DNA of 64,000 nt, from NCBI GenBank assembly GCA_037130265.1, contig JBAXTI010000001.1:98092-162091 (forward strand). The letters run 5' to 3'. This document shows, one piece after another, positions 1 through 64,000 of the stretch. How positions within the stretch are numbered: the stretch's first letter is position 1; every line of letters starts with the position of its first letter. Under the pieces are notes generated by a model. The model did not search any database and had not been told where the DNA came from. It saw only the letters and a program-made list of their open reading frames with translations. The stretch is from a bacterium (GTDB taxonomy: Bacteria; Patescibacteriota; Minisyncoccia; Phycocordibacterales; JBBTRF01). A program made the position numbers and the translations under genes.

Positions 1-1
1 C

Positions 2-1060
2 GGCCGTATCGTGCGCCTCCAGGCGAATGAGCGAGAAGAGGTGAAGAAGGTGTATGCCGGAGAAATCGCCGCTGCGGTGGGTCTCAAGGATGCGCTTACC
101 TCACACACTTTCTGTGACGAAGAGCAGCCGGTTATTCTCGAAGCAATCAAGTTTATGGAGCCGGTGGTCTCTCTTCGTGTAGAGCCAAAGACCAAAGCCG
201 ATCAGGAAAAGATGGGCATGGCTTTGAAGAAACTCGGAAACGAAGACCCAACCTTCAAGATTAGTTCCAACTCAGAGACTGGTGAAACCATTATTTCAGG
301 TATGGGAGAACTTCACTTGGAAATCATGGTGGACCGTATGAAGCGTGAATTCGGTGTCGAAGCGAACGTTGGCAAGCCTCAGGTAGCATACCGAGAGACC
401 ATTCAGGGTGAGGCAGAGGCAGAAGAGAAGTACATCAAGCAGACCGGAGGAAAGGGTCAGTACGGTCACGTGATCATCACACTCCGACCAATGAAGCCAT
501 TGGAAGAGGGGGAGAAGGTGAAGAAGAATGTCAGCCGATTCGCCGACTTCGAATTTATCAACTCAATCAAGGGAGGTGCGATTCCAGGAGAATTCATCCC
601 TGCGGTGGAGAAGGGTGTACACGAGGCGATGGACCGAGGTGTTATCGCCGGATACCGAATGGTGAATGTGTCTTGTGAATTGACGTTCGGTAGCTACCAC
701 GATGTGGACTCATCAGAAATCGCGTACAAGATCGCTGGTTCATTGGCTTTCCAGAGCGCATCAAAGCGTGCGAAGCCGGTGATTCTCGAGCCGATCATGA
801 AGGTGGAGGTATTGTTCCCAGAGAAGTTTATGGGTGATATCACTGGTAGCATCTCTTCAAAGCGAGGTACTATCGAGGAAATGACTGAGCGAGGCCAGGC
901 GAAGGTGATGCATGCCAAGGTACCGTTGTCCGAAATGTTCGGTTACACCACCCAGCTCCGATCTATGACCTCAGGACAGGGTTCTGCAACCATGGAATTC
1001 GATCATTACGCGCCGGTGCCGAAGTTTGTGGAGCAGCAGATTATTGAGGCTCGTAAATAA
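2..1060 (+). CDS. fusA: Elongation factor G, C-terminal part (5' end outside window)
   Basis: Translation ([33 protein letters not shown]... domains III-V) is unmistakably EF-G; ORF is open to the window edge, stop TAA at 1058-1060. Confidence 0.95.
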
Positions 1061-1168
1061 GGAAATACAAAACACCCTTCTTGGGGTACGCGTAAAAGCT
1101 TGCTAGCTTTTCGCTCCGGCTCGGCCCGACGGCCTCCGCAGTCCCCAAGAAGGGTGTTTTGTATTTCC
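1061..1168 (+). repeat. 26-bp perfect inverted repeat (1061-1086 / 1143-1168) enclosing a conserved 64-nt structured element (copy A, 1083-1146)
   Basis: ggaaatacaaaacacccttcttgggg ... ccccaagaagggtgttttgtatttcc is a perfect palindrome. The enclosed core aligns with 15627-15690, with compensatory changes in two hairpins. Confidence 0.75.
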
Positions 1169-1244
1169 TGAATCACGAAACTCAACTCGCATTCCCTCAC
1201 AAAAGGTGTTTTTGTTTTCTTACACATCCCGATCAATTTCAAGG

Positions 1245-1277
1245 TCAAAAAGAAAACCCCGCGGTTGGGCCGCGGGG
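1245..1277 (-). terminator. Rho-independent terminator of the minus-strand 142-aa gene
   Basis: ccccgcgg-ttgg-ccgcgggg hairpin; A-run on the plus strand is a U-tract on the minus strand. Confidence 0.6.
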
Positions 1278-1318
1278 TGGTAAAATCTCTGGTTCGGAAT
1301 CCCATTGGTTTCCATATG

Positions 1319-1747
1319 TCAGTCCGTATAAACGGGTCTTTTTATCTTCCGATCGAAACCAGTCAAGACGTAGACCTCGGGAGTTGCCAGGATGAACAAT
1401 CCATCTCCGTCGTCATCAATCCAGCCTTCGATCAGTTGACCGTCGTGCTCTGGCCAGCCACTGATGACCCGTGCGCCGAAACAGTAGTGGTCCGGGGCAG
1501 TCGGCATGTATTTGATAGCAAAGGCTAGGACCTTGATATCAGCGTCTGCGGGTGCTATTTCCGACCGGTTGAGGTAGTGGATACTGGCGATTTTGAGCCG
1601 GAAAGGCTCTTTTTTATATTGGAAATCCACCATATCATCGATTATCGGCCCCGATACGAAGCGAAAGTGGCAGACCTCGGGGTAGAGACCGTTCTCGACC
1701 GCGCGGACGGTTAGATACATAGAAGGCGGGTTCCTTTCTGGATTCAA
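1319..1747 (-). CDS. Hypothetical protein (142 aa) inserted between fusA and tuf
   Basis: Clean ORF with its own terminator; protein-like composition (acidic DDDGDG patch); no family recognised by eye. Confidence 0.55.
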   Translation of the reverse strand: MNPERNPPSMYLTVRAVENGLYPEVCHFRFVSGPIIDDMVDFQYKKEPFRLKIASIHYLNRSEIAPADADIKVLAFAIKYMPTAPDHYCFGARVISGWPEHDGQLIEGWIDDDGDGLFILATPEVYVLTGFDRKIKRPVYTD

Positions 1748-1943
1748 AGTGTTGCTTATTCAAATCCGCTCTAAAGCCTATTCTTTTGAGGGGTGGGTGT
1801 CAATGAGGCTGGTTCATGTTTCGACACCTCGCACTCAATTCCTTTATCAAAAATTAGGCTTTTCTTGAATCATTCTTAGTGATTTCTTTATCACCCTTTT
1901 GATATGCTTTCTTAGTCTGCCTTGTCGACGGCAGACTTGGTTG

Positions 1944-1973
1944 ACACAAGTTTATCTTAAGATAAACTTGTGT
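1944..1973 (+). promoter_or_regulatory. Perfect 30-bp palindrome (acacaagtttatctt|aagataaacttgtgt) overlapping a ttgaca -35-like hexamer and the antitoxin start: candidate TA autoregulatory operator
   Basis: 15+15 nt perfect inverted repeat ending 2 nt before the ATG (1976) of the Phd-like antitoxin gene. Confidence 0.6.
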
Positions 1974-1975
1974 AT

Positions 1976-2224
1976 ATGAAAACCAACATTATCGGCCTTA
2001 AAGAGCTGCGGGAGAATATGGAAAAATATATCTCAGAAGTAGAAAAAGGGCGGTCTTTTGTGGTAGTGAAAAAGTCGAAACCCGCTTTCAAAATGGTGCC
2101 TGTCGACGAGTGGGGGGACGAGGGAGTATGGAAGACCCTGGTCGATTTTACCGAAATTGATCCAAATGGGGTGCGTATCGAAGAAGTAATCGCCTCGCTG
2201 AAACGTCTCGATGCACAAAATTGA
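1976..2224 (+). CDS. Type II antitoxin, Phd/YefM family
   Basis: Small acidic protein MKTNIIGLKELRENMEKYISEVEKGRSFVV..KSKPAFKMVPVDEW matches the Phd/YefM fold pattern; overlaps the downstream toxin by 14 nt. GTG at 1970 is an alternative start. Confidence 0.75.
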   Translation: MKTNIIGLKELRENMEKYISEVEKGRSFVVVKKSKPAFKMVPVDEWGDEGVWKTLVDFTEIDPNGVRIEEVIASLKRLDAQN

Positions 2225-2450
2225 TAAATTCCTCGCCAAGCTGGAAGAAAAGCAAAGAGAGCGGATCCTGTTAATCATCACACGGATCAAAGCACACGAT
2301 TTTACCGGTCTCGACCTCAAAAAGCTCAAAGGAGGCTTTGATATCTATAGAGTACGTTCTGGGCAATACAGGATCCTCTTTCACCTGACAAAGGACGGCA
2401 TCTTTCTTCTCGATGTCACCAGCCGCGACGACACCACCTACCATCTATAG
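2211..2450 (+). CDS. Type II toxin, RelE/ParE superfamily
   Basis: 79 aa; motif GGFDIYRVRSGQYRILFHLTKDGIFLLDV is typical of the RelE/ParE (plasmid stabilisation) core; overlaps the antitoxin gene. Confidence 0.75.
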   Translation: MHKIDKFLAKLEEKQRERILLIITRIKAHDFTGLDLKKLKGGFDIYRVRSGQYRILFHLTKDGIFLLDVTSRDDTTYHL

Positions 2451-2775
2451 AGTGATGGGTATAGTAATATAGAGTGTAATCATTCAACCCTGCCGCCGCC
2501 ACTGACGAAGACCTCTCGCAGGCGCGACGGCGCCGAGAGGAGCCGAAATTTCAGTAGAAATTTACGGCGTGTCTGAGGCAGTGGCGGCAAGGTTGACTTT
2601 ATTGCTCAATTTGTTACTATACCCATTGTCGCATTTTTTGCGTCTTTGGCCGTTTCGAATCAAAAGAAACGTCCTGGTATTAACTCGATTTATTATCATT
2701 AATTTTTGTTCTTAAGTTACAAGGCTCAGCCACTCTCGCGCGTTGAGCTTTGAGAATTAGGGACTCATTAAATAT

Positions 2776-3972
2776 ATGGCAGAAGTATTCGATCGATCAA
2801 AGCCTCACGTTAACGTCGGTACTATTGGTCACGTCGACCACGGCAAGACTACTCTTACCGCGGCTCTTACCGTTGTGCAGTCAAAGAAAGGTCTCGCGAC
2901 CCCAATTGCGTACGACCAGGTAGCAAAGGCGTCTGAGAAGGATGGACGACGAGATCCTTCAAAGATCATTACCATTGCGATTTCACACGTTGAGTACTCA
3001 ACTGTGGCTCGACACTACGCTCACGTCGACTGTCCAGGTCACGCTGACTACGTCAAGAACATGATTACTGGTGCCGCTCAGATGGACGGCGCTATTCTCG
3101 TGGTATCTGCTGTAGACGGACCAATGCCACAGACTCGAGAGCACATTCTCCTCGCAAAGCAGGTGGGTGTTCCAAAGCTTGTTGTATTTTTGAACAAGTG
3201 TGACATGGTAGATGACAAGGATATGCTTGACCTCGTTGAGGCCGAGATCCGAGATTTGATGGACAAGTATGGATTTGACGGAAAGGGAACCCCAGTGATC
3301 CGAGGTTCAGCGCTCAAGGCGATCGAAGGCGACCCAGTATGGGTAGCAAAGATTGATGAGCTTTTGAATGCGCTCGACACCTACATCCCTATGCCAGTGC
3401 GTGAGATCGACAAGCCATTCTTGATGCCTATCGAAGACATCTTCTCTATTGAAGGACGAGGAACCGTGGTTACTGGCCGAATCGAGCGAGGAATCGCAAA
3501 GGTTGGCGAGGAAGTTGAAATCATTGGTCTTAAGCCGACTGCAAAGTCTACTATCACCGGTATCGAAATGTTCAACAAGCAGTTGAACGAAGGTATGGCA
3601 GGTGACAACGCGGGTGTCCTCCTCCGAGGTACTCGAAAGGAAGACGTAACCCGAGGTCAGGTACTTGCAAAGCCAGGTACTACCACTCCTCACACTGATT
3701 TCGAAGGAGAAATCTACGTTCTCAAGAAGGAAGAAGGTGGCCGACACACTCCATTCTTCAATGGTTACAAGCCACAGTTCTACATCCGAACCACAGACGT
3801 CACCGGTGAGGTAACCCTCGCTGCTGGTACTGAAATGGTTATGCCAGGAGACACTGTAAAGTTCATCGTTAAGCTCGTAGCGCCTATTGCGCTCGAAGAG
3901 AAGATGCGATTTGCAGTTCGAGAAGGCGGACGAACCGTAGGTGCGGGTGTGGTCACTAAGATCACTAAGTAA
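2776..3972 (+). CDS. tuf: Elongation factor Tu
   Basis: [32 protein letters not shown]-motifs; full length 398 aa. Confidence 0.98.
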
Positions 3973-4016
3973 GTCGCCGGCTCCGCGATTCATTCAAGAG
4001 GAGCCACATACTCACC

Positions 4017-4382
4017 ATGACCACAAAAGAAACAAAGAAATCTGACAAGGCCAAGACACACAAGGGCCAGGAGGTGAGCCACAAGCTCCGCATTCGTGTG
4101 CGAGCGTACGAGCACAAGATCCTCGATGCTTCTGTGAAGCAGATCATGGATACAGCGCTTCGATACGATGCCACCATCCTCGGACCGATCCCACTTCCTA
4201 CAGAAATCAAGAAGTACACTGTAAATCGAGCAGCCTTTGTCTACAAAGATGCACGAGAGCAGTTTGAGATGCGAGTTCACAAGCGATTGGTAGACATTGT
4301 GAATCCAAATCCAAAGACAATTGAGGCTCTCACCAACCTGAGTCTGCCTTCAGGAGTCAACATCGACGTAAAGATGATCTAA
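4017..4382 (+). CDS. rpsJ: 30S ribosomal protein S10
   Basis: [13 protein letters not shown]...NIDVKMI; canonical position after tuf. Confidence 0.93.
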
Positions 4383-4422
4383 TCCACCCATAATCCACTT
4401 ATAACCGCCTCACCTAACCCAC

Positions 4423-5037
4423 ATGAAATTCATTATCGGAACAAAACTGAATATGACCCAGGTCTTCGACCAAGAGGGAAATGTTCACCCAGTGACCATC
4501 CTCAAGGCTGGTCCGGTGACCGTCACTCAGGTCAAAGAATCTGCGAAGGATGGCTATTCAGCTGTTCAGATTGGATTTGGCGAGATTCGCGAGAAGCTCG
4601 TTTCGAAGCCTCAGCAGGGACACACCAAGGCGCTCGGTCTTTTCCGAACGTTCAAGGAATTTCGAGTTATTGCTCCTTCTCATAAAGTTGGCGACAAATA
4701 CGATGTATCTCTCTTCAGTGAGGGCGACGACGTGACCGTCTCTTCTATCAGTAAGGGTAAGGGTTTCCAGGGTGCGGTGAAGCGACACGGCTTCAAGGGA
4801 GGTTCCCGAACTCACGGTCAGAAGCACTCTGAGCGAGAAGTAGGTACTATCTCTGGTGCAGGACGAGCCGGCGGCCGTGTAGCTCCAGGTATGCGAATGC
4901 CTGGACGAATGGGTGGTGATCGTGTTACTGTCAAGAACCTCAAGATCGTGCAGATCAACCAAGCAGAGAACCTCATCCTCGTTTCTGGAGCAATTCCAGG
5001 CCGAAGGGGTACTTTGGTAGAAGTGATGGCACAGTAA
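4423..5037 (+). CDS. rplC: 50S ribosomal protein L3
   Basis: GTKLNMTQVFDQEGNVHPVTIL...GFQGAVKRHGFKGG; operon order. Confidence 0.93.
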   Translation: MKFIIGTKLNMTQVFDQEGNVHPVTILKAGPVTVTQVKESAKDGYSAVQIGFGEIREKLVSKPQQGHTKALGLFRTFKEFRVIAPSHKVGDKYDVSLFSEGDDVTVSSISKGKGFQGAVKRHGFKGGSRTHGQKHSEREVGTISGAGRAGGRVAPGMRMPGRMGGDRVTVKNLKIVQINQAENLILVSGAIPGRRGTLVEVMAQ

Positions 5038-5058
5038 TCCTGAAATAATCCCGAACAC

Positions 5059-5820
5059 ATGAACACTCTAGAAGCAAAAATCTATACTCAGGACGGCAAG
5101 GCTGCTGGCGCTTTCGAGCTCCCAGAGAATGTCTTTGGTCTGTCTTGGAATGCCGACTTGGTACATCAGGTGATGACATCAATGTTGACTTCAAAGCGCA
5201 ACCCAGTTGCTCACACTCAGACTCGAGGTGATGTCCGAGGAGGCGGTAAGAAGCCATGGCAGCAGAAGGGTACCGGTCGTGCTCGACACGGTTCTATCCG
5301 ATCACCATTGTGGCCAGGTGGAGGTGTGTCTCACGGTCCTCGAAACGACAAGAACTTCGACCGAAAGATCAACCAGAAGATGAAGGCGAAGGCGCTCTTC
5401 ACCTTGCTCTCAAAGAAAATGCGAGATGGCGAAGTATTGTTCGTTGAGTCTATTACTCTCAAGGAGGCAAAGACTAAGCAGGCGAAGTCTCTCATTGCTG
5501 CACTCGCAGGGGTGAAGGGCTACGAAATGCTCGCTACCAAGAAGAACAACACCGCCTTCATTGCAATGTCTGCAAAGAGCGCTTCAGTAGACCGAAGCTT
5601 CGGCAACATGAGCAATATTTCAGTCAATGAAGTACGAAACCTCAATGTTCTGGACCTCATGAAGTACAAGTTTGTTGTTATAGAGAATCCAAAGAGCAGC
5701 GTCAGTTCTCTCGAAAGCCGACTTCCTGCACGAACCGCAGCGAGCGCACCTAAGGTGTTTGTGAAGAAGGAGGTAGCAAAGAAGGCGCCAAAGGCAGCCG
5801 TTAAGACTTCAAAGAAATAA
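5059..5820 (+). CDS. rplD: 50S ribosomal protein L4 (with Lys/Ala-rich C-terminal extension)
   Basis: GGGKKPWQQKGTGRARHGSIRSPLWPGGGVSHGPR motif. Confidence 0.93.
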   Translation: MNTLEAKIYTQDGKAAGAFELPENVFGLSWNADLVHQVMTSMLTSKRNPVAHTQTRGDVRGGGKKPWQQKGTGRARHGSIRSPLWPGGGVSHGPRNDKNFDRKINQKMKAKALFTLLSKKMRDGEVLFVESITLKEAKTKQAKSLIAALAGVKGYEMLATKKNNTAFIAMSAKSASVDRSFGNMSNISVNEVRNLNVLDLMKYKFVVIENPKSSVSSLESRLPARTAASAPKVFVKKEVAKKAPKAAVKTSKK

Positions 5821-5821
5821 C

Positions 5822-6118
5822 ATGACTACTATTACCGTAAAACAAGACCCAGTATCTGTCATCCTCGGTCCACGTATCACCGAGAAGGCGGCCCGCTTGG
5901 CCGAGAAGAAGGTCTACACCTTCAACGTGACCCAGAGTGCCAACGTCGCTTCTATTAAGGCGGCGATCAAGACCTTGTACAAAGTGAGCCCAATCGACGT
6001 GAAGATCCTCGCGGTGCCTTCAAAGCGATCATTTGTCCGAGGTAAGGCTGGCGTCAAGCAGGGTGGTAAGAAGGCCTATGTTACCCTCGGCAAGAAGGAG
6101 ACCATTGAATTTGTATAA
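5822..6118 (+). CDS. rplW: 50S ribosomal protein L23
   Basis: Position and sequence (ILGPRITEKAARL...) fit L23; ATG overlaps the rplD stop. Confidence 0.9.
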   Translation: MTTITVKQDPVSVILGPRITEKAARLAEKKVYTFNVTQSANVASIKAAIKTLYKVSPIDVKILAVPSKRSFVRGKAGVKQGGKKAYVTLGKKETIEFV

Positions 6119-6157
6119 TCGTCGCACCATCCCCACCAAATACCACCAAACACTCCA

Positions 6158-7006
6158 ATGAAACACTATAAACCATTCACAAAGTCTCGCCGAGGTATGA
6201 CCACTGTGTCATACAGCGAACACTTGACCACAGACACTCCTCACAAGGCGCTCGTCTCTGGATTCAAGCATCGAGTTGGTCGCAACTCTGACGGTCGCAT
6301 CACTGTGCGACACAAGGGAGGTGGACACAAGCGACTCTATCGACATGTCGACTTCGTCTTCGATAAGAAAGACATTCCAGCTATCGTACAGACCATTGAG
6401 TACGATCCAAACCGAACTGGTTTCATTGCGCTCGTGTGTTACAAGGATGGTGAGAAGCGATACATCCTTTCTCCAAAGGATCTCAAGGTAGGGGACAGCA
6501 TTATCGTGTCTGAGAAGGCAGAGCTCAAGGTGGGCAATCGTACCCTTTTGAAGAATATTCCTGTAGGTGCATTCGTGCACAGTGTGTCTATCCAGCCAAG
6601 CGGTGTCGCTCAGCTCGGACGATCAGCGGGTAACTTTATCCAGGTGATTGCACAGGACGCTGGCATGACTCACCTCAAGATGCCTTCTACAGAAGTGCGA
6701 AAGGTGCTCGACACCGCTTGGGGCTCTATTGGTACTGTTTCAAATGATGAAAATTGGCTCGTGAACATTGGTAAGGCAGGACGATCTCGTTGGATGGGTA
6801 TCCGACCGACTGTCCGAGGTATGGTGATGAACCCAGTAGACCACCCATACGGAGGAGGAGAAGGTAAGCAGGGCCGAGGTCTCCGCCGAGCGAAGACTAT
6901 GTGGGGTAAGCCTTCAGGTAAGGGTCAGAAGACTCGAACTCCGAAGCGATACTCAAATCAGTTTATCGTCTCTCGACGAAAGGTTGGAAAGAAGAAGGAG
7001 GCTTAA
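6158..7006 (+). CDS. rplB: 50S ribosomal protein L2
   Basis: GRNSDGRITVRHKGGGHKRLYR, MNPVDHPYGGGEGK motifs. Confidence 0.95.
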   Translation: MKHYKPFTKSRRGMTTVSYSEHLTTDTPHKALVSGFKHRVGRNSDGRITVRHKGGGHKRLYRHVDFVFDKKDIPAIVQTIEYDPNRTGFIALVCYKDGEKRYILSPKDLKVGDSIIVSEKAELKVGNRTLLKNIPVGAFVHSVSIQPSGVAQLGRSAGNFIQVIAQDAGMTHLKMPSTEVRKVLDTAWGSIGTVSNDENWLVNIGKAGRSRWMGIRPTVRGMVMNPVDHPYGGGEGKQGRGLRRAKTMWGKPSGKGQKTRTPKRYSNQFIVSRRKVGKKKEA

Positions 7007-7007
7007 A

Positions 7008-7049
7008 AGCCAAAAGAAAAATCCCCGAGAGGGGTTTTTTCTTTTGGCT
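7008..7049 (+). terminator. Rho-independent terminator after rplB, interrupting the S10 operon
   Basis: Nested hairpin agccaaaag..cccc-gaga-gggg-tttttt..cttttggct. Confidence 0.7.
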
Positions 7050-7095
7050 ACATAGCTCGGGCGTTTACACTTCGTAACTTTCCATATCTAGCGTA

Positions 7096-7123
7096 TTGAC
7101 AAAGTAATGACATCGTCTATACT
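7096..7123 (+). promoter_or_regulatory. Sigma70-like promoter for the dinJ-yafQ pair (ttgaca-17-tatact)
   Basis: ttgaca at 7096-7101, tatact at about 7118-7123, followed by a GAGGG RBS and ATG 7130. Confidence 0.55.
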
Positions 7124-7129
7124 AGAGGG

Positions 7130-7399
7130 ATGAATACTACCATTCAACTTCGTATCGATAAGGCGACCAAAGTAAGCGCTCAAAAGGTGCTTGCCGAGCT
7201 TGGCTTGGACATGTCTTCCGCCATGAAGCTCTTTCTCCGCACGGTGTCACGGACCAAATCGATTCCTTTCGAAATCCGCACGGTAAATGGCTTTACTCCT
7301 GCCCAGGAGGCGCGAATGCTCAAAGAGATTGCTTGGACCGAGAAGTATGGAAAAGGATACAAGACCGCTGAAGAATTAACAAAACACCTGCTCTCGTAA
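7130..7399 (+). CDS. dinJ: Type II antitoxin, RelB/DinJ family
   Basis: MNTTIQLRIDKATKVSAQKVLAELGLDMSSAMKLFLRTVSRTKSIPFEI matches the DinJ ribbon-helix-helix N-terminus (RIDEDLK..A..VL...GL..S.....L..V..E..LPF). Confidence 0.8.
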   Translation: MNTTIQLRIDKATKVSAQKVLAELGLDMSSAMKLFLRTVSRTKSIPFEIRTVNGFTPAQEARMLKEIAWTEKYGKGYKTAEELTKHLLS

Positions 7400-7402
7400 G
7401 TA

Positions 7403-7681
7403 ATGCTTGAAATAAGAGAGACGAAACAATTTAAAAAGCAATTCAAACGAGTTGCCCGATCGGGCGATTTCGATATGAGACTGTTCCATGCAGTGCTTAA
7501 TGTGTTGGCAAGAGGCGAATCTCTTGATGAAAAGTATCGAGATCACCAGCTTTCCGGTGACATGAAGGAGGCTCGAGAATGTCATCTAAAAGGTGATTTG
7601 TTGTTGGTGTATAAGATAAGAAAGGAAATTCTCGTTTTATCCCTTGTCGGCATTGGTAGCCACTCTGAACTCTTCGACTAA
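7403..7681 (+). CDS. yafQ: Type II toxin, YafQ family mRNA interferase
   Basis: YRDHQLSGDMKEARECHLKGDLLLVYKI...GSHSELF aligns with the YafQ core (YKDHPLQGSWKGYRDAHVEPDWILIYK...GTHAALF). Confidence 0.85.
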   Translation: MLEIRETKQFKKQFKRVARSGDFDMRLFHAVLNVLARGESLDEKYRDHQLSGDMKEARECHLKGDLLLVYKIRKEILVLSLVGIGSHSELFD

Positions 7682-7784
7682 ATGACGCCCAACAACAAGC
7701 ATTCTATTCTTTTTGCACCCTCCTTTCTGGGCCAGCAGGAGAGTTGAGTTGACTTTATTTCTGCTTCTGCTAAGATACTAAGCC

Positions 7785-8156
7785 ATGGCTCAGGTGAGCT
7801 ATTTTCATTCATACATGACACGATCACTCGCAAAAGGACCATACGTCGCGGAGATTCTTCTCAAGAAGATCGCCGGCAAGAAGCCAGAACAAGCTGGTGT
7901 TATTAAGACCTGGGCTCGAGACAGCCAGATCTCTCCTGAAATGGTGGGATATAAGTTTGGCGTTCACAATGGTAAGGATCATATTGAAGTACTTGTCACC
8001 GAGGAAATGGTAGGTCACCGCCTCGGTGAATTTGCGCTTACCCGAAAGTTTGTACGACACGGAGGTAAGATGCAGAAGGAGCTTGAAGCCAAGAAGAAGG
8101 AGGCTGAGATCGCAGCTGCCCAGACCGCAAAGGCTACCGTGGCAGAAAAGAAATAA
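7785..8156 (+). CDS. rpsS: 30S ribosomal protein S19 (true start may be ATG 7815; Ala/Lys-rich C-terminal tail)
   Basis: [18 protein letters not shown]...[13 protein letters not shown]. Confidence 0.92.
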
Positions 8157-8182
8157 TCCTCTATCATTTTATTATTACTCCA

Positions 8183-8587
8183 ATGGTTACCGCATCACTC
8201 AACGATTATCGACAAGCACCACGAAAGGTTCGCCTTGTTGCAAACCTCGTAAAGGGCAAGAAAGTAGGGGATGCGATGAACATGCTCAACTTCCTCGTGA
8301 AGGAGGCTTCTGGTCCAATGAAGAAGCTCATTGCTTCAGCTGTGGCAAATGCCAAGACAAATTTCAATCTCTCTTCTGAAAACCTTTTCATCAAAAGCAT
8401 AGAGGTCAATGGTGGTACCATCATGAAGCGCAGTATGCCTCGAGCTCGCGGTAGTGCCTTTCCGATCCACAAGCACTCAAGTCACGTCACTTTGGTATTG
8501 GATGTCATGGTAGAGAAGCCAAAGAAGGCCGCAAAGGTAGCGAGTGCAGCAAAGGCGGCTCCAAAAACTAATAAAGACACCAAATAA
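8183..8587 (+). CDS. rplV: 50S ribosomal protein L22 (KPKKAAK C-terminal tail)
   Basis: APRKVRLVANLVKGKKVGDAMNMLNF...MPRARGSAFPIHKHSSHVT. Confidence 0.93.
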   Translation: MVTASLNDYRQAPRKVRLVANLVKGKKVGDAMNMLNFLVKEASGPMKKLIASAVANAKTNFNLSSENLFIKSIEVNGGTIMKRSMPRARGSAFPIHKHSSHVTLVLDVMVEKPKKAAKVASAAKAAPKTNKDTK

Positions 8588-8591
8588 TCAC

Positions 8592-9287
8592 ATGTCACAC
8601 GTCGTCCATCCATATGCACATCGATTGGGAATCATCCGAGACTGGAAGTCTCGCTGGTTTGGTGCTGACAAGACAAAGTACGTGGCGTACCTTAAGTGCG
8701 ACGTCACTCTTCGAGAGTATTTGGACAAGAAGCTCCGTGGTTTTTACACCGCCGGTGTAGACATCGAGCGAAATTCTAAGAACCTCCGAGTGGTCATCAA
8801 GACTTCTCGACCAGGTATGCTCATTGGTAAGAGCGGTGAGGGCGCGACCACTTTGCGAAATGACATCCTTAATTTCATCAAGAAGAACAAGCTTGCGATG
8901 CCTCCAGAGCTCAAGCTCGACATCGAAGAGGTGCGATCTCCAGAGTCAAACGCCGCTATTGTAGCGTACACTGTTGCAGAAGGTCTCGAGAAGCGACTTC
9001 CATTCCGACGTGTCATGAAGCAGACTATTGAGAAGGTGATGGCGAACCGAGACGTATTGGGAGTGAAGATTTACCTCACTGGCCGACTTGGTGGCGCCGA
9101 CATGGCCCGACAGGAAGAGCTTAAGCGTGGCCGAGTTCCTCTCCAGACCTTGCGAGCGGATGTTGATTTCAAGCGCGAGAAGGCACACATGACCTACGGT
9201 GATATCGGCATCAAGGTATGGATCTACCGAGGTGAGATCTTTGCTGAGAAGGCGAAGACCGCAAAGCCTAACCACAATCAGAACTAA
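8592..9287 (+). CDS. rpsC: 30S ribosomal protein S3
   Basis: MSHVVHPYAHRLGIIRDWKSRWF...; start chosen just after the rplV stop (the ORF track 8544 start overlaps L22). Confidence 0.92.
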   Translation: MSHVVHPYAHRLGIIRDWKSRWFGADKTKYVAYLKCDVTLREYLDKKLRGFYTAGVDIERNSKNLRVVIKTSRPGMLIGKSGEGATTLRNDILNFIKKNKLAMPPELKLDIEEVRSPESNAAIVAYTVAEGLEKRLPFRRVMKQTIEKVMANRDVLGVKIYLTGRLGGADMARQEELKRGRVPLQTLRADVDFKREKAHMTYGDIGIKVWIYRGEIFAEKAKTAKPNHNQN

Positions 9288-9298
9288 CCAACACCACC

Positions 9299-9715
9299 AT
9301 GTTACTCCCAAAGAAAGTAAAACATCGCAAGTGGCACCGAATGCGCCGAAACTACGCTAAGCCTTTCATCGAGACTCGAGGCATTGCTTTGGCGTTCGGT
9401 TCATTTGGCCTCAAGGCGATGACTCCTGCGCGAGTAACCTCAAACCAGATCGAAGCAGCTCGAAAGGTTATTGCTCGATTTGCTGGAAAGTCTGGAAAGG
9501 TGTGGATCCGTATCTTCCCAGATATGCCATATACTGCCAAGGCTGCGGAAGTGCCGATGGGTTCTGGAAAGGGTGAGCCACAGGGATACTGTGCAGAGGT
9601 AAAAGCAGGCCGAATCATCTTCGAAGTGGACGGTGTTGTCGACACCGAAGCAAAGGAGGCTCTCCGAAAGGCGGGCACCAAGCTCCCATTGAAGTCTAAA
9701 GTCATTTCACGATAA
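9299..9715 (+). CDS. rplP: 50S ribosomal protein L16
   Basis: MLLPKKVKHRKWHR...GSGKGEPQGYCAEVKAGRIIFE. Confidence 0.95.
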   Translation: MLLPKKVKHRKWHRMRRNYAKPFIETRGIALAFGSFGLKAMTPARVTSNQIEAARKVIARFAGKSGKVWIRIFPDMPYTAKAAEVPMGSGKGEPQGYCAEVKAGRIIFEVDGVVDTEAKEALRKAGTKLPLKSKVISR

Positions 9716-9720
9716 CTCCC

Positions 9721-10005
9721 ATGAAAGAAATCAAGAAAATCAGCGACAAAGAACTTTTGAAGGCCATCGATGAGAAGCGAGTAGCTTTGAAAGAATTTCG
9801 ACTTGGCTCTTCAGGTAGCAAGCTCAAGGATGTGAAGGCTGGCCGAAACCTCCGAAAGGATATCGCCCGACTTCTCACCGAAGTGTCTGCGCGAAACAAC
9901 GCCGCTCCTGTCGCCCCAGCTGCTCCAAAAGCAGTTGCTGCACCAAAGAAGGCTGTAAAGGCAAAGGTTGCTAAGGTCACTAAGACTAAGGTTGCCACTA
10001 AATAA
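9721..10005 (+). CDS. rpmC: 50S ribosomal protein L29 (with APK-rich C-terminal extension)
   Basis: Position between L16 and S17; coiled N-terminus ELLKAIDEKRVALKEFR. Confidence 0.88.
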   Translation: MKEIKKISDKELLKAIDEKRVALKEFRLGSSGSKLKDVKAGRNLRKDIARLLTEVSARNNAAPVAPAAPKAVAAPKKAVKAKVAKVTKTKVATK

Positions 10006-10010
10006 TTTCC

Positions 10011-10295
10011 ATGGAAAAGAACACAAAAATCAAAGCAGCTTCTGGTACCGCTCCTGCGGCAGTTGTTGCATCAGAGCCAAAGACCCTCACTGGTAAGGTC
10101 GTGTCTGACAAGATGAAGGACACCATCGTCGTCGCTGTTGATACTTTCAACAAAATGCCAAAGTACGGCAAGTACATGAAGAGCACCAAGCGATTCCAGG
10201 CTCACGATGCAGGTAACACCAAGAAGATTGGCGACACCGTCACTATCGTTGAGACTCGACCCATCTCAAAGAATAAGCATTTTCGAGTCATTTAA
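10011..10295 (+). CDS. rpsQ: 30S ribosomal protein S17
   Basis: KTLTGKVVSDKMKDTIVVAV...AHDAGNTKKIGDTVTIVETRPISK. Confidence 0.92.
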   Translation: MEKNTKIKAASGTAPAAVVASEPKTLTGKVVSDKMKDTIVVAVDTFNKMPKYGKYMKSTKRFQAHDAGNTKKIGDTVTIVETRPISKNKHFRVI

Positions 10296-10304
10296 TACAC
10301 TCAT

Positions 10305-10676
10305 ATGATCCAACCACGCTCAATCGTAACTATTGCAGACAACACCGGCGCGAAGATCGGACGTATCTTCAAAGTGCTTGGTAGTGCAGGGAAGCGATAC
10401 GCTCAGATCGGTGAGCTTGTGATCCTCTCTGTGCAGAAGGCAGAGCCTCGAAAGGCAATCAAGAAGAAGGATGTGCTCCGAGCAGTGGTGGTGCGACAGC
10501 GCAACCCATTCCGACGCAAGGATGGTTCTTACATCCGATTCGACGAGAATGCTGTGGTAATCATCGAGCGAGAGAAGACAGAGCCGATCGGTGGTCGTGT
10601 CTTCGGACCAATTCCTCGAGAGATTGCGGAAAAGGGTTTCCAGAAGATTGCTTCTTTGGCCCCAGAAATCGTATAA
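10305..10676 (+). CDS. rplN: 50S ribosomal protein L14
   Basis: MIQPRSIVTIADNTGAK... Confidence 0.95.
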   Translation: MIQPRSIVTIADNTGAKIGRIFKVLGSAGKRYAQIGELVILSVQKAEPRKAIKKKDVLRAVVVRQRNPFRRKDGSYIRFDENAVVIIEREKTEPIGGRVFGPIPREIAEKGFQKIASLAPEIV

Positions 10677-10698
10677 CGACACCATTAACCATACTCCA

Positions 10699-10929
10699 AT
10701 GCACGTAAAAAAAGACGAAAACGTAATAGTAATTGCCGGAAAGGACAAGGGCAAGAAAGGAAAGATCCTCAAGGCGATGCCAAAGGAGAATTTGGTATTG
10801 GTGGACGGCGTCAATGTCCAGAAGCGCCACATCAAGGCTCAGCGAAACGGGAAGAAGGGCGAGATTATCGAGAAGGCGATGCCGATTCACGTCTCAAACG
10901 TCAAGCTCGTCGAAGCTCGTAAGAAATAA
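10699..10929 (+). CDS. rplX: 50S ribosomal protein L24
   Basis: MHVKKDENVIVIAGKDKGKKGKIL (KOW motif); start set after the rplN stop. Confidence 0.9.
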   Translation: MHVKKDENVIVIAGKDKGKKGKILKAMPKENLVLVDGVNVQKRHIKAQRNGKKGEIIEKAMPIHVSNVKLVEARKK

Positions 10930-10940
10930 TTATAACTATC

Positions 10941-11522
10941 ATGAACGGAGTAAAAGAAAAGCAGAGTAAGACATTCGAGACCATCAAGGGGGCACTCGGC
11001 ATCACCAATGTGATGGAAACACCAAAGCTTGTAAAAGTGGTGCTTTCGTCTGGCATTGGTTCTGTAAAGGACAAGAAGAAGATCGAGCTCATCGCCGACC
11101 GTATGAACCGCATTGCGGGTCAGAAGGTGGTGGTGAAGACTGCGAAGAAGTCCATCGCAACCTTCAAGTCTCGAGAGGGCGACCCTGCAGGCTACCAGGT
11201 GACCCTCAGAGGCGACCGAATGGTAAACTTCCTCAACAAGCTCATCAACATCGCTCTTCCTCGAACCAAGGACTTCCGAGGTATTGCTCGAAAGGCGATC
11301 GATGAGATGGGAAACATCAATATCGGTATCCGTGAGCACACCATCTTCCCTGAGACTTCAGACGAAGAGCTCAAGGACGTCTTCGGCTTCGCGGCGACCA
11401 TTGTCACTACGGCGAAGGATGCGAAGTCGGCAGAAATCTTCTTCGAGTACCTCGGCATCCCATTTATGAAGCCTGAGGAGGAGAAGAAATTGGCAGCTAA
11501 GGGTCGAAAATCCAAGGAATAA
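10941..11522 (+). CDS. rplE: 50S ribosomal protein L5
   Basis: ...NIALPRTKDFRGI...EHTIFPE... Confidence 0.93.
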   Translation: MNGVKEKQSKTFETIKGALGITNVMETPKLVKVVLSSGIGSVKDKKKIELIADRMNRIAGQKVVVKTAKKSIATFKSREGDPAGYQVTLRGDRMVNFLNKLINIALPRTKDFRGIARKAIDEMGNINIGIREHTIFPETSDEELKDVFGFAATIVTTAKDAKSAEIFFEYLGIPFMKPEEEKKLAAKGRKSKE

Positions 11523-11531
11523 TCAAAGCAA

Positions 11532-11585
11532 GAGAGCGTGGTTTGACATCAGCAGTCCGTATTGCTAGTATGTCTCCACGCTCTC
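11532..11585 (+). promoter_or_regulatory. Hairpin (gagagcgtgg / ccacgctctc) whose loop contains a consensus-spaced promoter (ttgaca-17-tagtat) between rplE and rpsZ
   Basis: 10-bp stem flanking ttgaca (11543-48) and tagtat (11566-71). Confidence 0.5.
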
Positions 11586-11618
11586 AAAGAGCCTCATTTT
11601 TTTAATTACCAACACACC

Positions 11619-11804
11619 ATGGCGAAAACATCAGTCATCGCACGATCTCAGAAGAAACCGAAATTTTCTACTCGGATTGTTCGACGATGTTTCCGTTGCG
11701 GACGAAAGCGAGGTTTTATGCGAGATTTCGGTCTCTGCCGTATTTGCTTCCGTGAATACGCAAACGAAGGTATGATCCCAGGCATTAAAAAATCATCATG
11801 GTAA
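11619..11804 (+). CDS. rpsZ: 30S ribosomal protein S14 type Z (zinc-binding, 61 aa)
   Basis: [46 protein letters not shown]: CxxC...CxxC. Confidence 0.92.
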
Positions 11805-12190
11805 GAGATACACTCAGCGATTATATTTCAAACATCAAGAACGCCGCTGCTTCACAGAAGGAGCTCGTCACTTTGCCTTACTCGAACCTTTTGATGGCCG
11901 TCACCGACGTGCTTGAGACAGAAGGGTATGTGAAGAATACCACCAAGAAGGGCAAGAAGGGGATTAAGAGCGTCGAGATCAAATTGGTCTACGCTGGCAA
12001 CCTTGCTCGCATCCACGGTGCGGAGCGCATTTCAAAGCCTTCAAAGCGCATTTACGCTGGCTCTACCGATCTTCCTCGAGTGAAGAATGGTTTTGGTCTC
12101 ATCATCGTCTCGACCTCAAAGGGCGTCATGACCGATGTGCAGGCACGAAAGGATGGTCTTGGCGGGGAGCTTCTCTTTAAGATTTGGTAA
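11798..12190 (+). CDS. rpsH: 30S ribosomal protein S8
   Basis: [16 protein letters not shown]...GGELLFKIW; overlaps the rpsZ stop. Confidence 0.93.
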
Positions 12191-12208
12191 TTATTTAATC
12201 ATACCCAC

Positions 12209-12742
12209 ATGTCACGAATTGGAAAAAAACCTCTCGCCATCCCTGAAATGACCACTGTTACCGTGGCTGGTAAGACCGTGACCGTAAAGGGTCCACTCGG
12301 AGAGTTGGTTCGCGACATTCATCCATTGATCAGTGTTGTTATTACTGATGGCTCAGTCGTCGTGACCGCACAGAACGCCACCGCCGAGGCAAAGATGCTC
12401 TGGGGCACCTGGTCTTCACATATCATGAACATGATGGAAGGTGTTACCAAGGGCTACACTAAGAAGCTCATTGTCGAAGGTATCGGTTACAAGTCTGATG
12501 TAAAGGGCGACACTCTCGCAATGTCTCTCGGCTTTTCACACCCTGTGAACATGAAGCTCCCAAAGGGTCTCAAGGTCACTGCGGAAAAGAACCTCATCAC
12601 CATCACTGGTCAGGACAAGGAGCTCGTTGGTCAGTTTGCGGCACAGGTCCGTGCAAACAAGGTTCCTGAGCCTTACAAGGGCAAGGGTATCCGATACGAT
12701 GACGAGACCATCCGACGAAAGGAAGGTAAGAAGACTGCATAA
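12209..12742 (+). CDS. rplF: 50S ribosomal protein L6
   Basis: MSRIGKKPLAIPEMTTVTVAGKTVTVKGPLGEL. Confidence 0.93.
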   Translation: MSRIGKKPLAIPEMTTVTVAGKTVTVKGPLGELVRDIHPLISVVITDGSVVVTAQNATAEAKMLWGTWSSHIMNMMEGVTKGYTKKLIVEGIGYKSDVKGDTLAMSLGFSHPVNMKLPKGLKVTAEKNLITITGQDKELVGQFAAQVRANKVPEPYKGKGIRYDDETIRRKEGKKTA

Positions 12743-12759
12743 TCCATCATCACACCCAC

Positions 12760-13113
12760 ATGGCTACTACTAAAACACAACTTGCACAGATCACCCGAGC
12801 ACGACGCCAAAAGCGAATTCGCTCGAAGATTTCTGGTACTGCAGAATGCCCTCGCCTTGCTGTGTATCGATCAAATAAGTATGTGTACGCTCAGCTCATC
12901 AACGATGAAGCAGGGAAGACTCTCGCAGCATCTTCTTCTCTAAAGATGAAGGGCAAGATGATGGAGAAGGCAGTCATGGTGGGCAAGGAAATCGCGGAGA
13001 AGGCGAAGACTTTGAAGATTGGCAAGGCCGTCTTCGATCGAGGTGGTTTCATCTACACCGGTAAGATCAAGGCCATCGCCGACGCTGCCCGAGCCGGCGG
13101 CCTCACATTCTAA
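12760..13113 (+). CDS. rplR: 50S ribosomal protein L18
   Basis: PRLAVYRSNKYVYAQLINDEAGKTLAASSS. Confidence 0.92.
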   Translation: MATTKTQLAQITRARRQKRIRSKISGTAECPRLAVYRSNKYVYAQLINDEAGKTLAASSSLKMKGKMMEKAVMVGKEIAEKAKTLKIGKAVFDRGGFIYTGKIKAIADAARAGGLTF

Positions 13114-13120
13114 TACTTAT

Positions 13121-13834
13121 ATGGATACCAACCCAACACAATCAAACACCCCTGTAGAAGCAAAGCCAGCACCAAAGGCGGGAACTGCGCCTACTCAGCA
13201 GATTGCTCAGGCAGAAGGGAAGAATCCTCAGCCGGTTCGAAGTGGTTTCGGTGGTTTCAGCCGAGGTGGCGCACGCGGAGGTGCTTCAGCTGGCGGAGAC
13301 CGACCTCGACGTGGTCCAGCTCGAGAGCCTCGAGCAAAGCCTGAGTTTGATCAGAAGATCATCAGCATCCGACGTGTGACTCGAGTCGCAGCCGGCGGAC
13401 GACGCTTCACCTTCTCTGTAGCTATTGCTGCAGGAAACCGAAAGGGTTGGGTAGGTGTTGGTACCGGCAAGGCTGGTGACACTGCTATTGCTATCGACAA
13501 GGCAATGCGAAGTGCAAAGAAGCACATGATCAAGCTCTCTTTGACCAAAGATATGTCAGTCCCTTACGATGTTGATGCAAAGTACTGCAGCGCACGAGTG
13601 TCTATCCGACCAAACCGAGCAAAGGGTCTCGTTGCAGGTAGTTCAGTGCGAAACGTCTTGGAATTGGCAGGTGTAAAGAACGTTACTGCAAAGCTTTTTT
13701 CAGGCACAAAAGACCATTTGAATAACGCACGAGCCGCTATCAAGGCGCTCTCAGTATTTGACCCAAAGAACGTACAGCATCGATTGGTTCGACCAGCACG
13801 AGCTGCTCACACCGCAGGCACTGTAAAGGCGTAA
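13121..13834 (+). CDS. rpsE: 30S ribosomal protein S5 with about 90-aa low-complexity N-terminal extension (RGG/Gly-Arg rich)
   Basis: Core IISIRRVTRVAAGGRRFTFSVAIAAGNRKGWVGVGTGKA...; N-terminus FGGFSRGGARGGASAGGDRPRRG. Confidence 0.9.
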   Translation: MDTNPTQSNTPVEAKPAPKAGTAPTQQIAQAEGKNPQPVRSGFGGFSRGGARGGASAGGDRPRRGPAREPRAKPEFDQKIISIRRVTRVAAGGRRFTFSVAIAAGNRKGWVGVGTGKAGDTAIAIDKAMRSAKKHMIKLSLTKDMSVPYDVDAKYCSARVSIRPNRAKGLVAGSSVRNVLELAGVKNVTAKLFSGTKDHLNNARAAIKALSVFDPKNVQHRLVRPARAAHTAGTVKA

Positions 13835-13844
13835 TCCAACCCCC

Positions 13845-14285
13845 ATGCAATCACACCAAATCAACCGAATTCATAAGAACAAGATCAGCCGCCAGGTAGC
13901 GCGCGGTGGAAAGCGTGGCAAGACTGCAGGTCGAGGTACCAAGGGTCAGAACTCTCGATCTGGACGCAAGAAGCGACCAGAAATGCGAGATATCATCAAG
14001 AAGATTCCAAAGCTCCGAGGCCGAGGCCGAAATAGCTTCCTCGGTTTCCAGTTGGCGATGGTCCCTGTCAATTTTGAGGCAATCGAAAAGCACTTCTCAG
14101 CAGGGGATGAGGTCAATCCAGAGACCCTTGTTGCAAAGGGTTTGATCGAAATGTTCAAGGGAGGTTTCCCTCCAGTGAAGATTCTCGCAGAAGGCGAGCT
14201 CACGAAGAAGGTAACTGTCTCAGGCTGTGCAGTATCTGCTCCAGCTAAGGCAAAGATCGAGAAGGCGGGCGGTATGGTAAAATAA
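13845..14285 (+). CDS. rplO: 50S ribosomal protein L15 (follows rpsE directly; no L30 gene)
   Basis: GGKRGKTAGRGTKGQNSRSGRKKRPEMRD... Confidence 0.93.
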   Translation: MQSHQINRIHKNKISRQVARGGKRGKTAGRGTKGQNSRSGRKKRPEMRDIIKKIPKLRGRGRNSFLGFQLAMVPVNFEAIEKHFSAGDEVNPETLVAKGLIEMFKGGFPPVKILAEGELTKKVTVSGCAVSAPAKAKIEKAGGMVK

Positions 14286-14322
14286 TCGTGGGGCGTAGCC
14301 CCGTAACCTAAACGGCACTCCT

Positions 14323-15603
14323 ATGGCAACGCTTATCGAAAAAATGAAACTCATCTTCACTGACAAGCTCCTTCGCAAGAAGGTGTTGTTTGTGTTGATT
14401 GGCCTGGTCTTGTTCCGCCTCCTCGCTACTATCCCAGTCCCAGGAGTGGATGTCATCCGACTGGAAGCCTTTTTCCGCACCAATGAATTTTTGAGTCTCA
14501 TCAACATCTTTTCAGGTAGTGGTTTGTCGAATCTTTCTGTCGTAATGCTTGGTGTCGGTCCGTACATCACTGCGTCTATCATTATGCAGCTCCTCACCAT
14601 GATGTCGCCAAAGCTTAAGGCGATGTATCAAGAAGAAGGGGATGCTGGACGCATTAAGTTTTCTCAATACTCTCGACGTCTCAGCATTCCTCTTGCGATG
14701 GTACAGGCGTACGGCTTCCTCCTTCTCTTGTCGAAGCAGGGGTTGCTCGGCAATCTCAGCGGCACCAGTCTTTTTGTGAATATTATCGTGATCACTGCTG
14801 GTTCAGCGCTCCTTATGTGGATTGGTGAACTGATCACCGAATACGGCATCGGCAACGGTCTCTCTATGATCATCTTCGCTGGTATCGTCTCACGCGTTCC
14901 TGCGGTGGCCGGACAGTTCCGAGACATTCTCGCGGCCGATCCTTCAAAATTACCTCTCTATATTGCTTTTGCACTTATTGCCTGTGTCGTGATCTGGGCG
15001 GTGGTTATTATCACCGAAGCGGAGCGTTCGATCCCTGTCACCTATGCCAAGCAGATGCACGGTAGCAACGCTACCAACGGTGGTTCCACCTATCTTCCTT
15101 TGCGAGTCAATCAGGCTGGTGTGATTCCAATCATTTTCGCTTTGTCGATCCTCCTTTTGCCGCAAATGGTCTTCAACTTCTTGAAAGAATTGAGTACTAA
15201 TCCAACTCTCATCGATATCTCACAGAAGGCGCTCCTATTGCTGAACAACAACTGGTTTCATGCGATCGCATATTTTGTGCTCGTCTTCCTCTTCACTTAC
15301 TTCTACACCGCGGTTACGTTTGATCCTCAGCAGATTGCCTCAAACCTCCAGAAGGGTGGCGCATTCATCCCAGGTGTTCGACCAGGCGACTCTACCGCTG
15401 AGTATCTTTCAAAGGTGGTGACTCGTATTACGCTCGTTGGTGCGGTCTTTTTGTCAGCAATTGCGGTGCTCCCACTCATCTTGCAGAATACGACTGGCAA
15501 CACTTCGTTTGCGATTGGCGGTACTGCGCTTTTGATTGTTGTGTCTGTCGTCATTGATTTGGTGAAGAAGATTGAGGGACAGGTTTCGATGCGGTCTTAC
15601 TAG
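14323..15603 (+). CDS. secY: Preprotein translocase subunit SecY
   Basis: 10-TM protein; SIIMQLLT, GIGNGLSMIIFAGIV signatures. Confidence 0.95.
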   Translation: MATLIEKMKLIFTDKLLRKKVLFVLIGLVLFRLLATIPVPGVDVIRLEAFFRTNEFLSLINIFSGSGLSNLSVVMLGVGPYITASIIMQLLTMMSPKLKAMYQEEGDAGRIKFSQYSRRLSIPLAMVQAYGFLLLLSKQGLLGNLSGTSLFVNIIVITAGSALLMWIGELITEYGIGNGLSMIIFAGIVSRVPAVAGQFRDILAADPSKLPLYIAFALIACVVIWAVVIITEAERSIPVTYAKQMHGSNATNGGSTYLPLRVNQAGVIPIIFALSILLLPQMVFNFLKELSTNPTLIDISQKALLLLNNNWFHAIAYFVLVFLFTYFYTAVTFDPQQIASNLQKGGAFIPGVRPGDSTAEYLSKVVTRITLVGAVFLSAIAVLPLILQNTTGNTSFAIGGTALLIVVSVVIDLVKKIEGQVSMRSY

Positions 15604-15626
15604 TAAAGAAATTGCGGTGTATACAT

Positions 15627-15703
15627 GGGGTACGCATAAATCTCTGCTGAGATTTTGCTCCGGCTCGCGCCAGTCGCGCTCCGCAGTCCCTGTTTTTTGT
15701 TTG
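15627..15703 (+). terminator. Copy B of the conserved 64-nt structured element (15627-15690) plus U-tract: terminator of secY/spc operon
   Basis: Aligns base-for-base with 1083-1146, with compensatory changes in both hairpins; followed by tgttttttgtttg. Confidence 0.7.
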
Positions 15704-15758
15704 CGCGCGGGTAGGTGAAAACACTGACAGACGGGCCTTCGGGTGATATTATGGCGAC

Positions 15759-16415
15759 ATGAACGAAAAAGCATCTACAGCTACAGCGGCTCCGCAAACC
15801 TTCATATTTATCGGCCGATCGGGGTCGGGGAAGGGTACGCAGGCGACCTTGCTTCAGGCATATTTGGAAAAGGGTGCAGGCAGGAGTGGCGACGTTGCTG
15901 GTGCGGGGGCTGCGCCGGTGAAATATCTCCAGACCGGTGCGGAGTTCCGCTCTTTTTTGCAGGGCGATTCGTATACGCAGAAGACGGCGAAGGCTTTGTC
16001 GACAAAGGGGGCATTACAGCCGGCGTTCTTGGCGATCTACATGTGGGCGAAGTTTTTCACCGAGAAGCTCACTGGAGGCGAGCATTTGATTATTGATGGT
16101 ACGCCTCGCAAGCGTGATGAGGCGCAGGTGCTCGACAGCGTCTTCGGCTTTTATGGTCGCACGAAACCAGTCATCCTTTTCATGAATGTTTCTGAGGTAG
16201 AGGCGGCTCGAAGACTCGCCGCCCGCCAGCGCCTCGACGACAACAGTGTCGAAATCCGTGGCCGCCTCGCTTGGTACAAGACCGATGTTGAGCCAGCAGT
16301 GGAGTGGTACCGTACCAATCCAAACTATCGCTTTGTCGAAGTGAACGGCGAACAGTCGGAAGCGAAGATTCACGAGGATATTGTCGCTGCAGTTGTGGCC
16401 ACGCCCACCAAATAA
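15759..16415 (+). CDS. adk: Adenylate kinase
   Basis: FIFIGRSGSGKGTQA P-loop, short LID without a zinc knuckle; position after secY. Confidence 0.88.
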   Translation: MNEKASTATAAPQTFIFIGRSGSGKGTQATLLQAYLEKGAGRSGDVAGAGAAPVKYLQTGAEFRSFLQGDSYTQKTAKALSTKGALQPAFLAIYMWAKFFTEKLTGGEHLIIDGTPRKRDEAQVLDSVFGFYGRTKPVILFMNVSEVEAARRLAARQRLDDNSVEIRGRLAWYKTDVEPAVEWYRTNPNYRFVEVNGEQSEAKIHEDIVAAVVATPTK

Positions 16416-16416
16416 C

Positions 16417-17250
16417 ATGTCTTTAATTAAATCTCCGGCCGATATTTTATTACTCAGAGAAGCGGGGAAGCGCCACGCACGGATTTTACGTGTGGTATCA
16501 GAGATGGTGAAGCCTGGCATTGAGACACGGGCGATCGACGATCGTATTTATATGCTGATTACCAAGGGCGATGCGAAGCTCGGTATTACTGGCGGCGATG
16601 AACCCTCATTGCTCAATTTCCAGCCCGATTTTGCTGATCGACCATTTCCAGCATCGTCTTGTATTTCTGTGAATGAAGAAGTGGTGCATGGCATTCCCAA
16701 CGAAAACAATCGTGTGCTTCAAGTGGGTGACATCGTCAGTATCGACTTTGGTCTGCTGCACAAGGGTGTGTATACCGACGCCGCTGTGACTGTATCTGTG
16801 GTGGGTGAAGGTGTCGGTGTGGATGGTGCTGTGGTCGCTGGTGGTGTCTCGCCTGAGATTCAGAAACTATTATCTGCGACGAAAGAGGCGCTCGTTGCAG
16901 GAATTAAAGCTGCGAAGGGCGGAGCGCGCATTGGCGACATTGGCTATGCCATCGAGCAGGTGTGTAAAAAACACAAACTCGGCTTGGTGGAAGAGTTGTG
17001 TGGTCATGGAGTGGGGAATGCTGCGCACGAGGAGCCGTATGTGCCGAATTTTGGCAAGCGTGGTGACGGTATGCTCCTGAAGCCTGGCATGGTACTCGCG
17101 ATTGAGCCGATGTTTAATCTTGGCACGGCCAATATCGTCCTCATGCCTGACGGCTACACCTTCCGCACCGCCGATATGAAGCCAAGCGCCCATTTTGAGC
17201 ATACGGTACTTATCCGTGAGGGGGATGCGGAGGTTTTGACGGTAGAGTAG
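16417..17250 (+). CDS. map: Methionine aminopeptidase type I (with internal insertion)
   Basis: HGVGNAAHEEPYVPNFG, GMVLAIEPMFNLG metal-ligand motifs. Confidence 0.9.
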   Translation: MSLIKSPADILLLREAGKRHARILRVVSEMVKPGIETRAIDDRIYMLITKGDAKLGITGGDEPSLLNFQPDFADRPFPASSCISVNEEVVHGIPNENNRVLQVGDIVSIDFGLLHKGVYTDAAVTVSVVGEGVGVDGAVVAGGVSPEIQKLLSATKEALVAGIKAAKGGARIGDIGYAIEQVCKKHKLGLVEELCGHGVGNAAHEEPYVPNFGKRGDGMLLKPGMVLAIEPMFNLGTANIVLMPDGYTFRTADMKPSAHFEHTVLIREGDAEVLTVE

Positions 17251-17253
17251 AAA

Positions 17254-17277
17254 AGCCCTTAAAACAAGGGTTTTTTC
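17254..17277 (+). terminator. Rho-independent terminator after map
   Basis: cccttaaaacaaggg hairpin plus tttttt. Confidence 0.7.
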
Positions 17278-17290
17278 GGCCTTCCTGCTA

Positions 17291-17319
17291 TTGACTTTGT
17301 AGACTCATTGTGCTATAAT
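17291..17319 (+). promoter_or_regulatory. Consensus sigma70 promoter (ttgact-17-tataat) driving the first gene of the accessory cassette
   Basis: ttgact 17291-96, exact 17-nt spacer, tataat 17314-19. Confidence 0.7.
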
Positions 17320-17377
17320 ACTCAGCAGGAAAGCACATTGACACAAGCAGACAAAAAAGCGCCTAACAGCGCCGCAT

Positions 17378-18886
17378 TTGCCCGTTTGCCGATTGGCAAT
17401 CCTCTCACGTAGTCCAACAACACAACGGGGATATTCCCCAGAAAGGTTCCTTGTGAACTCGCAGCAAAATAACGGTAGTGGTAACGGCACGGTCACGCAG
17501 GCGGTCGGCACTCAAGTGGTGCAGCCGTATGCTGTTCGGTATATTCTACTCCACATGCTTCCGCACATGGACGAGTGGGCGGCCCTCTGGATCGTCCAAA
17601 AATTCGGTGCGAAGGCTTTGCCGGGCGCCGAAAAAGCCCAAGTGCGCTTCGTCGAGCGGGTTCCGCAGATGAAGGTGGAAAACATCGAAGCGAATGGCTT
17701 CCTTTGTCTTGGCCTCGGCCTGGGTGACGGACGCTGGAGCATCGATGAGCACTGTGTAAATGTGCGGGGGAGCGATCGGCTGCCTAATGAGTGCACTGCG
17801 ACGCTCGCCGCCAAGCGGGTCGGCGAACACGCAGATCTCGCCCTCAAGCGCATACTCGACGAAGTGCTCTGGTGTGACACCCAAAGTGGTGTCCGCTACA
17901 CGCATCTCGCCGAGCTAGTGAAGCTCCTACATCGCTTCCTCAAGGGTAATTCCGCCGAGGTTATGAAATGGTTGTTTCCTGCGCTCGAGGCCATCTACAT
18001 GCAACAGGTCCTCGCCATCGCCGCTCAGACGGATGAGCCGAGCCTGTCGGACTTCTTCACTGACTATGCCAAGAAGGCGGAGGTCACGAATGAGAAGCTT
18101 ATCCAGTCGATCGAGAAGAAGATTGCGGACAGCGTCGAGAACATCGACCGCTCGGTGACAGAGTTGGCCTACGTGGTCCGCTCAATGTATCGCCAAGGTG
18201 TCTCCAAGGAAACGATCTACACGTTCTGCTCCAAGGTCTTCGAGGCCTGGGAGTTCGACCAGGTCGAATTCGATGAGGCGCTTGTTGTGGTGGATGCGTC
18301 GCCTACCTTTGCTGTCACGGTGAAGGGGAGCGAGGAATTCGAGCTCAAAGCGACGGTGGTGAGGGGCGACTCTCTCCATCTCCTGAGGGCAGCGAACTTC
18401 CGCGGCAATCGGTTGGTTGTTATCCAAAACAGCCGGGGCCAGGTGCAGATCTTCGTGAACACCAAGACGCCTGACTTCGTCACCCTCGACACGCTCGTCG
18501 GTATGGTGCGGTTGCTGGAAACAGCGCCCGCAAAGCGCAAGGTGCTCAACTGGCAGGCGATCCGGAAGACAGCAGGAGAGTTTGTTGTGCCGCAGTGGTA
18601 TTACTTCCGAGACGCTCGGCAGCTCTTCAATGGCTCCTCGACCCACCCTGCGGTGACGCCGACGGAAATCCATCTGCCCGCGATCGTGGACGCCTTGAAG
18701 CATGCCTTCCATCCTCGGCTCATTGCCAAGTGGATGCATCGCATCGGTGATCCGCTCAACCTGTTCGGTCGGAAGCCCGAGTCGGATTCGGCTGTGAAGT
18801 CGGCCGCAAGGCTGGTTGCCCAGGTGGTGCAGAGCGACCTCGGGCCTGCCCTCGATGGTGCGCCGCCGGCTGACACCGCGGCCTAG
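17378..18886 (+). CDS. Hypothetical protein, GC-rich (ORF from TTG 17378; more likely start ATG 17555, about 443 aa)
   Basis: Long ORF with protein-like hydrophobic periodicity; GC and codon usage (CGC/CGG/GCG/CCG) differ from neighbours; motifs HMDEW, GLGLGDGRWSIDEH; no family recognised. Confidence 0.6.
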   Translation: MPVCRLAILSRSPTTQRGYSPERFLVNSQQNNGSGNGTVTQAVGTQVVQPYAVRYILLHMLPHMDEWAALWIVQKFGAKALPGAEKAQVRFVERVPQMKVENIEANGFLCLGLGLGDGRWSIDEHCVNVRGSDRLPNECTATLAAKRVGEHADLALKRILDEVLWCDTQSGVRYTHLAELVKLLHRFLKGNSAEVMKWLFPALEAIYMQQVLAIAAQTDEPSLSDFFTDYAKKAEVTNEKLIQSIEKKIADSVENIDRSVTELAYVVRSMYRQGVSKETIYTFCSKVFEAWEFDQVEFDEALVVVDASPTFAVTVKGSEEFELKATVVRGDSLHLLRAANFRGNRLVVIQNSRGQVQIFVNTKTPDFVTLDTLVGMVRLLETAPAKRKVLNWQAIRKTAGEFVVPQWYYFRDARQLFNGSSTHPAVTPTEIHLPAIVDALKHAFHPRLIAKWMHRIGDPLNLFGRKPESDSAVKSAARLVAQVVQSDLGPALDGAPPADTAA

Positions 18887-18944
18887 TCGCCAGTCTGCTT
18901 GTTGAAAATTCGGTAGAGCGTTTCGTACGCTCACACACACGAAG

Positions 18945-18973
18945 CCCAGGTTCAACACCTGGGTTTTCTTTTT
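18945..18973 (+). terminator. Rho-independent terminator
   Basis: cccagg-ttcaaca-cctggg plus ttttcttttt. Confidence 0.7.
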
Positions 18974-19014
18974 GCATTTTCTAAAGCGTATTTTGTTGCT
19001 ACAATAGAAGTACT

Positions 19015-21306
19015 ATGGCAGAACGTCCTAAGGCCCCAGAATCATTGACGACGAAATTTAACGCGGTAAACAACTCAGAACAGCTCTGCGCTGCTTTAGA
19101 CGCGATTCCAGCCACGACAACTTTTTTGATCACCGACGTGCCACGTGGTCAGGATATTGCACCAGGTGACAAGGGGGCGGTTATTAAATTGGTACAGCAA
19201 CTTTTTGAATTTGCCGATGCCTCCACGATGCGTACCGATTCGGATATTACTGGCCGAACTTCTTTCCTCGAACAGTTAATTAAGGAAAGCGTCATCGAAG
19301 ATGGTGAAGAAGCACTCAGTCTCATAAAAGCAATTCAACGAGCGATGCTTAGTGAATTTCCGGAGTATGGAGATGGAGCAGTGTCTGGACAGCCAACTTC
19401 TCCGACCCCAGGCGTACCGCAGCCGACTCCAGGCGAAGTCCTGGTTTTGCCAGCGGCATTTGAATTCAATGATGTGGCAAGGGACGCTCTGGGGGCTTTG
19501 GGTTGGCCAGTAGAAATGATTGATCGATTGACTCCTGAAAAAGCCGAGAAGATATTGAAAGAACAAAAGCCTTATGTTGTTTTGAAAAAGGTGCCGGCAG
19601 CTCCTAAGGTGGCGCCGACTGTTCCACCCCAACCCACTCCAAAAGCACGTCCCTCGGCTCAAAAACCAGCCGCACCTAGTGCGCCAGCCGTTCTACTGAC
19701 ACCGAAAGGTCAGGCAGCTGCTGATCTTTCGAGACTTTTGCCTAAAAAGCCAGAAGTTGTTGTTGCGGCTGCGGCTACATCTGCGACAGGCGCGCCTGCG
19801 GCCCCTGGCATTGAAACTATTGCGACCGTCTTTGACAGCCCGGAATTTCGCGCGTTCATCGCGAAAACACCGAATGCTCAGGAACTTATGTTGAGGCAGG
19901 ACATGGCCGAGATCGGTTTGTATAAAAAAGCTTTTGAAATAAAAGACAAGTTGGCCACTGACCTGTATGTGCTTGCCAACGGCGCAATCAAGGGCGACTT
20001 CCTTCTTGATTTTGAGAACTCCGCTTCGAATCTGCCAAAAAACGGCAAAGCGGAATTTCAGAAGTATGTAGATGCTGAGGCGCTCGAGCGACCAGAACAG
20101 CTGTTGAATCTCGCCACTCAGCTCGAGACACGACAGGTTTTAGAGAAAAATATCGGTACTGCAAAGGCTGAGTTTGAGCGTCTTGGTGGGAAAGATCTCT
20201 TTGATAAGGCAGAACGTGAGGCTGCTGAAATGAAGCAGCACCTTGAGCGCGCTCACGAGAGCACTCGCCGCGACTCGTTGGTGGGATATGTGCCACACGG
20301 TCTGCATCTCGCTTACCTGAGGTTGTCACATTGGGTGTATGAGCGGTGGGCCGGATGGGAGGGGCAGACCGAAGCTACAGTGAAAGCGGATTTTGAACAG
20401 CAGCGAAAGGATTTCTTGATTAAACACCCGGAAGCCACGCTCACGCCATCAGAAAGATCTGATCTAAACAAGATTACTCAGAATGAAATCGTGAAGCTTG
20501 CTGGCCTCAAAGAGCATCAAAAATTAGGGGAGAGAATGGTGGAGGTTTCGGAGTGGGGTGTATCCCGTGAGAAATTGAAGGGGGGCAGCGTTAAGCTCGG
20601 TCTCGGCAGTCTCACTAGCTATAGTCCGTCGTGGTGGACTGCACATCCTGATATTGCCCGTGAGTTAGACGCGGTGAACGGTCGGCTTGCTGATATTCGT
20701 CAGAGGAAGCAGACGATCGAGCAGGCAGAAAAAAATCTTGCGGACATCACTGCAAGCTTTGAGACGATCCGCACTTCGGTATATGCTGAATTGCCACCGA
20801 CTATTGCATTGGTTCGATATGCCCAGGTCCAGATCAAAAATACCCTCACTTCCTTTACGGCGGATACGGCAGTGGAGGATCTGCAGAGAATTTACGATTA
20901 CGCCATCTTCCTCGGCGAGAATCAGCGTCAGAGCTCTGATGTTGGAAAAAATACAGGCAAGAGTGCTTTTGCTCTAATGAATACCGCTGAGGTCCGTGTT
21001 GCTGAGAACAAAATCCATGAAGCCATCGTCGCCCAATGGGGGAGGCAGGTACTCGACGTTTTTGCAAAGACTAATTTGAATAAGAAGGGTGCAGGTGCCG
21101 AAATGGAAAAGACGATCAAGGCACTATTGAAGAAGGAGGCGATCGGACAGTACAGAAATGAGGACGAAAAGATCGCTGTCGTGAAAGCTCTTCTTGTTGA
21201 GGCTTTCAAAAAAATCGATCCGGCTAAGGGCGATGGTCAGGAGCGGCGTTTGGTACTCATGGGTGTGATGATTAATTGCGGTCTGTTGAAGCCAGGTGAA
21301 AAATAA
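19015..21306 (+). CDS. Hypothetical 763-aa protein with Pro/Ala-rich linkers and a long predicted helical/coiled region
   Basis: Extended -10 (TGcTACAAT) upstream; linkers PTSPTPGVPQPTPGE and APKVAPTVPPQPTPKARPSAQKPAAPSAPA; no NTPase or other known motifs. Confidence 0.65.
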   Translation: MAERPKAPESLTTKFNAVNNSEQLCAALDAIPATTTFLITDVPRGQDIAPGDKGAVIKLVQQLFEFADASTMRTDSDITGRTSFLEQLIKESVIEDGEEALSLIKAIQRAMLSEFPEYGDGAVSGQPTSPTPGVPQPTPGEVLVLPAAFEFNDVARDALGALGWPVEMIDRLTPEKAEKILKEQKPYVVLKKVPAAPKVAPTVPPQPTPKARPSAQKPAAPSAPAVLLTPKGQAAADLSRLLPKKPEVVVAAAATSATGAPAAPGIETIATVFDSPEFRAFIAKTPNAQELMLRQDMAEIGLYKKAFEIKDKLATDLYVLANGAIKGDFLLDFENSASNLPKNGKAEFQKYVDAEALERPEQLLNLATQLETRQVLEKNIGTAKAEFERLGGKDLFDKAEREAAEMKQHLERAHESTRRDSLVGYVPHGLHLAYLRLSHWVYERWAGWEGQTEATVKADFEQQRKDFLIKHPEATLTPSERSDLNKITQNEIVKLAGLKEHQKLGERMVEVSEWGVSREKLKGGSVKLGLGSLTSYSPSWWTAHPDIARELDAVNGRLADIRQRKQTIEQAEKNLADITASFETIRTSVYAELPPTIALVRYAQVQIKNTLTSFTADTAVEDLQRIYDYAIFLGENQRQSSDVGKNTGKSAFALMNTAEVRVAENKIHEAIVAQWGRQVLDVFAKTNLNKKGAGAEMEKTIKALLKKEAIGQYRNEDEKIAVVKALLVEAFKKIDPAKGDGQERRLVLMGVMINCGLLKPGEK

Positions 21307-21315
21307 CCACATAAT

Positions 21316-21684
21316 ATGGCACCAAGAAAGAACAATTCAAGCGTCCCGTCAAAGGTTTTTGCGAAGCGTTCCGCTGGTACGGGTCGTGTTGGTGTTGCGA
21401 AAAAAGCCGACTTTTCGAAGCTTTCCGAACTCGTCGAAAAGCGCGACATGGTTGGGGCGCAGGCACTCATCGATGATTTGATGAAAAAGAAGCTCACCGA
21501 GGCTGAAAAGGCGCGGATTCATATGGATATGCTCTCGACCTATCTCGAAGTGTCGAACGAGCTCAACAAGCACTATCTCGCGGAGCTTGAGGATGTGGTG
21601 GCTTTCATGAAAGAGTTGAAAAAGGAGGAAAAGGTGGTCTCTGAGGAGCTTGCTTTGGCAAAGGTGCGTGCGAAGCTTGGCTAG
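21316..21684 (+). CDS. Hypothetical 122-aa alpha-helical protein
   Basis: 10 nt after the previous stop; charged helical composition; no homology recognised. Confidence 0.5.
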   Translation: MAPRKNNSSVPSKVFAKRSAGTGRVGVAKKADFSKLSELVEKRDMVGAQALIDDLMKKKLTEAEKARIHMDMLSTYLEVSNELNKHYLAELEDVVAFMKELKKEEKVVSEELALAKVRAKLG

Positions 21685-21745
21685 AAATGTGGTTGGTGTT
21701 TGCTGAGCGGTTGGTGGCAGGTGAGGCTCGGTATATAATACAGAC

Positions 21746-24502
21746 ATGAATCCCGGTCCTGAAGCGTTGCACACCCCTGAGCAAGAGCTCGCTTTTTTGC
21801 GTGAGCAGGTGTCGCAGAAGGAGCGCGAGCTTCGCGAGCGCGGGGAGGCGCAGCCCCTGCAAGAGCGGGTGATGAAGGAAAAGCTTGTCGAATACCAGGG
21901 GCTTCCGACTGAAAAGGTGCTCGCCCCAGATCATCGTCTCACTCCGGCAGCGTCTGAGGCGATCGTGCTGAATATTGCTCCCGAAGCACATGACGAAAAG
22001 ATGGCGGAGCTCCTCGCTGTCCTTCAAAAGCATGGTTTGAAAAACGCCCTCGATGTCGTTGAAAAGTTGAAAAATCCGCACCTCGAGGACGATTTTCATC
22101 GCTTTGTAATCCAATACATCAAGGCCGGCCATCGCGTTGATCAAATGAATCCAAAAGAAGCGATTTCCAAGGCGTTGAAAATGACATTGTACGAGATCGC
22201 ACTTCCAGAGCGTGACGGTGAAGCGCCAGAAAAGTCGCTCAAGGAGCTCGTGTCTTCGATGGAGCAGTTTTACTCCGGTATGTCTTCCGTCGCCGATGAT
22301 GACGACACTTCTGCGCACTACTTCACTATTGAGCTTGCTGTTTCCAATTATAGTGACGAATTCGTATTTTATATGGCGGTGCCGGATACGAAGCGAGATT
22401 TGTTTGAGAAGCAGATTTTGGGTATTTTTCATAACGCACGCATCACTGAAAAGAATGACGACTACAACATCTTCTCTGAGAAGGGGGTCGTGGCTGGCTC
22501 GGCGATAGGGTTGGACAAGAAGCCAGCACTGCCGATAAAAATGTATGACCAGTTTGATCACGATCCACTCAATGTTATTCTGAACACATTTTCAAAGATC
22601 AAGCGCGACGGCGAGGGCGCGGCACTTCAGATAGTGTGCATGCCGGTAAAAGACGACTTTTATTTGAAGCGATATCGACGAGCCATCGAACGTATCGAGA
22701 AGGGAGTGAAGACAAAAGACGCGATCGACTTTCCTGACACTTTTTTCGACCACTTTAGCCACATTTTCAAGGGTTCAACTGCGCCAAAAAAGCCAAAGGA
22801 AGGCGAAAAATCAGACATCCGTGTGGATGATGCGGCGATTGAGGAGATCAAGCGAAAGCTCGAAAGTCCGACCATGCTCACCAATGTCCGTCTGATGGTG
22901 TCAGCTGATACCGACACCGCGGCAGAGCGTATTTTGAGCGACATGGAGTCGGCGTTCAATCAATTCCAAAACACACAAGGTAATCGCTTCACTTTCGAGC
23001 GCATGAAGAAGGGTAGATTGCAGAAATTTGTCGATGCGTTCGCGTATCGTCTGTATGACGAGGATACGAAATTGGCATTGAGTCTTCGTGAGCTCACTAC
23101 GGTGATGCATTTACCGGCGACCGTCTTGAAATCGGCGCCGCAACTAAAGATTTCTAAGGCAGGTACCGCACCTGCGCCGCTTGATTTGCCGAAGGGAGGT
23201 ATCTTGCTGGGCGTGAATGAATTCCGCAACATGAAGACGGATATCCACATGACTCCGGAAGACCGCCTTCGCCACTTCTATGTTATTGGTCAGACTGGTA
23301 CTGGTAAGACGAGTTTGTTGAAGAATATGATCGTGCAGGATATCAAAAATGGCGACGGTGTCTGCTTCATCGATCCGCATGGCAGCGATATTCAGGATAT
23401 TCTCGCGAAGATTCCGAAGGAGCGCTACGAAGACGTTATCTATTTCGATCCGGCATACACCGAGCGACCGATGGGTTTGAACATGCTCCAGTACGATCCT
23501 CGCTTCCCAGAGCAGAAGACCTTTGTGGTCAATGAAATGCTCTCTATCTTCAACAAGCTCTTCGATATGAAGACGGCGGGTGGTCCGATGTTTGAGCAGT
23601 ATTTTCGTAATGCCGTGCTTTTGACTATCGACGATCCGTCTTCTGGCGGGACGTTGCTCGATGTGTCACGTGTGTTGTCGTCGAAGATTTTCCGCGAGCA
23701 AAAATTGCTGAAATGTACCAATCCAGTAGTGACCCAATTCTGGAGAGAGGTGGCGGAGAAGGCGGGTGGGGAGTCGTCTTTGGCAAATATCGTGCCGTAT
23801 GTGGTGAGCAAGTTTGATACATTTTTGAGTAACGACATCATGCGGCCGGTGATCGCACAGGAGAAGTCGACCTTCAATTTCCGTGAGATCATGGATACCA
23901 AGAAGATTTTGTTGGTGAATTTGTCGAAGGGTCGCTTGGGCGATATCAATGCCAATTTGATCGGCCTTATTTTGGTGGGCAAGATTTTGATGGCCGCTTT
24001 GTCACGCGCGGATTCGCTCAATGGGCAGGCAGGAGCGCCGCAGATGCCGCCATTCTATCTGTATATTGATGAGTTCCAGAATGTGACCACCGATTCGATC
24101 TCGGTTATCCTGTCTGAGGCACGAAAGTACAAGCTCAGTTTGAATATTGCACACCAATTCATCGCGCAGCTCCAAGAGGGGATTAAAAATTCTGTGTTTG
24201 GCAACGTCGGATCGATCGCGGCGTTCCGCGTTGGCGCTGAAGATGCGGAGTATTTGGAGAAGCAGTTTGCGCCGGTATTTACGGCCAAGGACAGCATGAA
24301 TGTCGACAATTATCAGGCATACGTGAAGCTGTTGGCTGGTGGCCGGCCGGTGAAGCCGTTCAGCATGCAACTCGTCGCACCGCAACCCGGCCGGCCGGAT
24401 CAGATAGAAAACCTCAAGCAGCTTTCGTACATGAAATTCGGCCGCAATAAGGCCGATGTCGAAGCCGAGATTTTATTAAAGTATCAGAAAAAGAACGCAT
24501 AA
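21746..24502 (+). CDS. P-loop ATPase of the HerA/FtsK-VirB4/VirD4 (DUF87-type) superfamily with an about 480-aa acidic N-terminal extension and no TM segments
   Basis: Walker A GQTGTGKT, FIDPHG motif, Walker B FYLYIDEFQNV, SLNIAHQ motif. Confidence 0.75.
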   Translation: MNPGPEALHTPEQELAFLREQVSQKERELRERGEAQPLQERVMKEKLVEYQGLPTEKVLAPDHRLTPAASEAIVLNIAPEAHDEKMAELLAVLQKHGLKNALDVVEKLKNPHLEDDFHRFVIQYIKAGHRVDQMNPKEAISKALKMTLYEIALPERDGEAPEKSLKELVSSMEQFYSGMSSVADDDDTSAHYFTIELAVSNYSDEFVFYMAVPDTKRDLFEKQILGIFHNARITEKNDDYNIFSEKGVVAGSAIGLDKKPALPIKMYDQFDHDPLNVILNTFSKIKRDGEGAALQIVCMPVKDDFYLKRYRRAIERIEKGVKTKDAIDFPDTFFDHFSHIFKGSTAPKKPKEGEKSDIRVDDAAIEEIKRKLESPTMLTNVRLMVSADTDTAAERILSDMESAFNQFQNTQGNRFTFERMKKGRLQKFVDAFAYRLYDEDTKLALSLRELTTVMHLPATVLKSAPQLKISKAGTAPAPLDLPKGGILLGVNEFRNMKTDIHMTPEDRLRHFYVIGQTGTGKTSLLKNMIVQDIKNGDGVCFIDPHGSDIQDILAKIPKERYEDVIYFDPAYTERPMGLNMLQYDPRFPEQKTFVVNEMLSIFNKLFDMKTAGGPMFEQYFRNAVLLTIDDPSSGGTLLDVSRVLSSKIFREQKLLKCTNPVVTQFWREVAEKAGGESSLANIVPYVVSKFDTFLSNDIMRPVIAQEKSTFNFREIMDTKKILLVNLSKGRLGDINANLIGLILVGKILMAALSRADSLNGQAGAPQMPPFYLYIDEFQNVTTDSISVILSEARKYKLSLNIAHQFIAQLQEGIKNSVFGNVGSIAAFRVGAEDAEYLEKQFAPVFTAKDSMNVDNYQAYVKLLAGGRPVKPFSMQLVAPQPGRPDQIENLKQLSYMKFGRNKADVEAEILLKYQKKNA

Positions 24503-24538
24503 ATAGAGACCGTAAGATTATTCAGAAATATCCTACCC

Positions 24539-25162
24539 ATGCCACACACCAACATTCAAAAATACAAATACGAACGCACTTTGGTGGTTATCAAGCCTGA
24601 CGGCATCCAACGCGCTCTCATCGGTGAAATCATCCAGCGATATGAACGCACTGGATTGAAAATGACTGGCCTCAAGATGCTCGTCCCAAAGCCGGATTTT
24701 ATCGAGAAACACTACACGCTCGACCCAGAGTGGCGTCGTCTGACGGGGGAGAAGAATATCAAGGGGTACGAGGCGAAGGGGTTGGTCCATCCGCACAAGG
24801 ATGACCCTCTCAAGGTGACTGAGATCATTCTCCAGAAGCTCAAGAAATACCTATCGAGCGGGCCGGTCATCGCGATGGTGTGGCAGGGTGCGCATGCCGT
24901 GCAGATCGTGCGCAAGCTCACTGGTAGCACTGAACCATTGATGTCTGATGTCGGTACGATTCGCGGCGACTTCGTGTTGGATTCGTACAAGATCTCAGAC
25001 GATGACACACGGGCCGTGCGCAACCTCGTCCATTCGTCTGGATCGGTGAAAGAGGCAGAAGACGAAATTGCTCATTGGTTCTCGCAGGACGAAATTATCA
25101 CCTACAAAACGGTGCAGGAACGCATTCTTTACGACGTGAATCTTGACGGCATCCTCGACTAG
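24539..25162 (+). CDS. ndk: Nucleoside diphosphate kinase (with insertions)
   Basis: ERTLVVIKPDG, active-site region NLVHSSGS. Confidence 0.85.
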   Translation: MPHTNIQKYKYERTLVVIKPDGIQRALIGEIIQRYERTGLKMTGLKMLVPKPDFIEKHYTLDPEWRRLTGEKNIKGYEAKGLVHPHKDDPLKVTEIILQKLKKYLSSGPVIAMVWQGAHAVQIVRKLTGSTEPLMSDVGTIRGDFVLDSYKISDDDTRAVRNLVHSSGSVKEAEDEIAHWFSQDEIITYKTVQERILYDVNLDGILD

Positions 25163-25482
25163 TTTCCGATTGTTGTTTCGCGCACTGGAACTGCTTGCAT
25201 CGCCAAAAGGGAGGCATATAATTGCAGTAGGGTTATTTCCAGTATTAACTCTATAACACATATTAAGGGAGATTTAATTGTTCGGATCTCGATGAGCGCT
25301 TCGGTGTTCTGACAGAACCGACTGCGATCACCCACCTGGCTTAGGCTGGGTAAATACTGACTAATAACCCTATGAAGAACCCGTCCTTGGCACGAAGCCG
25401 AGCGACGGATTTTTCATATCCAAAAATCAAACATGATGGCATCAAATTGGCATTGCCGAGCCGATTGGGATAGGATAGCGGG

Positions 25483-26136
25483 GTGAAACAACAGGCCCAA
25501 AATGACCCAAAAACCGCTGAAATCAGAGCATCTTTTTGGGCACTTCTGCCACTGGCCATGGGCCTCGTTTTGTTCGTGGTGAACCCATTTTCGCCCTTAG
25601 AAGCCCCGGAAATCAATGTCGATAATGTTTCAGCACTTGGCACCCAAAACCCCGGTACGTTGCCTGTAGACTACTCAGGCATGCCCCTACAGCTCCGGAT
25701 CCAGAGGATCGGCGTGGATGCACCATTTGAGCCGGTCGGCGTGTTGGCAGACGGCAGTATGGGGGTGCCAAAACAGCCTGAGCGAGTGGGGTGGTATGCC
25801 TTCGGTCCAAGACCAGGCGAGCGTGGCAGTGCTGTGGTGGCTGGGCATCGTGGGTGGAAAAATGGCATGGCGGTGTTCGACCGACTGAGCGAGCTCCGCG
25901 CCGGCGATACTATTTTGGTGGCTGATGCGGAAAATGTTTGGCATACGTTTATCGTGCGCGGGAGCAAGGTGTTTGATCCGACACAGGATACTGAAGAGGT
26001 GTTTAGGCGCGCTGGCGTGAGTGGACGAAGTGGAAAAAACGGCGTCTTTCTCAACCTCATCACTTGCGAAGGCGAATGGGATCGCTCAGCCGGACAATTC
26101 ACCAAGCGCCTCGTGGTGTTTGCGGAGGGGATTTAG
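25483..26136 (+). CDS. Sortase family transpeptidase
   Basis: N-terminal TM helix; catalytic His VVAGHRGW, Cys motif LNLITCEGEW (TLxTC), Arg near the C-terminus. Confidence 0.8.
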   Translation: MKQQAQNDPKTAEIRASFWALLPLAMGLVLFVVNPFSPLEAPEINVDNVSALGTQNPGTLPVDYSGMPLQLRIQRIGVDAPFEPVGVLADGSMGVPKQPERVGWYAFGPRPGERGSAVVAGHRGWKNGMAVFDRLSELRAGDTILVADAENVWHTFIVRGSKVFDPTQDTEEVFRRAGVSGRSGKNGVFLNLITCEGEWDRSAGQFTKRLVVFAEGI

Positions 26137-26240
26137 CGCCGCAGACATCATTTCGATTTTATTGAAACTTCATCATTTCTTCATCATTTCTTTATCGGTT
26201 CTTAGCAGTTTCTCTATTGTCATTTTGCTAGACTTTCTGA

Positions 26241-26732
26241 GTGGCTTATCAGAAGGAAAATAACTACGCGTTTATTGATACCCAGAATCTTATTTGTGGA
26301 GTGGAGAGGCTTGGTTGGATGGTGGACTTCGAAAAACTACATCGATACCTTTCTGATAAGTATCGAGTGACGAAGGCCTTCCTTTTTGTCGGATATTTGG
26401 ATAATTTTAAAGACACTTACGCTTTCCTACAAAAAATCGGATACACTTTATGTTTTAAGCCGGTTTCCGGTGGCGATGGTGGTGGTCTGAAGGCTAATAT
26501 CGATGCCGATTTGGTCCTAAAAGCTGTGCTGGAAAAAGACAATTACACAAAGGCCGTGATTATAAGTGGTGACGGAGACTTCTATTCCTTGGTCGAACAT
26601 CTTCGCAAAGAGAGCAAGCTTAAAATGATACTCTGCCCAGATTCCAAAAGATGTTCTATTCTGTTGCGGCGCTCTGCAGGAGGGTTGTTGGAGGGTCTGG
26701 AGAGGGAGAGCCGTGAAATAGGGAGGTTTTAA
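26241..26732 (+). CDS. NYN/LabA-like PIN-domain protein (putative RNase)
   Basis: AFIDTQNL ... IISGDGDF motifs characteristic of NYN domains; GTG start. Confidence 0.7.
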   Translation: MAYQKENNYAFIDTQNLICGVERLGWMVDFEKLHRYLSDKYRVTKAFLFVGYLDNFKDTYAFLQKIGYTLCFKPVSGGDGGGLKANIDADLVLKAVLEKDNYTKAVIISGDGDFYSLVEHLRKESKLKMILCPDSKRCSILLRRSAGGLLEGLERESREIGRF

Positions 26733-26871
26733 AATGAAAAAGCACCGCGTGGACACGCAGTACTCACGAAATGCTTTTTCGTCGTAACGAACAAGATAAT
26801 AATAGCAACCTCCGTTTTTAAAGTCAAACGTCCGCCACATTCGTGAGTAAAACTTTGCTATACTTATCTCT

Positions 26872-28302
26872 ATGAACGAACAAGTCAGTAAACCGCGAAT
26901 CACATTTTATGGCGGGGTGGGGGTGGTGACGGGCGCGAATTTTTTGCTGGAGACACTCGACTCAGCGACGGGTACTGCCGGCGTCTCTGCTGGCAAGCGC
27001 ATCCTTGTGGATTGCGGCCTCGAGCAAGGTTCGCCTGAATCATCGCGACGCAATCGCAAGGCTTTCGAATACGACCCCGCTGGCATTGATTTTCTTTTCA
27101 TTACCCACGCTCACCTTGACCATGTCGGACGCATCGGCAAGCTGGTGAAGGACGGTTTTCGCGGCGTTATCTATTCGACTCCTGAAACCAAAGCATTGGC
27201 GGAGCTCATCATGGAGGATGCCGTAGGTCTCCTTGCTCGCGAAGCACAGCGTGGCGGTGTGTTGCCGCTCTATGAGGCGAAGGATGTCGGGGAGGCGATT
27301 GGTATGTGGAAGACGATCGAGTATTACACACATTTCCCAGTGTGCGAAGGTGTGTCGGTGTACCTTCGTGATGCGGGACACATTCTCGGATCAGCGATGA
27401 TCGAATTCACCCTCGCTCTCGCTTCCGGCGAAAAGCGAAAGGTGCTGTTCACTGGCGATCTCGGCAACTCGCCGACACCACTATTGAAAGATACTGAGTC
27501 GATAGAGAATTCTGGCGCCGACTATCTCGTGATGGAGAGTGTGTATGGCGACCGCAATCATGAGCCGGTTGAGGAGCGCAAGGAAAAATTGAAGCGCGTG
27601 ATCAACGAAACGGTGGCGCGTCGCGGGGTGGTGGTGATCCCTGCATTTTCTGTCGAGCGTACGCAGGTGATTTTGTATGAGCTCAACAACATGGTGGATT
27701 GCGGGCAGATTCCAAGCGTGCCGGTCTATGTCGACTCACCATTGGCGATTAAGGTCACCGATATCTACAAAAAATCGACACGCTTTTTCAATCAGGCGGC
27801 GCAGGCTGATGCGAGTGAGGGCGATCATCAGCTATTCAATTTTCCACGCCTCAAATATGTGCCAACCAACGAAGCTTCTCGAGCGATCGAAAATATGCCT
27901 GGTCCAAAGGTGATCATTGCTGGTTCTGGTATGTCTGCTGGCGGGCGCGTGATTCGTCACGAGGCGGAATACTTGCCGGATGAAAAGAATACGATTTTAC
28001 TCGTGGGATATCAAAGTGTCGGCACACTTGGGCGCCAGCTCCTCGACGGACACAAGACGGTGCGGATCAACGAACGCGATATCCGCGTGAAGGCGCACAT
28101 CGAAACAATCTACGGCTACTCCTCACACAAGGACTCGGATCATCTTGTGGAATTTGTTGGCGAGACTGCGTCGTCGTTGAAGAAGGTGTTCGTGGCGATG
28201 GGGGAGCCGAAGGCGTCGCTCTTTTTGGTGCAGAAGTTGCGGGACAATGTTGGGGTGGATGCGGTGATGCCCGAGCGAGTGGTTGCATACGAAATTAAGT
28301 AA
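26872..28302 (+). CDS. Metallo-beta-lactamase fold beta-CASP ribonuclease (RNase J/CPSF-like)
   Basis: HAHLDHVGRIGKLV (HxHxDH), downstream D/H motifs, 476 aa. Confidence 0.8.
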   Translation: MNEQVSKPRITFYGGVGVVTGANFLLETLDSATGTAGVSAGKRILVDCGLEQGSPESSRRNRKAFEYDPAGIDFLFITHAHLDHVGRIGKLVKDGFRGVIYSTPETKALAELIMEDAVGLLAREAQRGGVLPLYEAKDVGEAIGMWKTIEYYTHFPVCEGVSVYLRDAGHILGSAMIEFTLALASGEKRKVLFTGDLGNSPTPLLKDTESIENSGADYLVMESVYGDRNHEPVEERKEKLKRVINETVARRGVVVIPAFSVERTQVILYELNNMVDCGQIPSVPVYVDSPLAIKVTDIYKKSTRFFNQAAQADASEGDHQLFNFPRLKYVPTNEASRAIENMPGPKVIIAGSGMSAGGRVIRHEAEYLPDEKNTILLVGYQSVGTLGRQLLDGHKTVRINERDIRVKAHIETIYGYSSHKDSDHLVEFVGETASSLKKVFVAMGEPKASLFLVQKLRDNVGVDAVMPERVVAYEIK

Positions 28303-28330
28303 ACAGTCTATATTCTCGATAGGTCAATAG

Positions 28331-29029
28331 TTATTCGCTCAATACGAATTCATAACAATAGCGGTCGCCTAGCACTCCGCAACTTTTTGCATTAGGAAAC
28401 TGTTCCATGAAGATTTCAGAGGCAGAATTTTCAAAAAATACTTTGAGATAGAAGATGGGTTTTTCGGAAATAATCGCTAATCTTTCCTGGTAACTTTTTC
28501 CATCGAGTGGATCTGTTGGAATTTTACTAATATTTTTTGGTTCAAGTTCGGATAGTGATTGTGGAAGGCGTCCATTGCTGTCAGAATATAAAATTGTTGC
28601 AAGGTTTAGGGTTTTTACATCTGATTTCCTCTTGTCGTCTCTTGTCTTCATCTGTAATCTCTGTTCAGCTTCATCTGCACTGGTTTCCTGTCCCTGTCGG
28701 ATCGATGTCGTTGAAGGGGTCATTGTTACTGCCTTGAAAATTACAGAGAGTAAAATGGTCCCAATGACACCAAACATAATTAATAACGTAAGCCAATTAG
28801 TCCACCTTGCTGCGGGCGGTAGTGGACTAATTGTGGACTCTGTTGCCATCTTTTTGTATCTAAGTATTCTGAATAAGATATATAAAAGGAAGACTGGTAT
28901 GGAGCCGAAGAAGACCAGAGTTGACCAAAGTCCGGGAATGACTGAAACACCCCGTGCTCTGAATTTTTTTGCATCTTGATGGACCCATGTTGCCAGGCAG
29001 ATGTTGATTATGAAGTAGAGTAGTTTCAT
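28331..29029 (-). CDS. Membrane protein (3 TM) with pseudopilin-like C-terminal domain
   Basis: TM N-terminus; C-terminus LATILYSDSNGRLPQSLSEL...IPTDPLDGKSYQ resembles the GspG/pilin globular domain, without a prepilin leader. Confidence 0.5.
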   Translation of the reverse strand: MKLLYFIINICLATWVHQDAKKFRARGVSVIPGLWSTLVFFGSIPVFLLYILFRILRYKKMATESTISPLPPAARWTNWLTLLIMFGVIGTILLSVIFKAVTMTPSTTSIRQGQETSADEAEQRLQMKTRDDKRKSDVKTLNLATILYSDSNGRLPQSLSELEPKNISKIPTDPLDGKSYQERLAIISEKPIFYLKVFFENSASEIFMEQFPNAKSCGVLGDRYCYEFVLSE

Positions 29030-29082
29030 GGTTTCTTGTATAAGTTGGTAGTCGCCTAATTATACACGCCAATGAATCAAAC

Positions 29083-29109
29083 AAAAAACCGCCTGATGGC
29101 GGTTTTTTT
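29083..29109. terminator. Bidirectional rho-independent terminator (A-run / ccgcc-tgat-ggcgg / T-run)
   Basis: Terminates the minus-strand infC-rpmI-rplT operon. Confidence 0.7.
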
Positions 29110-29125
29110 GTTTATTTTGTATTTC

Positions 29126-29470
29126 TTATTTAACTTGCGCAACTACTCGCTTGAAGGTCTCTGGATGAAACTCGGCGAGGTGTGCCATGATCTTTCGGTC
29201 GACTTCGATGTTCTGCTTCTTCATTGCGCCGATGAACTTGCTGTATGAAAGGCCCATAGGGTCGAGTGCGGCGTTCATCTTTACGATCCACAAGCGTCGC
29301 ATGACACCCTTCTTGTCTCGTCGGTGAGCGAAGGCGTAGGTACCAGCGTGAGCGATGGCCTCGTATGCCATCTTTTCCTTTGAACTTCGGCCAAATCGAT
29401 AACCCTTGACCTGCTTGAGGACATTCTTTCGGGTTTTAAGGGCATTTGTTGCTTTCTTTACGCGTACCAT
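29126..29470 (-). CDS. rplT: 50S ribosomal protein L20
   Basis: MVRVKKATNALKTRKNVLKQVKGYRFGRSS... Confidence 0.93.
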   Translation of the reverse strand: MVRVKKATNALKTRKNVLKQVKGYRFGRSSKEKMAYEAIAHAGTYAFAHRRDKKGVMRRLWIVKMNAALDPMGLSYSKFIGAMKKQNIEVDRKIMAHLAEFHPETFKRVVAQVK

Positions 29471-29527
29471 TGGGGTGTTGTTATGCTTGTGGGGATTTTA
29501 ATAAAGGGGTATTTCGTCTTTTCTCGA

Positions 29528-29728
29528 TTACCGTCCGAGAGCGGCATTGCCTCCGAGGAAGCGTGCGCGGGTCTTGTTGGTCATGATAATAGCACCCATG
29601 CGATTCTTCTTCATCTGAGAGCGTCGTCGCTCCTTGGCGTTGAAGTGGTTGTGGCCTTTGCCTCGAGCGAGCACTTTACCCGTCTTCGTGACTTTGAGGC
29701 GCTTAGTGTATGACTTGTTTGGTCGCAT
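29528..29728 (-). CDS. rpmI: 50S ribosomal protein L35
   Basis: 66 aa, very basic; KVTKTGKVLARGKGHNHFNAKE.. pattern; between infC and rplT. Confidence 0.85.
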   Translation of the reverse strand: MRPNKSYTKRLKVTKTGKVLARGKGHNHFNAKERRRSQMKKNRMGAIIMTNKTRARFLGGNAALGR

Positions 29729-29780
29729 GGGATTGGTATTAAAATTCGATGTTATTTTTTGGTTTGTGTTTGGCGTTTCG

Positions 29781-30416
29781 CTATTTCTTTTCGATGATGA
29801 CCGTGAGGCCCTTGAGCGCCTTCTTCGGCGGTTCGGCGATCGTGTACTCCTCGGTGATGAGCTTGAGGATGCGTTCGAGGCGCTCTTTGAGGAAGTTGAA
29901 TTCCATGTACTTCGAGCGGCCGGTGAGGAAGAGGTCGATTTTGATTCGATGTCCCTCCTTCAGCCATTCCGATGCCTTTTTTGCTTTCAATGCCAGATCG
30001 TGTTCGCCGGTGCCGATCTTCACTTGGACATTCTTCACTTCGATGACGTGGGCTTTCGCCTTGGCCGCCTTGAGCTTTTTGTTTTGATCGTACTGAAACT
30101 TTCCGTAGTCCATGATCTTCGCGATCGGCGGGACTGCATTCGGAGAGATTTCGATGAGATCAAGACCCGCTGCCAGGGCTTTGTCGAGGGCGTCCTTGAG
30201 GCTGATGACCCCAAAGTTTTCCCCGACAGGACCGATGACGCGTAGCTCCGCGACTCGAATTTGATGATTTATCCTGTGATTTACGGTGCTCACGATGTAT
30301 GAAGTAACCCAGCATTTATAGCACAATAGGCCTTTTTGTGCAATGTTTGGGCCGTCTGGATGGTTGTGAGGCGGGCGAGAAGCGGAATTTCTTATTTCGT
30401 CGCCAATTCTAGCCAT
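29781..30416 (-). CDS. infC: Translation initiation factor IF-3 (ORF extent; true start probably internal, e.g. GTG at 30293 giving about 170 aa, or a non-canonical start as in E. coli infC)
   Basis: IRVAELRVIGPVGENFGVISLKDALDKALAAGLDLIEISPNAVPPIAKIMDYGKFQYDQ. Confidence 0.88.
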   Translation of the reverse strand: MARIGDEIRNSASRPPHNHPDGPNIAQKGLLCYKCWVTSYIVSTVNHRINHQIRVAELRVIGPVGENFGVISLKDALDKALAAGLDLIEISPNAVPPIAKIMDYGKFQYDQNKKLKAAKAKAHVIEVKNVQVKIGTGEHDLALKAKKASEWLKEGHRIKIDLFLTGRSKYMEFNFLKERLERILKLITEEYTIAEPPKKALKGLTVIIEKK

Positions 30417-31408
30417 TTCATGAGGACGCCGAAGTCCTTCTCGCGATTGTCGGAGCCGAGGAGGATGAAGGCGACGCTACGTGAGCTTTTTTGGATGGGG
30501 AGTTGGAACAGGGAAATGAGCGTTTCGCCGGCCTCAGAGGTGAAGCCGGTTTTGCCGCCGAGGAAGCGAGGGTCGTTTGCGAAGAGGTTGATGTTTTGCA
30601 GGTCGCGGTAGGTGGGGGCATCGGTGGCGGAGTAGACGCTGGCGGCCTGGAAGCGATAAGGGTCGGAGCGCTCGGTGTCGAGCATTACCGTTTTCTCGTG
30701 CGTCTTGGTGATGGTGAGAATGTCCGGTGCGAGATCCTTGATACTTTTGGCGAGGAGGAGGAGGTCGTAAGCAGTAGAGCGATTCTGTGCTGAAAGGCCG
30801 GATGGGTCGGCGAAGTATGTGTGGGTCATGTCGAGGAGCGCAGCTTGGCGATTCATTTGGTCGACGAAGTATCCAACATTGCCGAGGCCGTCGTATATGC
30901 CGGCGATTTGGTCGGCTGCGACGTTGCTTGATTCCATGAGGAGCGGATAGAAGAGTTCTTGCACTGGCGATGGTGCGCCGTACTGATGTGCAGTGAGTGC
31001 AGTCACGAGTTTGGTGAGTGAGGCGATGGGAAGAGAGAGGGCGGGTTGGCGACTGATGAGGACTTGGCCAGTGTCGGCGTCGGCGACGAGGAAGGCGGTG
31101 GCGGAAATGTTTTGTGGGCGGGCGATTTTTTGGTCGAGCTTGATTGCTGGTTTTTCGAGCCAGGAGAGCTTGGGTTTGGCGGCGGAGTCGATGACGGATT
31201 GTGGGCCGCCGTTAGTCTTGGCGAGACGTTGACGAATGTTTTTTGTTTCTCGTTCGGTCTGTGCCGTCTGCGCGGCGGATCTCGGCGAGAAATGTGCGTA
31301 GGTGGAGCGGCCGAGGAGAATAGTGATCAATAGGAGGCCGCCCCATTTCAGAGTGAAGGCGAGGCCTTGGGTGTCGAGGGTGCGGGGCGGGGTGTAGAGA
31401 GGGTCCAC
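30392..31408 (-). CDS. D-alanyl-D-alanine carboxypeptidase (peptidase S11, PBP5/6-like)
   Basis: SxxK (IASLTKLV), SxN (MESSNVAAD), KTG (GGKTGFT) motifs; N-terminal signal/TM. Confidence 0.85.
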   Translation of the reverse strand: MDPLYTPPRTLDTQGLAFTLKWGGLLLITILLGRSTYAHFSPRSAAQTAQTERETKNIRQRLAKTNGGPQSVIDSAAKPKLSWLEKPAIKLDQKIARPQNISATAFLVADADTGQVLISRQPALSLPIASLTKLVTALTAHQYGAPSPVQELFYPLLMESSNVAADQIAGIYDGLGNVGYFVDQMNRQAALLDMTHTYFADPSGLSAQNRSTAYDLLLLAKSIKDLAPDILTITKTHEKTVMLDTERSDPYRFQAASVYSATDAPTYRDLQNINLFANDPRFLGGKTGFTSEAGETLISLFQLPIQKSSRSVAFILLGSDNREKDFGVLMKWLELATK

Positions 31409-31491
31409 GGGATAATGATAGCATGGGGAAGAATTTGAAAAATTGATAGAAAGACGTAGTGTTTTTTCTGCGAAGGTTTATAATTGTAGGA

Positions 31492-32322
31492 ATGTCAGAG
31501 CAAATTACCTCAACTGGCCACAATAAGGAGTTCGAGTCGATCAAAGAAATCGACGAAAACGGTATTGAGTTCTGGAGAGCCAGAAATCTATTTTCTTTGC
31601 TTGGGTATGCGACGTGGCAGGCTTTTGATGAGGTTGTTTTACGTGGTGCCAAAGCGGCCCTAAATAGCGGTCAGGTGGTGGAAAACCATTTTAGCCGGTT
31701 GACTAAAATGGTCGAGACAGGGTCTGGTGCTAGGCGAGAAGTTAAGGACTGGAAACTTGATCGCTATGCATGTTATTTGATCGCCCAGAATGGCGACTCA
31801 AAGATTCCGCAGATTGCCTTGGCTCAAACGTATTTTGCTATTCAGACACGAAGGCAGGAAATATTTGATACGTTGTCCGAAGCAGAGAAAAGGCTTTTTA
31901 TCCGCGGGGAGGTGGCTAGTGAAAACAAGAAATTGTTTAAGACCGCAAAGGAAGCGGGAGTTTCTCATTTTGGATTATTTAATGATGCCGGATACAAAGG
32001 TTTGTATGGTGCACCGCTCTCTGTTGTTGAGGCGAAGAAGGGTATTAAGAAAGGAGAATTATTAGATCGTGCTGGTGCGACAGAGCTTGCGGCTAATTTG
32101 TTTCGTATCACACAGACGGATGAAAAGCTGAAGAAGGGTGGTGTGAGGGGCGATGGTCCTGCCCAGAATGCCCATAACATGGTCGGCGGAAAGATTCGTC
32201 AGACGATAAAGGATATTGGTGGGGAATTGCCAGAAAATTTGAAGCCGGAGAAGCATATCAAAGAGGTTGAGAAAGATGTGAAGCAGTTAGGGAAAGGGAA
32301 GAAGCTTTTTGATAATAAATAA
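31492..32322 (+). CDS. dinD: DNA-damage-inducible protein D homolog (Bro-N/KilA-N-like N-terminus)
   Basis: Blocks RYACYLIAQNGD, TYFAIQTRRQE, EKRLFIRGE, GATELAANLFRITQTDEKLKK shared with E. coli DinD; ATG 31492 preceded by aggaa RBS. Confidence 0.8.
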   Translation: MSEQITSTGHNKEFESIKEIDENGIEFWRARNLFSLLGYATWQAFDEVVLRGAKAALNSGQVVENHFSRLTKMVETGSGARREVKDWKLDRYACYLIAQNGDSKIPQIALAQTYFAIQTRRQEIFDTLSEAEKRLFIRGEVASENKKLFKTAKEAGVSHFGLFNDAGYKGLYGAPLSVVEAKKGIKKGELLDRAGATELAANLFRITQTDEKLKKGGVRGDGPAQNAHNMVGGKIRQTIKDIGGELPENLKPEKHIKEVEKDVKQLGKGKKLFDNK

Positions 32323-32488
32323 TTGTACTCGTATGAAGATTCGTTCTAAAAAGCGTGCCATCGGAGCTGTTCTGTGGGCTCAAGCCGAGCCGACTGTACG
32401 AGGTGATTTGCGAGAGCTTGTGAAGTATCTAGCAGAGTAATTTTTTGGGCGGTTGAATGTCTTGAGGATGTGGTGTACTGTGGTGGAT

Positions 32489-32680
32489 ATGAGAAAGTTA
32501 TTGGTGTCGATGCTTCTGGTGGGGAGTTTAATCGGTTCCTTTGCGACGGGTATGGAGGCGAAAGCGAAGGCTTCGAACTATGGGCCGATGGCGCAGTGTC
32601 GAGATGGGACGTATAGCTATAGCATGAATCATCGCGGGACGTGTTCGTGGCATGGAGGGGTGAGGGTGTGGTTTAGGTAA
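32489..32680 (+). CDS. Small secreted DUF3761-like protein
   Basis: Signal peptide then CRDGTYSYSMNHRGTCSWHGGV, the DUF3761 signature (C.DGTYS.S.....GTCS.HGGV). Confidence 0.7.
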   Translation: MRKLLVSMLLVGSLIGSFATGMEAKAKASNYGPMAQCRDGTYSYSMNHRGTCSWHGGVRVWFR

Positions 32681-32687
32681 CAATGCT

Positions 32688-33506
32688 ATGAAGAAATTTC
32701 TTTCAATTTTGGTTTTGGTAGTGCTCGTGACCCCTCAGGTGGCGATGGCAGCTTGGTGGAATCCGTTTAGTTGGAGTGTGTTTCAGAAAAAGGAGGCGAA
32801 TGTGCAACAATTGGAGGTTCGAATCAAGGAGTTGGAAAAGAAGTTGGAGGCCGCTTCGACGACAGAGAAGGTTGTGGTTCCGAAGCCTGTTGTTGTGGAG
32901 AAAAAGAGTGTGAAGAAGGTGGTGCCGGTGGTTGAGGAAGAAGTTGCACCAGTGGTGCCGAAGACGTTTGTTTTGCCGAATGGGAGCGTTGTTGATGTAG
33001 CGGGGAATGTGGTGAGTGCGGCGCCAGTTAAAGACGATAAGACCATCGGTGAGGATTATTTTAATGAGCATAAGACTTGTGCCGGGTTGAGGGACGTTCA
33101 GCCTAATTCGTATTCATTCTGTGTTGATTATGCCCTTAATAAGGTGGACGTACCGGTCAGTAATTCGCAGAGTGTCCAGGGCGACAAGTTTACTGGCGAG
33201 AATTATTTCAAGGAACACAAAACCTGCGCAGGACTGAAAGATGTAAATGCTAACCAACATTCTTTTTGTATCAGTTATGCATTGAATGGTGACAATTCGT
33301 TTGATAGTAAGCAGTCGAGATTAAATGCTATAAATCTTAAGATCGCTAATCTTAATGCGAAATATGCTAAAGATCTTGCTGCCGCAAGAACGCAAGGAAG
33401 TAGTACTGATTATTCCGAAGGACTGATGAGATACATAAGTATTCAGTACAATATTGACTACGCAGCCTTAATGGCTGAATTCCAACAAATTCAATACAGC
33501 AATTAG
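32688..33506 (+). CDS. Secreted protein with two tandem about 45-aa Cys-containing repeats
   Basis: Signal peptide MKKFLSILVLVVLVTPQVAMA; repeats GEDYFNEHKTCAGLRDVQPNSYSFCVDYALN / GENYFKEHKTCAGLKDVNANQHSFCISYALN. Confidence 0.7.
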   Translation: MKKFLSILVLVVLVTPQVAMAAWWNPFSWSVFQKKEANVQQLEVRIKELEKKLEAASTTEKVVVPKPVVVEKKSVKKVVPVVEEEVAPVVPKTFVLPNGSVVDVAGNVVSAAPVKDDKTIGEDYFNEHKTCAGLRDVQPNSYSFCVDYALNKVDVPVSNSQSVQGDKFTGENYFKEHKTCAGLKDVNANQHSFCISYALNGDNSFDSKQSRLNAINLKIANLNAKYAKDLAAARTQGSSTDYSEGLMRYISIQYNIDYAALMAEFQQIQYSN

Positions 33507-33646
33507 TGGGGGAATTGGTCACAGGTTCTTTTTGCTCCGCAAAAATCCCCGCGACCCCGCCTCGCTCGGTGCAATTCGCTTCGCTCATATAGCACCGTCG
33601 CTCCGGCTTTCAATTCCTGCTTCCATGTTTCCAAACAAACAAAAAA

Positions 33647-33670
33647 GCATCCGGGGAGGATGCTTTTTTG
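33647..33670. terminator. Bidirectional terminator (A-run / gcatcc-gggga-ggatgc / T-run) serving the minus-strand tmRNA
   Basis: Hairpin flanked by A and T runs, immediately 3' of the tmRNA end. Confidence 0.7.
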
Positions 33671-33677
33671 TTTGTTG

Positions 33678-34069
33678 TGGAGATGGGAGGAATTGAACCC
33701 CCGTGCAGAAGAGTCTAGTGAATGGGTCTACGAAGGGTAGGGCGCTTCTATGTCTGCGGGGCAGACAATTCGCGTGTGCCGTTATGAAACGACCGAAAGG
33801 CGGCTCGCGCTATTCCCATGATCTCGAATCGGCGGCGGGACTCCGCTGATCCTATTCCACAAATATAGCGTCAGGACCGAACGGTGTGGAAACCATCCGG
33901 CTGGCGTCGCTTAGGCTTTAGCGTAAGCGAATGCAAAGTCGTTCGCACTTGCGTACGGAGACTTTACAGATCCAAGTTTTGCACTTAGAATTTTCAGCCT
34001 TTTTAAGAGTTACTGAAGCTCTCCTTCGCACATTCAAGAGATATTCTTCCGTCGATGCCTGGCATCCCC
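33678..34069 (-). ncRNA. ssrA: tmRNA (SsrA), about 392 nt
   Basis: Minus strand 5'-GGGGATGCCAGGCATCGACGG... and 3'-...GGGGGTTCAATTCCTCCCATCTCCAC (tRNA-like T-arm and acceptor); candidate tag ORF ...GCGAACGACTTTGCATTCGCTTACGCTAAAGCCTAA (ANDFAFAYAKA*); smpB immediately upstream. Confidence 0.85.
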
Positions 34070-34149
34070 GTATGAAAATCTGTTTGTGTGGAGCCGACTC
34101 GCATGTACACATCATCTTTTGTGATGTGGGCGCGGCGGCAATGTTGTTG

Positions 34150-34605
34150 TCAACGATCTCGGTACTCTCGGGCGACGTCGCGCGCAGACTGCTTCTTCTT
34201 CATCGATTCTCGCTTGTCGTGCTTCTTTTTGCCTTTCACGACGGCGATTTCTATCTTCAGTTTCCGACCCTTATTATACACCGAAACAGGCACTATTGTC
34301 AAACCCTGTTTCGACTCAATATTGGCCAATTCCTGAAGCTCTTTTTTACTCAGCAAGAGCTTGCGGATGCGAGCCTGATCAAAATCTTTTGGTGCGTTGA
34401 GGGGTTGAAAAGGCGGAATCTCGGTATTCATCAGAAAGGCCTCGCCACCGCGGATGGTGACGTAGCCGCCTTCGAGCTTGCCGAGCTTGGCGCGGACAGA
34501 CTTCACTTCGGTGCCGAGCAGCTCAATACCAGCCTCGTATTTCTCGAGGATTTCATAATCAAGGCCGATTTTTTTGTGCTGCAACAGCGCCATGGGTATC
34601 ATCAT
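34150..34605 (-). CDS. smpB: SsrA-binding protein
   Basis: GTEVKSVRAKLGKLEGGYVTIRGGEAFLMNTEIPPF...RKLLLSKKELQEL...GLTIVPVSVY...KGKKKHDKRE. Confidence 0.92.
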   Translation of the reverse strand: MMIPMALLQHKKIGLDYEILEKYEAGIELLGTEVKSVRAKLGKLEGGYVTIRGGEAFLMNTEIPPFQPLNAPKDFDQARIRKLLLSKKELQELANIESKQGLTIVPVSVYNKGRKLKIEIAVVKGKKKHDKRESMKKKQSARDVAREYRDR

Positions 34606-34732
34606 AGCATGGGGGAATGGGGTGGCCGCGCTTTACTTCGTCTCCAAAATATGGTATTTCTATAGCTAGTCTAGCAGTAGGGAAAAAAGCAATAAAATAA
34701 TAACCAGGAAAAAAGAAAGGGAACCACACTGT

Positions 34733-35323
34733 ATGAATGCAAGCCTGTTCCTCGCCACAAGTTTCGTGCTCGCGCTCCTCGGAATCCTCGCCTATACCAT
34801 TTGGTATCGGGAGAGCAAGCGCTTGATGCGCAAATGCAGAAACATCCTCCCGAGCGGTAGGGTGTGCGTTTGTGATCCTCGTCGGATTGGTCAAATCTAC
34901 CAAATGGTTCAGCCCTCCGGAACGGACCCGTTGTTTGATGGGACAAAGGTGCTTGCCCTGGTGCTTGCGCGTTGTCAGGTCACCGGTGATACGATAATCG
35001 CGAAGCATGAGCAGAAACATATCCATCCGATAAGTCGGCGATGGAAGATGTTCATGGAGCCAGTTGCTTACCGGCCAAATATTGAGTTTCTCCTCTCTGT
35101 TCGCGATCCTGTCACTGTTGTCCAGATGTTGGAGTTGATTAGGCTTTCCAATGGCAAGGATGCGACGACATTATTGGATGGCATCCTCCCGGATCCGCAG
35201 TCGGTGCCACAGCACTACATGGATCTTCGTGATGTTGTCGGTCGGCGACGCAAAGCTCGGCGCGATAAGGACGGAATAGGTCCATTAAAAAGCCCACGAC
35301 CGCTTCAAGGCCTCCTCGTATGA
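34733..35323 (+). CDS. Hypothetical protein with N-terminal TM helix (uncertain)
   Basis: 196-aa ORF between smpB and ftsH; competing antisense ORF overlaps smpB, so the plus ORF is preferred. Confidence 0.35.
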   Translation: MNASLFLATSFVLALLGILAYTIWYRESKRLMRKCRNILPSGRVCVCDPRRIGQIYQMVQPSGTDPLFDGTKVLALVLARCQVTGDTIIAKHEQKHIHPISRRWKMFMEPVAYRPNIEFLLSVRDPVTVVQMLELIRLSNGKDATTLLDGILPDPQSVPQHYMDLRDVVGRRRKARRDKDGIGPLKSPRPLQGLLV

Positions 35324-35430
35324 TCTGTTGCCCTCCCCTCAAACGCGTTCCTGTCATTGCACAGGGCCGCGTTTTTCTTTTTGGCGAGATTTTTTCTTCC
35401 TTTCTCCTCGAAAATCTGTATAATCACCCC

Positions 35431-37467
35431 ATGAATCAGATTCCATCCAACGAGCCAGCGGGCGCTCAAAAGCCACCCAAAATGCCGAAGGCACCAAAGA
35501 TAAAGCTGCCGAAGGGTGCAAAGGAGCCGAGTAGCTTTCTGTCGAACCTGCTCACAGTACTCGTGGTGCTTTTCCTGCTGACAGGCCTGTTTTCTGGTCT
35601 GGTGTCTTCTGGGGTAAAGACTGAAACAATTGCACTTTCCGAATTGGCGCAAGACGTGAATGCGCAGAAAGTGGCGGTGATTACGGTAAGTGGTAGTGAT
35701 CTCACGATTGAATACCAGAAGGTGAAGCCGACACCAGGCACAGGCGCTTCTGCGGCGGTGGCTGGTACGGCCGGTAGCGCAACCACTTCCACCGAAGTCG
35801 CGGCTGTCGTGAAAAAATCTAAAAAAGAAACTGATTCTTCTCTCACTGACACGCTCGCGCGATATGGTGCGACAGCGGAAAAGTTGAAGGCGGTGAAGAT
35901 TGAGATCAAAGACCCGAGCGGCTTTGGATATTGGGCGGGGAAGCTCCTTCCGGTACTCATCCCACTGCTCGGATTGCTCATTATCATCTGGTTTCTTTCG
36001 CGACAGATGCGTGGCGCGGGGATGCAGGCCATGTCTTTTGGTCAATCGAAGGCGCGCATGATTTTGCCGAGCGATGAAAAACAGCGAGTGAAGTTTAAGG
36101 ACGTGGCAGGTGCAAAGGAAGCGAAGCAAGAGCTTTCCGAGATTGTGGACTTTTTGAAGAATCCAAAGAAATTTTTTGAGATAGGTGCAGTGATTCCGAA
36201 GGGCATCATGCTCATGGGTGCGCCCGGTACTGGCAAGACCTTGCTCGCGCGGGCCGTGGCGGGTGAGGCGGGTGTGGCGTTCTTCTCAATCTCTGGTTCA
36301 GAGTTTGTGGAAATGTTTGTCGGTGTCGGCGCGTCTCGCGTGCGCGATTTGTTTAAGATGGCGAAGGAGGCCTCACCATCGATTATTTTCGTGGATGAAA
36401 TCGATGCGGTGGGTCGTGTTCGTGGTACCGGTGTGGGTGGTGGCAATGACGAGCGCGAGCAGACCTTGAACCAGATCCTCGTGGAGATGGACGGTTTCGA
36501 ACCAACTGAAAAGGTGATTGTGATGGCGGCGACCAACCGTCCTGATGTGCTTGATCCTGCATTGCTTCGACCGGGCCGATTTGATCGACGGGTGACTATC
36601 GACCTGCCAGATCGTGGCGACCGCGAGGAAATTTTGAAGATCCATTCAGCGAAGAAGCCGTTTGCTGAAGATGTAAATTTGAAAGTGATTGCGGAACGTA
36701 CCCCAGGCTTTTCTGGTGCCGATTTGTATTCGCTCATGAACGAAGGTGCTATTTTGGCAGCCCGCGAAGAGCGCAAGAAGGTGGCGCAGTTTGATCTTAT
36801 ACGTGCGATCGAAAAGGTGATGCTTGGTCCGGAGCGTCGCAGTCATTTGTTGTCGAAGAAAGAAAAAGAGGTCACAGCGTATCATGAGGCGGGTCACGCA
36901 CTCATTTCGTCGATCTTGCCTCATGCTGATCCTGTACACAAGATATCGATCATCTCTCGTGGTCGCGCAGCAGGATACACTTTGCATTTGCCGCTCGAAG
37001 ATCGCAAGATGCAATCGAAGAAAGAATTTTTGGATGATATCGCGGTGTCATTGGGAGGATACGTGGTGGAGAAAATGGTGTTTGGCGATATCACGACCGG
37101 CCCATCGAATGACCTGCAGGTGTCTACCGCTTTGGCTCGCGATATGGTGACGAAGTATGGTATGTCCGACAAGTTGGGTCCAATCGCTCTCGAAGGTTCC
37201 GGTGGAAGGGCGTTGTTTGGTCGCGGTGTTGAAGACAAGGAGTATTCTGAGCGAGTGAGTGCAGAGATCGACGGGGAAGTTGCGCGCATTATGAGCGAGG
37301 CCCGCGCGAAGGCGGAGGAAGTGGTCACCAAGCATCGCGCTGCTCTCGATGCGATCGCTGTGCGGCTGGTGGAAGTGGAGACGATCGAGCGAGAGGAATA
37401 TGAGAAGCTCGTGTTGGCGTTTGGAATTGTCGCAAAAAAGAAGGATATCATTGCGCCGACGGTGTAG
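35431..37467 (+). CDS. ftsH: ATP-dependent zinc metalloprotease FtsH
   Basis: Two N-terminal TM segments, AAA Walker A GAPGTGKT, Walker [10 protein letters not shown], zinc motif HEAGHAL. Confidence 0.95.
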
Positions 37468-37526
37468 TCGGAAAGTTGCTTCGTTTACGTTTTTGTTGTA
37501 TAAAGTGCGAAGCAAAGCACTCGCCT

Positions 37527-37826
37527 ATGTTGGCGAGACGTCACCACAATCGCATGAAACAACCCAAAAGACCGCCAAGAAAGAATCCCTATTCAACATG
37601 GGGAATTGATCCAGTGATGGAGCTAGTGGAAGTTCTGAAAAGCCAGACGCCTAGAAGCCGGGCCGAACGCTGGCACAGAACTCATCGCCTTCGGTTGCTT
37701 GCTGAACGCATGTCGGATCTGCCCGGAGAGGTGCGTCACAGGAGGATTTCATCTCTTGCCGCCAGACTCTGTCCGATGCTGGCCGGAATGGAGCCGATGC
37801 CTGAACTCGATGGGAGGTCAGCATGA
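37527..37826 (+). CDS. Putative small basic protein (very uncertain; GC-rich island)
   Basis: ORF MLARRHHNRMKQPKRPPRKNPY...; its TGA overlaps the ATG of the next ORF (ATGA); the region ends in a strong terminator. Confidence 0.25.
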   Translation: MLARRHHNRMKQPKRPPRKNPYSTWGIDPVMELVEVLKSQTPRSRAERWHRTHRLRLLAERMSDLPGEVRHRRISSLAARLCPMLAGMEPMPELDGRSA

Positions 37827-38038
37827 GCCTTGCTCCACGAACGAATCCATATTTCGACTGGCCTGAATGGCAAGTTCGCGACGAGATCGCCAAATTGAAT
37901 GTCCCGCCGAGAATACTCAAGACCTGGCCGATGTCTGACAAGCAACGGCGCACCATCAAGCTTCAGGGTTTGAATCAGCGTTTGGAAGAGATCCTGCGTT
38001 TTCAGTCGGAACCGTGTTTGCCCATCAGTAGTTGCTGA
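37823..38038 (+). CDS. Putative small protein, translationally coupled to the preceding ORF (very uncertain)
   Basis: 71-aa ORF with ATGA overlap; multiple overlapping ORFs in all frames because of high local GC. Confidence 0.25.
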   Translation: MSLAPRTNPYFDWPEWQVRDEIAKLNVPPRILKTWPMSDKQRRTIKLQGLNQRLEEILRFQSEPCLPISSC

Positions 38039-38068
38039 GGTTGCTATCCGACATGTTCTCGCTCAAAA

Positions 38069-38102
38069 CCCGCCGTTGCAAGACGGCGGGTTTTTCTTTT
38101 TT
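38069..38102 (+). terminator. Rho-independent terminator
   Basis: cccgccgt-tgcaa-gacggcggg plus tttttctttttt. Confidence 0.75.
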
Positions 38103-38112
38103 GTAATGTCGT

Positions 38113-38141
38113 TTGCGGATACCTCCACGTTCCTTTATGAT
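38113..38141 (+). promoter_or_regulatory. Promoter for tRNA-Ile (ttgcgg-17-tatgat)
   Basis: Spacing exactly 17; about 70-nt leader follows. Confidence 0.45.
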
Positions 38142-38219
38142 ACAACTATGCGCCCGTATACTATGCGGGCGCTGCGTTCGGAACGAAAGTCTGAGCCAGC
38201 TCGCCTTTGTTCCTCACTT

Positions 38220-38292
38220 GCGCCCGTAGCTCAGTTGGTAGAGCAGGTGTCTTATACACACCTGGCCGGGGGTTCGAATCCCTCCGGGCGCA
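38220..38292 (+). tRNA. tRNA-Ile, anticodon UAU (TAT)
   Basis: Cloverleaf GCGCCCG/CGGGCGC acceptor, GCTC-AGTTGGTA-GAGC D-arm, anticodon stem GGTGT/ACACC with loop CTTATAC (U33, A37), T-arm GGGGG-TTCGAAT-CCCTC; CCA not encoded. Confidence 0.8.
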
Positions 38293-38309
38293 CATTTTTT
38301 CAGACGAGG

Positions 38310-40607
38310 TTATTCAAAATGAATCTTCTCTCCCGCGGTGGCGCGTTTTGTGAGGCTGTCGCGGAGAAGGGGGAAGGCGGAGAGGGAGTCGTCGGTGTCG
38401 ATGAGCCGCGCGGCCTCGGCGCGCGCGGCTTCCACCATCTTCAGATTTTGCAACGCTTCCATGGCGACGTCGGTGATGCCCCATTGTCGATGGCCGTACA
38501 GTTGGCCTGATCCACGAAATTTCAGATCATATTCTGCCAATTCAAAACCGTTCTTCGCTGTCTTCAGCGCCTTGAGCCGATCCACTGTTTTCTCCGATTT
38601 GCTTTCGGCGAAGACATAACAATACGCTTGGTGATTGCTGCGGATGACGCGGCCGCGGAGCTGGTGCAGTTGTGCCAAACCAAAGCGCTCGCCACCCTCG
38701 ATGATGATCGACGTCGCATTCGGCACATTCACACCCACCTCCACCACCGAAGTGGCGCAGAGAATGTCGATCCTGTGTGCTTTGAAATCAAGCATCACCT
38801 CGTCTTTCGCTTTCGGCGTCATCTTGCTGTGCAAAATACCGAGTGTGTATTCTTGAAACACTTTTTCTTTCAACCGCTTGGCTTCTTCGGTCACCGATTT
38901 GGCATTGACCGCAGCTTCTTTGTCGGGGTCAGGCTCGTTGATGCGCGGGCAGATGACGTATGCCTGCCTTCCAGCTTGCAGCTCAGTGCGGATCTTTTCA
39001 TACACAGCATTTCGGCCGTTTGGTAGGACGATCTCGGTGATGATCGGCTTGCGGCCCATTGGCATTTGGTCGAGCAGGGTGAGATCGAGGTCGCCATACA
39101 AAGTGAGGGCGAGCGTTCGAGGAATCGGCGTTGCGGTCATTGAGAGGAGGTGTGGGGCCACGGCCGCGGAGGGTGCGATCGCGACTGACGCATCATTTTT
39201 CAACGCAAGTTTTTGGCGCTGCGAGGTGCCGAAGCGATGTTGCTCGTCAATGATGACATACGCCAAATGTTTGAATTTCACGGCCTTCTGAATGAGTGCG
39301 TGGGTGCCGATGAGGATGGGAATCTCGCCACTCTCGACCCATTTCAGCAGCTGGGTGCGGGAAATGTCAGTCCAATTTTGACGGCCTTTTTCCGCGGCGA
39401 TGCGGGCATTCGAAGCGACCTTCGAGGGGAATTTTCGGCAGCCAGAGCCGGTGATCAGGCCCACCTGCAGGCCGAGGTGAGTGAAATAATTGATGAAAGA
39501 TTCGAAGTGCTGCGTCGCGAGGATTTCGGTGGGGCACATATAGGCGACTTGGAGATTGCCGAACGTCTGTGGAATGCGCTTGCCGTCTTTCACCATGCTC
39601 GGGCGCGAAGTCACGATGGCATAGACGGTCGCGGCTGCCACGGCGGTCTTGCCGGAACCCACATCACCCTCCAACAGTCGCGACATCGGTTTGCCACTTT
39701 TGAAATCGGCGAGGATGGTGTGGATTGCGGTGTGTTGCGCCTCGGTAGCTTTGAATGGAAAGCGACCGATGAAGTCAGCGAGTTCTTGCTCGGTCTTTTC
39801 GATGATGAAGCCGTTGAGTTTTTGATACTGCTTGCGGTCGCGTTGCTTTTGTAGCTGGATGAAAAAGATCTCTTCGAAAGCGAAGCGTTTGCGTGCGGCG
39901 AGCGCGTCACTTCCTTTTTGCGGCGCGTGGATCCAGATGAGGGCGGTGCGCAGTGAGGGGAGATTGTATTTTTCGATGATAGCGGTCGGGAGGGGATCGA
40001 TGAGGGTTTCCAAAATACCGGATTTGAAGACTCTCTGAATGGCGTGATACATCCAATTGGAAGTGATGCCGCGTGATTCGGGATATACCGGATACAAGGT
40101 GTGGGCCTCGCCGTCGGCGCCGAACAGAGAATCGCCGACGGCGATCGGCACCTTTGCGATGGCTTCGATTTTTGGATTACTCAAATACAATTCGCCGCGC
40201 ACGGTCGGTTCGGCGATCACTTCGCCGTCTGCATTCTTTTTCCGCTTCTCACTCACCTTACCTTCGACACGCACAAAGGCACCCTCGGCTGTCATCTTCG
40301 CGAGGTACGGCTGGTTGAACCACACGGCTTTGATCCGGCCAGTGTCATCTTCAATCGTTCCCTCTGCCATGGCGATGTGACTACGAAAACCCTTGCTGGT
40401 TTTCAGACCGGTGATGCGACCGAAGATCACTGCGACGTCACCTTTGGCGAGATTGGCGATTGGGCGCATGTCGGACACGTCACCGTATCGTGCGGGGAAG
40501 TGGTAGAGGAGGTCTTCGGCGGTGCGGAGGCCAAGTTTCGCCAGTGCCTTCTTCTGAGGCTCTAGTAGGCGCTGGAATTCGGTGATGGGAGTCTGCAAAT
40601 ACATCAC
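38310..40607 (-). CDS. recG: ATP-dependent DNA helicase RecG
   Basis: Wedge domain, helicase motifs GDVGSGKT, DEQHRFG, QLRGRVIRS. Confidence 0.93.
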   Translation of the reverse strand: MMYLQTPITEFQRLLEPQKKALAKLGLRTAEDLLYHFPARYGDVSDMRPIANLAKGDVAVIFGRITGLKTSKGFRSHIAMAEGTIEDDTGRIKAVWFNQPYLAKMTAEGAFVRVEGKVSEKRKKNADGEVIAEPTVRGELYLSNPKIEAIAKVPIAVGDSLFGADGEAHTLYPVYPESRGITSNWMYHAIQRVFKSGILETLIDPLPTAIIEKYNLPSLRTALIWIHAPQKGSDALAARKRFAFEEIFFIQLQKQRDRKQYQKLNGFIIEKTEQELADFIGRFPFKATEAQHTAIHTILADFKSGKPMSRLLEGDVGSGKTAVAAATVYAIVTSRPSMVKDGKRIPQTFGNLQVAYMCPTEILATQHFESFINYFTHLGLQVGLITGSGCRKFPSKVASNARIAAEKGRQNWTDISRTQLLKWVESGEIPILIGTHALIQKAVKFKHLAYVIIDEQHRFGTSQRQKLALKNDASVAIAPSAAVAPHLLSMTATPIPRTLALTLYGDLDLTLLDQMPMGRKPIITEIVLPNGRNAVYEKIRTELQAGRQAYVICPRINEPDPDKEAAVNAKSVTEEAKRLKEKVFQEYTLGILHSKMTPKAKDEVMLDFKAHRIDILCATSVVEVGVNVPNATSIIIEGGERFGLAQLHQLRGRVIRSNHQAYCYVFAESKSEKTVDRLKALKTAKNGFELAEYDLKFRGSGQLYGHRQWGITDVAMEALQNLKMVEAARAEAARLIDTDDSLSAFPLLRDSLTKRATAGEKIHFE

Positions 40608-40730
40608 TGTATTGTATCCGACTCCGCCGTTGGCTGCAGATTGACTTTTTATCCAAAATGTGCTAGGGTTTAGGCCGTTTCGCTCTGATCTGTTTCAGAG
40701 CACATTGCACAAAAGTAAAAAATAAATCCT

Positions 40731-41255
40731 ATGCCACCCAAGAAAAAGCGTCCGACGCCGCTGCTTGTTGCTCTCGCGGTCACTTCTGCACACAACATTC
40801 GTGACGTGCCACCTTCCGCGGTGGAAGTAATCGCCGCAAAAGTCATTGGTGGGTCGCGTCTCAAGACGGACACTTTCTACCAGCACACTACCAACATTGG
40901 AGGCTCGGCCCTCCTGGTCGCACAGGATTTCGTGAAATGGCTTGTTCATCATACGGAGAGTCCGCTCTGCGTGGTGGTTGGTCTCGAAAGATTCGCAAAC
41001 ACAGCCCTAGGTCGTATGATCGGCTCGTGCGGTCAACACCTCAAAGTTTACGACCTTGCATCGATGGTGTCCGGACAGGCCCTTGACCTCGCCATGGTTA
41101 TCGAGATTACGGAAAACATTGCCCATGGCGCTATCGATGCCACAGGTGGTCACATTCCGCCACGGCGCGAAGTTGATTTCATCGAGGCGCAGCTCAAGGA
41201 GCGCTTCAAGGGCCTTTTGCCTCTCACGATGCGCAAACGCCGCCCGACAAAGTAG
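40731..41255 (+). CDS. Hypothetical protein (GC-rich), N-terminal basic PPKKKRP stretch
   Basis: 174-aa ORF preceded by ttgact-17-tagggt and followed by a terminator; no family recognised. Confidence 0.45.
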   Translation: MPPKKKRPTPLLVALAVTSAHNIRDVPPSAVEVIAAKVIGGSRLKTDTFYQHTTNIGGSALLVAQDFVKWLVHHTESPLCVVVGLERFANTALGRMIGSCGQHLKVYDLASMVSGQALDLAMVIEITENIAHGAIDATGGHIPPRREVDFIEAQLKERFKGLLPLTMRKRRPTK

Positions 41256-41288
41256 TCGGAAAGCAATTTGAGTCGAAGTAAGTTCTCG

Positions 41289-41321
41289 CCGCCCGCGCCT
41301 TCATCGGCCGGGCGGTTTTTT
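41289..41321 (+). terminator. Rho-independent terminator
   Basis: ccgcccg...cgggcgg plus tttttt. Confidence 0.65.
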
Positions 41322-41360
41322 CTTTTTACATCCGCCACTTCGGCACGCTATACTGTCCCC

Positions 41361-42068
41361 ATGGAAGCATTGGTCGTGAAGATGGAGTCTTCTTGGAGGA
41401 AGGTCCTGGCTGGCGAATTTGCGAGGCCATACTTCGAGGTGCTCTCACGTTTTGTTGACGAGGAGTATTTGCAGAGCAAAAAAGGTGTGAGTGGCACAAA
41501 GGCGATTTTTCCACCGTCGACAGAAGTATTTCGCGCCTTTGATCTGTGTCCGTTCGATCAAGTGAAAGTAATAATTCTCGGACAGGATCCGTATCATGGC
41601 GCCGGGCAGGCGAATGGCCTGTGTTTTGCGGTGAATAAAGGCGTGGTCCCGCCGTCACTGAAAAATATATTCAAAGAACTCGTGGCCGACCTTGGTCCAG
41701 ATGCGGCGCCCGAGCCAGGTGCTTGTGGCGACCTGTCTCGTTGGGCGAAGCAAGGCGTCTTGCTTTTGAACGCAACACTCACGGTCCGTGCAAACACACC
41801 CGGCTCGCATCAGGGCAAGGGTTGGGAAGAATTCACTGATGCGGCGGTGTCGGCACTGTCGCGCGAGAAGGAGGGGCTTGTCTTCATGTTGTGGGGCAAC
41901 TATGCCAAGAAAAAAGGCGCGATGATCGATCGCTCAAAACATCTCGTACTCGAAGCTGCGCACCCGTCGCCATTTTCTGCATACGACGGATTTTTTGGCT
42001 GCAAGCATTTCAGCAGGGCCAACGCATATTTGAAGGCGAAAGGGATCAGTGAAGTCGATTGGCGATAG
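41361..42068 (+). CDS. ung: Uracil-DNA glycosylase (family 1)
   Basis: VKVIILGQDPYHGAGQANGLCFAV, HPSPFSA motifs; ATG 41361 preceded by tatact. Confidence 0.9.
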   Translation: MEALVVKMESSWRKVLAGEFARPYFEVLSRFVDEEYLQSKKGVSGTKAIFPPSTEVFRAFDLCPFDQVKVIILGQDPYHGAGQANGLCFAVNKGVVPPSLKNIFKELVADLGPDAAPEPGACGDLSRWAKQGVLLLNATLTVRANTPGSHQGKGWEEFTDAAVSALSREKEGLVFMLWGNYAKKKGAMIDRSKHLVLEAAHPSPFSAYDGFFGCKHFSRANAYLKAKGISEVDWR

Positions 42069-42082
42069 GGTGAGCAAAAAGA

Positions 42083-42125
42083 AAACCGCTTCCGTCGTGT
42101 CTGGGACGGAAGCGGTTTTCTTTTT
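42083..42125. terminator. Bidirectional terminator between ung and the convergent minus-strand operon
   Basis: aaaaccgcttccgtc...gacggaagcggtttt plus T-run. Confidence 0.75.
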
Positions 42126-42127
42126 GT

Positions 42128-42595
42128 TTACTGAGTGACAATGATCAACCCCTTTGCTGAAGGATTGTTCTTGTTGAAATACTGATAGGTCCCTGGGGTC
42201 ACGAAGCTAAAGTTGTACACGCCGCCTTTGCCAACAGATCGCTCTTGGTTGAATGTTGGGAATTCGCTGTGATATGCGTCAGGGCCTGACATCACCCACA
42301 TTGAGAGGGTGCTGTTGTTTACAAATTTCATACCCTCGCCGGCCTTCACGTTGAGAGTGGTTGGGGTGAACGCTCCTGCGGCGTATGAAACGGTATTCTT
42401 CGCAACTGGTGTTGCCTTCACTACTGGCTTTGGTGTTGGGGCTGTAGGGGTGGTGTCCTGTACTGGTGGTGTGAGGGTGGCCTGAGATTGCTGTTGAGTA
42501 TTTTGTTCAGCTGGTGCCTGTGCGCTATTGAAATAGAAGAAGAGTCCGACGATGACGATGACTGCGACGAGCGTGATGGATTGATTTTTATTCAT
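42128..42595 (-). CDS. Membrane-anchored cupredoxin-like domain protein lacking copper ligands
   Basis: N-terminal TM, Pro/Thr-rich linker, C-terminal beta-sandwich pattern ...TLNVKAGEGMKFVN...PGTYQYFNKNNPSAKGLIIV with no Cys/His/Met ligand set. Confidence 0.5.
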   Translation of the reverse strand: MNKNQSITLVAVIVIVGLFFYFNSAQAPAEQNTQQQSQATLTPPVQDTTPTAPTPKPVVKATPVAKNTVSYAAGAFTPTTLNVKAGEGMKFVNNSTLSMWVMSGPDAYHSEFPTFNQERSVGKGGVYNFSFVTPGTYQYFNKNNPSAKGLIIVTQ

Positions 42596-42658
42596 ATTGA
42601 TTGTCTTGTGGGTATGCGGATAAGTATACTCCTGGCCGTTTGGGAGCGCGAGGGATAT

Positions 42659-43090
42659 TTATTGGATTGGCGGCAAAAGAACAATTGGAGGTACTATCTG
42701 TGCCGCACTGCGAGCATTAGAGATTTTTGCGCTCACTGTTGCTAATAAAAGGTAGGCTAACACGAAGACTGAAACAAGCCAGAAGGCCTTCAGTTTTTGT
42801 TGAGAAAATAGTCCCCGAATTGCGCACACGACTACGTAGCTTAGTAATATCGAGAAAATAATTATTGGTACGACGAAGAGAGGCAGTGTGTATGTTTCTA
42901 CGGAGAAAGTTTTTAGTGGAGTAATGATTAACACTGCGATCGGGGTGATCATCGCGCAGACGACACTTAAACTACTGCTAAATCCACATCCTATAGCGAG
43001 AAGCGGCGTAAATGCAAAAAAGATGCTTAAGAATAGTACGTAGAAAAAGGTTTTTACGTTAACTTTAAAAAATGACTTTTCTGTTTCCAT
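42659..43090 (-). CDS. Hypothetical 4-TM membrane protein (co-operonic with the cupredoxin-like gene)
   Basis: Four hydrophobic helices; minus-strand ORF upstream of 42128..42595. Confidence 0.5.
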   Translation of the reverse strand: METEKSFFKVNVKTFFYVLFLSIFFAFTPLLAIGCGFSSSLSVVCAMITPIAVLIITPLKTFSVETYTLPLFVVPIIIFSILLSYVVVCAIRGLFSQQKLKAFWLVSVFVLAYLLLATVSAKISNARSAAQIVPPIVLLPPIQ

Positions 43091-43152
43091 TTACAAATAA
43101 TAACACGTTTCAACTTCAATAGTCTGTAAAATACGGAAATATTATATATGGC

Positions 43153-43410
43153 GTGTCGGTGGAGACGACCAACATCCCATTATTCGAAGGGAAAAAAGTA
43201 CGTAAGATCGTTCATGATGATAAATGATGGTTCTCTATTGTTGATATTTGCGAAGTATTGACCGGTAGTCCTGATCCAGGTGCCTACTGGAGAAAGCTCA
43301 AGCAAAGGCTTATTGATAAAAATAGTGAAGTCGTGACATTTTGTCACGGGTTGAAACTGGAGGCACAGGTTTGGGCGGAAAGAGTGGGCGTACGCGGGTT
43401 TCGGCATTGA
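43153..43410 (+). pseudogene. Decayed duplicate of the 5' end of the Bro-N gene at 43597 (in-frame TGA after about 24 codons)
   Basis: About 75-85% nucleotide identity to 43597-43830 over the first about 230 nt; translation SVETTNIPLFEGKKVRKIVHDDK* versus SVETTKISLFEGKKVRKTIHCDEWW. Confidence 0.7.
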
Positions 43411-43596
43411 TTTTATTGCAGCCTTTGTGAGTATTTGGGCGGTGGATGGGTTTGGTGGTGCGCTGGCTCTGCCGGTTGTCGCGTTTGCGATACTGGCAGT
43501 GAGTTATGTGTACGGGGAGAAGCTGCGGAAAGGTGCGGGCGCAGAGAATGTTGCGTAGTAATGATTTGAGTCACGTCCGAGGAATTTTGATATAAT

Positions 43597-44436
43597 GTGT
43601 CGGTGGAGACGACCAAGATCTCATTATTCGAAGGGAAAAAAGTACGTAAGACCATTCATTGTGATGAATGGTGGTTTTCTGTTGTTGATATAGTCGAAGC
43701 TCTCACGGACTCAACGAATCCACGCGTATATTGGGCAGTGATGAAAGATCGCTTGGAGAAAGATGAGAAAGTTCAACTGTTTACATTTTGTAAACAGTTG
43801 AAATTGGAGGCGTCTGATGGCAAAATGCGAGAAACTGATTGTGCGAATACCGAAGGGGTATTTCGTATTATTCAGTCTATTCCATCGCCGAAAGCGGAGC
43901 CATTTAAACGTTGGTTGGCACAGGTTGGGTACGAGCGTGTCAAGGAGATCGAAAATCCAGAATTGGCCCAGGACAGAATGAAGGCGTTGTATGAAAAGAA
44001 GGGTTATTCAAAGGGCTGGATCGACAAGCGGATTCGTGGCATTGCGATACGGCAGAGTTTGACTGATGAGTGGAAAGAAAGGGGGATTTTTGGCGAACAA
44101 GATTACGCTATCTTGACCGCTGAGATTTCTAAGGCGACATTCGGCATGACTCCGAGCGAGTACAAGGAGTACAAGCACTTGAAAAAGGAAAATTTGCGTG
44201 ATCACATGACCGACTTGGAGCTTATCTTTACGATGCTTGGAGAGCGGGTGACGACTGAGATATCGGAGATTGAGAAGCCGGAAACGTTTGATAAAAATAA
44301 GCAGGTGGCGAAGCGTGGTGGTAGGGTTGCGGGGAATGCGAGAAAGCAGACGGAGAAGGAAATTGGGAAGAGTGTGGTGTCGAAGAAGAATTTTTTGGGG
44401 AAAGGGGATGTTGGGGTGTTGGAGAAAGAGCTTTGA
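43597..44436 (+). CDS. Bro-N domain protein (phage antirepressor-like N-terminus) with C-terminal charged domain
   Basis: ISLFEGKKVRKTIHCDEWWFSVVDIVEALTDSTNP...GVFRIIQSIPSPKAEPFKRWLAQV is a typical Bro-N/KilA-N-like pattern; GTG start. Confidence 0.7.
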   Translation: MSVETTKISLFEGKKVRKTIHCDEWWFSVVDIVEALTDSTNPRVYWAVMKDRLEKDEKVQLFTFCKQLKLEASDGKMRETDCANTEGVFRIIQSIPSPKAEPFKRWLAQVGYERVKEIENPELAQDRMKALYEKKGYSKGWIDKRIRGIAIRQSLTDEWKERGIFGEQDYAILTAEISKATFGMTPSEYKEYKHLKKENLRDHMTDLELIFTMLGERVTTEISEIEKPETFDKNKQVAKRGGRVAGNARKQTEKEIGKSVVSKKNFLGKGDVGVLEKEL

Positions 44437-44440
44437 ATTT

Positions 44441-44530
44441 TGGCGGAAAGAGTGGGATTCGAACCCACGGTCCGTTTAACGGGACGACGGTTTAGTAAAC
44501 CGTTGATTTAAACCACTCATCCATCTTTCC
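44441..44530 (-). tRNA. Class II tRNA, Ser-like, anticodon ACU (A34), CCA encoded
   Basis: GGAAAGA/TCTTTCC acceptor, 3-bp D-stem with GAGTGGTTTAA loop, anticodon stem ACGGT/ACCGT with loop TTACTAA, long variable arm, discriminator G. Confidence 0.7.
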
Positions 44531-44719
44531 AAGGTTTTGATTCGGTCCCTCGACCATCGTCAAATTGATTCGGTCCCTACAGGACCTGTACAGGCTTCGT
44601 ATTTTCTTAAAGCTCGCACGGCTCGCTTATCGAAAATATACTCAGCCTTTTCGAATCCCCCACGAAAAGTCCGAAGGGACTTTTCTCCCTTCCTTGTTCG
44701 TGAGCTCCGCTCACTTTCT

Positions 44720-44807
44720 GCGGAAGGGGGGGGATTCGAACCCCCGAGGGTTGTTTAGACCCTGCCTCTTTAGCAAAGAGGTACATTCGACCGCTCTGAC
44801 ACCCCTC
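44720..44807 (-). tRNA. tRNA-Ser, anticodon GCU
   Basis: GGAGGGG/CCCTTCC acceptor, D-loop GAGCGGTCGAA, anticodon loop TTGCTAA, long variable arm, T-arm GGGGG-TTCGAAT-CCCCC, discriminator G. Confidence 0.8.
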
Positions 44808-44878
44808 CGTGGACATTGGCGATGATAGCATATTTTCCTGCGTTTATGCCAGTCTTTGTCGGACTAGCAGGGGGTATT

Positions 44879-45622
44879 TTAATGAGCGAGGGCAATAGCG
44901 AGTACCTCGCTGGCGCCCGCTCGCCGCAGTGTCTCGCGGGCTTGCCCCAGGGTGCTCCCGGTAGTCATGACGTCATCGATGATGAATATCTTCCGGTCAC
45001 GCGTATTTTCGCATGCACCGCCAATGTTTGAAACCTCAAAACAATCGTTCAGATTTTTTAGCCGTTCCGCTCGTGAGAGTTTTGTTTGCGGTGTCGTGTG
45101 ATGTTTGCGACGCAGGAGGTCTGGCGCGACACACCACTCCTCATTTTTCGGCAATTGTTCGAGGATCAGTTCAATCTGATTGTATCCGCGCTCGCGCTGT
45201 CGCTTCTCGGAAAGGGGGATCGGTACAAGAAGGATGGGTGCTCTACCACCGTCACTCGTTGAGACATGTTTTTGTAGTTCCTCCGCCACCAACTCGGCAA
45301 AAAGCTTCGCCACCTTGGCATTCTTCCGATATTTCAGTTCCCACACCGCGGCACGGACATGACGGTCACGATAGGAGAGGATCGCACGTGACCAGTCGGC
45401 ACATTCTGGTGGGTAATGGCCACGGAAGCGACGGCTGTGGGGGCTGGATGTGGTGTCGCCGGATGAGATGCTGCCAGCAAAACACTCCGCCGACATCTGC
45501 TCGAGCTCCCGCACCAAGCCGCTTTTCGGAAACAGGAGGTTGAGAATAATATCCAGGGCGGTGTAGAGTGATGCGCGTAAGCTTGTGCGTAGGGTGCTGT
45601 GGAATTTCGCGAAACATTTCAT
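44879..45622 (-). CDS. comFC: ComF family protein (ComFC, phosphoribosyltransferase-like)
   Basis: N-terminal Cys/His zinc-finger region, C-terminal PRTase motif IFIIDDVMTTGSTL. Confidence 0.8.
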   Translation of the reverse strand: MKCFAKFHSTLRTSLRASLYTALDIILNLLFPKSGLVRELEQMSAECFAGSISSGDTTSSPHSRRFRGHYPPECADWSRAILSYRDRHVRAAVWELKYRKNAKVAKLFAELVAEELQKHVSTSDGGRAPILLVPIPLSEKRQRERGYNQIELILEQLPKNEEWCVAPDLLRRKHHTTPQTKLSRAERLKNLNDCFEVSNIGGACENTRDRKIFIIDDVMTTGSTLGQARETLRRAGASEVLAIALAH

Positions 45623-45645
45623 GCTATAATTTTACCACCTTCTCA

Positions 45646-46734
45646 ATGGACAATCCCTTCCGAAAACTTACCGGTCTCTTCAAAAAAGGGGAGTCGAGCG
45701 TCGTTGGCGTGGATATTGGTCCTTCGTCGATCAAGGTGGTGCAACTAAAAAAGCAGAATGGCAGGGCGGTGCTTGAAACATACGGTGCTTTGGCGCTCGG
45801 TCCGTACGCAGGTATCGAAGTGGGGCGTGCCACCCGTCTGCCACCGCAGAAGCTCGCCGAAGCTTTGCTTGATTTGCTTCGAGAGGCAAGTGTCACCACG
45901 AAGAATGCGGGCCTCTCAATCCCAATGTCTTCGAGTTTGGTGAATGTTATCCAAGTGCCGGAAGTGGACCAGAAGCAGCTTGTGCAGATGATTCCGATCG
46001 AAGCCCGAAAGTATATTCCAATCTCAATCAGTGAAGTGTCTCTCGACTGGTGGGTGATTCCAAAAGATGAGACACAGGAAAAAGATGGCAAGCTCGACGT
46101 GTTGCTTGTGGTGATCCACAACGACGCTCTTCAGCAAGCGAGAGATGTCATCAAGCTTTCGGCCCTCGACACCTCTTTCTTCGAGATTGAGATTTTCAGT
46201 ACAATCCGCGCTGTACTTGACCATGAAGCTGATCCGGCGATGATTATTGACCTCGGCGCCGGTTCAACCAAGCTCTACATTGTCGATCGCGGCATTCTCC
46301 GTGTTTCCCATATCGTGACTCGAGGTTCGCAGGATTTCACCCTCGCATTGTCGCAATCACTCGGCATCACTATCGAAGAAGCCGAAGTGATGAAGCGTGA
46401 GAAAGGACTGCTCGCCGGTGCGGAAAACAGTGAGCTCGCTGGTGTGATGACCTCGAGTATCAACATGATTTTCTCCGAGGCCAACCGCGTGCTCCTCAAT
46501 TATCAGAAGAAATTCCACAAAAATGTCGGCAAAGTGGTGCTCACTGGCGGTGGCTCGATGCTCAAGGGTTTTGCTGAGCTCGCCCAGAAGGAGCTTCAGA
46601 CCCCAGTGGTCTCCGCCGATCCATTTACCAAGATCCAGTCGCCAGCTTTTCTCGAAAAGGTGCTGAAAGACGCCGGTCCGGAGTTTGCGGTGGCTGTCGG
46701 AATCGCTTTGCGCAAGCTACAGGAGTTTGATTAG
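45646..46734 (+). CDS. pilM: Type IV pilus assembly protein PilM (actin-like ATPase fold)
   Basis: VGVDIGPSSIKVVQL..., GGGS motif LTGGGSMLKGF; first gene of the pil cluster; extended -10 tgctataat upstream. Confidence 0.85.
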   Translation: MDNPFRKLTGLFKKGESSVVGVDIGPSSIKVVQLKKQNGRAVLETYGALALGPYAGIEVGRATRLPPQKLAEALLDLLREASVTTKNAGLSIPMSSSLVNVIQVPEVDQKQLVQMIPIEARKYIPISISEVSLDWWVIPKDETQEKDGKLDVLLVVIHNDALQQARDVIKLSALDTSFFEIEIFSTIRAVLDHEADPAMIIDLGAGSTKLYIVDRGILRVSHIVTRGSQDFTLALSQSLGITIEEAEVMKREKGLLAGAENSELAGVMTSSINMIFSEANRVLLNYQKKFHKNVGKVVLTGGGSMLKGFAELAQKELQTPVVSADPFTKIQSPAFLEKVLKDAGPEFAVAVGIALRKLQEFD

Positions 46735-46802
46735 CCTCCCGCCCCTAGGATATACACAGTGTCCGGCAAGCGCTCCAGACTATTCCGTACTATAATAGAC
46801 GG

Positions 46803-47408
46803 ATGGATCCGAAGATGCAGTCCTCTTTCATCCCCAAGACGTCGATCTCTGCCGACCGAGGTGGACGTTCATCTAGTACGGTCAATCTTTTTTTTCTGAT
46901 TTCCGTCCTCATACTCATCGTCACCTTGGCAATTGCCGGCTTCTTTTTCTTCTATAATGCCAATCAGCAGAAGCAGATCGACACTATCACCGCCAGCTTG
47001 ATTGCCTCTGAAAAGAAAGACTATTCTGAGCCAATTGTCGATGCTTGGACCGCCCTCGACAAACGCACTCGTGCTGCCAATGAAATGTTGCAGCGCCATT
47101 ACGCTGTTTCGAGCCTATTCAAGCTTTTGCAGGATTTGACAGTGAAGAATATCCGCTTCACCCGCTTTGACTTCACACTCAAGGACGACGCAGCTGAGAA
47201 AACTTCCATCAGCTTGGCACTTTCTGGAGAAGGGCGTAGCTACAATGCCGTCTCGTACCAGTCTGACGTAATGAAGTCTTCCGAGAGTTTGGATGATGCA
47301 CTGTTTTCCGATATCCGCTTGGATGAGAAAGGAAACATTCTCTTCTCGATGAAGGCTTCGGTCGATCCGGATCTCACTTCTTATAAGAAATTGTTCATCG
47401 CACAATAA
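46803..47408 (+). CDS. pilN: PilN-like bitopic pilus assembly protein
   Basis: Short cytoplasmic N-terminus, single TM, periplasmic domain; position after pilM. Confidence 0.6.
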   Translation: MDPKMQSSFIPKTSISADRGGRSSSTVNLFFLISVLILIVTLAIAGFFFFYNANQQKQIDTITASLIASEKKDYSEPIVDAWTALDKRTRAANEMLQRHYAVSSLFKLLQDLTVKNIRFTRFDFTLKDDAAEKTSISLALSGEGRSYNAVSYQSDVMKSSESLDDALFSDIRLDEKGNILFSMKASVDPDLTSYKKLFIAQ

Positions 47409-47412
47409 CACT

Positions 47413-48195
47413 ATGTCCCCGAACATCACCGCCCTTGTCTTGTTGATCGCCTCTGCTGGGGTAGCCTTTGGCTTGGTCAGTCCACAATATGCAAAATATC
47501 AGGTGCTTTCGGAGAGCAAGGTGCAATATCAGACGGCGGCCGACCAGGCAAAGAAAGTGCGCGAGGTACGCGAAAAGCTCATCTCTAGTGCAGCCAATAT
47601 CTCCAACCTGGAGAAGGACCGTCTGGCCCGCATGTTGCCCGACACTGTGGATACGGTGCGTCTGACCATAGACATCACAGGTATTGCTTCGAAGTATGGC
47701 ATTTTGATCAAGAAAATCGATGTGAAGCCAGATGAGAAAAATGCAAACTCGGCTATGCTCGTAGCGTCGCCATTCGCTACCGCTCAAAAAGCGCAGAGTT
47801 TCAATGCACTGCCAATCTCTTTCACACTCAACACAAGCTACGAAAATTTCAATAGTTTTTTATCTGACCTGGAAAAGAGTCTGCGCATGATCGATGTCGT
47901 GTCTATCTCGGTCGTGCCAAACCAGGTCGGTCAATATGATTTCTCGGTGGCCGCACGTACCTATTCATTCGTATCCGGCACGGCGCCGATGGTATCTTCT
48001 AAGACATCTCCGGTTTCTGCCGCGGCCGATGATCCAAAGGTGAAGGTGTTGCTAATGCTCGAGCGCCTTTCTTCTTTGAAGCTCGATCGCGGATTCTTCG
48101 ATAGTCAGCTTTTCAAAAATCTCCGTGACTTTGGAGTCGAAGTGGTGGCGGAGCCAAAAGGTCGACCGAACCCATTCGCGCCGATCGGTCAATAG
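47413..48195 (+). CDS. pilO: PilO-like bitopic pilus assembly protein
   Basis: Single N-terminal TM plus coiled coil; position between pilN and pilB. Confidence 0.55.
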   Translation: MSPNITALVLLIASAGVAFGLVSPQYAKYQVLSESKVQYQTAADQAKKVREVREKLISSAANISNLEKDRLARMLPDTVDTVRLTIDITGIASKYGILIKKIDVKPDEKNANSAMLVASPFATAQKAQSFNALPISFTLNTSYENFNSFLSDLEKSLRMIDVVSISVVPNQVGQYDFSVAARTYSFVSGTAPMVSSKTSPVSAAADDPKVKVLLMLERLSSLKLDRGFFDSQLFKNLRDFGVEVVAEPKGRPNPFAPIGQ

Positions 48196-48198
48196 CCT

Positions 48199-49926
48199 AT
48201 GGATATTATCGACCTCTTGGTACAAAGAAAAGTCGTACATCCTGACGATGCTCAGGCTATTCGTGGCGAAGTGAAGAAGGGCGGAAATATCAACGACGTG
48301 CTACGTCGCCGCGGTATCGACCCGGAAGAGATCATGAAGAGCAAGTCGGAATATTTCAATGTGCCGACAAAGACACTTGGGAAAAACAAGGTGCCATTTG
48401 AGGTTCTGAAGTACATTCCGGAAGAGTCCGCTATCTACTACCAATTTGCACCTGTCGGTCTCACTGATGGCGTACTCGAAGTTGGTATGTTGAACCCGGA
48501 CAACATCGAAGCGCGCGACGCCCTCAACTTTATTTCTACGAAGGCGAACCTTCCGTACAAAATCTTTCTCGTATCCCAAGAGGATTTTGACGCGGTATTG
48601 CAAGCGTATAAAGGCATCGGTGGCGAAGTCGGTAAGGCGCTCACCGAACTTGGTACCGAAGATCACGGCCCGGCAAGTAGTGTGAATTTGAATGGCGAAG
48701 AGGGCGCGCTCGGTGAGAGCGCTTTCGACGGTGACGCTCATATCAAAGAAGATGCACCAGTGACGAAGATTGTCACCACGATTTTGCATTACGCGACCGA
48801 AGGGAATGCTTCCGATATTCACATTGAGGCGATGGAAGACACCGTCCGCGTGCGTTTTCGTGTCGACGGTTCGCTTGTAACGAGTCTCACTTTGCCTGGC
48901 AAGGTGCATTCGGCACTCGTGGCCCGCATCAAAATCCTCTGTAACATGAAGATTGACGAGAAGCGTAAGCCACAGGACGGTCGTTTTAGCCAAATGATCG
49001 ACGGCAAGAAGATCGACTACCGTGTCTCTACTTTCCCTGCATACTATGGCGAAAAGGTGGTGATGCGAATCCTCGACTCTGCCAAGGGTGTCCGACCGCT
49101 CGACCAGATGGGTCTCAGCGAACGCAATCTCAAGACGATTCGCGAGGCGATCGAGCGTCCATACGGACTCATTCTCATCTCTGGTCCGACTGGTTCCGGA
49201 AAATCCACCACTTTGTATTCGATGCTGAACTCGCTCGACAAGGAGACGCGCAATGTGCTTTCGCTCGAAGATCCAGTGGAGTACAACATTCCTGGCATGA
49301 GCCAGTCACAGGTGCGTCCAGAGATTGGTTACACCTTTGCTACTGGTCTGCGTACGACACTTCGACAAGACCCCGACATTATTATGGTGGGAGAAATTCG
49401 AGACAAAGAGACGGCGCAATTGGCGGTGCAGGCGGCACTCACCGGACATCTCGTGCTTTCGACCATTCACACCAACAATGCTGCCGGTGTGATCCCGCGT
49501 CTCATCGACATGGGTGTCGATCCATTCCTCATTGGCCCAACACTCATTTGTGCCATTGCTCAGCGTCTTGTCCGTACGCTCTGTGAAAACGGTGGCAAAG
49601 AAGTGTCAGTGGAGGGTCACATCAAGGACCTCATCGAAAGTGAATTCAAGGATTTGCCGGCAGAATTCCAGAAAGAGATTCCGAAAGGGAAGACGGTATA
49701 CGAAGCGATGGTCACCGATGATTGTCCGAAGGGTACTACCGGTCGCGCCGCAGTGATGGAGGTGCTTGTTATCGACAAAGACATCGAAAAAGTTATCCTG
49801 AACGGTCCGACCGAACCAGCCTTAATGAAGGTGGCTCGAGCAAGGGGGATGCTCACGATGAAAGAGGATGCTATTATAAAGGCATTCGAGCGAAAGATTC
49901 CATTTGAAGAGGTGACGAGTTTGTAA
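48199..49926 (+). CDS. pilB: Type IV pilus assembly ATPase PilB (GspE family)
   Basis: N-terminal GSPII domain, Walker A GPTGSGKSTT, Asp/His boxes, tetracysteine-less variant. Confidence 0.9.
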   Translation: MDIIDLLVQRKVVHPDDAQAIRGEVKKGGNINDVLRRRGIDPEEIMKSKSEYFNVPTKTLGKNKVPFEVLKYIPEESAIYYQFAPVGLTDGVLEVGMLNPDNIEARDALNFISTKANLPYKIFLVSQEDFDAVLQAYKGIGGEVGKALTELGTEDHGPASSVNLNGEEGALGESAFDGDAHIKEDAPVTKIVTTILHYATEGNASDIHIEAMEDTVRVRFRVDGSLVTSLTLPGKVHSALVARIKILCNMKIDEKRKPQDGRFSQMIDGKKIDYRVSTFPAYYGEKVVMRILDSAKGVRPLDQMGLSERNLKTIREAIERPYGLILISGPTGSGKSTTLYSMLNSLDKETRNVLSLEDPVEYNIPGMSQSQVRPEIGYTFATGLRTTLRQDPDIIMVGEIRDKETAQLAVQAALTGHLVLSTIHTNNAAGVIPRLIDMGVDPFLIGPTLICAIAQRLVRTLCENGGKEVSVEGHIKDLIESEFKDLPAEFQKEIPKGKTVYEAMVTDDCPKGTTGRAAVMEVLVIDKDIEKVILNGPTEPALMKVARARGMLTMKEDAIIKAFERKIPFEEVTSL

Positions 49927-49959
49927 TAACAATGATGACACTTTTTAAATAACACCCAC

Positions 49960-50355
49960 ATGGAAAACAGTAACAAAAAGAAAATACTCATCGTGGACGA
50001 CGACAAGTTCCTCGTGAACATGTACTCGATCAAATTCAAGGCGGCCGGCTTCGATGTGTATTCGGCGTTTGACGGTCAGGAGACACTCGCCAAGCTCAAG
50101 GATGGTCTTGTGCCTGATGTGGTGATGCTCGACATGATCATGCCGGCGATGGACGGCGTGGAGATCCTTGCGCGCATTCGAAAAGAGAATCTCGTGCCGA
50201 AGGCCAAGGTGGTCATTTTGTCGAACCAAAACCAGCCTTCGGATATCGAGCGAGCGAAGGCGTTGGGCATCAGTGGGTACATTGTGAAGGCGACGACGAT
50301 TCCATCGGAAGTGGTCGCGGAAGTCGAACTCATCTTAAAGGAAGACTTGCAATAA
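49960..50355 (+). CDS. Single-domain response regulator (CheY-like receiver)
   Basis: ILIVDDD...D(54-like)MIMPAMDG...K; 131 aa with no output domain. Confidence 0.8.
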   Translation: MENSNKKKILIVDDDKFLVNMYSIKFKAAGFDVYSAFDGQETLAKLKDGLVPDVVMLDMIMPAMDGVEILARIRKENLVPKAKVVILSNQNQPSDIERAKALGISGYIVKATTIPSEVVAEVELILKEDLQ

Positions 50356-50356
50356 G

Positions 50357-51424
50357 ATGCAAAACCAATACCAAGCACAACTCGAGTCGCTTCTCGCTAC
50401 GGTCCTCGCCGAGGGGGCTTCCGACCTGCATCTTTCCGAAGGGCGAACACCGGTGATTCGTATTGCGGGGCAACTTTTGCCGATGGTGAAGGCCGAGTCG
50501 CTCACCGCGGAGGTGCTCAGCGGTTTTGCTTCGGTATTTATGACCCCAGAACGCAAGCATCTTTTCATGACAAATCATGAAGCCGACTTCGCATACGACT
50601 TTCAAAGCAAGTCCCGCTTTCGTGTGAATGGGTTTTTTCAGCAAGGGAAGATGGGGTTCGCATTGCGCTTGATCCCAAACCAAATCCGCTCTATAGAAGA
50701 GCTTGGTTTGCCGCCAATTTTGAATACATTTACCGAAAAGCCACAAGGGTTCTTCTTGGTGGTGGGTCCGGTTGGGCAAGGCAAGTCTACGACATTGGCG
50801 GGAATGATCGAATACATCAATCGCCAGCGCGCCGCGCACATTCTCACGATTGAGGACCCGATCGAATATATCTATGAAGCGAAGCGTTCGATTGTCAATC
50901 AGCGTGAGGTTGGTGTCGACACGAAGAGTTTCTCTGGCGCATTAGCAGCGATGTTCCGCGAAGATATCAATGTTGCCCTGGTGGGGGAAATGCGTGATGC
51001 CGAAACGATTTCCACCGCGGTGACTGCGGCGGAGACCGGTCACCTGGTGCTCTCGACTTTGCATACCAACAATGCAGCGCAAACAATCAATCGTATTATC
51101 GATAGTTTCCCAGCGAGCCAGCAGGATCAGATTCGTTCCCAGCTCGCCGCCAGCCTTACTGGTATTTTCTCGCAGCGCCTGATTCCTCGTGTGTCTGGCG
51201 GCTTGGTGCCGGCATATGAATTGCTCATCAACAATACCGCTGTCGGCAATCTCATTCGTGAGAAGCGTGTGCATGAGATCAACACCGTACTCGAGACCAG
51301 CTCCGAGCAGGGGATGATCAGCATGGATCGTTGTCTTGCTGAGCTTGTACGAGCAGGGGAGATTACCGTGGAGAACGCATATTTGCACTCGACGAACACG
51401 AAGATTCTGGAGCGATTGCTCTAG
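50357..51424 (+). CDS. pilT: Twitching motility ATPase PilT
   Basis: GPVGQGKSTT Walker A, AHILTIEDPIEY, GHLVLSTLHTNNA. Confidence 0.9.
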   Translation: MQNQYQAQLESLLATVLAEGASDLHLSEGRTPVIRIAGQLLPMVKAESLTAEVLSGFASVFMTPERKHLFMTNHEADFAYDFQSKSRFRVNGFFQQGKMGFALRLIPNQIRSIEELGLPPILNTFTEKPQGFFLVVGPVGQGKSTTLAGMIEYINRQRAAHILTIEDPIEYIYEAKRSIVNQREVGVDTKSFSGALAAMFREDINVALVGEMRDAETISTAVTAAETGHLVLSTLHTNNAAQTINRIIDSFPASQQDQIRSQLAASLTGIFSQRLIPRVSGGLVPAYELLINNTAVGNLIREKRVHEINTVLETSSEQGMISMDRCLAELVRAGEITVENAYLHSTNTKILERLL

Positions 51425-51456
51425 AAAGCCTCGCGTGAAAGCGCCAACATATTCAC

Positions 51457-52659
51457 ATGATATTCAATTACACCACAATCGACGCAGCGGGAACCAAGTC
51501 TCAGGGCACCATTGATGCCGTGAGTGTCGATGTGGCCATCAGCTCGCTGCAACGCCGTGGACTCACGATCGTCACGATCAAGGCTGAGCAGAAAGAGTCG
51601 GCACTCGACAAATTGACCTTCTTTGGCCACGTCACCAACAAAGATGTGGTGATTTTGTCTCGTCAGATGTCGACACTTTTTTCTGCGCAGATCTCCGCGC
51701 TCCGCGTCTTTCGTCTCCTCGGTTCCGAGACCGAAAAGCCGCAGCTTCGGGTAGTGCTCAATACTGTGGCCGATGACCTCCAGGGGGGTGCCCAGATTTC
51801 CAAGGCGCTGTCGAAGCATCCAGAGGTGTTTTCAGATTTTTATGTCAACATGGTGCGCTCCGGCGAAGAGTCCGGCAAGCTCGACCAGATTTTGCTCTAT
51901 CTCGCCGACTACCTCGATCGATCGTTTGAGGTTACTTCGAAGGCGAAGAACGCTCTTATCTATCCGGCCTTCGTGATCGCGACCTTCACTGTGGTGATGG
52001 TGTTGATGCTTACGATGGTGATCCCAAATATTAGCTCGATTTTGAAGGATTCTGGCCAGGAGGTGCCGATTTACACCAAAATTGTGTTGGGCATCAGCGA
52101 TATCGCGGTGCATTACGGTATCTACGCACTCATCATCCTTGTTGTTGGCGGGTTCTTCTTCTATCGCTTTGCTCGTACCGTCGATGGCGGCATGGCACTC
52201 AATCGTTTACAAATCTCGTTGCCGTATATCGGCACACTCTACAAAAAGCTGTATTTGTCGCGAATTTCCGACAACATGAACACGATGCTTCTGTCGGCGA
52301 TCCCGATCGTGAAGGCGTTGGAAGTGACCGGTGCGGTGGTGGGAAGTGCGGTGTACCAGGCGGTCCTCGGCAAGATCCTCGAAGAAGTGAAGACCGGCAG
52401 CTCCTTGGCTGAAGCGTTTGGCCGCTATCCGGAGATTCCGACTATTATGGTGCAAATGGTGAAGGTGGGCGAGGAGACAGGCGAATTGGGCAATATTCTC
52501 CAGAATCTCTCGAAGTTCTACACTCGCGAGGTCACCAACGCCGTGGATACCTTGGTGGGATTGATCGAGCCAGCGATGATCGTGTCGCTTGGTATTGGTG
52601 TGGCCGTGTTGCTCGCTTCGGTGCTGATTCCGATCTACAACATCTCGGCGGGGGCTTAA
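51457..52659 (+). CDS. pilC: Type IV pilus platform protein PilC (GspF family)
   Basis: Duplicated GspF domains, 3 TM, about 400 aa. Confidence 0.88.
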   Translation: MIFNYTTIDAAGTKSQGTIDAVSVDVAISSLQRRGLTIVTIKAEQKESALDKLTFFGHVTNKDVVILSRQMSTLFSAQISALRVFRLLGSETEKPQLRVVLNTVADDLQGGAQISKALSKHPEVFSDFYVNMVRSGEESGKLDQILLYLADYLDRSFEVTSKAKNALIYPAFVIATFTVVMVLMLTMVIPNISSILKDSGQEVPIYTKIVLGISDIAVHYGIYALIILVVGGFFFYRFARTVDGGMALNRLQISLPYIGTLYKKLYLSRISDNMNTMLLSAIPIVKALEVTGAVVGSAVYQAVLGKILEEVKTGSSLAEAFGRYPEIPTIMVQMVKVGEETGELGNILQNLSKFYTREVTNAVDTLVGLIEPAMIVSLGIGVAVLLASVLIPIYNISAGA

Positions 52660-52674
52660 GGAAATGAAAGGGAA

Positions 52675-52703
52675 GGCCCGCGCCGTACGGCGCGGGCCTT
52701 TTG
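52675..52703 (+). terminator. Rho-independent terminator after pilC
   Basis: ggcccgcgcc-gtac-ggcgcgggcc plus tttt. Confidence 0.75.
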
Positions 52704-52855
52704 TTATCCACACCCCCATTTCCACGGCCAATCAACGGGAGTATAATAAAGGGCAAGGTTTGTATACGACCTTCAGCAACGAAGGCGGTCGAGGGGAAAA
52801 CCGGAAATATTCATTCAATTACATTATTACAAATTAGAAATTAATCGATTTATAT

Positions 52856-53353
52856 ATGAAGAATTCACGAGGTTTTACACTCATCGAATTGTTGGTGGTC
52901 ATCGCAATCATCGGTATCTTGTCTTCAGTCGTATTGGCGAGCTTGAGCTCTGCTCGAAATAAGGGCAAGGACGCAGCAGTAAAGAGCGGTCTTTCAAGTC
53001 TCCGAACTCAGATGGAGATTGACTCAAATGGTGCCAATTATGGTGCAGCTGCTACTTACGCAACTGCAGCTGGTACAAATGCTGCTTGTGCTGTTGGTAA
53101 CTTTAATGCGTCTACTATCACACCGATCAAGACTAATTTGACTGGTAATCTCGCAGTTTCAACCAACATCGTTTGTTCAGTTGATGTTGCACATGCAACG
53201 AACCCAGCTACCAAGTGGGCGATTGCAGCCATCCTTCCTAGTGGTGCAGGTCTTCAGTGTATTGACAGCAGCGGAAATGCTCAGAATTATCCAGCCGTAA
53301 CTACAGTTGGTAGTATTACAACCGCACAGGTAAACAACGGTTCTTGTATCTAA
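52856..53353 (+). CDS. pilA: Type IV pilin, probable major pilin
   Basis: Prepilin leader MKNSRG|FTLIELLVVIAIIGIL; own tataat promoter (about 52741) with about 110-nt leader and a strong terminator downstream. Confidence 0.85.
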   Translation: MKNSRGFTLIELLVVIAIIGILSSVVLASLSSARNKGKDAAVKSGLSSLRTQMEIDSNGANYGAAATYATAAGTNAACAVGNFNASTITPIKTNLTGNLAVSTNIVCSVDVAHATNPATKWAIAAILPSGAGLQCIDSSGNAQNYPAVTTVGSITTAQVNNGSCI

Positions 53354-53364
53354 GCAGTAATTCC

Positions 53365-53420
53365 TAGTCGACCAAACAAAAAACCCACTACCATAGTGGG
53401 TTTTTTGTTTGGTCGACTAG
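53365..53420 (+). terminator. Strong nested-hairpin terminator after pilA
   Basis: ctagtcgaccaaacaaaaaa-cccacta-cca-tagtggg-ttttttgtttggtcgactag. Confidence 0.8.
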
Positions 53421-53474
53421 TCTTTTGGGGGTATAATGAAAAAACATTATAGGCATAAGGATTTATATGTAATT

Positions 53475-53972
53475 ATGAAAAATGAATCTACACAGAATGG
53501 TTTCACTCTTATCGAGCTTCTTGTTGTAATTGGTATTGTCGGTGTTCTTGCCACTGTCATGCTTGCGGTGTTGGGTACAACTAGAAAACAATCTATCGAC
53601 ACTGCGATCAAGCAAACTTTGTCAGGTACAAAGAACCAGGCGGAGCTTTATTACTACAATAACGCCAATAGTTATAGTAATGTTTGTGCGTCGGGAGCAG
53701 TTTCTCTAATTGGGGCTACCAGATCTATTTATCTTCAAGTTGCAGACGCAGCAAAAAAAGCAGGTATTGCGATTGCGTCGGTAAAGGTAAATCCTGTTGG
53801 TGGCGGCGCCTATAATCAGGTCACTTGCAATGATTCTTCTGCAGCGTGGGCTGCAGAAGTGCCACTGAGCACTAGTAAGTCAGGGGCTCCGGTGATGCTC
53901 TGTGTTGATAGTGCGGGTAAATTGAAACAGGAGAGTGTGGTTCTTGGAGTAGGTGCAGTTATTTGTCAATAA
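53475..53972 (+). CDS. Type IV pilin-like protein
   Basis: MKNESTQNG|FTLIELLVVIGIVGVL prepilin N-terminus. Confidence 0.8.
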   Translation: MKNESTQNGFTLIELLVVIGIVGVLATVMLAVLGTTRKQSIDTAIKQTLSGTKNQAELYYYNNANSYSNVCASGAVSLIGATRSIYLQVADAAKKAGIAIASVKVNPVGGGAYNQVTCNDSSAAWAAEVPLSTSKSGAPVMLCVDSAGKLKQESVVLGVGAVICQ

Positions 53973-53979
53973 AACCAAT

Positions 53980-54462
53980 ATGAAAAAAAATATACAACAT
54001 AATCAGTTAAAAGGCTTTACCCTCGTCGAACTCCTTGTTGTCATTGCGATTATCGGTATTCTTTCTTCGGTGGTTCTCACCAGTCTGAACAGTGCCCGTG
54101 CCAAAGCGCGCGATGCTCGACGTATCGCCGAGGTGGCAGAAATGGTGAAGGCGATCCAGGTTATTGATATTGACCCGGCTCCAGTACTGGCGGGCTGTGT
54201 AGGGGCGCATGCCGATGCTTCGACCTGTACCACACCAAACTTCTCCTTGTATCATGATGTATCTGGCGCGACCGTTGCGTGTACCGGCGCAAGCACTGCG
54301 AGCTGCCAGTATTCGATCTCAAAGGAGGATGGCACTGCTGGCGCGACGGCACAAAACTTTCAGGTATGCAGCTATTTGGAAAAAGGCGCAGGAACATTGG
54401 CTGCAGGTTCTTTCAGTGCTCGAAGCAACACTGGTGGCGGTGTCGTAGAGGGCTGCAACTAA
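53980..54462 (+). CDS. Type IV pilin-like protein
   Basis: MKKNIQHNQLKG|FTLVELLVVIAIIGIL. Confidence 0.8.
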   Translation: MKKNIQHNQLKGFTLVELLVVIAIIGILSSVVLTSLNSARAKARDARRIAEVAEMVKAIQVIDIDPAPVLAGCVGAHADASTCTTPNFSLYHDVSGATVACTGASTASCQYSISKEDGTAGATAQNFQVCSYLEKGAGTLAAGSFSARSNTGGGVVEGCN

Positions 54463-54464
54463 TC

Positions 54465-54965
54465 ATGATATTTATTCAACACAAAAATCAGCAGGCGAAC
54501 GCCGGACAGAAGGCCTTCACCCTCATCGAATTGTTGGTGGTCATCGCAATCATCGGTATCTTGTCTTCGGTCGTATTGGCGAGCCTCAATACTGCGCGTG
54601 CGAAGGGAAGGGATGCACGGCGAGTGTCGGATATCAAGCAAATTCAGCTCGCGCTTGAGCTGTATGCGGATCAGAACCTTGGCAAATATCCAACAGCTCT
54701 TTCATCTGTTGCACCGACCTACATTTCGACCTTACCAAAGGACCCAAGTACGAACAACGATTATTTCTATGCCGCCCTTGGAGCCACGAGTTGTACCGGC
54801 TACCACATCGGCGGATTGCTCGAGCAGAATAATCCGGTGCTCACAGGAGACCGAGATGCGGCCGCGGCGATGTATTGTCCGGGAAGTGCAGCTGATTTTA
54901 ACGGTACAGCCAATTGTGTTGCAACTACCGGCACCGACATGTGTTTCGACGTAGCAAACCAATAA
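54465..54965 (+). CDS. Type IV pilin-like protein
   Basis: ...QKA|FTLIELLVVIAIIGIL; C-terminal Cys pair. Confidence 0.8.
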   Translation: MIFIQHKNQQANAGQKAFTLIELLVVIAIIGILSSVVLASLNTARAKGRDARRVSDIKQIQLALELYADQNLGKYPTALSSVAPTYISTLPKDPSTNNDYFYAALGATSCTGYHIGGLLEQNNPVLTGDRDAAAAMYCPGSAADFNGTANCVATTGTDMCFDVANQ

Positions 54966-54966
54966 C

Positions 54967-55836
54967 ATGTTGGCGACTGCGCTTTTGATTCCGACTCCGT
55001 TCATTGTGGCGATGTTTGTGCTCGGCATGCTGGTGGGGAGCTTTCTCAATGTGGTTGCGTTGCGGTACAACACCGGCCGCCTGCGCCAAGCGCTCTTTGG
55101 CGGCGGCCGGTCGCATTGTTTTTCCTGCGACAAGACGCTCGCGTGGTATGAGCTCGTACCTGTGGCGAGCTTCCTCACGCAGGCTGGCCGCTGTCGCGGC
55201 TGCAAGTGCCGACTCTCGTGGCAGTATCCGCTTGTCGAATTGCTCACCGGTTTTCTCTTTGTAATCGCCTTTTTGCACGAGGCAGTCGGTGCACATTCCC
55301 TCGGACTGCTCCTCGCACTCATCATTCTCTCGCTACTTGTGGTGATCGGTGTATACGACTTGAGACACAAAATCATTCCTGACGCTCTGGCGTATGCTTT
55401 TGCAGCTTTCGGCTTGGTGTACAGTGTGGCGCGGCTATTTTCGGGCCCATCCAGCCTCGAATACACCAACACGCTATTTCAAGCCCTCCCTTGGCTGCTC
55501 GCCGCTGGTCCGCTCCTGTTCCTGCCGTTCTATTTGCTCTGGAAGGTGTCTGGGGGCCGCTGGATTGGCCTTGGGGATGGAAAGCTGGCTTTGGGCATGG
55601 GCTGGTTTCTCGGCCTTTCTGGGGGCATTTCGGCTGCTGTTCTAGGGTTTTGGCTGGGGGCTTTGGTTGCTGTTTGTATACTCGCTGTGCAACGCGCTTG
55701 GCCGAAACTCGGCTCAGCGCTCAACATGAAAAGCGAGATCCCGTTTGCGCCCTTCCTCATCATTGGCACTATTCTTGTGTATGCGACCGGCGTGATGCCG
55801 ACCGACATTGTCCTCTTCATTCAGAACCTTTTTTGA
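54967..55836 (+). CDS. pilD: Prepilin peptidase (A24 family)
   Basis: N-terminal CxxC...CxxC zinc motif (HCFSCD, CRGCKC), 8 TM, catalytic Asp motifs including GLGDGK. Confidence 0.88.
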   Translation: MLATALLIPTPFIVAMFVLGMLVGSFLNVVALRYNTGRLRQALFGGGRSHCFSCDKTLAWYELVPVASFLTQAGRCRGCKCRLSWQYPLVELLTGFLFVIAFLHEAVGAHSLGLLLALIILSLLVVIGVYDLRHKIIPDALAYAFAAFGLVYSVARLFSGPSSLEYTNTLFQALPWLLAAGPLLFLPFYLLWKVSGGRWIGLGDGKLALGMGWFLGLSGGISAAVLGFWLGALVAVCILAVQRAWPKLGSALNMKSEIPFAPFLIIGTILVYATGVMPTDIVLFIQNLF

Positions 55837-55850
55837 CATACAATACAGGG

Positions 55851-56579
55851 ATGAATCGTGGGTTCACTCTCTTTGAAATGCTCGTGTCTTTGGGTATTTT
55901 CATGCTCCTGACCACCACGCTGCTGGTGAAGAATTCGCAATTCAAAGGCAATGTCGTGATCGGCAACACGGCATACCAGCTGGCTCTCGCTTTCCGTGAG
56001 GCACAATCATACGGCGTGAATGTTCGAGGTGTGGATCCGTCGACGACAGGTACTCCTACCAACTTTGTATACAATACTGCATACGGCGTGCATTTCGATT
56101 CATTGATCCCGTCTTCGTATTTGCTATTTGGCGACACGAATCCGTCGGCGTCTGGTGGCTCAGCGAATGTGGGTGATCGGCAATACACGAGCGCTCTTGG
56201 TTCCGTTGACGCCCTGGTTCGCACCTACCAGATCGGCTCCGGTACGGAAGTGGTGATGTTCTGTACGCTGCGCTCGACCGAGGTGCTGTGTAGTAACAGC
56301 GGTTCCGGGACGAGTCGACTCACTTGGCTCGATGTGAGTTTCCTCCGTCCGCAGCTTTCCGCGGCGATTCGCGATTCGTCGCAGACCGATCCAGCTTCGC
56401 AGGAGAGTATTTTATACGCTGCTTCAGCCTTGGTGGTCGTGAAAAATGCGCAAGGTATCTGCAAGGCTGTGAAGGTCACGAAGGCAGGCAGTGTTGGTGT
56501 GGTTGAAAATCCGAAGGAGTTGGACGGAGGAACCACTGGCTACGGCAAGGCAGTGATCGATTCCGGATTGTGTCCATAG
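55851..56579 (+). CDS. Minor pseudopilin (prepilin-type N-terminus)
   Basis: MNRG|FTLFEMLVSLGIFMLL. Confidence 0.75.
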   Translation: MNRGFTLFEMLVSLGIFMLLTTTLLVKNSQFKGNVVIGNTAYQLALAFREAQSYGVNVRGVDPSTTGTPTNFVYNTAYGVHFDSLIPSSYLLFGDTNPSASGGSANVGDRQYTSALGSVDALVRTYQIGSGTEVVMFCTLRSTEVLCSNSGSGTSRLTWLDVSFLRPQLSAAIRDSSQTDPASQESILYAASALVVVKNAQGICKAVKVTKAGSVGVVENPKELDGGTTGYGKAVIDSGLCP

Positions 56580-56588
56580 CAAATTTGT

Positions 56589-57116
56589 ATGAAATGTCAT
56601 TTTTCAAAACAGAATACGCAGTGCGGCTTCACACTCATCGAGATGATCGTGTCTTTGTCGCTGTTCATTTCTGTGATGACGGTGGCGGCGAGCTCAATGC
56701 TCTCGATCATTGATGCGAATCGAAAATCACAAGCGACGAACACGGCGGTAGACAATCTCAACTTCGTCATCGACAACATGTCGCGTACGTTGCGTACGGG
56801 GAAGGCGTGGGCCGTGATGCCACTGGCTGGCGGTAATTCGAAAGTCACGTTTGTACCACAGGGCAAGACGGCAACAGACCGTACTTCTTATTTTGCGGAA
56901 AATAATCAGATAAAGATACAAGTCGGCAGTGACCCGGCCGAGGCGCTAACCGATACGGCGTTGATTGTTGATGTGTTGAATTTCTCTCTAGATTCGTCGT
57001 CTACTGCCCAGCCATTTCTGCATGTACTCCTTCGGGCACATGTGAGCGACAAGGCGAAATATCGTAGTAATGTAAATATCTCCACCTCTATTAGTCAGCG
57101 AACATTAAACCGATGA
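56589..57116 (+). CDS. Minor pseudopilin
   Basis: ...QCG|FTLIEMIVSLSLF. Confidence 0.75.
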   Translation: MKCHFSKQNTQCGFTLIEMIVSLSLFISVMTVAASSMLSIIDANRKSQATNTAVDNLNFVIDNMSRTLRTGKAWAVMPLAGGNSKVTFVPQGKTATDRTSYFAENNQIKIQVGSDPAEALTDTALIVDVLNFSLDSSSTAQPFLHVLLRAHVSDKAKYRSNVNISTSISQRTLNR

Positions 57117-57712
57117 ACATGAAACGCTCACAACACGGTTTTACGTTACTCGAGACACTAGTCGCGGTGTCCTTGCTCATGTTGTCCATCGTCGGTCCAC
57201 TCACTATCGCGCAAAAGAGCGTGAAGACATCGACCTACACGAAGAATCGCACCACTGCGTATTATCTGGCCCAGGATGCGCAGGAGTTTTTGCGAAATAT
57301 TCGTGATACGAATTCGCTGGCGGGCGGGACATGGAGCACTCTTGGTGGGGTGTATGGACCTTGTGTAAACGGGAAGTGTGATGTCGACACGCAATACAGT
57401 CCGAGCCAGGTCATTTCAAATTCTGCTACGCGAGCTCAGGCTATTCAGAGTTGTGGTACGACAAATTGTCCAACACTGACTTTTGTCGACGATCCTACCG
57501 ACCTTCATAACGGATATTTTGGGCATAAGGTAGCAGTCAGCACTACTATTGTTGAAAGCCAGTATCGTCGGGAAATCACCATTACTCCATTGAATACATC
57601 ATCACCGGACAGTCGGGAATTACTCATCCGTGTCGATGTTATTTGGCATGAGGGTATCCTTGGTGGGGAAAAGAAAATTTCGTTATATGATGAAGTATAT
57701 GATTGGCAATAA
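57113..57712 (+). CDS. Minor pseudopilin
   Basis: MNMKRSQHG|FTLLETLVAVSLL. Confidence 0.75.
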   Translation: MNMKRSQHGFTLLETLVAVSLLMLSIVGPLTIAQKSVKTSTYTKNRTTAYYLAQDAQEFLRNIRDTNSLAGGTWSTLGGVYGPCVNGKCDVDTQYSPSQVISNSATRAQAIQSCGTTNCPTLTFVDDPTDLHNGYFGHKVAVSTTIVESQYRREITITPLNTSSPDSRELLIRVDVIWHEGILGGEKKISLYDEVYDWQ

Positions 57713-58268
57713 CGCACAACGAAATATGCGAGAGGGCCGCATCTCCGCAGATGGCACGCGCGGTGGCTTCACGATCTTGTATTCGTTGTTGATCATTAGT
57801 TTGCTCATCTCGATCAGCTTGGGTATTTTTGATATTGCGTTGCGTGATTTTGCACTTGCGCAGTCGGCAGCGGATTCTCAGGTGGCGTTGTTTGCGGCCG
57901 ATGCGGGCATGGAGTGTGCCTTGTACTACGACCTGAAATTCCGCGGCGGCAACCTTGCCTTTGCGACCAGTACGGTGAATCCGCAGACTTCGCTCATCCC
58001 GGCATTTTCATACGCTTGCGGAATAATGCCTATGCTGAACACCGTTACTTTTCCTTCGAACAATACGGCAATCACGACACTTACGGTGTATCTGACAATA
58101 CAGTCGGGTGTCGCTACTCCAGATACTGAAGGTCCGTGTGCGATTGTGGCCATACTTAAGAATGATAGCGGCAATTCTACTACCATCGATTCTCGCGGGT
58201 ACAACATCTGTGCCAATTCCACAGGTTCCACAAAGCGTGTTGAACGAGGATTACGCGCGAGCTACTAG
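57687..58268 (+). CDS. Minor pseudopilin-like protein (start uncertain)
   Basis: ...GTRGG|FTILYSLLIISLLISI followed by a Cys-containing globular part. Confidence 0.6.
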   Translation: MMKYMIGNNAQRNMREGRISADGTRGGFTILYSLLIISLLISISLGIFDIALRDFALAQSAADSQVALFAADAGMECALYYDLKFRGGNLAFATSTVNPQTSLIPAFSYACGIMPMLNTVTFPSNNTAITTLTVYLTIQSGVATPDTEGPCAIVAILKNDSGNSTTIDSRGYNICANSTGSTKRVERGLRASY

Positions 58269-58308
58269 GCTGGCCTCATGCCCAGTTTCCGCTATCATTC
58301 GCCTCTAA

Positions 58309-60456
<2,148 letters not shown>

Positions 60457-60514
60457 CGAATAATGTTGTCAGTGAGCGCTGAGACGATGAATGGGAGTGC
60501 CCGCCGACTTTTTT

Positions 60515-60579
60515 GAGTACCCTCGGATTTTGCATCCTTTTTGCATACTTTTGTAAGCAAAATCCGAGGGTACTTTTTT
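60515..60579. terminator. Long bidirectional hairpin terminator after ligA
   Basis: gagtaccctcggattttgc ... gcaaaatccgagggtac flanked by T-runs on both strands. Confidence 0.75.
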
Positions 60580-60607
60580 GTTCGAACTACCCCGTGCTTT
60601 TCAGTTT

Positions 60608-60649
60608 TTTCAAAATAAAAGTGCCGCGCTTCGGAGGGAAGCGCGGCAC
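60608..60649 (-). terminator. Terminator of the minus-strand small gene
   Basis: gtgccgcgcttc-ggaggg-aagcgcggcac; U-tract on the minus strand (A-run 60611-60620 on plus). Confidence 0.65.
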
Positions 60650-60670
60650 GGGAAGGTATTCCTTCGTCGA

Positions 60671-60910
60671 TTAGTTGCCGGTCTGGGCGAAGGCTCGGGC
60701 CATCGAGCCGAAGCCGCCGGGCAAGGGGTCCTGGTAGTGGAACTCGTCGGGAGCGGCAGCCTTCTTCGTGTTGGACCGCGTCGGCGCGGCGGCCTTGGTG
60801 AGAACGAAGAACTTCTCCACAATCCTCCAGTTGTGACGGGAGACTCCCTGCTTGCCTTTCGCTGCTGCGGCTTCGGCGTGTGCGATGTGCTTTTTGGCGG
60901 TAGCGCTCAT
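60671..60910 (-). CDS. Small basic Ala/Lys-rich hypothetical protein (79 aa)
   Basis: Own terminator; sits between the ligA terminator and the gatC promoter; MSATAKKHIAHAEAAAAKGKQGVSRHNWRIVEKFF... Confidence 0.5.
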   Translation of the reverse strand: MSATAKKHIAHAEAAAAKGKQGVSRHNWRIVEKFFVLTKAAAPTRSNTKKAAAPDEFHYQDPLPGGFGSMARAFAQTGN

Positions 60911-61097
60911 GCGTTTTATCCAATGTGTTTTCGAGTTGTCCCCGACAGGCTATGTCGGAAACGGTGCTGTTGCACTAGGGTAGAAGAGTACAATACTTTG
61001 CAAAAAGGCGCAACTGGGCCGGCCTGTGGATGAGGTGTCTGGCGGACGAAGGTCACCAAGGGGCGCCAGCGAAAGAGATATGCTATGATACCCGAAT

Positions 61098-61433
61098 ATG
61101 GTGGAAATCAAGGATATCGAGAAGTTGGCGGCACTCTCGCGCATCTCGCTGACGGAGGCGGAAAAGGCTCAAATGCGCACGGAAATTGAGGCGATTTTGG
61201 GCTACGTGGCCCAGATTCAAAAGGTGTCGGGCACGCCAAAAACGGCAGAGGAACGCTCCCGAGAGAAGAAAGACGAGGTGCGAAATGTGCTTCGTGAAGA
61301 CGGTGTGATTGGCGGTGCGACCGATCAGTCTGGTGCTCGCATGCACACCCCTGGCGAATATTCTGAAGCGTTGTTGGCGAATGCACCGAAGCGCGAAGGT
61401 CGCTTTGTGAAAGTGAAGAAAATTTTGTCGTAA
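61098..61433 (+). CDS. gatC: Glu/Asp-tRNA amidotransferase subunit C
   Basis: IEKLAALSRISLTEAEKAQMRTEIEAILGYVAQI typical GatC. Confidence 0.85.
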   Translation: MVEIKDIEKLAALSRISLTEAEKAQMRTEIEAILGYVAQIQKVSGTPKTAEERSREKKDEVRNVLREDGVIGGATDQSGARMHTPGEYSEALLANAPKREGRFVKVKKILS

Positions 61434-61472
61434 TAATAAAAACGCGCGTCACGCCAATACCCCAAACATCCC

Positions 61473-62939
61473 ATGAAGATCGATCTCAAAACCATCACCA
61501 TCCGCAGCGCCCATGACGCTTTTGTGAAGGGCGATTTTACCGCCACACAGCTCGCGCTGGCATATCTCGATGAGATTGCGGCGAAAAACGCCAAGATCAA
61601 TGCGTATCTCGAAGTGTTTACTGATGTGCTCGAACAAGCAAAAGAGGCAGATGTGCGAATTAAAGAAGGGAAGGGTGGTCTGCTCACCGGTATTCCAATC
61701 GCGGTGAAGGACAATATTTTAATCAAAGGTCGTCGCGCTGGTGCGGCATCGAAAATTCTCGAAGGATATGTGGCTCCATATGATGCGACTGCAATCGCGC
61801 GTTTGAAAAAAGAAGGTGTAGTCTTTATCGGCCGTGCCAACATGGACGAATTTGCGATGGGGGGTTCCAATGAAAATTCCGCGTATGGTCCTGTGCGAAA
61901 CCCACATGACGAGTCTCGCGTGTCTGGCGGTTCTTCTGGTGGTTCGGCGGCTGCTGTGGCAATGTTCGGGGCGCTCGCCGCTTTGGGTTCGGATACGGGC
62001 GGTTCGGTGCGTCAGCCGGCGAGCTTGTGCGGCGTGGTTGGATTCAAGCCGACTTACGGTGCGATCTCTCGATACGGTCTCATGGCGATGGGCTCCTCGC
62101 TCGATCAGATCGGTACGATTGCAAAAAATGCCGACGACGCACAGATTTTGTTTGATGCAATGGCTGGCCACGACGAATATGACAGCACGACATTGCCGGA
62201 GAGTGCATTTGGCGGTATTAAGAGCAACGTGGCTTCAGGTGTGGCTGGCGCAGCGAAGTCGGATGCCGTCGGTGTCAAAAAGCGCATCGGTATTCCACGA
62301 CACTTCATGAAAGAGGGAATTGACGCCGAAGTATTGGCGAATTTTGAAACGGCTGTCGCGCGATACAAAGAGCTTGGGTATGAAATTGTTGAGATTGAAT
62401 TGCCGAATATCGGATACTCGCTCGCGGTGTATTACGTGATCATGCCGGCTGAGGCGACATCGAATCTCTCGCGTTTCGACGGGGTGAAGTACGGCGCACT
62501 GAAAGAGGGAAACGACCTGCTCGCCGACTATCTCCGCACTCGCACAGAGGGTTTTGGCAAGGAAGTGCGTCGCCGTATCATGATGGGCAACTATATCTTG
62601 TCTTCTGGCTACTACGAAGCGTATTATTCCAAAGCCAACCTCGTGCGCGACATGATCAAGGCCGATTTCGTTGAGGCATTCAAAAAAGTGGATTTTATTT
62701 TGACTCCGACTTCGCCAGTGCCCGCTTTCAAGATTGGCGAAAAATCCTCCGACCCATTGCAGATGTACTTGGCTGACATTTTCACTGTCACCGCCAACCT
62801 TGTAGGTGTGCCAGCGATCTCGATTCCTTCTGGTTTCGTTGAGAAAGAAGGGAAACAGCTCCCGCTTGGTATCCAGCTCATGGCACCGCACAAGGCCGAC
62901 GCTTCACTTTTCCACTGCGCCAAAGATTTCCTCGCGTAG
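61473..62939 (+). CDS. gatA: Glu/Asp-tRNA amidotransferase subunit A (amidase)
   Basis: Amidase signature GGSSGGSAAAVA, KDN... catalytic Ser-cisSer-Lys triad context. Confidence 0.92.
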   Translation: MKIDLKTITIRSAHDAFVKGDFTATQLALAYLDEIAAKNAKINAYLEVFTDVLEQAKEADVRIKEGKGGLLTGIPIAVKDNILIKGRRAGAASKILEGYVAPYDATAIARLKKEGVVFIGRANMDEFAMGGSNENSAYGPVRNPHDESRVSGGSSGGSAAAVAMFGALAALGSDTGGSVRQPASLCGVVGFKPTYGAISRYGLMAMGSSLDQIGTIAKNADDAQILFDAMAGHDEYDSTTLPESAFGGIKSNVASGVAGAAKSDAVGVKKRIGIPRHFMKEGIDAEVLANFETAVARYKELGYEIVEIELPNIGYSLAVYYVIMPAEATSNLSRFDGVKYGALKEGNDLLADYLRTRTEGFGKEVRRRIMMGNYILSSGYYEAYYSKANLVRDMIKADFVEAFKKVDFILTPTSPVPAFKIGEKSSDPLQMYLADIFTVTANLVGVPAISIPSGFVEKEGKQLPLGIQLMAPHKADASLFHCAKDFLA

Positions 62940-62960
62940 GTTTGATACAATAGGGAGGAA

Positions 62961-63701
62961 ATGAACCCTCTGTTTTCTTTTTTGCAAGCAGCTGCCGGAG
63001 CCGCAAGTGCATCGGGTGCTGAAGTGCCACGACTCCCAAGTCTTTCGTTTGAAGATATTTTTATTTGGATTATCAACTTCTTTTTCGATATTGCTGGTGC
63101 CGATTATCAGCAGACAGTTGAAACTCTTGTCTTTGCTGCGCGATTCTTCTCTATCTTCCTCTCGCTTCTTTTCATTGTTGGTACGATTTACGCCAAGATG
63201 CAGGCGAAGCAGATTGAGATTCGCCGACATCATCGTGCGGCGCCAAAGAAGAAGCATGCTAAGGCTGCCGAAGGTGGCGCTCCACACGCCTCTGGGGCCC
63301 ATGGCGGACCGGCCAATCTGCCGACTGGAATTCCTGCTGGGTTGCCGGTCTTTGATGAATCAGCCGAGGTCGCAAAAAAGGCACGCAACAACGAGCGCTG
63401 GGCTGCTGTCCTAGAAAATGTCGGGTCAGCAAGCGATTCCGATTGGCGTTTGGCGATTCTCGAGGCGGATATTATTTTGGATGATATGTTGAAAGGTATG
63501 GGGACGTTTGGTGACACTGTTGCGGAGCGACTGAAGTCGGTGAATGAACACACGATACCGAGCGTACAGAAGGCATGGGAGGCACATTTGGTGCGCAATC
63601 GCATTGCACATGACGGTGCCAATTTTGCCCTATCACAGCATGAAGCGCGTCGCATTATCGGGTTGTTTGAGACGGTGTTGAAAGAGGGGAGGTTTCTTTA
63701 G
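62961..63701 (+). CDS. Hypothetical membrane protein where gatB would be expected
   Basis: Two or three N-terminal TM segments, His/Ala/Gly-rich linker, about 110-aa soluble C-terminal domain. Confidence 0.5.
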   Translation: MNPLFSFLQAAAGAASASGAEVPRLPSLSFEDIFIWIINFFFDIAGADYQQTVETLVFAARFFSIFLSLLFIVGTIYAKMQAKQIEIRRHHRAAPKKKHAKAAEGGAPHASGAHGGPANLPTGIPAGLPVFDESAEVAKKARNNERWAAVLENVGSASDSDWRLAILEADIILDDMLKGMGTFGDTVAERLKSVNEHTIPSVQKAWEAHLVRNRIAHDGANFALSQHEARRIIGLFETVLKEGRFL

Positions 63702-64000
63702 GGTTTCTTCATGAATCCTCACAGATTTCTTGATTCGGTCTCTATTCCGTGGTATCCTAACTTTTGTCTAGGGAAGATGTTCCGGACATCTATCGCGGGG
63801 TAGAGAAGCAGTAACTCGCAAGGCTCAAATTTTAGGGCTCATTACTGAGTAATTGGTAATTGATAACTTGTCAAATTCGGTGAAACCTCGGCCTCTCAAT
63901 TTTGAGGGAAGGTGGCAATACCGAGCCAAGCCGAGAACGATCTCGGAAGGTGTAGAGACTAGATGGCAGGCTTCCGCAACGACGCTCAAGTGTCAGCGGA

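Follow-up and report, generated by a model that had tools for sequence, protein, structure and literature searches.

A genus-specific palindromic element with a branched apex at the borders of ribosomal-protein transcription units

The organization of transcription in the Patescibacteria (CPR) is little known. We describe a repeated palindromic element, specific to one genus of these tiny uncultured bacteria, that stands at the borders of ribosomal-protein and other translation-gene units. It is a DNA segment of ~110-130 bp in which a homologous three-way junction of ~65 nt tops a long, near-perfect stem. Judging from sequence and genomic setting, we see about an even chance that it acts as a terminator and insulator at these borders. 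It is a variant of the terminator-associated palindromic repeats, not a new class of regulatory RNA. The fold of the element is well supported by comparison of its copies, and its function we infer.

A repeated palindrome capped by a three-way junction

The window (the whole stretch of DNA analyzed, 64 kb in length) contains copies A, A' and B of the element and no others, all within its first 16 kb, as judged with an improved covariance model (R2) at full sensitivity. The original prediction had reported two of these, a core at 1083-1146 recurring at 15627-15690, and both were found there. Copy A is complete (1061-1168, plus strand): directly behind the stop codon of fusA, which ends at 1060, a 5' arm (1061-1082) leads into the core (1083-1146) and a 3' arm (1147-1168) closes the stem. 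Within its core, helix P1 (1083-1086/1143-1146 and 1088-1089/1141-1142) opens into two branches, P2 (1090-1092/1112-1114) with hairpin 1 (1094-1100/1105-1111, loop 1101-1104) and P3 (1117-1119/1136-1138) with hairpin 2 (1123-1126/1131-1134). Copy B (15608-15703, plus strand) lies directly 3' of secY, which ends at 15603, so the reported location of both copies immediately behind a gene is accurate. Of its outer stem the 5' arm alone remains (15608-15626, GAAATTGCGGTGTATACAT); the 3' arm is lost, and the core (15627-15690) is followed by a U-tract (TGTTTTTTGTTTG, 15691-15703). The third copy, A', is additional to the two in the prediction. It is diverged and inverted (2484-2595, minus strand; core 2509-2574 in the minus-strand reading), with an outer stem CAACCCTGCCGCCGCCACTG.../...CAGTGGCGGCAAGGTTG whose end falls within the -35 box of the tuf promoter. 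Copy A' scored 28 bits with the first covariance model (R1) and 68.7 bits with the improved one.

Copies A and B are homologous, with the blocks GGGGTACGC, GCTCCGGCTCG and CTCCGCAGTCCC in common. The pattern GCTCCGGCTCG-N8-18-CTCCGCAGTCCC occurs twice in the window and in none of 100 shuffles. Hairpin 1 reads AAAAGCT-TGCT-AGCTTTT in A and AAATCTC-TGCT-GAGATTT in B, which amounts to four compensated positions where three had been counted. Hairpin 2 is GGCC-CGAC-GGCC in A and GCGC-CAGTC-GCGC in B, exactly as described. The 26-nt palindrome noted around copy A (1061-1086/1143-1168) is perfect and extends by one further base on each side (26-27 bp), and at 88% complementarity it reaches 1044-1086/1143-1185. 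Folding of the 108 nt from 1061 to 1168 gave -67 kcal/mol (z = -11). The 64-nt cores folded alone are unexceptional in energy (z = -1.7 and -0.9), and the case for a conserved structure therefore rests on comparison among copies.

Further copies were sought by exact-pattern scans that demanded 22 exact bases. With one genome per species there was one true match, after rplB in a metagenome-assembled genome labelled Candidatus Saccharibacteria; 5 of the 6 hits were chance matches in high-G+C DNA. The metagenome scan, in which such chance matches made up 5 of 11 hits, added four distinct copies, of which three are on a single 680-kb groundwater contig, behind rpsG, rplK and secY; all three exact-pattern matches on this contig were true, and the parts of it that were read hold one diverged copy in addition. 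In these scans of whole collections, true copies were found only behind rpsG, rplK, secY and rplB. Plasmids, phages and viral contigs contained no true match, all 5 viral hits to a looser pattern being due to chance.

The first covariance model, built from seven copies, recovered diverged inverted copies at 2509-2574 of the window (minus strand) and at 3973-4039 of region L006, and orthologous regions of relatives were fetched via homologues of S3, Adk and EF-Tu. As had been suggested, a covariance-model search of relatives turned up further copies: the final set comprises 19, from about six genomes of one genus. By Adk the limit of this clade is sharp, with nine protein clusters at 82-89% identity followed by a drop to 62%; SecY is ~94% identical within it. 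In the fetched regions of three relatives just outside the genus there is no copy and the secY-adk spacer measures just 26-65 nt, in line with the predicted lineage specificity. Copy number is ~3-5 per genome, all at ribosomal-protein unit borders, a count that, for the covariance model, covers the 64-kb window (at full sensitivity) and the fetched regions. The near-invariance of the "type 1" core blocks is in part an ascertainment effect of the exact-pattern search, and copies found with the covariance model differ in these blocks. A weak model hit at 960-1023 of region L008, considered as a partner of copy D, lies within the fusA coding sequence and was set aside as chance.

The comparison with Rfam that had been proposed gave no family for the element. 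At the gathering threshold, Rfam 15 reported only a tmRNA and two tRNAs in the window. At E<=10, a search of regions 1000-1400 and 15560-15780 returned nothing on the element, hits near 1240-1340 belonging to a neighbouring short terminator. As far as our searches show, the family is absent from Rfam and has no description in the literature. ARAGORN places two neighbouring tRNA-Ser genes at 44441-44530 and 44720-44808 (minus strand); the anticodon of one, ACT, is unusual, and the other (GCT) is absent from the Rfam scan output.

All 19 copies form the same three-way junction of P1, P2 with hairpin 1, and P3 with hairpin 2. In the alignment of the 19 copies, which is fitted to the model and whose members are related to each other, 19 of 23 base pairs have changes on both sides (100 cells) and 93.5% of cells are paired, a level that 0 of 500 shuffles reached; controls with slid partners gave 32-51% pairing. 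RNAalifold independently returned the same junction, with 18 of 21 pairs compensated. Hairpins 1 and 2 are 100% paired in every copy. Hairpin 1 follows the consensus AAA-W-NYY with a loop YRSU, and hairpin 2 has 4-5 bp and a CGUC-like loop; in the four orthologous copies that precede tuf, the latter reads GGCGC/GCGCC, GCCAC/GUGGC, GCCGC/GCGGC and GACAC/GUGUC. Invariant in all 19 copies are YAC before P2, U before hairpin 1, CUC before hairpin 2, the AAA/UUU base of hairpin 1 and both loop types, and the 5' strand of hairpin 1 is always pyrimidine-rich. Junction strands are 0-3 nt long. Most copies have an outer stem of 20-31 bp, which pairs perfectly in A, C, E and F and almost perfectly in most of the rest, and between sites the stem sequences are unrelated.

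The original prediction had taken covariation to imply selection on RNA structure. The covariation is borne out. The RNA-only reading of it is not, because G-U pairs are nearly absent from the core (1-3 of 432 cells), a scarcity unusual for a purely RNA-level constraint, and because copies occur in both orientations. Constraint on both strands, or maintenance of a palindrome at the DNA level, is as compatible with these features as RNA selection. With its near-pure Watson-Crick covariation the element thus offers a test case for distinguishing RNA-level from DNA-level maintenance of palindromes. The compact fold, supported by covariation, could enter RNA family databases, and in these genomes the element is a marker for operon borders.

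Two other roles for the junction were considered and rejected. Small self-cleaving ribozymes do not fit: the junction strands measure 0-3 nt, CUGANGA and GAAA motifs are lacking, and Rfam gave no hit at E<=10. Nor did the variable bases of hairpin 1 behave as a "guide" to arms or flanks, there being no consistent match on inspection of the first seven copies.

Unit borders, promoters and termination

Position and orientation of the copies agree in 19 of 19 cases. The 12 sense copies all start 0-25 nt after a stop codon, that of fusA (three genomes), rplB (three), secY (four), rpsG or rplK. The seven inverted copies all end in the -35 box of a promoter, that of tuf (four genomes) or rpsS (three); CAAC opens their stems and GTTG, part of the TTGAC(A/T) box, closes them. 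In the window, the tuf promoter (2593-2620, plus strand; TTGACT, 16-nt spacer, TACTAT, TG extension) overlaps the 3' base of the A' hairpin, with tuf starting at 2776. The adk promoter (15724-15752, plus strand; CTGACA, 17-nt spacer, TATTAT, TG extension) lies 21 nt behind the U-tract of copy B and 7 nt ahead of the adk ATG (15759). The rpsS promoter (7749-7776, plus strand; TTGACT, 16-nt spacer, TAAGAT) is conserved across the genus. With consensus promoters following at these three places, the predicted association of the element with the 3' ends of translation-gene units holds.

A 13-mer, AGGTTGACTTTAT, is shared beside the inverted copies of the window and of region L006. It was rejected as part of a mobile module: ribosomal-protein promoters have it as their -35 region, and it is kept at the orthologous place before rpsS even where the element is missing. 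The -10 boxes of rpsS and adk end 7-9 nt before the ATG (7749-7787 and 15724-15761), so that their mRNAs would be leaderless or nearly so; for rpsS this arrangement is conserved genus-wide.

The element resembles bidirectional intrinsic (Rho-independent) terminators in its location right after stop codons at unit ends, with promoters following, and in the succession of A-rich 5' flank, G+C-rich stem and U-rich 3' flank in one long hairpin. An A-rich 5' arm and a U-rich 3' arm beside a G+C-rich stem segment are found in copies A, A2, A4, C, C2/I, E and F. These copies have a stem with an immediate U-tract; so has B, in which, the outer stem being lost, the U-tract directly follows the core. Unlike ordinary intrinsic terminators, the element has a stem of 20-31 bp and, in place of a loop, the conserved covarying junction of 65 nt; as a module it recurs at several sites in both orientations, and some copies are without a proper U-tract. 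Arm polarity (A/U) is reversed in D and H, which have no U-tract behind the stem on the operon strand, and copy D is followed by a separate ordinary terminator. The seven inverted copies have G+C-rich stems that run into promoter sequence (ACTTTATT) with no clean U-run, and conform only loosely to the pattern of stem and U-tract.

Elsewhere in the window, ordinary terminators at 53364-53420, 42070-42131, 33634-33676, 29075-29116 and 7008-7049 are also unusually long, being perfect or near-perfect A-tract/U-tract palindromes of 19-27 bp with loops of 3-8 nt. In copy A'3 (L045 9700-9830), the stem holds the whole TTGACT box, and the complement, AGTCAA, is a mirror -35 box that faces the island and could belong to a divergent promoter. 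Many independent short-read assemblies break in or at elements, about 134 nt before adk in L031-L038 and at A' in L048 and L049, which accords with assemblers failing to span long palindromes or repeats.

If the element is a terminator, the transcript of the upstream unit would have it as its 3' end. The pair of small junction hairpins would fold first and, as a pre-folded nucleus, draw the long arms together; the arms would then zip up to the U-rich tract and RNA polymerase would be released, as in intrinsic termination. The same structure may also shield the 3' end of the transcript. Inverted copies would stop transcripts running out of the accessory islands described below and, doing the same job from the other side, would leave each island insulated from the essential operons at both ends. 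On this mechanism only a compact, stable fold is needed, so that either orientation would work, helices could drift in a compensatory manner and a plain hairpin could substitute. Orientation independence, the substitution of plain hairpins, the U-tracts (including that after B), the adjacent promoters and the presence of other long-palindrome terminators all fit with termination. The polarity of D and H, the branched apex with invariant bases, the mirrored islands and the G-U-free core do not fit it well.

Among the functions originally put forward, the terminator stands as the best functional guess, with 3' unit ends and a promoter next to the element. The small RNA and the attenuator fall away. 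With the stem beginning at the stop codon and no space left for a promoter, the element is not a free-standing small RNA. An attenuator or leader of the downstream ribosomal-protein gene was rejected because sense copies are followed by a promoter or island and inverted copies lie upstream of the -35 box. Our observations suggest that in this genus the str-S10-spc cluster is cut into separately promoted units by long branched hairpins.

Loss, decay and exchange among copies

The element behaves as a repeated DNA element, with likeness within genomes, decayed copies and lost cores. Copies H, I and A4, which come from one species, have subtype-specific helices in common, and B, E and G, from the secY site of other genomes, belong to another subtype; copies within a genome can thus be more alike than orthologues. 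Between copy A and its orthologue from a genome whose EF-Tu is 98% identical, P1 and both hairpins differ, which indicates replacement or gene conversion among copies. Conversely, the whole hairpins of A, after fusA, and F, after rplK in another genome, are ~87% alike including the arms, at sites that are not orthologous. Copy G (L016), the orthologue of B, has decayed in a complementary way, keeping only the 3' arm of the stem of which B keeps the 5' arm.

At several orthologous sites a plain hairpin stands in place of the element. After rplB in the window, a 19-bp terminator hairpin (7008-7049, plus strand; arms AGCCAAAAGAAAA / TTTTCTTTTGGCT) has no three-way-junction core, and its outer arms and downstream flank align with copy C of a relative, so that this is the same site without the core. 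L018 likewise has a plain hairpin after rplB, with flanks only partly shared, and L043 has one after secY. Ahead of the rpsS promoter, window positions 7715-7748 (7715-7776 with the promoter, plus strand) appear to be an internally deleted remnant of the inverted copy that precedes rpsS elsewhere. From these alignments, the core-less hairpins at orthologous sites apparently arose by deletion of the core. Every polarizable change was a loss and none a gain; no unambiguous new insertion was found among the orthologous sites.

These observations bear on the possibility that the element is a selfish or neutral non-autonomous repeat (MITE/REP/ERIC-like) lodged in the loops of existing terminators, its junction being without function for the host. 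Several of them would be expected of such a repeat: presence and absence vary at orthologous terminators with common outer arms, the A and F hairpins are alike at non-orthologous sites, H, I and A4 are closer to each other than orthologues are, and copies have decayed (B, G) or been deleted (7715-7748; L043). The occurrence of both orientations and the Watson-Crick-only covariation of the core point the same way. We nevertheless consider this origin unlikely. In such a repeat the arms would be the terminal repeats, yet it is they that are conserved least; neither a target-site duplication nor a neighbouring transposase is seen; the few copies per genome keep to ribosomal-protein unit borders, with perfect agreement of position and orientation. 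Moreover, the polarizable changes are losses, the occupancy of fusA|tuf, rplB|rpsS and secY|adk is conserved genus-wide, and no plasmid, phage or viral contig matched.

Comparison with known repeat families leads to a similar picture. Like ERIC/IRU, REP/BIME/REPIN, BOX, RUP and Correia sequences, the element is an intergenic, transcribed palindromic repeat of ~100-130 bp found in either orientation, and in common with ERIC/REP-type families it evolves in concert within genomes and undergoes loss and decay. Such palindromic repeats affect termination and mRNA stability in other bacteria. In this element the center is conserved and the arms vary, the reverse of what is seen in those families; it is also unlike them in its handful of copies, in its confinement to ribosomal-protein operon borders and in having no known associated transposase. 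REP/REPIN sequences (a 20-40-nt unit with a GTAG-type head) fit neither its length nor its sequence. A match to a known mobile MITE family had been named as one finding that would speak against the original prediction, and the hallmarks of a MITE, conserved terminal repeats and a target-site duplication, are absent: the outer arms are unrelated between most copies, and there is no duplicated flank in A, C, E, F or I. Dispersal of the MITE/REP kind is likewise not what the window presents, since its 64 kb hold three copies, each of them within the ribosomal-protein cluster.

Strand of selection and the accessory islands

The core, being Watson-Crick only, gives no answer as to which strand is selected. 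Free-energy differences were rejected as a strand test because they are confounded by an intrinsic advantage of the core's complement, which is the more stable by 4-10 kcal/mol even with perfect arms; this leaves only the G-U counts of the arms as informative. Read on the operon strand, the arms of inverted copies J, C' and A'3 contain 5-6 G-U pairs, against 0-1 on the opposite strand, and copy K follows the same trend more weakly (3 and 1). This bias indicates that selection on J, C' and A'3 acts on the operon-direction transcript, so that inverted copies seem to be selected as hairpins in RNA that is the complement of the sense form.

Whether the junction might instead be a specific protein-binding or processing site in the mRNA, which sets 3' ends or regulates read-through (attenuation), can be weighed against this result. 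Candidate binders would be the NYN-domain RNase encoded between two copies, RNase III acting on the stem, or a ribosomal protein. Loop and junction features are invariant in 19 of 19 copies, the association with translation-gene operons is exclusive, and in three species the rplB and rpsS copies have an NYN gene between them; as a general matter, RNase III could take perfect stems as long as these (22-31 bp) for substrates. Such a site is nonetheless rather improbable, since the seven copies transcribed as the complement, by the operon-strand G-U evidence, would present other bases. Helix sequences also differ between subtypes, plain hairpins stand in at some sites, and the genome of the window is without NYN at the rplB/rpsS junction, yet keeps A, A' and B.

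Solitary copies occur at secY|adk, rpsG| and rplK|. At fusA|tuf and rplB|rpsS, mirror-oriented copies with the hairpin-2 side inward mark the ends of islands whose contents differ between close relatives. In the window, the island between A and A' (1319-2450) comprises an uncharacterized 142-aa ORF (1319-1747, minus strand) together with a short terminator of its own (1256-1278), a PhdYefM-type antitoxin (1970-2224) and a small toxin-like ORF (2211-2450), the last two on the plus strand. The promoter of the PhdYefM pair, at 1941, overlaps a perfect 15+15 palindrome (1944-1973) that is likely the operator of this toxin-antitoxin pair. Two relatives carry at this site the same toxin-antitoxin pair together with a reverse transcriptase (L046 3709-6421 and L044 4289-6901), in the place that corresponds to 1170-1960 of the window; the fusA|tuf island of the window has no reverse transcriptase. 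In L046 it is accompanied by a bAvd gene and is therefore a diversity-generating retroelement. The 142-aa ORF of the window has no similarity to the bAvd of the relatives' retroelement and was rejected as a bAvd. A role of the element as a target hairpin of such a retroelement was also rejected, since copies at secY|adk and rplB|rpsS are without a reverse transcriptase and there is no extra copy near the reverse transcriptase in L044 or L046.

The contents of the rplB|rpsS island vary as well: NYN, APH/RelB, a methyltransferase with a ResIII helicase, or a RelB/YafQ pair. The RelB/YafQ-like pair of the window (7130-7399 and 7403-7681) has a promoter at 7096 (TTGACA, 16-nt spacer, TATACT), so that two toxin-antitoxin pairs (7096-7681 and 1941-2450) lie inside its ribosomal-protein cluster. 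In three species, an NYN gene bracketed by element copies occupies the site; this gene, which encodes a putative RNase, is antisense between rplB and rpsS (L026 1129-1620, L039 1242-1763, L045 14592-15080). A second NYN gene is present ~10 kb downstream in L026 (20001-20501), beside an RNase J-like gene.

The mirror arrangement at both islands would also look like the terminal inverted repeats of a mobile unit. A speculative extension, to which we attach little probability, is that mirrored elements are more than terminators and form the functional borders of a novel kind of "landing pad" within the ribosomal-protein operons of these reduced genomes, at which a host factor, for example the NYN nuclease encoded between copies, recognizes the RNA or ssDNA. 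If so, toxin-antitoxin, diversity-generating retroelement and restriction-modification cassettes would be swapped in and out while the essential operons are insulated. The element is like integron attC sites and Xer-site-flanked (pdif-type) modules, which form folded or palindromic borders of exchangeable cassettes with structure more conserved than sequence. Unlike these, it has no conserved R-box or dif-like core sites and no integrase, its partners are inverted with one pair per multi-gene island, and some copies are solitary and cassette-less; attC sites come one per cassette. An identity with integron attC was rejected because the stem bases share no motif (no R''/R' core sites) and the partners of an island are inverted, not in the same orientation.

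It is very unlikely that the element works at the DNA level, as recombination or transposition ends at island borders or as cruciforms that sequester the -35 box and so render the tuf and rpsS promoters supercoiling-sensitive: mirrored copies do bracket both islands of variable content (toxin-antitoxin, RT/bAvd, NYN, methyltransferase/ResIII helicase, APH), core pairing is Watson-Crick only and the stems include the GTTG of the TTGAC box, but the islands have no associated recombinase or transposase, three sites have solitary copies, paired partners are only ~55-60% identical, the arm G-U pairs of several copies point to RNA-level selection, and islands would gather between any terminator and promoter, where insertions are harmless. 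Returning to the terminator/insulator, our comparison suggests that accessory and defence genes collect in the gaps that separate these hairpins from the next promoter.

The tmRNA gene of the window occupies 33675-34069 (minus strand), and ~57 nt past its 3' end lies a 19-nt inverted partial copy of its T-arm region (33600-33618, corresponding to 33688-33706), which may be an integration remnant or a chance similarity.

Follow-up and report, generated by a model that had tools for sequence, protein, structure and literature searches.

The locus studied here lies between fusA and tuf, both of them essential for translation, in the window, by which we mean the whole 64-kb stretch of DNA that was analysed. 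This DNA derives from a metagenome-assembled genome (MAG) of an ultra-small bacterium of the Patescibacteria/CPR. The two genes are separated by a spacer of 1.7 kb (fusA end 1060, tuf start 2776), in which a minus-strand orphan gene of 142 aa and a toxin–antitoxin (TA) pair are found. The spacer and its orphan gene had been proposed in an initial annotation of this DNA, and both were borne out by the ORF list and by a database search. The features of this islet, and one related feature elsewhere in the window, are as follows.

11–1060, plus strand: 3′ part of fusA (EF-G), the left border of the islet (ORF list).
1070–1159, minus strand: copy A of a ~92-nt three-way-junction element, within a hairpin at 1044–1185 (inverted repeat, fold, covariance model).
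1256–1278, minus strand: intrinsic-terminator-like hairpin with T-run, downstream of the ORFan (terminator scan).
1319–1747, minus strand: ORFan of 142 aa from a TTG start, variable islet cargo.
1837–1910, plus strand: conserved block of ~70 nt, 5′ of the TA promoter, in which TTTCTT(T)ATC motifs recur (alignment with L002, L007 and L019).
1941–1968, plus strand: sigma-70-like promoter of the TA operon (promoter scan; hexamers and spacing recur in 77 distinct loci).
1944–1973, no strand: perfect 15+15 palindrome, putative operator (repeat finder, shuffles, simulations, family conservation).
1976–2224, plus strand: antitoxin of Phd/YefM type, 82 aa (PF02604, TIGR01552, AF2/Foldseek, homologues).
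2211–2450, plus strand: toxin of RelE type by prediction, 79 aa (family profile against PDB, AF2/Foldseek, PHROG).
2496–2587, plus strand: copy B of the ~92-nt element, within a hairpin at 2455–2626 (fold, covariance model).
2593–2775, plus strand: tuf promoter and highly conserved tuf leader of ~155 nt, the right border of the islet (promoter scan).
15623–15695, minus strand: copy 3 of the ~92-nt element, after secY.

The fusA part showed 74% identity to the EF-G of L010 (tblastn; L numbers denote homologous TA loci of other genomes) and 99% identity to the fusA C-terminus of L007. On the other side, the tuf promoter reads TTGACT, 16 nt, TACTAT in the promoter scan; the tuf leader is 99.4% identical to those of L002 and L019, and the tuf coding sequence 92.4%. 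The ORFan can be read from the TTG or from an ATG at 1720, which is preceded by GAAAGGAA and gives 133 aa, and the NCBI call is 104 aa. Its single database match was itself (P0276, WCO79_00490), it had no match in Pfam, NCBIfam, PADLOC or PHROG, and it is missing from every related locus; comparison with the 243-aa ORF associated with a diversity-generating retroelement in L007 gave no homology. The terminator-like hairpin on the ORFan side has a 9-bp stem with 8 GC pairs and the tail TTTCTTTTTG (terminator scan). Alignment showed that the conserved block at 1837–1910 is kept in L002, L007 and L019, whatever cargo stands upstream of it. The relatives were recovered from metagenomes of groundwater and lakes.

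The antitoxin gene comes first, is co-oriented with the toxin gene and overlaps it by 14 nt. Its product is 100% identical to the NCBI MAG protein P0008, which is encoded on the same contig as WCO79_00490. The antitoxin scored 29.9 bits against PF02604, borderline to the cut-off of 29.8, and 29.4 bits against TIGR01552 (cut-off 20.8). In the AF2 model (pLDDT 80) the N-domain has a beta-alpha-alpha-beta-beta order of Phd/YefM type (strand 4–7, helices 8–13 and 15–23, strands 28–32 and 35–40), and its best PDB matches in Foldseek were VapB46-N, Phd (including DNA-bound Phd), M. tuberculosis RelB1 and YefM. The superpositions gave an rmsd of 0.9–1.4 Å over 40–42 residues (VapB46-N: TM target 0.90, rmsd 0.9 Å); the domain is small and the Foldseek E-values were weak (6e-3). 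The C-terminal half consists of a family-invariant P-x-D-x-W-G-D-E-G-x-W motif and a terminal helix. At least 244 antitoxin homologues were listed; precomputed PF02604 assignments exist for most of them, and NCBI gives several the name ‘prevent-host-death family antitoxin’. The assignment to Phd/YefM made in the initial annotation was thus upheld by both profiles, which scored above their cut-offs, and by the predicted N-domain fold.

The toxin was less easily placed from its sequence alone, scoring 16.7 bits against PF05016 where the gathering cut-off is 23 (E 0.011) and giving no NCBIfam match; PF05016 was matched by 25 of 69 toxin-family members. An exhaustive HMMER search with an 8-sequence profile (E ≤ 1e-3) returned 2,715 cluster representatives, and nearly all of the 150 listed of these are 76–84 aa long. 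When a profile of 69 toxin sequences was run against PDB, it matched RelE3 (3bpq, E 3e-9), aRelE (1wmi, 7e-6) and E. coli RelE (0.03), and no ParE in PDB was matched at E ≤ 1. The AF2 model of the toxin (pLDDT 86.7) comprises helices 3–10 and 13–27 and four strands. In Foldseek seven RelE entries came first (TM 0.70–0.80), with matches from M. jannaschii, P. horikoshii, M. tuberculosis, T. thermophilus and E. coli, and ParE appeared from rank 24 at E > 0.2. The PHROG match was ‘RelE-like toxin’ (3e-10).

The residues of the toxin tell the same way. Across 69 diverse family members R47, R49, R54 and Y77 are invariant and R72 is conserved in at least 90%. When the toxin is aligned to E. coli RelE by HMM, R47, R54 and R72 coincide with K52, R61 and R81, and R49 coincides with R56, K54 falling in an insert; Y77 sits 5 residues past R72, the spacing being 6 in E. 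coli RelE. We take K52, K54, R61, R81 and Y87 to be the catalytic positions of the E. coli protein. Both the profile alignment and the AF2 model lack the N-terminal beta-strand of canonical RelE. The first residue of the archaeal RelEs that the profile alignments cover is residue 10, and three codons 5′ of the toxin ATG the frame is closed by a stop. The missing strand is therefore real and typical of the family, and the activity of the toxin could differ from that of canonical RelE. On profile and modelled fold, then, the toxin is of RelE type, nearest to archaeal RelE and not ParE, and RNase activity is predicted for it. The pair had been labelled RelE/ParE, of which the RelE part stands on profile and AF2/Foldseek evidence and the ParE part does not (no profile match, rank 24 or lower); the RelE fold, the lack of which had been named as grounds for abandoning the TA assignment, is predicted to be present.

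The palindrome consists of the arms 1944–1958 (ACACAAGTTTATCTT) and 1959–1973 (AAGATAAACTTGTGT), which are 100% complementary with zero spacer, both as read from the sequence and in the repeat finder, and 2 nt separate its end from the antitoxin ATG. In the 64 kb of the window the 30-mer has a single occurrence; 100 shuffles never produced it, and the longest arm obtained by chance in 200 first-order Markov simulations was 12. A perfect 15+15 palindrome just 5′ of the TA start codon, as described earlier for this DNA, is therefore confirmed. Two perfect zero-gap palindromes with arms of at least 8 are found in the whole window; the other one, at 52673–52700, is an ordinary GC-rich terminator.

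The palindrome spans the promoter, beginning inside the −35 and ending past the −10. The promoter scan gave a −35 of TTGACA (1941–1946), a 16-nt spacer and a −10 of TAAACT (1963–1968), with 10 of 12 consensus matches, and the antitoxin ATG at 1976 lies 7 nt after the −10. The GTG at 1970, which the ORF lister chose as start, is out of frame in L002 and not conserved as a start, whereas the ATG at 1976 is conserved.

Operator and promoter statistics were taken from 77 distinct upstream regions of homologous TA loci, aligned on the palindrome centre. The results showed a core consensus of AAGnTTATCTT/AAGATAAnCTT, with TTATCTT/AAGATAA as the central core. Within the half-site the bases at positions 3, 5 and 9 never vary, and those at 2, 7, 10 and 11 agree in at least 95% of the loci. 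The remaining positions include some that covary symmetrically: complementarity at positions 8, 12 and 13 was observed in 77%, 49% and 43% of the loci, against 53%, 25% and 27% expected from the column compositions. Several loci have differing yet perfect 16+16 palindromes, such as L040 (ACACGAAGATTATCTT/AAGATAATCTTCGTGT). In L007 and L019 the operator is identical to that of the window at 30 of 30 positions and in L002 at 29 of 30, with a dS of about 0.6 in the adjacent genes. Mutual information between operator variants and antitoxin residues reached p < 0.01 in some columns, in a pattern that is inconsistent and confounded by phylogeny.

The promoter recurs with the palindrome. A −35 of TTGACN is found in 59 of the 77 loci, 59 loci have a spacer of 17 nt and a further 16 have one of 16 nt, and the −10, which falls within the right arm, reads TAAACT in 58 and TAATCT in 14 (together 72/77). 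The A of the ATG stands 6–9 nt past the −10 in 74 of the loci, and exactly 6 nt past it in 48; L029, with a leader of ~30 nt, is an exception within the family. Because the palindrome is kept 5′ of the TA genes in 77 distinct homologous loci and lies within the promoter, it appears to behave as the operator of the antitoxin or of the TA complex, for which DNA binding is predicted, and the autoregulatory geometry that had been called typical holds at the level of the family. Since the ATG lies at +1 distance from the −10 in 74 of 77 loci, the TA mRNA would be leaderless and bicistronic, with a promoter fully covered by bound antitoxin dimer or TA complex; the basis of the leaderless start is the consensus promoter geometry. 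A missing Shine–Dalgarno sequence was dropped as evidence for this, because the genome is SD-poor overall (SD in 6 of 48 long ORFs) and its absence is uninformative.

The TA family was found in 248 species genomes, from which 80 loci were fetched. A toxin homologue stands directly 3′ of the antitoxin in about 73 of the 80 loci, and these downstream homologues are 32–53% identical. The family is abundant in Paceibacteria/Parcubacteria-type members of the Candidate Phyla Radiation (CPR), in which TA biology is, to our knowledge, essentially unstudied; a literature search found no paper on this Phd/YefM–RelE family. It is a large, unnamed, CPR-restricted family, and the TA module itself is ordinary in kind. 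Comparison with L002 (dS ~0.6) gave a dN/dS of 0.04 for the antitoxin and 0.11 for the toxin, values by which both genes are under purifying selection and the module is maintained.

In L019, the EF-Tu of which is 97% identical to that of the window, the TA pair is a mosaic. The operator and the DNA-binding half of the antitoxin show ~83% nucleotide identity to the window, the C-terminal half of the antitoxin and most of the toxin are just 40–58% identical, and the tuf leader is 100% identical across 2630–2780. On these alignments it looks like a cassette-like replacement of the toxin together with the toxin-binding half of its antitoxin, which is expected if neutralisation specificity matters.

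Taken together, these data make it highly probable that the pair is a genuine, functional chromosomal type II Phd/YefM–RelE TA operon, for which we propose the following mechanism. RNA polymerase would start from TTGACA–16 nt–TAAACT, with +1 coinciding with the A of the antitoxin ATG, and would produce a bicistronic leaderless mRNA on which toxin translation may be coupled via the 14-nt overlap. The antitoxin would dimerise through its Phd/YefM N-domain and bind the 30-bp palindrome covering −35 to −10, thereby occluding its own promoter, and repression is probably tighter by the toxin–antitoxin complex, as in other type II systems. The C-terminal half, with its WGDEGxW motif and terminal helix, would wrap and neutralise the toxin. 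Once the antitoxin runs low, 79-aa toxin that is set free would be expected to act like RelE and cut mRNA in the A site of the ribosome. We infer DNA binding, the leaderless start, toxicity and RNase activity from features that were computed, namely gene anatomy, folds, family, operator and promoter geometry, and selection.

Three other readings of the locus were weighed, of which two concern the toxin. That it is a ParE-type gyrase poison instead of a RelE-type ribosome-dependent RNase is suggested by its sole Pfam contact, PF05016 being named ‘ParE_toxin’ (E 0.011 in the window, 25/69 in the family), and the ParE and RelE folds are very alike. PF05016, however, appears to model the fold that RelE and ParE share, as the YafQ toxin of L030 matches it too, and what discriminates between the two, namely the PDB proteins retrieved by the toxin profile (RelE alone), the lead of seven RelE entries in Foldseek over ParE from rank 24 on at E > 0.2, the PHROG label, and the invariance of the basic residues and C-terminal Tyr that stand where RelE has its catalytic residues, speaks for RelE; we consider a ParE-type toxin highly improbable. 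The pair might also be a domesticated or decaying remnant, with an antitoxin that lives on as a transcription factor and a 79-aa ORF that has lost its toxicity. Beta-1 is absent from the toxin, which falls short of the canonical RelE length. The one record with its exact sequence was a 534-bp ENA contig; there was none for the antitoxin-bearing NCBI contig, where PGAP may have missed it, and NCBI labels the L002 toxin ‘hypothetical protein’. The short length, however, is the family norm, as seen in nearly all of the 150 representatives listed of 2,715, and decay fits poorly with invariant residues at the catalytic positions, with a toxin dN/dS of 0.11 and with the joint replacement of the toxin and the toxin-binding half of the antitoxin in L019, so a decaying remnant is very unlikely.

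The third reading concerns the palindrome, which instead of an antitoxin operator could be an RNA hairpin that occludes the start codon within a longer 5′ UTR transcribed from a promoter farther upstream, or could be recognised by a recombinase or a different host factor. As RNA, 30 nt of perfect palindrome would fold into a strong hairpin, the outer positions covary as base pairs would, and a conserved block lies 35–100 nt upstream. In the core, however, base identity is conserved beyond mere pairing, and the right arm is also constrained as the −10 hexamer. The TTGACN −35 stands at a fixed 16–17 nt in 75 of 77 loci with the ATG at +1 distance. The motif also accompanies the antitoxin gene in many genomic settings that are unrelated to one another, and the window contains a single copy of it. 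We therefore see little chance that the palindrome is anything other than the operator of the antitoxin, and the reading of the pair as an autoregulated Phd/YefM–RelE operon is retained below.

The TA operon is flanked by two copies of the ~92-nt element, which are homologous and mutually inverted. Copy A lies 12 nt past the fusA stop and antisense to fusA (fold −71.3 kcal/mol, z −10.7; covariance-model match 57.8 bits), and copy B lies 46 nt past the toxin stop in sense orientation (−61.3 kcal/mol, z −5.8; 110 bits), with compensatory changes in L002, L007 and L019. The covariance model gave 44 matches, 39 of them distinct, in metagenome loci; in this sample, which is biased by the search pattern used for collecting it, paired cells amount to 95.9% against 68.6% in shuffles, and double-sided changes occur in 30 of 34 pairs. 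The U–G/G–U pairs favour one strand. The copies are almost always placed 7–24 nt past stop codons, often between convergent genes, and relative to the abutting gene the antisense orientation outnumbers the sense one; a search of Rfam gave no match to the element (E ≤ 10). We read the element as terminator-like, insulator-like or REP-like and structured-RNA-like, with copy B probably ending the TA transcript and copy A probably shielding fusA. Two other interpretations were set aside or weakened. The hairpin at 2484–2596 contains CUGACGA and GAAA and was considered as a hammerhead ribozyme, a motif that is not conserved in L019 and has no Rfam match at E ≤ 10. The idea of a mobile TA-carrying element, with the two hairpins as its terminal inverted repeats, is weakened by the ~38 other sites and by the third copy after secY.

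In all close relatives the TA pair is located directly upstream of tuf with the same ~330-nt spacer, and the cargo between fusA and the TA pair varies: a 243-aa ORF with a diversity-generating retroelement (bAvd, RT) in L007, L095 and L137, a 133-aa ORF with five ABC-transporter genes in L002 and L103, and the ORFan in the window. Judged from this synteny, the TA module is a lineage-conserved resident directly 5′ of tuf beside a cargo-exchange hot spot. The initial annotation had described the pair as inserted between fusA and tuf; the position is right, and a recent or one-off event is not what the close relatives indicate, in which the islet is old, accessory and lineage-conserved. Nothing here points to a phage or prophage origin, as a pattern-based scan of 2.9 million viral contigs in IMG/VR found no antitoxin relatives and PADLOC gave no matches.

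Family members also stand between fusA and tuf in the distant genomes L010, L036, L051 and L069 (EF-Tu 58–76% identical), between S7 and fusA in L030, L061, L063 and L070, and upstream of S12 in L039. Of the 80 species loci, twelve are found no more than 4 kb from genes of the str operon, at no fewer than nine places on the TA tree; a uniform distribution over genomes with an assumed size of ~1 Mb would give 1–2. The 80 loci were the ones with the greatest similarity to a query that was itself str-linked, the TA tree is poorly resolved, and host phylogeny was not controlled. Other TA families are present in these islets as well (YafQ/RelB-like, HigB-like and Cas2-like in L030, HicA in L069). 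A second, clade-specific syntenic context, cca–TA–xth–xerC, indicates that the module can also be inherited vertically elsewhere. The tyrosine recombinase near the TA pair in 10 loci is part of this block and probably a housekeeping Xer.

A broader reading, to which we give only tentative credence and which we think rather unlikely as a whole, is that the TA pair is the fixed anchor of a str-operon gene-exchange hot spot in Paceibacteria-type Patescibacteria. Cargo would be swapped among near-identical genomes and the toxin-binding half exchanged as a cassette, with the operator and the DNA-binding half fixed; the inverted ~92-nt elements would insulate the islet from fusA and tuf, and the recurrence of TA modules at S12/S7/fusA/tuf junctions would reflect selection and not chance. 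If so, selection would stabilise accessory islets or couple toxin control to translation-factor loci.

Among known systems, the archaeal RelBE modules of M. jannaschii (RelBE3, 3BPQ) and P. horikoshii (aRelBE, 1WMI) contain the closest relatives of the toxin by profile and fold, with TM values of 0.71–0.80, 25–32% identity, and a common YR-R-G-R motif and C-terminal Arg. The archaeal toxins are 88–90 aa long and the window toxin lacks their N-terminal segment; their hosts are archaea, whereas the family described here belongs to CPR bacteria. Their antitoxins are presumably of RelB type, wrapping the toxin and lacking a Phd/YefM domain.

YefM–YoeB-type modules are autoregulated at palindromes overlapping the promoter, and their operators are built from short L/S repeats with a TGTACA core. 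The antitoxin-first order with overlapping genes and the Phd/YefM N-domain of the window are shared with E. coli YefM–YoeB, Enterococcus Axe–Txe and M. tuberculosis RelBE2 (3G5O) and RelJK (3OEI), and structures from Phd/YefM–RelE-superfamily modules appear among the Foldseek fold matches. The window has a single long palindrome from −35 to −10 in place of the short L/S repeats. Its toxin carries RelE-type residues instead of the Glu/His residues of the YoeB type, the His after Y77 not being conserved, and its antitoxin differs from YefM-type antitoxins in the family-specific invariant WGDEGxW motif of the C-terminal half. DNA-bound Phd from phage P1 Phd–Doc (4ZM0, 4ZM2) superposes on the N-domain of the antitoxin with an rmsd of 1.2–1.3 Å over 40 residues, which supports binding of the palindrome by an antitoxin dimer. 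In that module, however, the toxin is Doc, an EF-Tu-targeting Fic kinase and not a RelE, and the operator differs from that of the window in sequence and layout. As regards leaderless expression, TA transcripts of M. tuberculosis are predominantly leaderless (PMC8485053, PMC3898074). Those transcripts begin at the start codon, whereas the window belongs to a different phylum and its leaderless start is deduced from promoter geometry.

The system is thus a fresh member of a known TA type, with a minimal RelE, an ultra-conserved operator within the promoter, probable leaderless expression and a cargo-swapping islet, and it leaves current concepts of how TA systems work unchanged. The 79-aa toxin represents a minimal RelE scaffold. 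Because NCBIfam misses the toxin and most members fall below the Pfam cut-off, a dedicated toxin model would improve the annotation of thousands of CPR proteins. The layout of a palindrome spanning −35 to −10 with the ATG at +1 is kept across class-level divergence, and this clean operator–promoter design makes the module well suited as a model in which to study how TA pairs of uncultured organisms are autoregulated and expressed without a leader. The fusA–tuf islet and its flanking elements illustrate a way in which accessory genes can be accommodated inside a core operon of a streamlined genome.

Comparison of the interval between fusA and the toxin-antitoxin (TA) module with the same interval in related Patescibacteria metagenome loci showed that its gene content differs from locus to locus. 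The interval carries the following gene and conserved block:
1319-1747, minus strand: ORFan, whose sole database match is its own protein from the same MAG
1837-1910: conserved block of about 70 nt with repeated TTTCTT(T)ATC motifs
The ORFan, annotated by NCBI as a protein of 104 aa, has its own terminator (1278-1256), and family, defence and phage-protein searches gave no match for it. In L007, a close relative of the window (fusA C-terminus 99% identical, EF-Tu 95%), the ORFan's position is occupied by a 243-aa ORF and a diversity-generating retroelement (DGR; bAvd and reverse transcriptase) at 861-3573, as it likewise is in L095 and L137, and in L002 and L103 it holds a five-gene ABC transporter. 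The presence of an ORFan, a DGR or an ABC transporter at one site indicates that the fusA-TA interval is a hot spot of cargo exchange. The conserved block, lying 35-100 nt 5′ of the TA operator, is kept in L002, L007 and L019 regardless of the upstream cargo. It might supply auxiliary half-sites, act as an UP-like element or mark a cassette boundary.

The TA module itself is mosaic in L019 (4130-4480, compared with window 2130-2480). The result showed that the operator and the DNA-binding half of the antitoxin are about 83% identical to the window at the nucleotide level, whereas the C-terminal half of the antitoxin and the toxin are just 40-58% identical. As these diverged parts lie in a genome with a tuf leader 100% identical over window 2630-2780, the pattern indicates that the interacting TA halves were probably swapped by recombination in L019. 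TA genes are also abundant in other Paceibacteria str-operon islets: between S7 and fusA, L030 (1543-5210) encodes the toxin YafQ alongside a RelB-like antitoxin, as well as a HigB-like toxin and a Cas2/PaaX-like protein, and in L069 (2207-2419) the fusA-tuf interval contains a HicA toxin gene.

Downstream of the module lies the tuf leader, and a structured element is present in three copies in the window:
2621-2775: tuf 5′ leader, about 155 nt
1070-1159, minus strand; 2496-2587, plus strand; 15623-15695, minus strand: three-way-junction element, about 92 nt
The tuf leader is 99.4% identical to those of L002 and L019, compared with just 92.4% for the tuf coding sequence, suggesting that it is regulatory, under strong constraint and possibly structured. 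The 3′ strand of the structured element extends into the tuf promoter −35.

The structured element is not listed in Rfam. On related Patescibacteria metagenome contigs (L095-L144), 39 distinct copies were found, gathered with a sequence pattern that biases the conserved loop bases. Covariation was very strong, with double-sided changes in 30 of 34 pairs and 95.9% paired cells, compared with 68.6% in shuffles. The element nearly always lies 7-24 nt past a stop codon, frequently in convergent-gene gaps; G-U pairs favour one strand, which is more often antisense than sense to the adjoining gene. A role as terminator, insulator or REP-like element is possible.

A second perfect palindrome was found elsewhere in the window:
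52673-52700: 14+14 palindrome, GAAGGCCCGCGCCG/CGGCGCGGGCCTTT, then a T-run
This is an ordinary intrinsic terminator, following a 400-aa membrane-protein ORF that is pilC/GspF-like as judged by eye; genes 3′ of it have pilin-like N-termini.

Across the whole window, in a crude count taking the first ATG as the start, just 6 of the 48 long ORFs had a Shine-Dalgarno-like tetramer between −20 and −4. The genome appears to be Shine-Dalgarno-poor, implying that non-Shine-Dalgarno or leaderless initiation may be common in it.

Follow-up and report, generated by a model that had tools for sequence, protein, structure and literature searches.

By comparing the rplB-rpsS junction of the window (the whole 64,000-nt stretch of DNA that was analysed) with related loci, we found that the predicted operon break after rplB is ancestral to a large monophyletic group of Paceibacterota (Patescibacteria), and that the junction is, on its gene content, a variable cargo slot, the toxin-antitoxin (TA) module of the window being one occupant of a pre-existing slot. 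This module is quite probably a canonical, intact RelB/DinJ-YafQ type II cassette that was acquired horizontally and lies in a pre-existing gap between two operons. Note that the TA module itself is routine, and that both proteins already carry these names in the NCBI annotation (for the antitoxin, RelB/DinJ family antitoxin, MEI6345714.1).

The rplB-rpsS gap in the window measures 808 nt and includes one terminator-like hairpin and two promoters (Table 1). Within it, the TA genes are co-directional, with the antitoxin first, a 3-nt gap between the two and a single promoter-like site. An earlier note on this DNA had proposed a TA pair between rplB and rpsS, and indeed both ORFs were found at or near the proposed positions, in agreement with the HMM matches. 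The annotated start of rpsS (ATG 7785) lies probably about nine codons (30 nt) too far upstream, the conserved start being ATG 7815: rpsS homologues in relatives start at the MTRSL methionine, and ATG 7785 falls within the conserved leader stem. Neither TA paralogues nor a dgkA-like gene were found in the 64-kb window.

Table 1. Features of the rplB-rpsS region, in window coordinates.
Feature	Position	Strand	Evidence
rplB (ribosomal protein L2), last gene of the upstream transcription unit	6158-7006	+	Pfam Ribosomal_L2_N 6.6e-35, L2_C 1e-41
Terminator-like element 3′ of rplB: A-tract, GC-core hairpin, T-tract	7008-7049	+	arms and folding
TA promoter TTGACA-16-TATACT (predicted)	7096-7123	+	11/12 consensus positions
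Candidate operator, imperfect inverted repeat	7093-7122		GTATTGAC (7093-7100) / GTCTATAC (7115-7122)
RelB/DinJ-family antitoxin, 89 aa	7130-7399	+	Pfam RelB 5.4e-14, TIGR02384 RelB_DinJ 2.1e-21
YafQ-family toxin, 92 aa, RelE/ParE superfamily endoribonuclease	7403-7681	+	Pfam YafQ_toxin 3.2e-29
Segment with divergent alleles between strains: antitoxin C-terminal tail, toxin and downstream spacer	7310-7745		alignment of the window with L083
59-nt spacer 3′ of the toxin, missing from strain L083	7683-7741		alignment
rpsS promoter TTGACT, 16-nt spacer, TG-n-TAAGAT (predicted)	7749-7776	+	sequence and clade-wide conservation
rpsS leader hairpin (AUGGCUC-AGGU-GAGCUAU), then U-run (predicted)	7785-7805	+	folding -8.1 kcal/mol
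rpsS (S19), first gene of the downstream transcription unit	7815-8156	+	Pfam Ribosomal_S19 1e-31

By HMMs, homologues of solved structure, predicted fold and catalytic residues, the pair is, as far as sequences and structure models can tell, a bona fide RelB/DinJ-YafQ type II TA module. The DinJ-like RHH antitoxin of the earlier note was recovered above the cut-offs of PF04221 (52.3 bits, cut-off 22.4) and TIGR02384 (76 bits, cut-off 45.65), and residues 2-56 align to E. coli DinJ 4Q2U_A (residues 4-58) at 6e-06; the protein would consist of a predicted N-terminal ribbon-helix-helix domain, followed by a C-terminal tail that binds the toxin. Likewise, the YafQ-like identity proposed for the toxin agrees with PF15738 (101.5 bits, cut-off 30), with TIGR02385 RelE_StbE (73.7 bits, cut-off 27.9), with its predicted YafQ fold and with its kept catalytic residues. 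Since it scored 75.5 bits against the strict NCBIfam TIGR00053 YafQ subfamily model, under the cut-off of 87.25, the toxin should be considered a YafQ family member outside this narrow subfamily. Its AF2 model reached a pLDDT of 89.4, and the 12 best Foldseek PDB matches all belong to the YafQ family (TM 0.73-0.82). Moreover, toxin residues H48, E59, H61, D65, H87 and F91 align with H50, D61, H63, D67, H87 and F91 of E. coli YafQ (E. coli sequence entered by hand), the catalytic roles of which are described in PMC4652777, and across 41 toxin homologues H48 and H87 never vary, with at least 90% conservation at E59, H61 and D65.

The strong terminator proposed 3′ of rplB was recovered as a predicted hairpin with a T-run. 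Its arms (7008-7026 and 7031-7049) are 19 nt long and 95% complementary, it folds at -28 kcal/mol (z = -6.6, equalled by 0 of 200 shuffles), a T-rich tail follows, and its core GC stem counts only 4 base pairs; in strain L083, the hairpin is preserved through compensatory changes. Such A-tract/hairpin/T-tract elements were found 3′ of rplB in roughly half the related loci, including relatives without the TA. The ttgaca-17-tatact promoter read from the sequence earlier stood as regards its two hexamers and had to be corrected as regards its spacer, which is 16 nt instead of 17. This site is one of only two such matches to the consensus in 18 kb (both strands), and its hexamers are invariant in three alleles (window, L083 and L082) whereas spacer positions vary. 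To judge by spacing alone, the TA transcript is probably leaderless, since ATG 7130 stands 7 nt past the -10 element. A repeat search of the TA promoter returned no significant inverted repeat: the arms of the candidate operator, which span the -35 and -10 elements, match at 7/8 positions, about what chance gives for a region of this size, and they are unchanged in L082 and L083, yet they overlap the promoter hexamers. In addition, L084, a homologue with 62% identity, is preceded by another promoter and another palindrome, and no operator common to both could be derived.

No terminator-like structure was found from the toxin stop up to the rpsS promoter (folding of 7679-7790, z +0.48), and the first such element after the toxin is the rpsS leader hairpin. 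The claim that rpsS has its own promoter is in line with the predicted site: a promoter with a match of at least 9/12 lying at most 130 nt upstream of rpsS was found in 48/52 clade loci, compared with 24/215 control coding windows and 1/61 outgroups, and it is conserved also in loci with gaps of 63-138 nt and no inserted gene; in these 48 loci, the promoter comes together with a leader hairpin directly 5′ of rpsS. For the leader hairpin, RNAalifold gave no structure when run on rpsS leaders aligned with MAFFT, because of misregistration, and conservation was scored with an explicit structure after this null result. In alignment A2 (39 loci), 81.6% of the cells are paired versus 27-48% in slid controls, 4/6 pairs change on both sides, and 0/500 shuffles reach the score. 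Searches of Rfam with the terminator, the spacer and the rpsS leader gave no family, and the hairpin produced only sub-threshold chance matches.

The rplB-rpsS gap ranges from 18 to 4843 nt among 54 clade loci, with a median of 699 nt, whereas the median for 61 outgroup loci is 11 nt, and this pattern was replicated on metagenome contigs. Over 92 related Paceibacterota loci, the distance spans ~20 nt to more than 4.8 kb (median ~700). Note that gaps scored as ‘open’ are those in which rpsS was not found within 5 kb, and these could be rearrangements rather than long insertions. In the L2 tree (a single-protein neighbour-joining tree without support values), every gap of at least 90 nt falls in one 92-leaf clade (83 split, 1 abutting and 8 unknown), and outside this split clade rplB and rpsS abut in 49/54 leaves. 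Judged on sequence, the window does not have rplB and rpsS adjacent and co-transcribed as in the classical single S10 unit. The decoupling would be older than the TA and independent of it, because the rpsS promoter and the break are clade-wide and occur even in loci without an inserted gene. The closest relative by L2 is only ~72% identical, and a protein-guided L2 scan of metagenomes returned no relative closer than ~70-74% identity; no same-genus empty site was available for this reason. An exact-match scan of JGI metagenomes with the rplB 3′ end, aimed at empty-site strains, gave 0 matches.

The content of the slot varies among related genomes, whereas its flanking core genes are conserved. 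Indeed, 142 gap ORFs fall into 121 sequence clusters, and their Pfam content includes DAGK_prokar in 11 loci, PemK toxins in 3 (L039, L040 and L043), a HEPN/MNT pair (L024), an IS200-like transposase, PRTase, OMP decarboxylase, aminotransferase and histidine kinase, together with many ORFs without a match; in L012, an R-M system lies directly downstream of rplB. A PADLOC match, ‘Cas12_x1’, was considered as a mislabelled SHMT, a reading that was rejected, the protein having no Pfam match at all. Gap GC is below locus GC in 35/43 loci (Wilcoxon p = 8e-5), with 0.448 versus ~0.50 in the window. The marks of a classical integrative element (an integrase or recombinase, flanking direct repeats or a tRNA target) were not found in the window: the gap has no recombinase gene, no tRNA lies nearby, and around the cassette, a search for flanking repeats or a duplicated target site gave only 10-11-nt repeats, at chance level. 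Among the loci compared, only this species-level lineage has the TA cassette, no RelB/YafQ pair being found in any of ~160 related loci. The next-closest toxins (48-62% identity) were found in unrelated contexts, the YafQ family is common on plasmids and phages, and an IMG/VR scan with the toxin returned no relatives.

Two further contigs carry the same TA arrangement between rplB and rpsS. The Logan contig L001, possibly from the same sample, is identical to the window (0 mismatches over 6735 nt), and L083 (ENA ERZ27247887) comes from a different strain. In L083, the flanks are nearly unchanged (L2 C-terminus and S19 100%, L22 99.3% identical), whereas the toxin is 71.7% identical to that of the window and the antitoxin tail has also diverged; nucleotide identity is ~95-100% outside the segment with divergent alleles and ~65-70% within it. 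Moreover, dS amounts to 1.83 for the toxin and is saturated for antitoxin codons 61-89, versus 0-0.32 for flanking genes, with dN/dS values of 0.12 (toxin) and 0.02-0.09 (antitoxin segments). Near-identical flanks around a toxin with dS ~1.8 and dN/dS 0.12 point to allele replacement by recombination under purifying selection. The rpsS promoter sits outside the recombining TA segment. We consider this exchange between strains, which involves both the toxin and the antitoxin tail, as a clean example of modular TA evolution.

Taking these elements together, the rpsJ-rplB unit would end at the terminator, and the unit from rpsS onward would restart from its own strong promoter, followed by a short hairpin/U-run leader. 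The cassette would have arrived with its own sigma-70-type promoter, probably a leaderless mRNA and no terminator, and because it has none of its own, transcription of the TA must either end at the rpsS leader hairpin or continue into rpsS. From family membership, we expect that an antitoxin dimer binds the promoter region through the ribbon-helix-helix domain, that its C-terminal tail neutralises the toxin and that, upon depletion of the antitoxin, YafQ moves into the ribosomal A site, where it cuts mRNA under translation, with His/His/Asp/His acid-base catalysis. The toxin and the antitoxin tail would be exchanged as a unit within the species by homologous recombination, with both alleles under purifying selection. 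E. coli YafQ cuts AAA-G/A. As a side observation, lysine codons are strongly AAG-biased in the ribosomal genes and about 1:1 in the TA genes.

The earlier note had read the locus differently, with the TA having split an intact S10 operon, its insertion creating the terminator/promoter break and decoupling rpsS-rplQ from rpsJ-rplB. It is true that rplB and rpsS abut in most bacteria, with the short outgroup gaps given above, and that the cassette does sit between a terminator and a promoter. However, the comparison of S10 operons in relatives, a check set beforehand, returned a split common to the whole clade and present even without an insert, of which the TA is not the cause. Relatives with gaps of 63-138 nt and no inserted gene already have the rpsS promoter and leader, terminators of the same type lie 3′ of rplB in relatives without the TA, the split state is monophyletic in the L2 tree, and the rpsS promoter, outside the recombining segment, is common to genomes with other cargo; a break made by the insertion is consequently very unlikely. 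Still less credit can be given to a decaying, non-functional TA remnant, an extremely improbable reading for which small gene size, and nothing else, could be invoked, whereas the ORFs are intact in three alleles with all catalytic residues kept, dN/dS is low in both genes, and the promoter hexamers are invariant. The source of the window is a metagenome-assembled genome, and an assembly or binning artefact could in principle have joined a TA fragment to the ribosomal cluster; we regard its probability as negligible, since the same junctions occur in the identical Logan contig and in the ENA assembly from another strain, whose TA alleles differ; this excludes a chimera.

Other readings concern what the TA pair does at this site rather than how it came there. 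Its promoter could read through into rpsS, so that antitoxin loss under stress would derepress it and alter the expression of rpsS, rplV, rpsC and following genes, thereby wiring a ribosome-dependent toxin into the supply of ribosomal proteins. The lack of a terminator-like structure from the toxin stop to the rpsS promoter would allow this, as would the position of the L083 toxin stop, just 8 nt from the rpsS -35 element, and the TA is retained at the site in at least two diverged strains. Such coupling nevertheless remains rather unlikely: the rpsS leader hairpin with its U-run could terminate read-through, the rpsS promoter is itself near consensus, and the functionally unrelated cargo in the slot of relatives argues against a site-specific function. 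Alternatively, with the same molecular mechanism, the role of the pair would be phage defence by abortive infection, or that of a selfish addiction module in a ‘safe harbour’ between essential genes, instead of stress-responsive growth control. This is possible, if on the doubtful side. The other TA families in the same slot (PemK and HEPN/MNT), the R-M system in L012, the frequency of YafQ-family modules on plasmids and phages, and an allele turnover with saturated dS, which fits diversifying pressure or frequent exchange, speak for it, whereas the bulk of the slot cargo, which includes dgkA-like genes, pyrimidine genes and a range of enzymes, is unrelated to defence.

Returning to the slot that predates its cassette, a broader proposal can be made, for which we see the chances as about even: the rplB-rpsS junction of a large Paceibacterota clade would be a conserved, insulated ‘cargo bay’ made of a terminator, variable genes, a consensus promoter and a hairpin/U-run leader, in which at least three TA families and other accessory genes were repeatedly captured, and in which cassettes or toxin-specificity halves are exchanged between strains by homologous recombination via ribosomal flanks that are ultra-conserved. 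In such a bay, the rpsS operon may be shielded by its leader hairpin against inserts upstream. Our literature search found no relevant work on TA modules within S10 operons or on insertions between rplB and rpsS in Patescibacteria, and no description of such a cargo bay. The S10-spc-alpha string passes for the most stable gene arrangement in bacteria, and its contiguity is used for concatenated marker trees of uncultivated lineages. The context matters more than the TA module, namely a CPR clade in which the string is apparently cut 3′ of rplB and in which a hypervariable slot occupies the cut. This cut could serve as a useful synapomorphy for the clade and calls for caution in marker-based binning and contig-linking, and the slot lends itself, as a natural system, to studies of the tolerance of accessory genes beside the most highly expressed essential genes.

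Compared with known systems, the cassette resembles E. coli DinJ-YafQ (PDB 4Q2U, 4ML0; PMC4652777) as an antitoxin-first two-gene operon, in the predicted ribbon-helix-helix N-terminus of the antitoxin, alignable to DinJ, and in the predicted toxin fold (TM ~0.75) with a conserved catalytic set in which E59 replaces D61. It differs in that the toxin is only 29% identical to E. coli YafQ (again with the hand-entered E. coli sequence), the antitoxin C-terminal tail cannot be aligned to DinJ, the promoter geometry suggests a leaderless mRNA, and the site lies between ribosomal protein genes. The closest solved relatives of the toxin are Helicobacter pylori HP0892 and HP0894 (4NRN/2OTR and 4LTT/1Z8M; E 5e-22 and 3e-16, ~40-48% identity, TM 0.82), with which it shares the KYxDHxL...RECH...GSHSELF core, whereas the host phylum differs and their partner antitoxins are not RelB/DinJ matches to the window antitoxin at the level tested. 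Horizontal gene transfer hotspots flanked by conserved core genes are a general concept of comparative genomics. As in these, rplB and rpsS bracket lower-GC content that differs between genomes and includes TA, R-M and transposase genes, and the allele swap has its breakpoints in conserved flanks. Unlike them, the window slot has no integrase, tRNA or target-site duplication, housekeeping genes (dgkA-like, pyrE-like and pyrF-like) are also found in the slot, and the two flanking genes are neighbours within the most conserved gene string of bacteria. To our knowledge, the HP0892 and HP0894 genes of H. pylori are not located in a ribosomal cluster. The E. coli S10 operon is a single transcription unit, from rpsJ to rpsQ, under an L4-responsive leader attenuator. 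In contrast to this operon (gene list as in PMC1924603, Table 2), the window locus has no Rfam ribosomal-protein leader match, and the string of the clade appears to be cut after rplB by a terminator and restarted before rpsS by a promoter and a hairpin/U-run leader.

The rplB-rpsS junction was compared in loci retrieved with an L2 query, 80 of them from GTDB species representatives and a further 80 from metagenome contigs, and the rplB stop-to-rpsS distance was measured to within about 3 nt (the S19 query started one residue before the methionine). In the near set (L2 at least 62% identical; 92 loci, all Paceibacterota by record title, including Nomura-, Zambryski- and Taylorbacteria), rpsS was located in 54 loci, with gaps of 18-4843 nt (median 699), while nine further loci extended at least 3 kb 3′ of rplB without rpsS; beyond the 54, a negative gap value (L048) was attributed to a truncated L2 alignment. 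The 61 more distant loci (other Patescibacteria, Bacilli, Mollicutes and others) gave a median gap of 11 nt. Six of them have gaps above 700 nt, five of which fall by L2 tree inside the clade with rplB and rpsS apart, the sixth (L133) having a partial L2 that was left out of the tree. In this neighbour-joining tree of 146 L2 proteins, every gap of at least 90 nt lies within one 92-leaf clade (83 split, 1 abutting and 8 undeterminable), and outside it 49 loci abut and 3 show gaps of 65-75 nt. Since all these gaps are found in a single clade, the rplB-rpsS break is, on the tree, a single and ancient event. The earlier note had the toxin-antitoxin (TA) module splitting the S10 operon, which proves wrong: the junction in related genomes is a lineage-wide variable slot and not a unique disruption.

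By its distribution, the rpsS promoter belongs to this old break event. In 48 of 52 clade loci, the 130 nt upstream of rpsS contain a site that agrees with TTGACA-16..18-TATAAT at 9 or more of 12 positions, compared to 24 of 215 control coding windows and 1 of 61 outgroup loci. Its usual form in the clade is TTGAC(A/T)-16-TGnTA(G/A/T)TAT, and it is present at geneless gaps of 63-138 nt (L097, L042, L006, L089, L027, L010, L093 and L110). In about 40 Paceibacterota loci, a conserved block upstream of rpsS (window 7749-7817; L004-L149, leader alignment A2) combines a near-consensus extended -10 promoter, 8-12 nt and a 5-7-bp hairpin (AGCUC...GAGCU) with covariation; 3′ of the promoter, the order is hairpin (consensus AAGCUCG-loop-CGAGCUU), U-run, AU-rich stretch and ATG, the AU-rich stretch of these ~40 loci having no obvious Shine-Dalgarno sequence. 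When the hairpin was imposed as a fixed structure on the alignment of 39 sequences, 81.6% of cells were paired versus 27-48% with the partner slid by 1-3 columns, both sides changed at 4 of 6 pairs, and 0 of 500 shuffles attained the score. No Rfam family matched the block, which may act as an attenuator, a 5′ stabiliser or an insulator against cargo read-through. The rpsS start chosen by the gene callers (ATG 7785, 123 aa) falls in the 5′ arm of this hairpin, and the start of the relatives, the methionine of MTRSL, is ATG 7815 in the window (113 aa); the annotated rpsS probably carries nine surplus codons (30 nt) at its 5′ end. Note that the architecture seen before rpsS also precedes rpsN (S14; window 11543-11620: TTGACA-17-TGcTAGTAT, 8 nt, hairpin GCUCU-CAA-AGAGC, UUUUUUU, ~20 nt, ATG), and that the tuf leader carries a GCUCA...UGAGCUUU element near 2720-2750. 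The promoter/hairpin/U-run leader may be a general trait of this organism's translation-gene operons.

Signals and genes of the cassette in the window, with recurrent or TA-type slot occupants of related loci
Feature	Position	Details
Inverted repeat directly 3′ of rplB	7008-7026 / 7031-7049	arms of 19 nt each; repeat search
TA promoter-like site	7096-7123	TTGACA-16-TATACT; 11/12 consensus positions
Antitoxin ORF	7130-7399	89 aa
Toxin ORF	7403-7681	92 aa
rpsS promoter-like site	7749-7776	TTGACT-16-TAAGAT, TG upstream
rpsS leader hairpin	7785-7802	AUGGCUC-AGGU-GAGCUAU; -8.1 kcal/mol
PemK/MazF toxins directly 3′ of rplB	L039:5965-6444; L040:5926-6306; L043:6157-6570	
HEPN-like (NTase_sub_bind) + nucleotidyltransferase pair directly 3′ of rplB	L024:4449-5139	
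dgkA-like gene		L009, L011, L015, L018, L022, L025, L035, L037, L041, L044, L046

The terminator-like hairpin after rplB, the TA promoter-like site, the two ORFs and the rpsS promoter-like site corresponding to the claims of the earlier note are all present in the sequence, except that the TTGACA-TATACT spacer had been miscounted as 17 nt. An assembly artefact was ruled out, since a Logan contig is identical to the window locus across 6735 nt and L083, an ENA contig (ERZ27247887) from a different strain, has the same gene order. The rplB hairpin is rich in A on its 5′ side and in T on its 3′ side, with CCCC/GGGG as its core; it folds as RNA at -28 kcal/mol (z = -6.6; 0 of 200 shuffles equally stable) and is kept in L083 via compensatory changes. 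The TA promoter-like site is one of two such matches within 18 kb on both strands; its hexamers are identical in the three known alleles (window, L083 and L082, the latter from a 753-nt NCBI contig), and three spacer positions vary. Because the antitoxin ATG (7130) follows so closely on the end of the -10 hexamer (7123), transcription would start at or adjoining the ATG and, from this spacing only, the TA mRNA would be leaderless. No statistically convincing operator was found in the TA promoter, the 7/8 inverted repeat (7093-7100 / 7115-7122) being close to chance. Past the toxin stop, no terminator-like structure precedes the rpsS promoter (folding of 7679-7790, z +0.48). In L083, only 8 nt separate the toxin stop from the rpsS -35 element, and in the window the first hairpin and U-run 3′ of the toxin (7785-7805) lie within the rpsS leader; this anatomy suggests that the TA mRNA would either end at the rpsS leader hairpin or read through. 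In L082, whose toxin is 95% identical to that of the window, a 125-nt hairpin lies upstream (L082:1-125; -59 kcal/mol, z -8.8), and its outer stem AAAAGAAAAA / UUUUUCUUUU matches the window rplB terminator, the outer stem AAAAGAAAAA/TTTTTCTTTT being common to both. It looks as if ~80 nt had been inserted in the rplB-terminator loop, on a contig too short to tell if rplB precedes the hairpin.

By protein identity, L083 is almost the same organism as the window (last 63 L2 residues and whole S19 100%, L22 99.3%, S3 98.6%), whereas the toxins are only 71.7% and the antitoxins 88.8% identical; the 62 N-terminal antitoxin residues hold one difference, and the remaining ones cluster in the C-terminal tail. 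Nucleotide identity is 95-100% up to ~7310, ~65-70% between ~7310 and ~7745, and 96-100% thereafter, with a 59-nt indel after the toxin. The dS values are 0 for the rplB 3′ end (150/150 nt identical), 0.11 for rpsS, 0.23 for rplV, 0.32 for rpsC, 0.39 for antitoxin codons 1-60, saturated for codons 61-89 and 1.83 for the toxin; thus, the toxin and the toxin-binding tail are much older in divergence than their flanks. This deep history points to allele replacement by recombination, and the toxin dN/dS of 0.12 is that of two alleles under purifying selection. The L082 allele is itself a mosaic, with a nearly identical tail (dS 0.11) and a diverged N-terminal part (dS 0.91). Altogether, sequence and comparison show that the gap separating the rpsJ-rplB unit from the rpsS-onward unit is ancestral and is filled here by a RelB/DinJ-YafQ cassette that is intact and has a promoter to itself. 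The cassette is limited to one species-level lineage and is under purifying selection, its toxin and antitoxin-tail half having been replaced by recombination.

The slot holds very diverse cargo, as 142 gap ORFs of at least 45 aa form 121 sequence clusters. Only one occupant is common, namely a DAGK_prokar (dgkA-like) membrane protein of ~130 aa, found in 11 loci, usually as the last gene before rpsS, and without homologue anywhere in the 64-kb window. Three loci carry PemK/MazF toxins and one carries a HEPN/nucleotidyltransferase pair, so that TA capture at the rplB-rpsS junction is recurrent and involves at least three families. Other cargo includes phosphoribosyltransferases, OMP decarboxylases, an aminotransferase, a PLP decarboxylase, a histidine kinase, hydrolases, a PfkB kinase, an IS200-like transposase, large secreted proteins and many ORFs without any Pfam match. 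Within 5 kb 3′ of rplB, L012 (7459-10805; rpsS not reached within the locus) carries a type II restriction-modification system, composed of an 841-aa double C5-methyltransferase and a convergent 274-aa restriction enzyme. It should also be mentioned that in L045, a locus with rplJ and rplL after rplB and no rpsS within 5 kb, a gene ~3.5 kb 3′ of rplB (9359-10606) encodes a 416-aa protein with a full-length match to the PADLOC CAS-V-F effector model 'Cas12_x1' (E 5e-144) and no Pfam match at 1e-3. Cargo is oriented as the operon for 83 of 117 ORFs, and in 35 of 43 loci (p = 8e-5) it is lower in GC than the locus itself; for the window cassette, the figure is 0.448 versus ~0.50 in the flanking ribosomal genes.

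The favoured explanation for the location beside ribosomal genes is that the slot is permissive and offers abundant substrate for recombination, since the extremely conserved flanks make homologous exchange of anything between them easy. Family knowledge suggests that free YafQ would cut A-site mRNA on the ribosome, and a functional link of such a ribosome-dependent toxin to the adjacent ribosomal genes is a rival explanation; we rank it below the permissive slot and consider it improbable. No RelB/YafQ pair was found in any other retrieved locus, the next-closest toxins (48-62% identity) adjoin unrelated genes, and plasmids often carry members of the toxin family (1229 records), which is also present on phages, always below 50% identity. 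The searchable literature, of limited coverage, yielded no account of such a slot or of any TA module inside the S10 string. What is unusual is where the cassette lies; the cargo slot shared by the clade, together with its conserved promoter and leader, is a side result of modest interest.

Elsewhere in the window, two paralogous ~280-aa proteins (31459-32319 and 43597-44433) have BRO-N domains, typical of phage or antirepressor-like proteins, and a 163-aa protein (26241-26729) has an NYN domain (PIN-like RNase); all three are possible additional mobile or defence-related genes. ARAGORN reported a tRNA-Ile with anticodon TAT (38220-38293) and a tRNA-Ser with anticodon ACT adjoining tRNA-Ser(GCT) (44441-44808), both anticodons being uncommon in bacteria; Rfam confirms the tRNAs at 38220 and 44444, and not that at 44720-44808. 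A tmRNA gene (33675-34069, minus strand; Rfam 87 bits) and, as judged solely by ORF translations, a type IV pilus-like cluster (48199-57116), in which GFTLIELLVVI, the pilin motif, opens several ORFs, are nothing out of the ordinary in a patescibacterial genome.

Concerning the cassette itself, every sequence- and fold-level membership test that could be run placed it in the family. The antitoxin matches Pfam RelB (5e-14) and TIGR02384 RelB_DinJ (2e-21), and the toxin matches Pfam YafQ_toxin (3e-29; 101.5 bits, cut-off 30) and TIGR02385 RelE_StbE, its score against the narrow TIGR00053 model (75.5 bits) being under the 87.25 cut-off. The AlphaFold toxin model, built on 41 homologues, has a pLDDT of 89.4, and its best 12 Foldseek PDB matches are all YafQ-family (TM 0.73-0.82). 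The cassette is a further member of a known family, an ordinary TA already so named in GenBank (YafQ family toxin MEI6345715.1; RelB/DinJ family antitoxin MEI6345714.1). By analogy with this family, the antitoxin would repress the promoter and neutralise the toxin. The module would act in the manner of E. coli DinJ-YafQ and H. pylori HP0892/HP0894. Antitoxin residues 2-56 align with the DinJ ribbon-helix-helix domain, and E. coli YafQ H50, D61, H63, D67, H87 and F91, proposed as general base, general acid and stacking residue (Maehigashi et al., PMC4652777), correspond to H48, E59, H61, D65, H87 and F91 in the window toxin, with H48 and H87 invariant and E59, H61 and D65 at least 90% conserved among the 41 homologues. 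The closest solved relatives of the toxin are the H. pylori YafQ-family toxins HP0892 (5e-22) and HP0894, followed by the V. cholerae and E. coli YafQ structures.

Follow-up and report, generated by a model that had tools for sequence, protein, structure and literature searches.

Between secY and adk lies a 65-nt structured element (copy B). The question raised by this locus is whether the element terminates the secY transcript and, as an earlier sequence-only reading had proposed, does so with regulated read-through into adk. The window, i.e., the whole 64-kb stretch of DNA that was analyzed, falls in the Patescibacteria according to its SecY and EF-Tu homologues, and the named relatives, with about 65% SecY identity, are Parcubacteria, Paceibacterota, or Taylorbacteria. 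We consider it fairly probable, with appreciable room for doubt, that copy B is a clade-specific branched hairpin module of about 65 nt that ends the secY transcript, with adk being restarted from a promoter of its own. In function, copy B itself is ordinary; what is undescribed is the repeat family to which it belongs.

By direct reading, copy B is GGGGTACGCATAAATCTCTGCTGAGATTTTGCTCCGGCTCGCGCCAGTCGCGCTCCGCAGTCCCT / GGGGUACGCAUAAAUCUCUGCUGAGAUUUUGCUCCGGCUCGCGCCAGUCGCGCUCCGCAGUCCCU and begins 24 nt after the secY stop codon (15601-15603) on the same strand. The U-rich run GUUUUUUGUUUG (GTTTTTTGTTTG) follows its last nucleotide directly, as had been claimed for this site. The distance to the adk ATG is 67 nt from the end of the core and 56 nt from the end of the U-rich tail. 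The minimum-energy fold is a three-way junction (−22.8 kcal/mol; Table 1), and copy B has covariance-model scores of 90 and 84 bits. Its closing helix P1 reads GGGG.AC with GU.CCCU, then G, then UUUUUUGUUUG, and thus ends 1 nt ahead of 9 U in 12 nt. This helix is short, with six pairs and a bulge, the outermost pair being G-U, and it encloses a 57-nt branched insert. When more flanking sequence is included, the minimum-energy fold takes alternative pairings, and its energy is no better than that of shuffles (z −0.85).

Table 1 Coordinates of copy B, its relatives in the window, and the neighboring features
Feature	Position	Strand	Basis or remark
Copy A, a 23-bp outer palindrome tipped by the core (1083-1146)	1060..1169	+	−69.3 kcal/mol, z −10.7; covariance model
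Cargo between copy A and the inverted third copy (fusA-tuf gap)	1170..2479		1.3 kb of inserted genes
ORF of 142 aa	1319-1747	−	No Pfam match; own terminator 1278-1256
Phd/YefM-like antitoxin (Pfam) and 79-aa partner ORF	1976-2450		Putative toxin-antitoxin pair
Third copy, core 2509-2574	2480..2600	−	P3 base of the CUCUCG/CGAGAG subtype; 67.6 bits
tuf promoter-like site TTGACT-16-TACTAT	2593-2620		Overlapped by the base of the third-copy palindrome
secY	14323..15603	+	Pfam SecY; gene whose transcript copy B would end
Copy B, three-way-junction core	15627..15691	+	Direct reading; minimum-energy fold; covariation
Copy B, P1	15627-15630 and 15632-15633 with 15686-15691	+	Minimum-energy fold
Copy B, P2	15634-15636 and 15638-15644 with 15649-15658	+	Minimum-energy fold
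Copy B, P2 loop UGCU and bulged U	15645-15648 (loop); 15637 (bulge)	+	Minimum-energy fold
Copy B, P3a	15661-15663 with 15681-15683	+	Minimum-energy fold
Copy B, P3b	15667-15670 with 15676-15679	+	Minimum-energy fold; loop CAGUC
U-rich tail GUUUUUUGUUUG, putative termination tract	15692..15703	+	Relatives lacking the core have a hairpin and U-run in the same place
adk promoter-like site CTGACA-17-TATTAT, TG before the −10 box	15724..15752	+	Ends 6 nt before ATG 15759
adk	15759..16415	+	Pfam ADK; gene downstream of copy B

The sequence-only reading had taken this element to be a second copy of the structure at 1083-1146 (copy A), without the long outer palindrome of the latter, and this was borne out by three exact blocks common to both copies and by the covariance model. 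The blocks are GGGGTACGC-N-TAAA, GCTCCGGCTCG, and CTCCGCAGTCCC (in RNA form, GGGGUACGC-N-UAAA, GCUCCGGCUCG, and CUCCGCAGUCCC), and each has exact matches in the 64-kb window only at copies A and B. Copy A begins directly after the fusA stop, at 1060, and its core is carried by a 23-bp palindrome (1060-1082 paired with 1147-1169) that is absent from copy B and that has an A-rich 5′ arm and a U-rich 3′ arm. In the model alignment, the two cores are 72% identical; nearly all the differences lie in the tips of the P2 and P3 hairpins and are compensatory. Both copies were detected with a covariance-model E of about 1e-21.

When the covariance model was run over the 64-kb window with filters off, three copies were found in total, the only addition to copies A and B being the one at 2509-2574 on the minus strand. 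All three lie in the first 16 kb, and no copy was detected by the model in the remaining 48 kb (16-64 kb). Mismatch searches of the window for extra copies returned only chance matches within coding regions. The third copy forms the tip of a long palindrome whose base overlaps the −35 box of a promoter-like site for tuf.

The fold common to copies A and B consists of P1 (GGGG.AC with GU.CCCC), a 10-bp P2 with a bulged U and a UGCU loop, and P3, in which CGG/CCG is followed by an internal loop and a 4-bp tip. The folding z-scores of the 64-65-nt cores (−1.4 to −1.7) are unremarkable. Thermodynamics alone does not single out the core, and the case for the structure therefore rests on covariation, which was also examined on a set of 10 members. 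Two covariance models, R1 built from 4 sequences and R2 from 10, together recovered 16 distinct members. In the alignment of these 16, which was fitted to the covariance model and so favors the structure, 91.5% of the cells are in standard pairs compared with 65% in shuffles, 20 of the 23 pairs show changes on both sides, and none of 500 shuffles attained the observed pairing values. Sliding the partners by 1-3 columns as a control lowered the pairing to 34-52%. Given these slid controls and the many double changes, the fold is secure despite the model-fitted alignment: the three-way junction of the core is supported by covariation. Pairing is highest in P2 (99.4%) and in P3b, the tip of P3 (98.4%). 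The count is lower for the base of P3, as its register differs between two subtypes of the family (CGG/CCG and CUCUCG/CGAGAG).

Two further properties of the alignment bear on the level at which the core acts. Not a single G-U pair is present among the 224 cells of P2 and P3b in the 16 members, and both strands of the core fold equally well. The core thus need not act as RNA; such a pattern would arise where pairing is required of both strands, or of the DNA itself. In addition, several unpaired positions are conserved in the family (the bulged U, the UGCU loop, CUCG, and the CGUC loop), which suggests a partner that reads them. The element matched no model of Rfam 15 when the whole window was searched at gathering scores. 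At E ≤ 10, no match was obtained for 15560-15780, nor was anything found for the element at the copy A locus, near which only weak matches were seen, to an unrelated plain terminator at 1256-1278.

The size of about 65 nt and the three-way junction are within the range of small ribozymes, and self-cleavage processing transcripts at gene boundaries could be imagined on these grounds. This is hardly credible, as the element does not match the Rfam models of the hammerhead, twister, twister-sister, pistol, hatchet, or HDV ribozymes, the hammerhead core motifs CUGANGA and GAAA are absent, the junction nucleotides vary by subtype, and the conserved positions are located in stems and hairpin loops. 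A ribosomal-protein leader or an rRNA mimic was also rejected, as neither fits a position 3′ of genes in both orientations.

What occupies the same place in relatives bears indirectly on termination. The secY-adk spacers of three relatives lack the core and carry instead a canonical plain hairpin with a U-run (AAAAAAGCGTGCC..GCACGTTTTTTT in L034, AAAACTCCGC..GCGGGGTTTTAC in L037, and AAAAAATCCCC..GGGGGATTTTTTGTTTT in L041). In L080, whose SecY is 93% identical, secY is followed by a simple 12-bp hairpin, and the contig ends at the stem, leaving the tail out of sight. In L028, whose SecY is likewise 93% identical, a family member of another subtype is found 31 nt after secY. In this positional orthologue the U-run lies 5′ and an A-run lies 3′, so that it is not an obvious terminator in the sense direction. 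Taken together, the plain hairpins and the L028 member indicate that the slot always holds a hairpin and that the branched core is optional. By position, then, the assignment of copy B to the secY terminator slot holds. In L028, a second, unrelated long perfect palindrome (GAGTACCCTCGGATTTTGCATCC...GGATGCAAAATCCGAGGGTACTC) is present at 11440-11520, between the family member and the adk promoter.

A similar relation is seen after rplB. Here the window has a plain hairpin as its rplB terminator (7016-7040), and the outer stem and flanking sequence show homology to L021, where a longer hairpin sits between conserved outer arms and carries the core at its tip. The sense copies after fusA and rplB lie inside palindromes of an A-tract, a stem, and a U-tract; copy A and the after-rplB copies resemble bidirectional terminators in that their A-rich and U-rich arms match.

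Copy B has much of the anatomy of an intrinsic terminator. It is located shortly 3′ of the stop codon on the coding strand, a U-rich run begins within 0-2 nt of its G+C-containing closing stem, and it sits in the slot of the relatives' plain terminators. It differs from the simple small-loop hairpin of intrinsic terminators in that a conserved branched insert of 57 nt, comprising two covarying hairpins, takes the place of the loop. A terminator consensus scan did not list copy B, the scan being limited to loops of 3-8 nt and unable to score a branched structure. With a short P1 stem and a branched insert, the termination efficiency of copy B is uncertain. A further difference from intrinsic terminators is that the same core also occurs inverted beside promoters, where the copies have no U-run on the sense strand, and the core is therefore not intrinsically a terminator part. 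Judging from position and anatomy, copy B most likely serves as a terminator.

We propose that such modules would sit at the tips of gene-boundary hairpins in the ribosomal gene cluster, or replace them. At copy B, P2 and P3 would fold during transcription, and closure of the junction by the 3′ strand of P1 (GUCCCU) would coincide with the emergence of the U-run GUUUUUUGUUUG from the polymerase. The whole module would then act as the hairpin of a factor-independent terminator and end the secY transcript, and adk would be transcribed separately, as a leaderless mRNA, from a promoter 30-60 nt downstream. The core is not specific to secY; through transposition or gene conversion, it would be acquired, lost, and passed from one hairpin slot to another.

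Evidence for a separate adk transcript comes from the promoter-like site listed in Table 1, from whose position a leaderless adk mRNA would follow. In each of the six secY-adk spacers that were compared (those of the window and five relatives), a −10 box lies 6-7 nt ahead of the adk ATG, and separate transcription of secY and adk thus looks like the norm of the clade. On the simplest reading, secY would be terminated constitutively and a leaderless adk mRNA would be initiated anew. Promoter-like sites whose −10 box is extended were seen to end 6-8 nt before the start codons of rpsS (7749-7785), adk (15724-15759), and the antitoxin gene (1941-1976), and L028 likewise has one close to a start codon (3530-3561). 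Leaderless mRNAs and frequent re-initiation may, as these sites suggest, break up the classical str/S10/spc operons in this lineage. secY and adk look like separate units with a terminator and a restart promoter between them, an arrangement normal for the clade, and the finding by itself changes little.

Regulated read-through from secY, which the sequence-only reading had raised, found no such footing: there is no Rfam match at E ≤ 10 and no competing structure upstream, and adk has a promoter-like site of its own. A secY-specific regulatory role is unlikely for a repeat family that is present in both orientations and is exchanged between sites. A terminator controlled by a ligand or factor that sets the read-through from secY to adk/map would be consistent with a structured element whose conserved unpaired positions directly precede the U-run, and some folds do contain an alternative pairing of GGGGUA with UGCUCC. 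This reading is nevertheless very improbable, as there is no covariation for a conserved competing helix, fusA and rplB are followed by the same core, which also precedes the tuf and rpsS promoters in inverted orientation, close relatives have plain hairpins at the secY slot, and the position of the adk promoter is conserved. A riboswitch or regulated attenuator was rejected as well, both for want of an aptamer match and for want of a gene-specific terminator/antiterminator arrangement.

Family members were found only in L028/L076, L021 (=L075), and L074, whose EF-Tu proteins are at least 95% identical to that of the window, as well as in the metagenome contig L026 and, weakly, in L034/L035. 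No member was detected in L032, L037, L039, or L041. An exact-pattern scan of 185,579 species genomes with the 3′ half of the core gave 25 matches, of which one was real (L021) and the other 24 were chance matches in high-G+C genomes. The same kind of scan with the 5′ half in the JGI metagenomes gave one real match (L026), and scans of viral contigs returned chance matches only (≤23 bits, all of high G+C). A search of the full-text literature found no description of the motif. The family distribution is narrow, young, and clade-specific within the Patescibacteria, and the family is undescribed and lies outside any Rfam family.

All copies with a known setting are in the ribosomal gene cluster, and all are intergenic, with three in the window and three to five per relative in the regions examined. 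The sense copies are directly after fusA, rplB, and secY, and those in terminator slots are all sense to the upstream gene (9/9). Seven copies are antisense to the local operon and upstream of promoters; they have no U-run on their own sense strand, and their outer stem overlaps the −35 box (GTTGAC) of the promoter-like sites that restart tuf and rpsS. Copy B and the L026 member are solo copies.

By subtype and slot, the nine terminator-slot copies stand for at least about seven separate placements; their orientation is therefore not random, which keeps an RNA-level role in play. Under such a reading, the element would be a 3′-end module that binds a protein or blocks exonucleases and so stabilizes or processes highly expressed mRNAs of the ribosomal cluster, or a small RNA derived from the 3′ UTR, with termination being secondary. 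The conserved unpaired nucleotides and the restriction of the copies to highly expressed genes agree with this, and the long outer duplexes of copy A and of the copies related to it would be plausible substrates for RNase III. We regard this reading as distinctly unlikely, however, given the seven antisense copies upstream of promoters, the lack of G-U pairs, the dispensability of the core at each slot in close relatives, and the narrow and young distribution of the family.

The core is not inherited with its site. Copy B shares 94% identity with the after-fusA copy of L074 and 92% with the after-rplB copy of L021/L075, compared with 72% with copy A and 65% with its positional orthologue, the secY copy of L028. 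At a given slot, the outer stems are orthologous across genomes and vertically inherited, and only the tips change. These two facts point to exchange of the tip by transposition, gene conversion, or allele replacement. The core thus appears to move or convert between hairpin slots, and its sequence conservation probably reflects this exchange, or a binding partner, rather than termination. Homogenization within genomes (concerted evolution) was not borne out by the identity matrix, in which core variants turn up at different slots in different genomes.

At two conserved gaps, fusA-tuf and rplB-rpsS, variable cargo is enclosed by a sense copy on one side and an antisense copy on the other. In the window, the fusA-tuf cargo includes the putative toxin-antitoxin pair, and a promoter-like site (TTGACA-16-TAAACT, 1941-1968) precedes the antitoxin gene and the 79-aa ORF, which are apparently expressed as a leaderless operon. 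The same gap of L076 (3709-6421) contains a diversity-generating retroelement (DGR) with a target ORF, bAvd, and a reverse transcriptase; its variable repeat (4288-4421) and template repeat (4784-4917) are 134 nt long and 90% identical. That of L074 (4289-6901) contains a reverse-transcriptase gene and unknown ORFs. No reverse transcriptase is near any copy in the window, whose genome lost or never had the retroelement at fusA-tuf. A role of the element as an accessory hairpin of the DGR was rejected, as neither of the L076 copies (3289-3354 and 7146-7211) adjoins the variable repeat or the template repeat.

Within the S10 operon, the gap between rplB and rpsS forms a second hot spot of insertion. 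Its contents are a RelB/YafQ pair in the window (7007-7785), where no cores flank it, a RelB remnant and an NYN nuclease gene in L028 (2320-3560) and L021, a methyltransferase/ResIII helicase island in L074 (12483-19354), and dehydrogenase, NYN, and LysE genes in L032 (288-3272).

No recombinase or transposase was found beside any copy in the 64-kb window or in the 10-20-kb flanks of the relatives, and a Y1_Tnp domain was present in none of the genes called next to the copies in the same regions. The outer boundaries of the copies show neither a target-site duplication nor a clean insertion boundary. When the filled rplB site of L021 is compared with the empty one of the window (7016-7040), the inner stem is replaced and there is no clean insertion. 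A MITE or cut-and-paste transposon was therefore rejected: inverted copies do flank cargo, but duplications and clean filled/empty sites are lacking.

These observations also weigh on the possibility that the family acts as DNA, i.e., as folded single strands or cruciforms that a transposase or recombinase (HUH/RAYT, IS200/IS605, or tyrosine-recombinase type) recognizes. The palindromes would then bound integration hot spots, and copy B would be a solo site or relic whose U-run came from a pre-existing terminator. The sense/antisense pairs around variable cargo are in line with this, as are the lack of G-U pairs and the equal folding of the two strands, the bulge and loop sequences that are kept (bulged T, loop TGCT, and loop CGTC), the core variants at non-orthologous slots, and the breaks of two assemblies inside palindromes. 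It is rather unlikely all the same: neither an enzyme beside the copies nor target-site duplications were found, copy B and the L026 member stand alone, the copies are confined to the ribosomal cluster and not scattered through intergenic DNA, and the outer stems are vertically inherited at each slot while only the tips change.

A broader reading combines this mobility with the terminator role that we favor for copy B. The core could be a new small mobile or recombinogenic module of the candidate-phyla-radiation bacteria that targets gene-boundary hairpins, its inverted pairs delimiting hot spots in essential ribosomal operons. The cargo exchanged would serve defense and diversification, namely the DGR, toxin-antitoxin pairs, the NYN nuclease, and restriction-modification genes; the module would supply the terminator and promoter insulation that make the insertions tolerable; and a dedicated protein would recognize the bulged U, UGCU, and CGUC loops in RNA or folded DNA. 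We put this whole reading forward tentatively, as something possible that we would not expect to hold.

Several known systems of structured repeats can be compared with the family, which functionally comes nearest to intrinsic and bidirectional terminators and to the REP, BIME, and REPIN class. The REP, BIME, and REPIN elements of proteobacteria are short extragenic palindromes at gene 3′ ends, often arranged as inverted pairs and associated with RAYT transposases. They show compensatory stem changes, occur in more than one subtype per genome at non-orthologous places, and have roles in termination and in protection of mRNA 3′ ends. The present family is likewise palindromic, extragenic, present in several copies per genome, and marked by compensatory stem changes, and it is found at gene 3′ ends, in subtypes and inverted pairs, with a non-orthologous distribution. 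Unlike REP and REPIN sequences, it has only three copies in 64 kb, all in the ribosomal cluster, and is branched and not a simple imperfect hairpin. Furthermore, no RAYT gene was seen, and its pairs bracket kilobases beside restart promoters, whereas REPINs are tight doublets.

Other structured intergenic repeats act as terminators or RNase III substrates, such as the Correia elements of Neisseria, inverted pairs of DNA-uptake sequences, and the mycobacterial TRIT motifs, which are simple inverted repeats in tens to hundreds of copies. The family resembles them as a conserved motif that recurs at terminator positions within one lineage, but it has no sequence similarity to those motifs. The attC sites of integrons, which terminate cassettes on the 3′ side, are imperfect palindromes that fold, keep certain extrahelical bases conserved, and vary at the tip, which is branched in some; toxin-antitoxin genes are frequent in these cassettes. 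Folded palindromes, conserved extrahelical bases, and toxin-antitoxin cargo are also features of the present family. In contrast to attC sites, the family flanks its cargo in inverted and not direct orientation, lacks the conserved R/L box pattern, and is set inside essential ribosomal operons, and no integrase or attI was seen.

The interest of the family lies in its being an uncatalogued, covariation-backed motif from a poorly studied bacterial lineage with very small genomes. It indicates that terminator hairpins can carry a conserved, exchangeable branched tip, and its inverted pairs mark two insertion hot spots in the str/S10 ribosomal operons, which are highly conserved elsewhere. Should there be a partner enzyme, the family would give a handle on the movement of cargo in organisms with few recognizable mobile elements. 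The family is also a practical annotation marker, and assemblies of these genomes appear to break because of its elements.

Breaks inside or at palindromes are seen in three independent assemblies, namely at the starts of L078 and L079 (at about window positions 2489 and 2423) and at the end of L080. The 2480-2600 hairpin contains the start of the ENA contig NODE_1, and the secY hairpin is where L080 breaks off. Elsewhere in the window, a tRNA-Ile gene (anticodon TAT; 38220-38293) and a standard tmRNA gene (33675-34069) were identified, both ordinary and unrelated to copy B.
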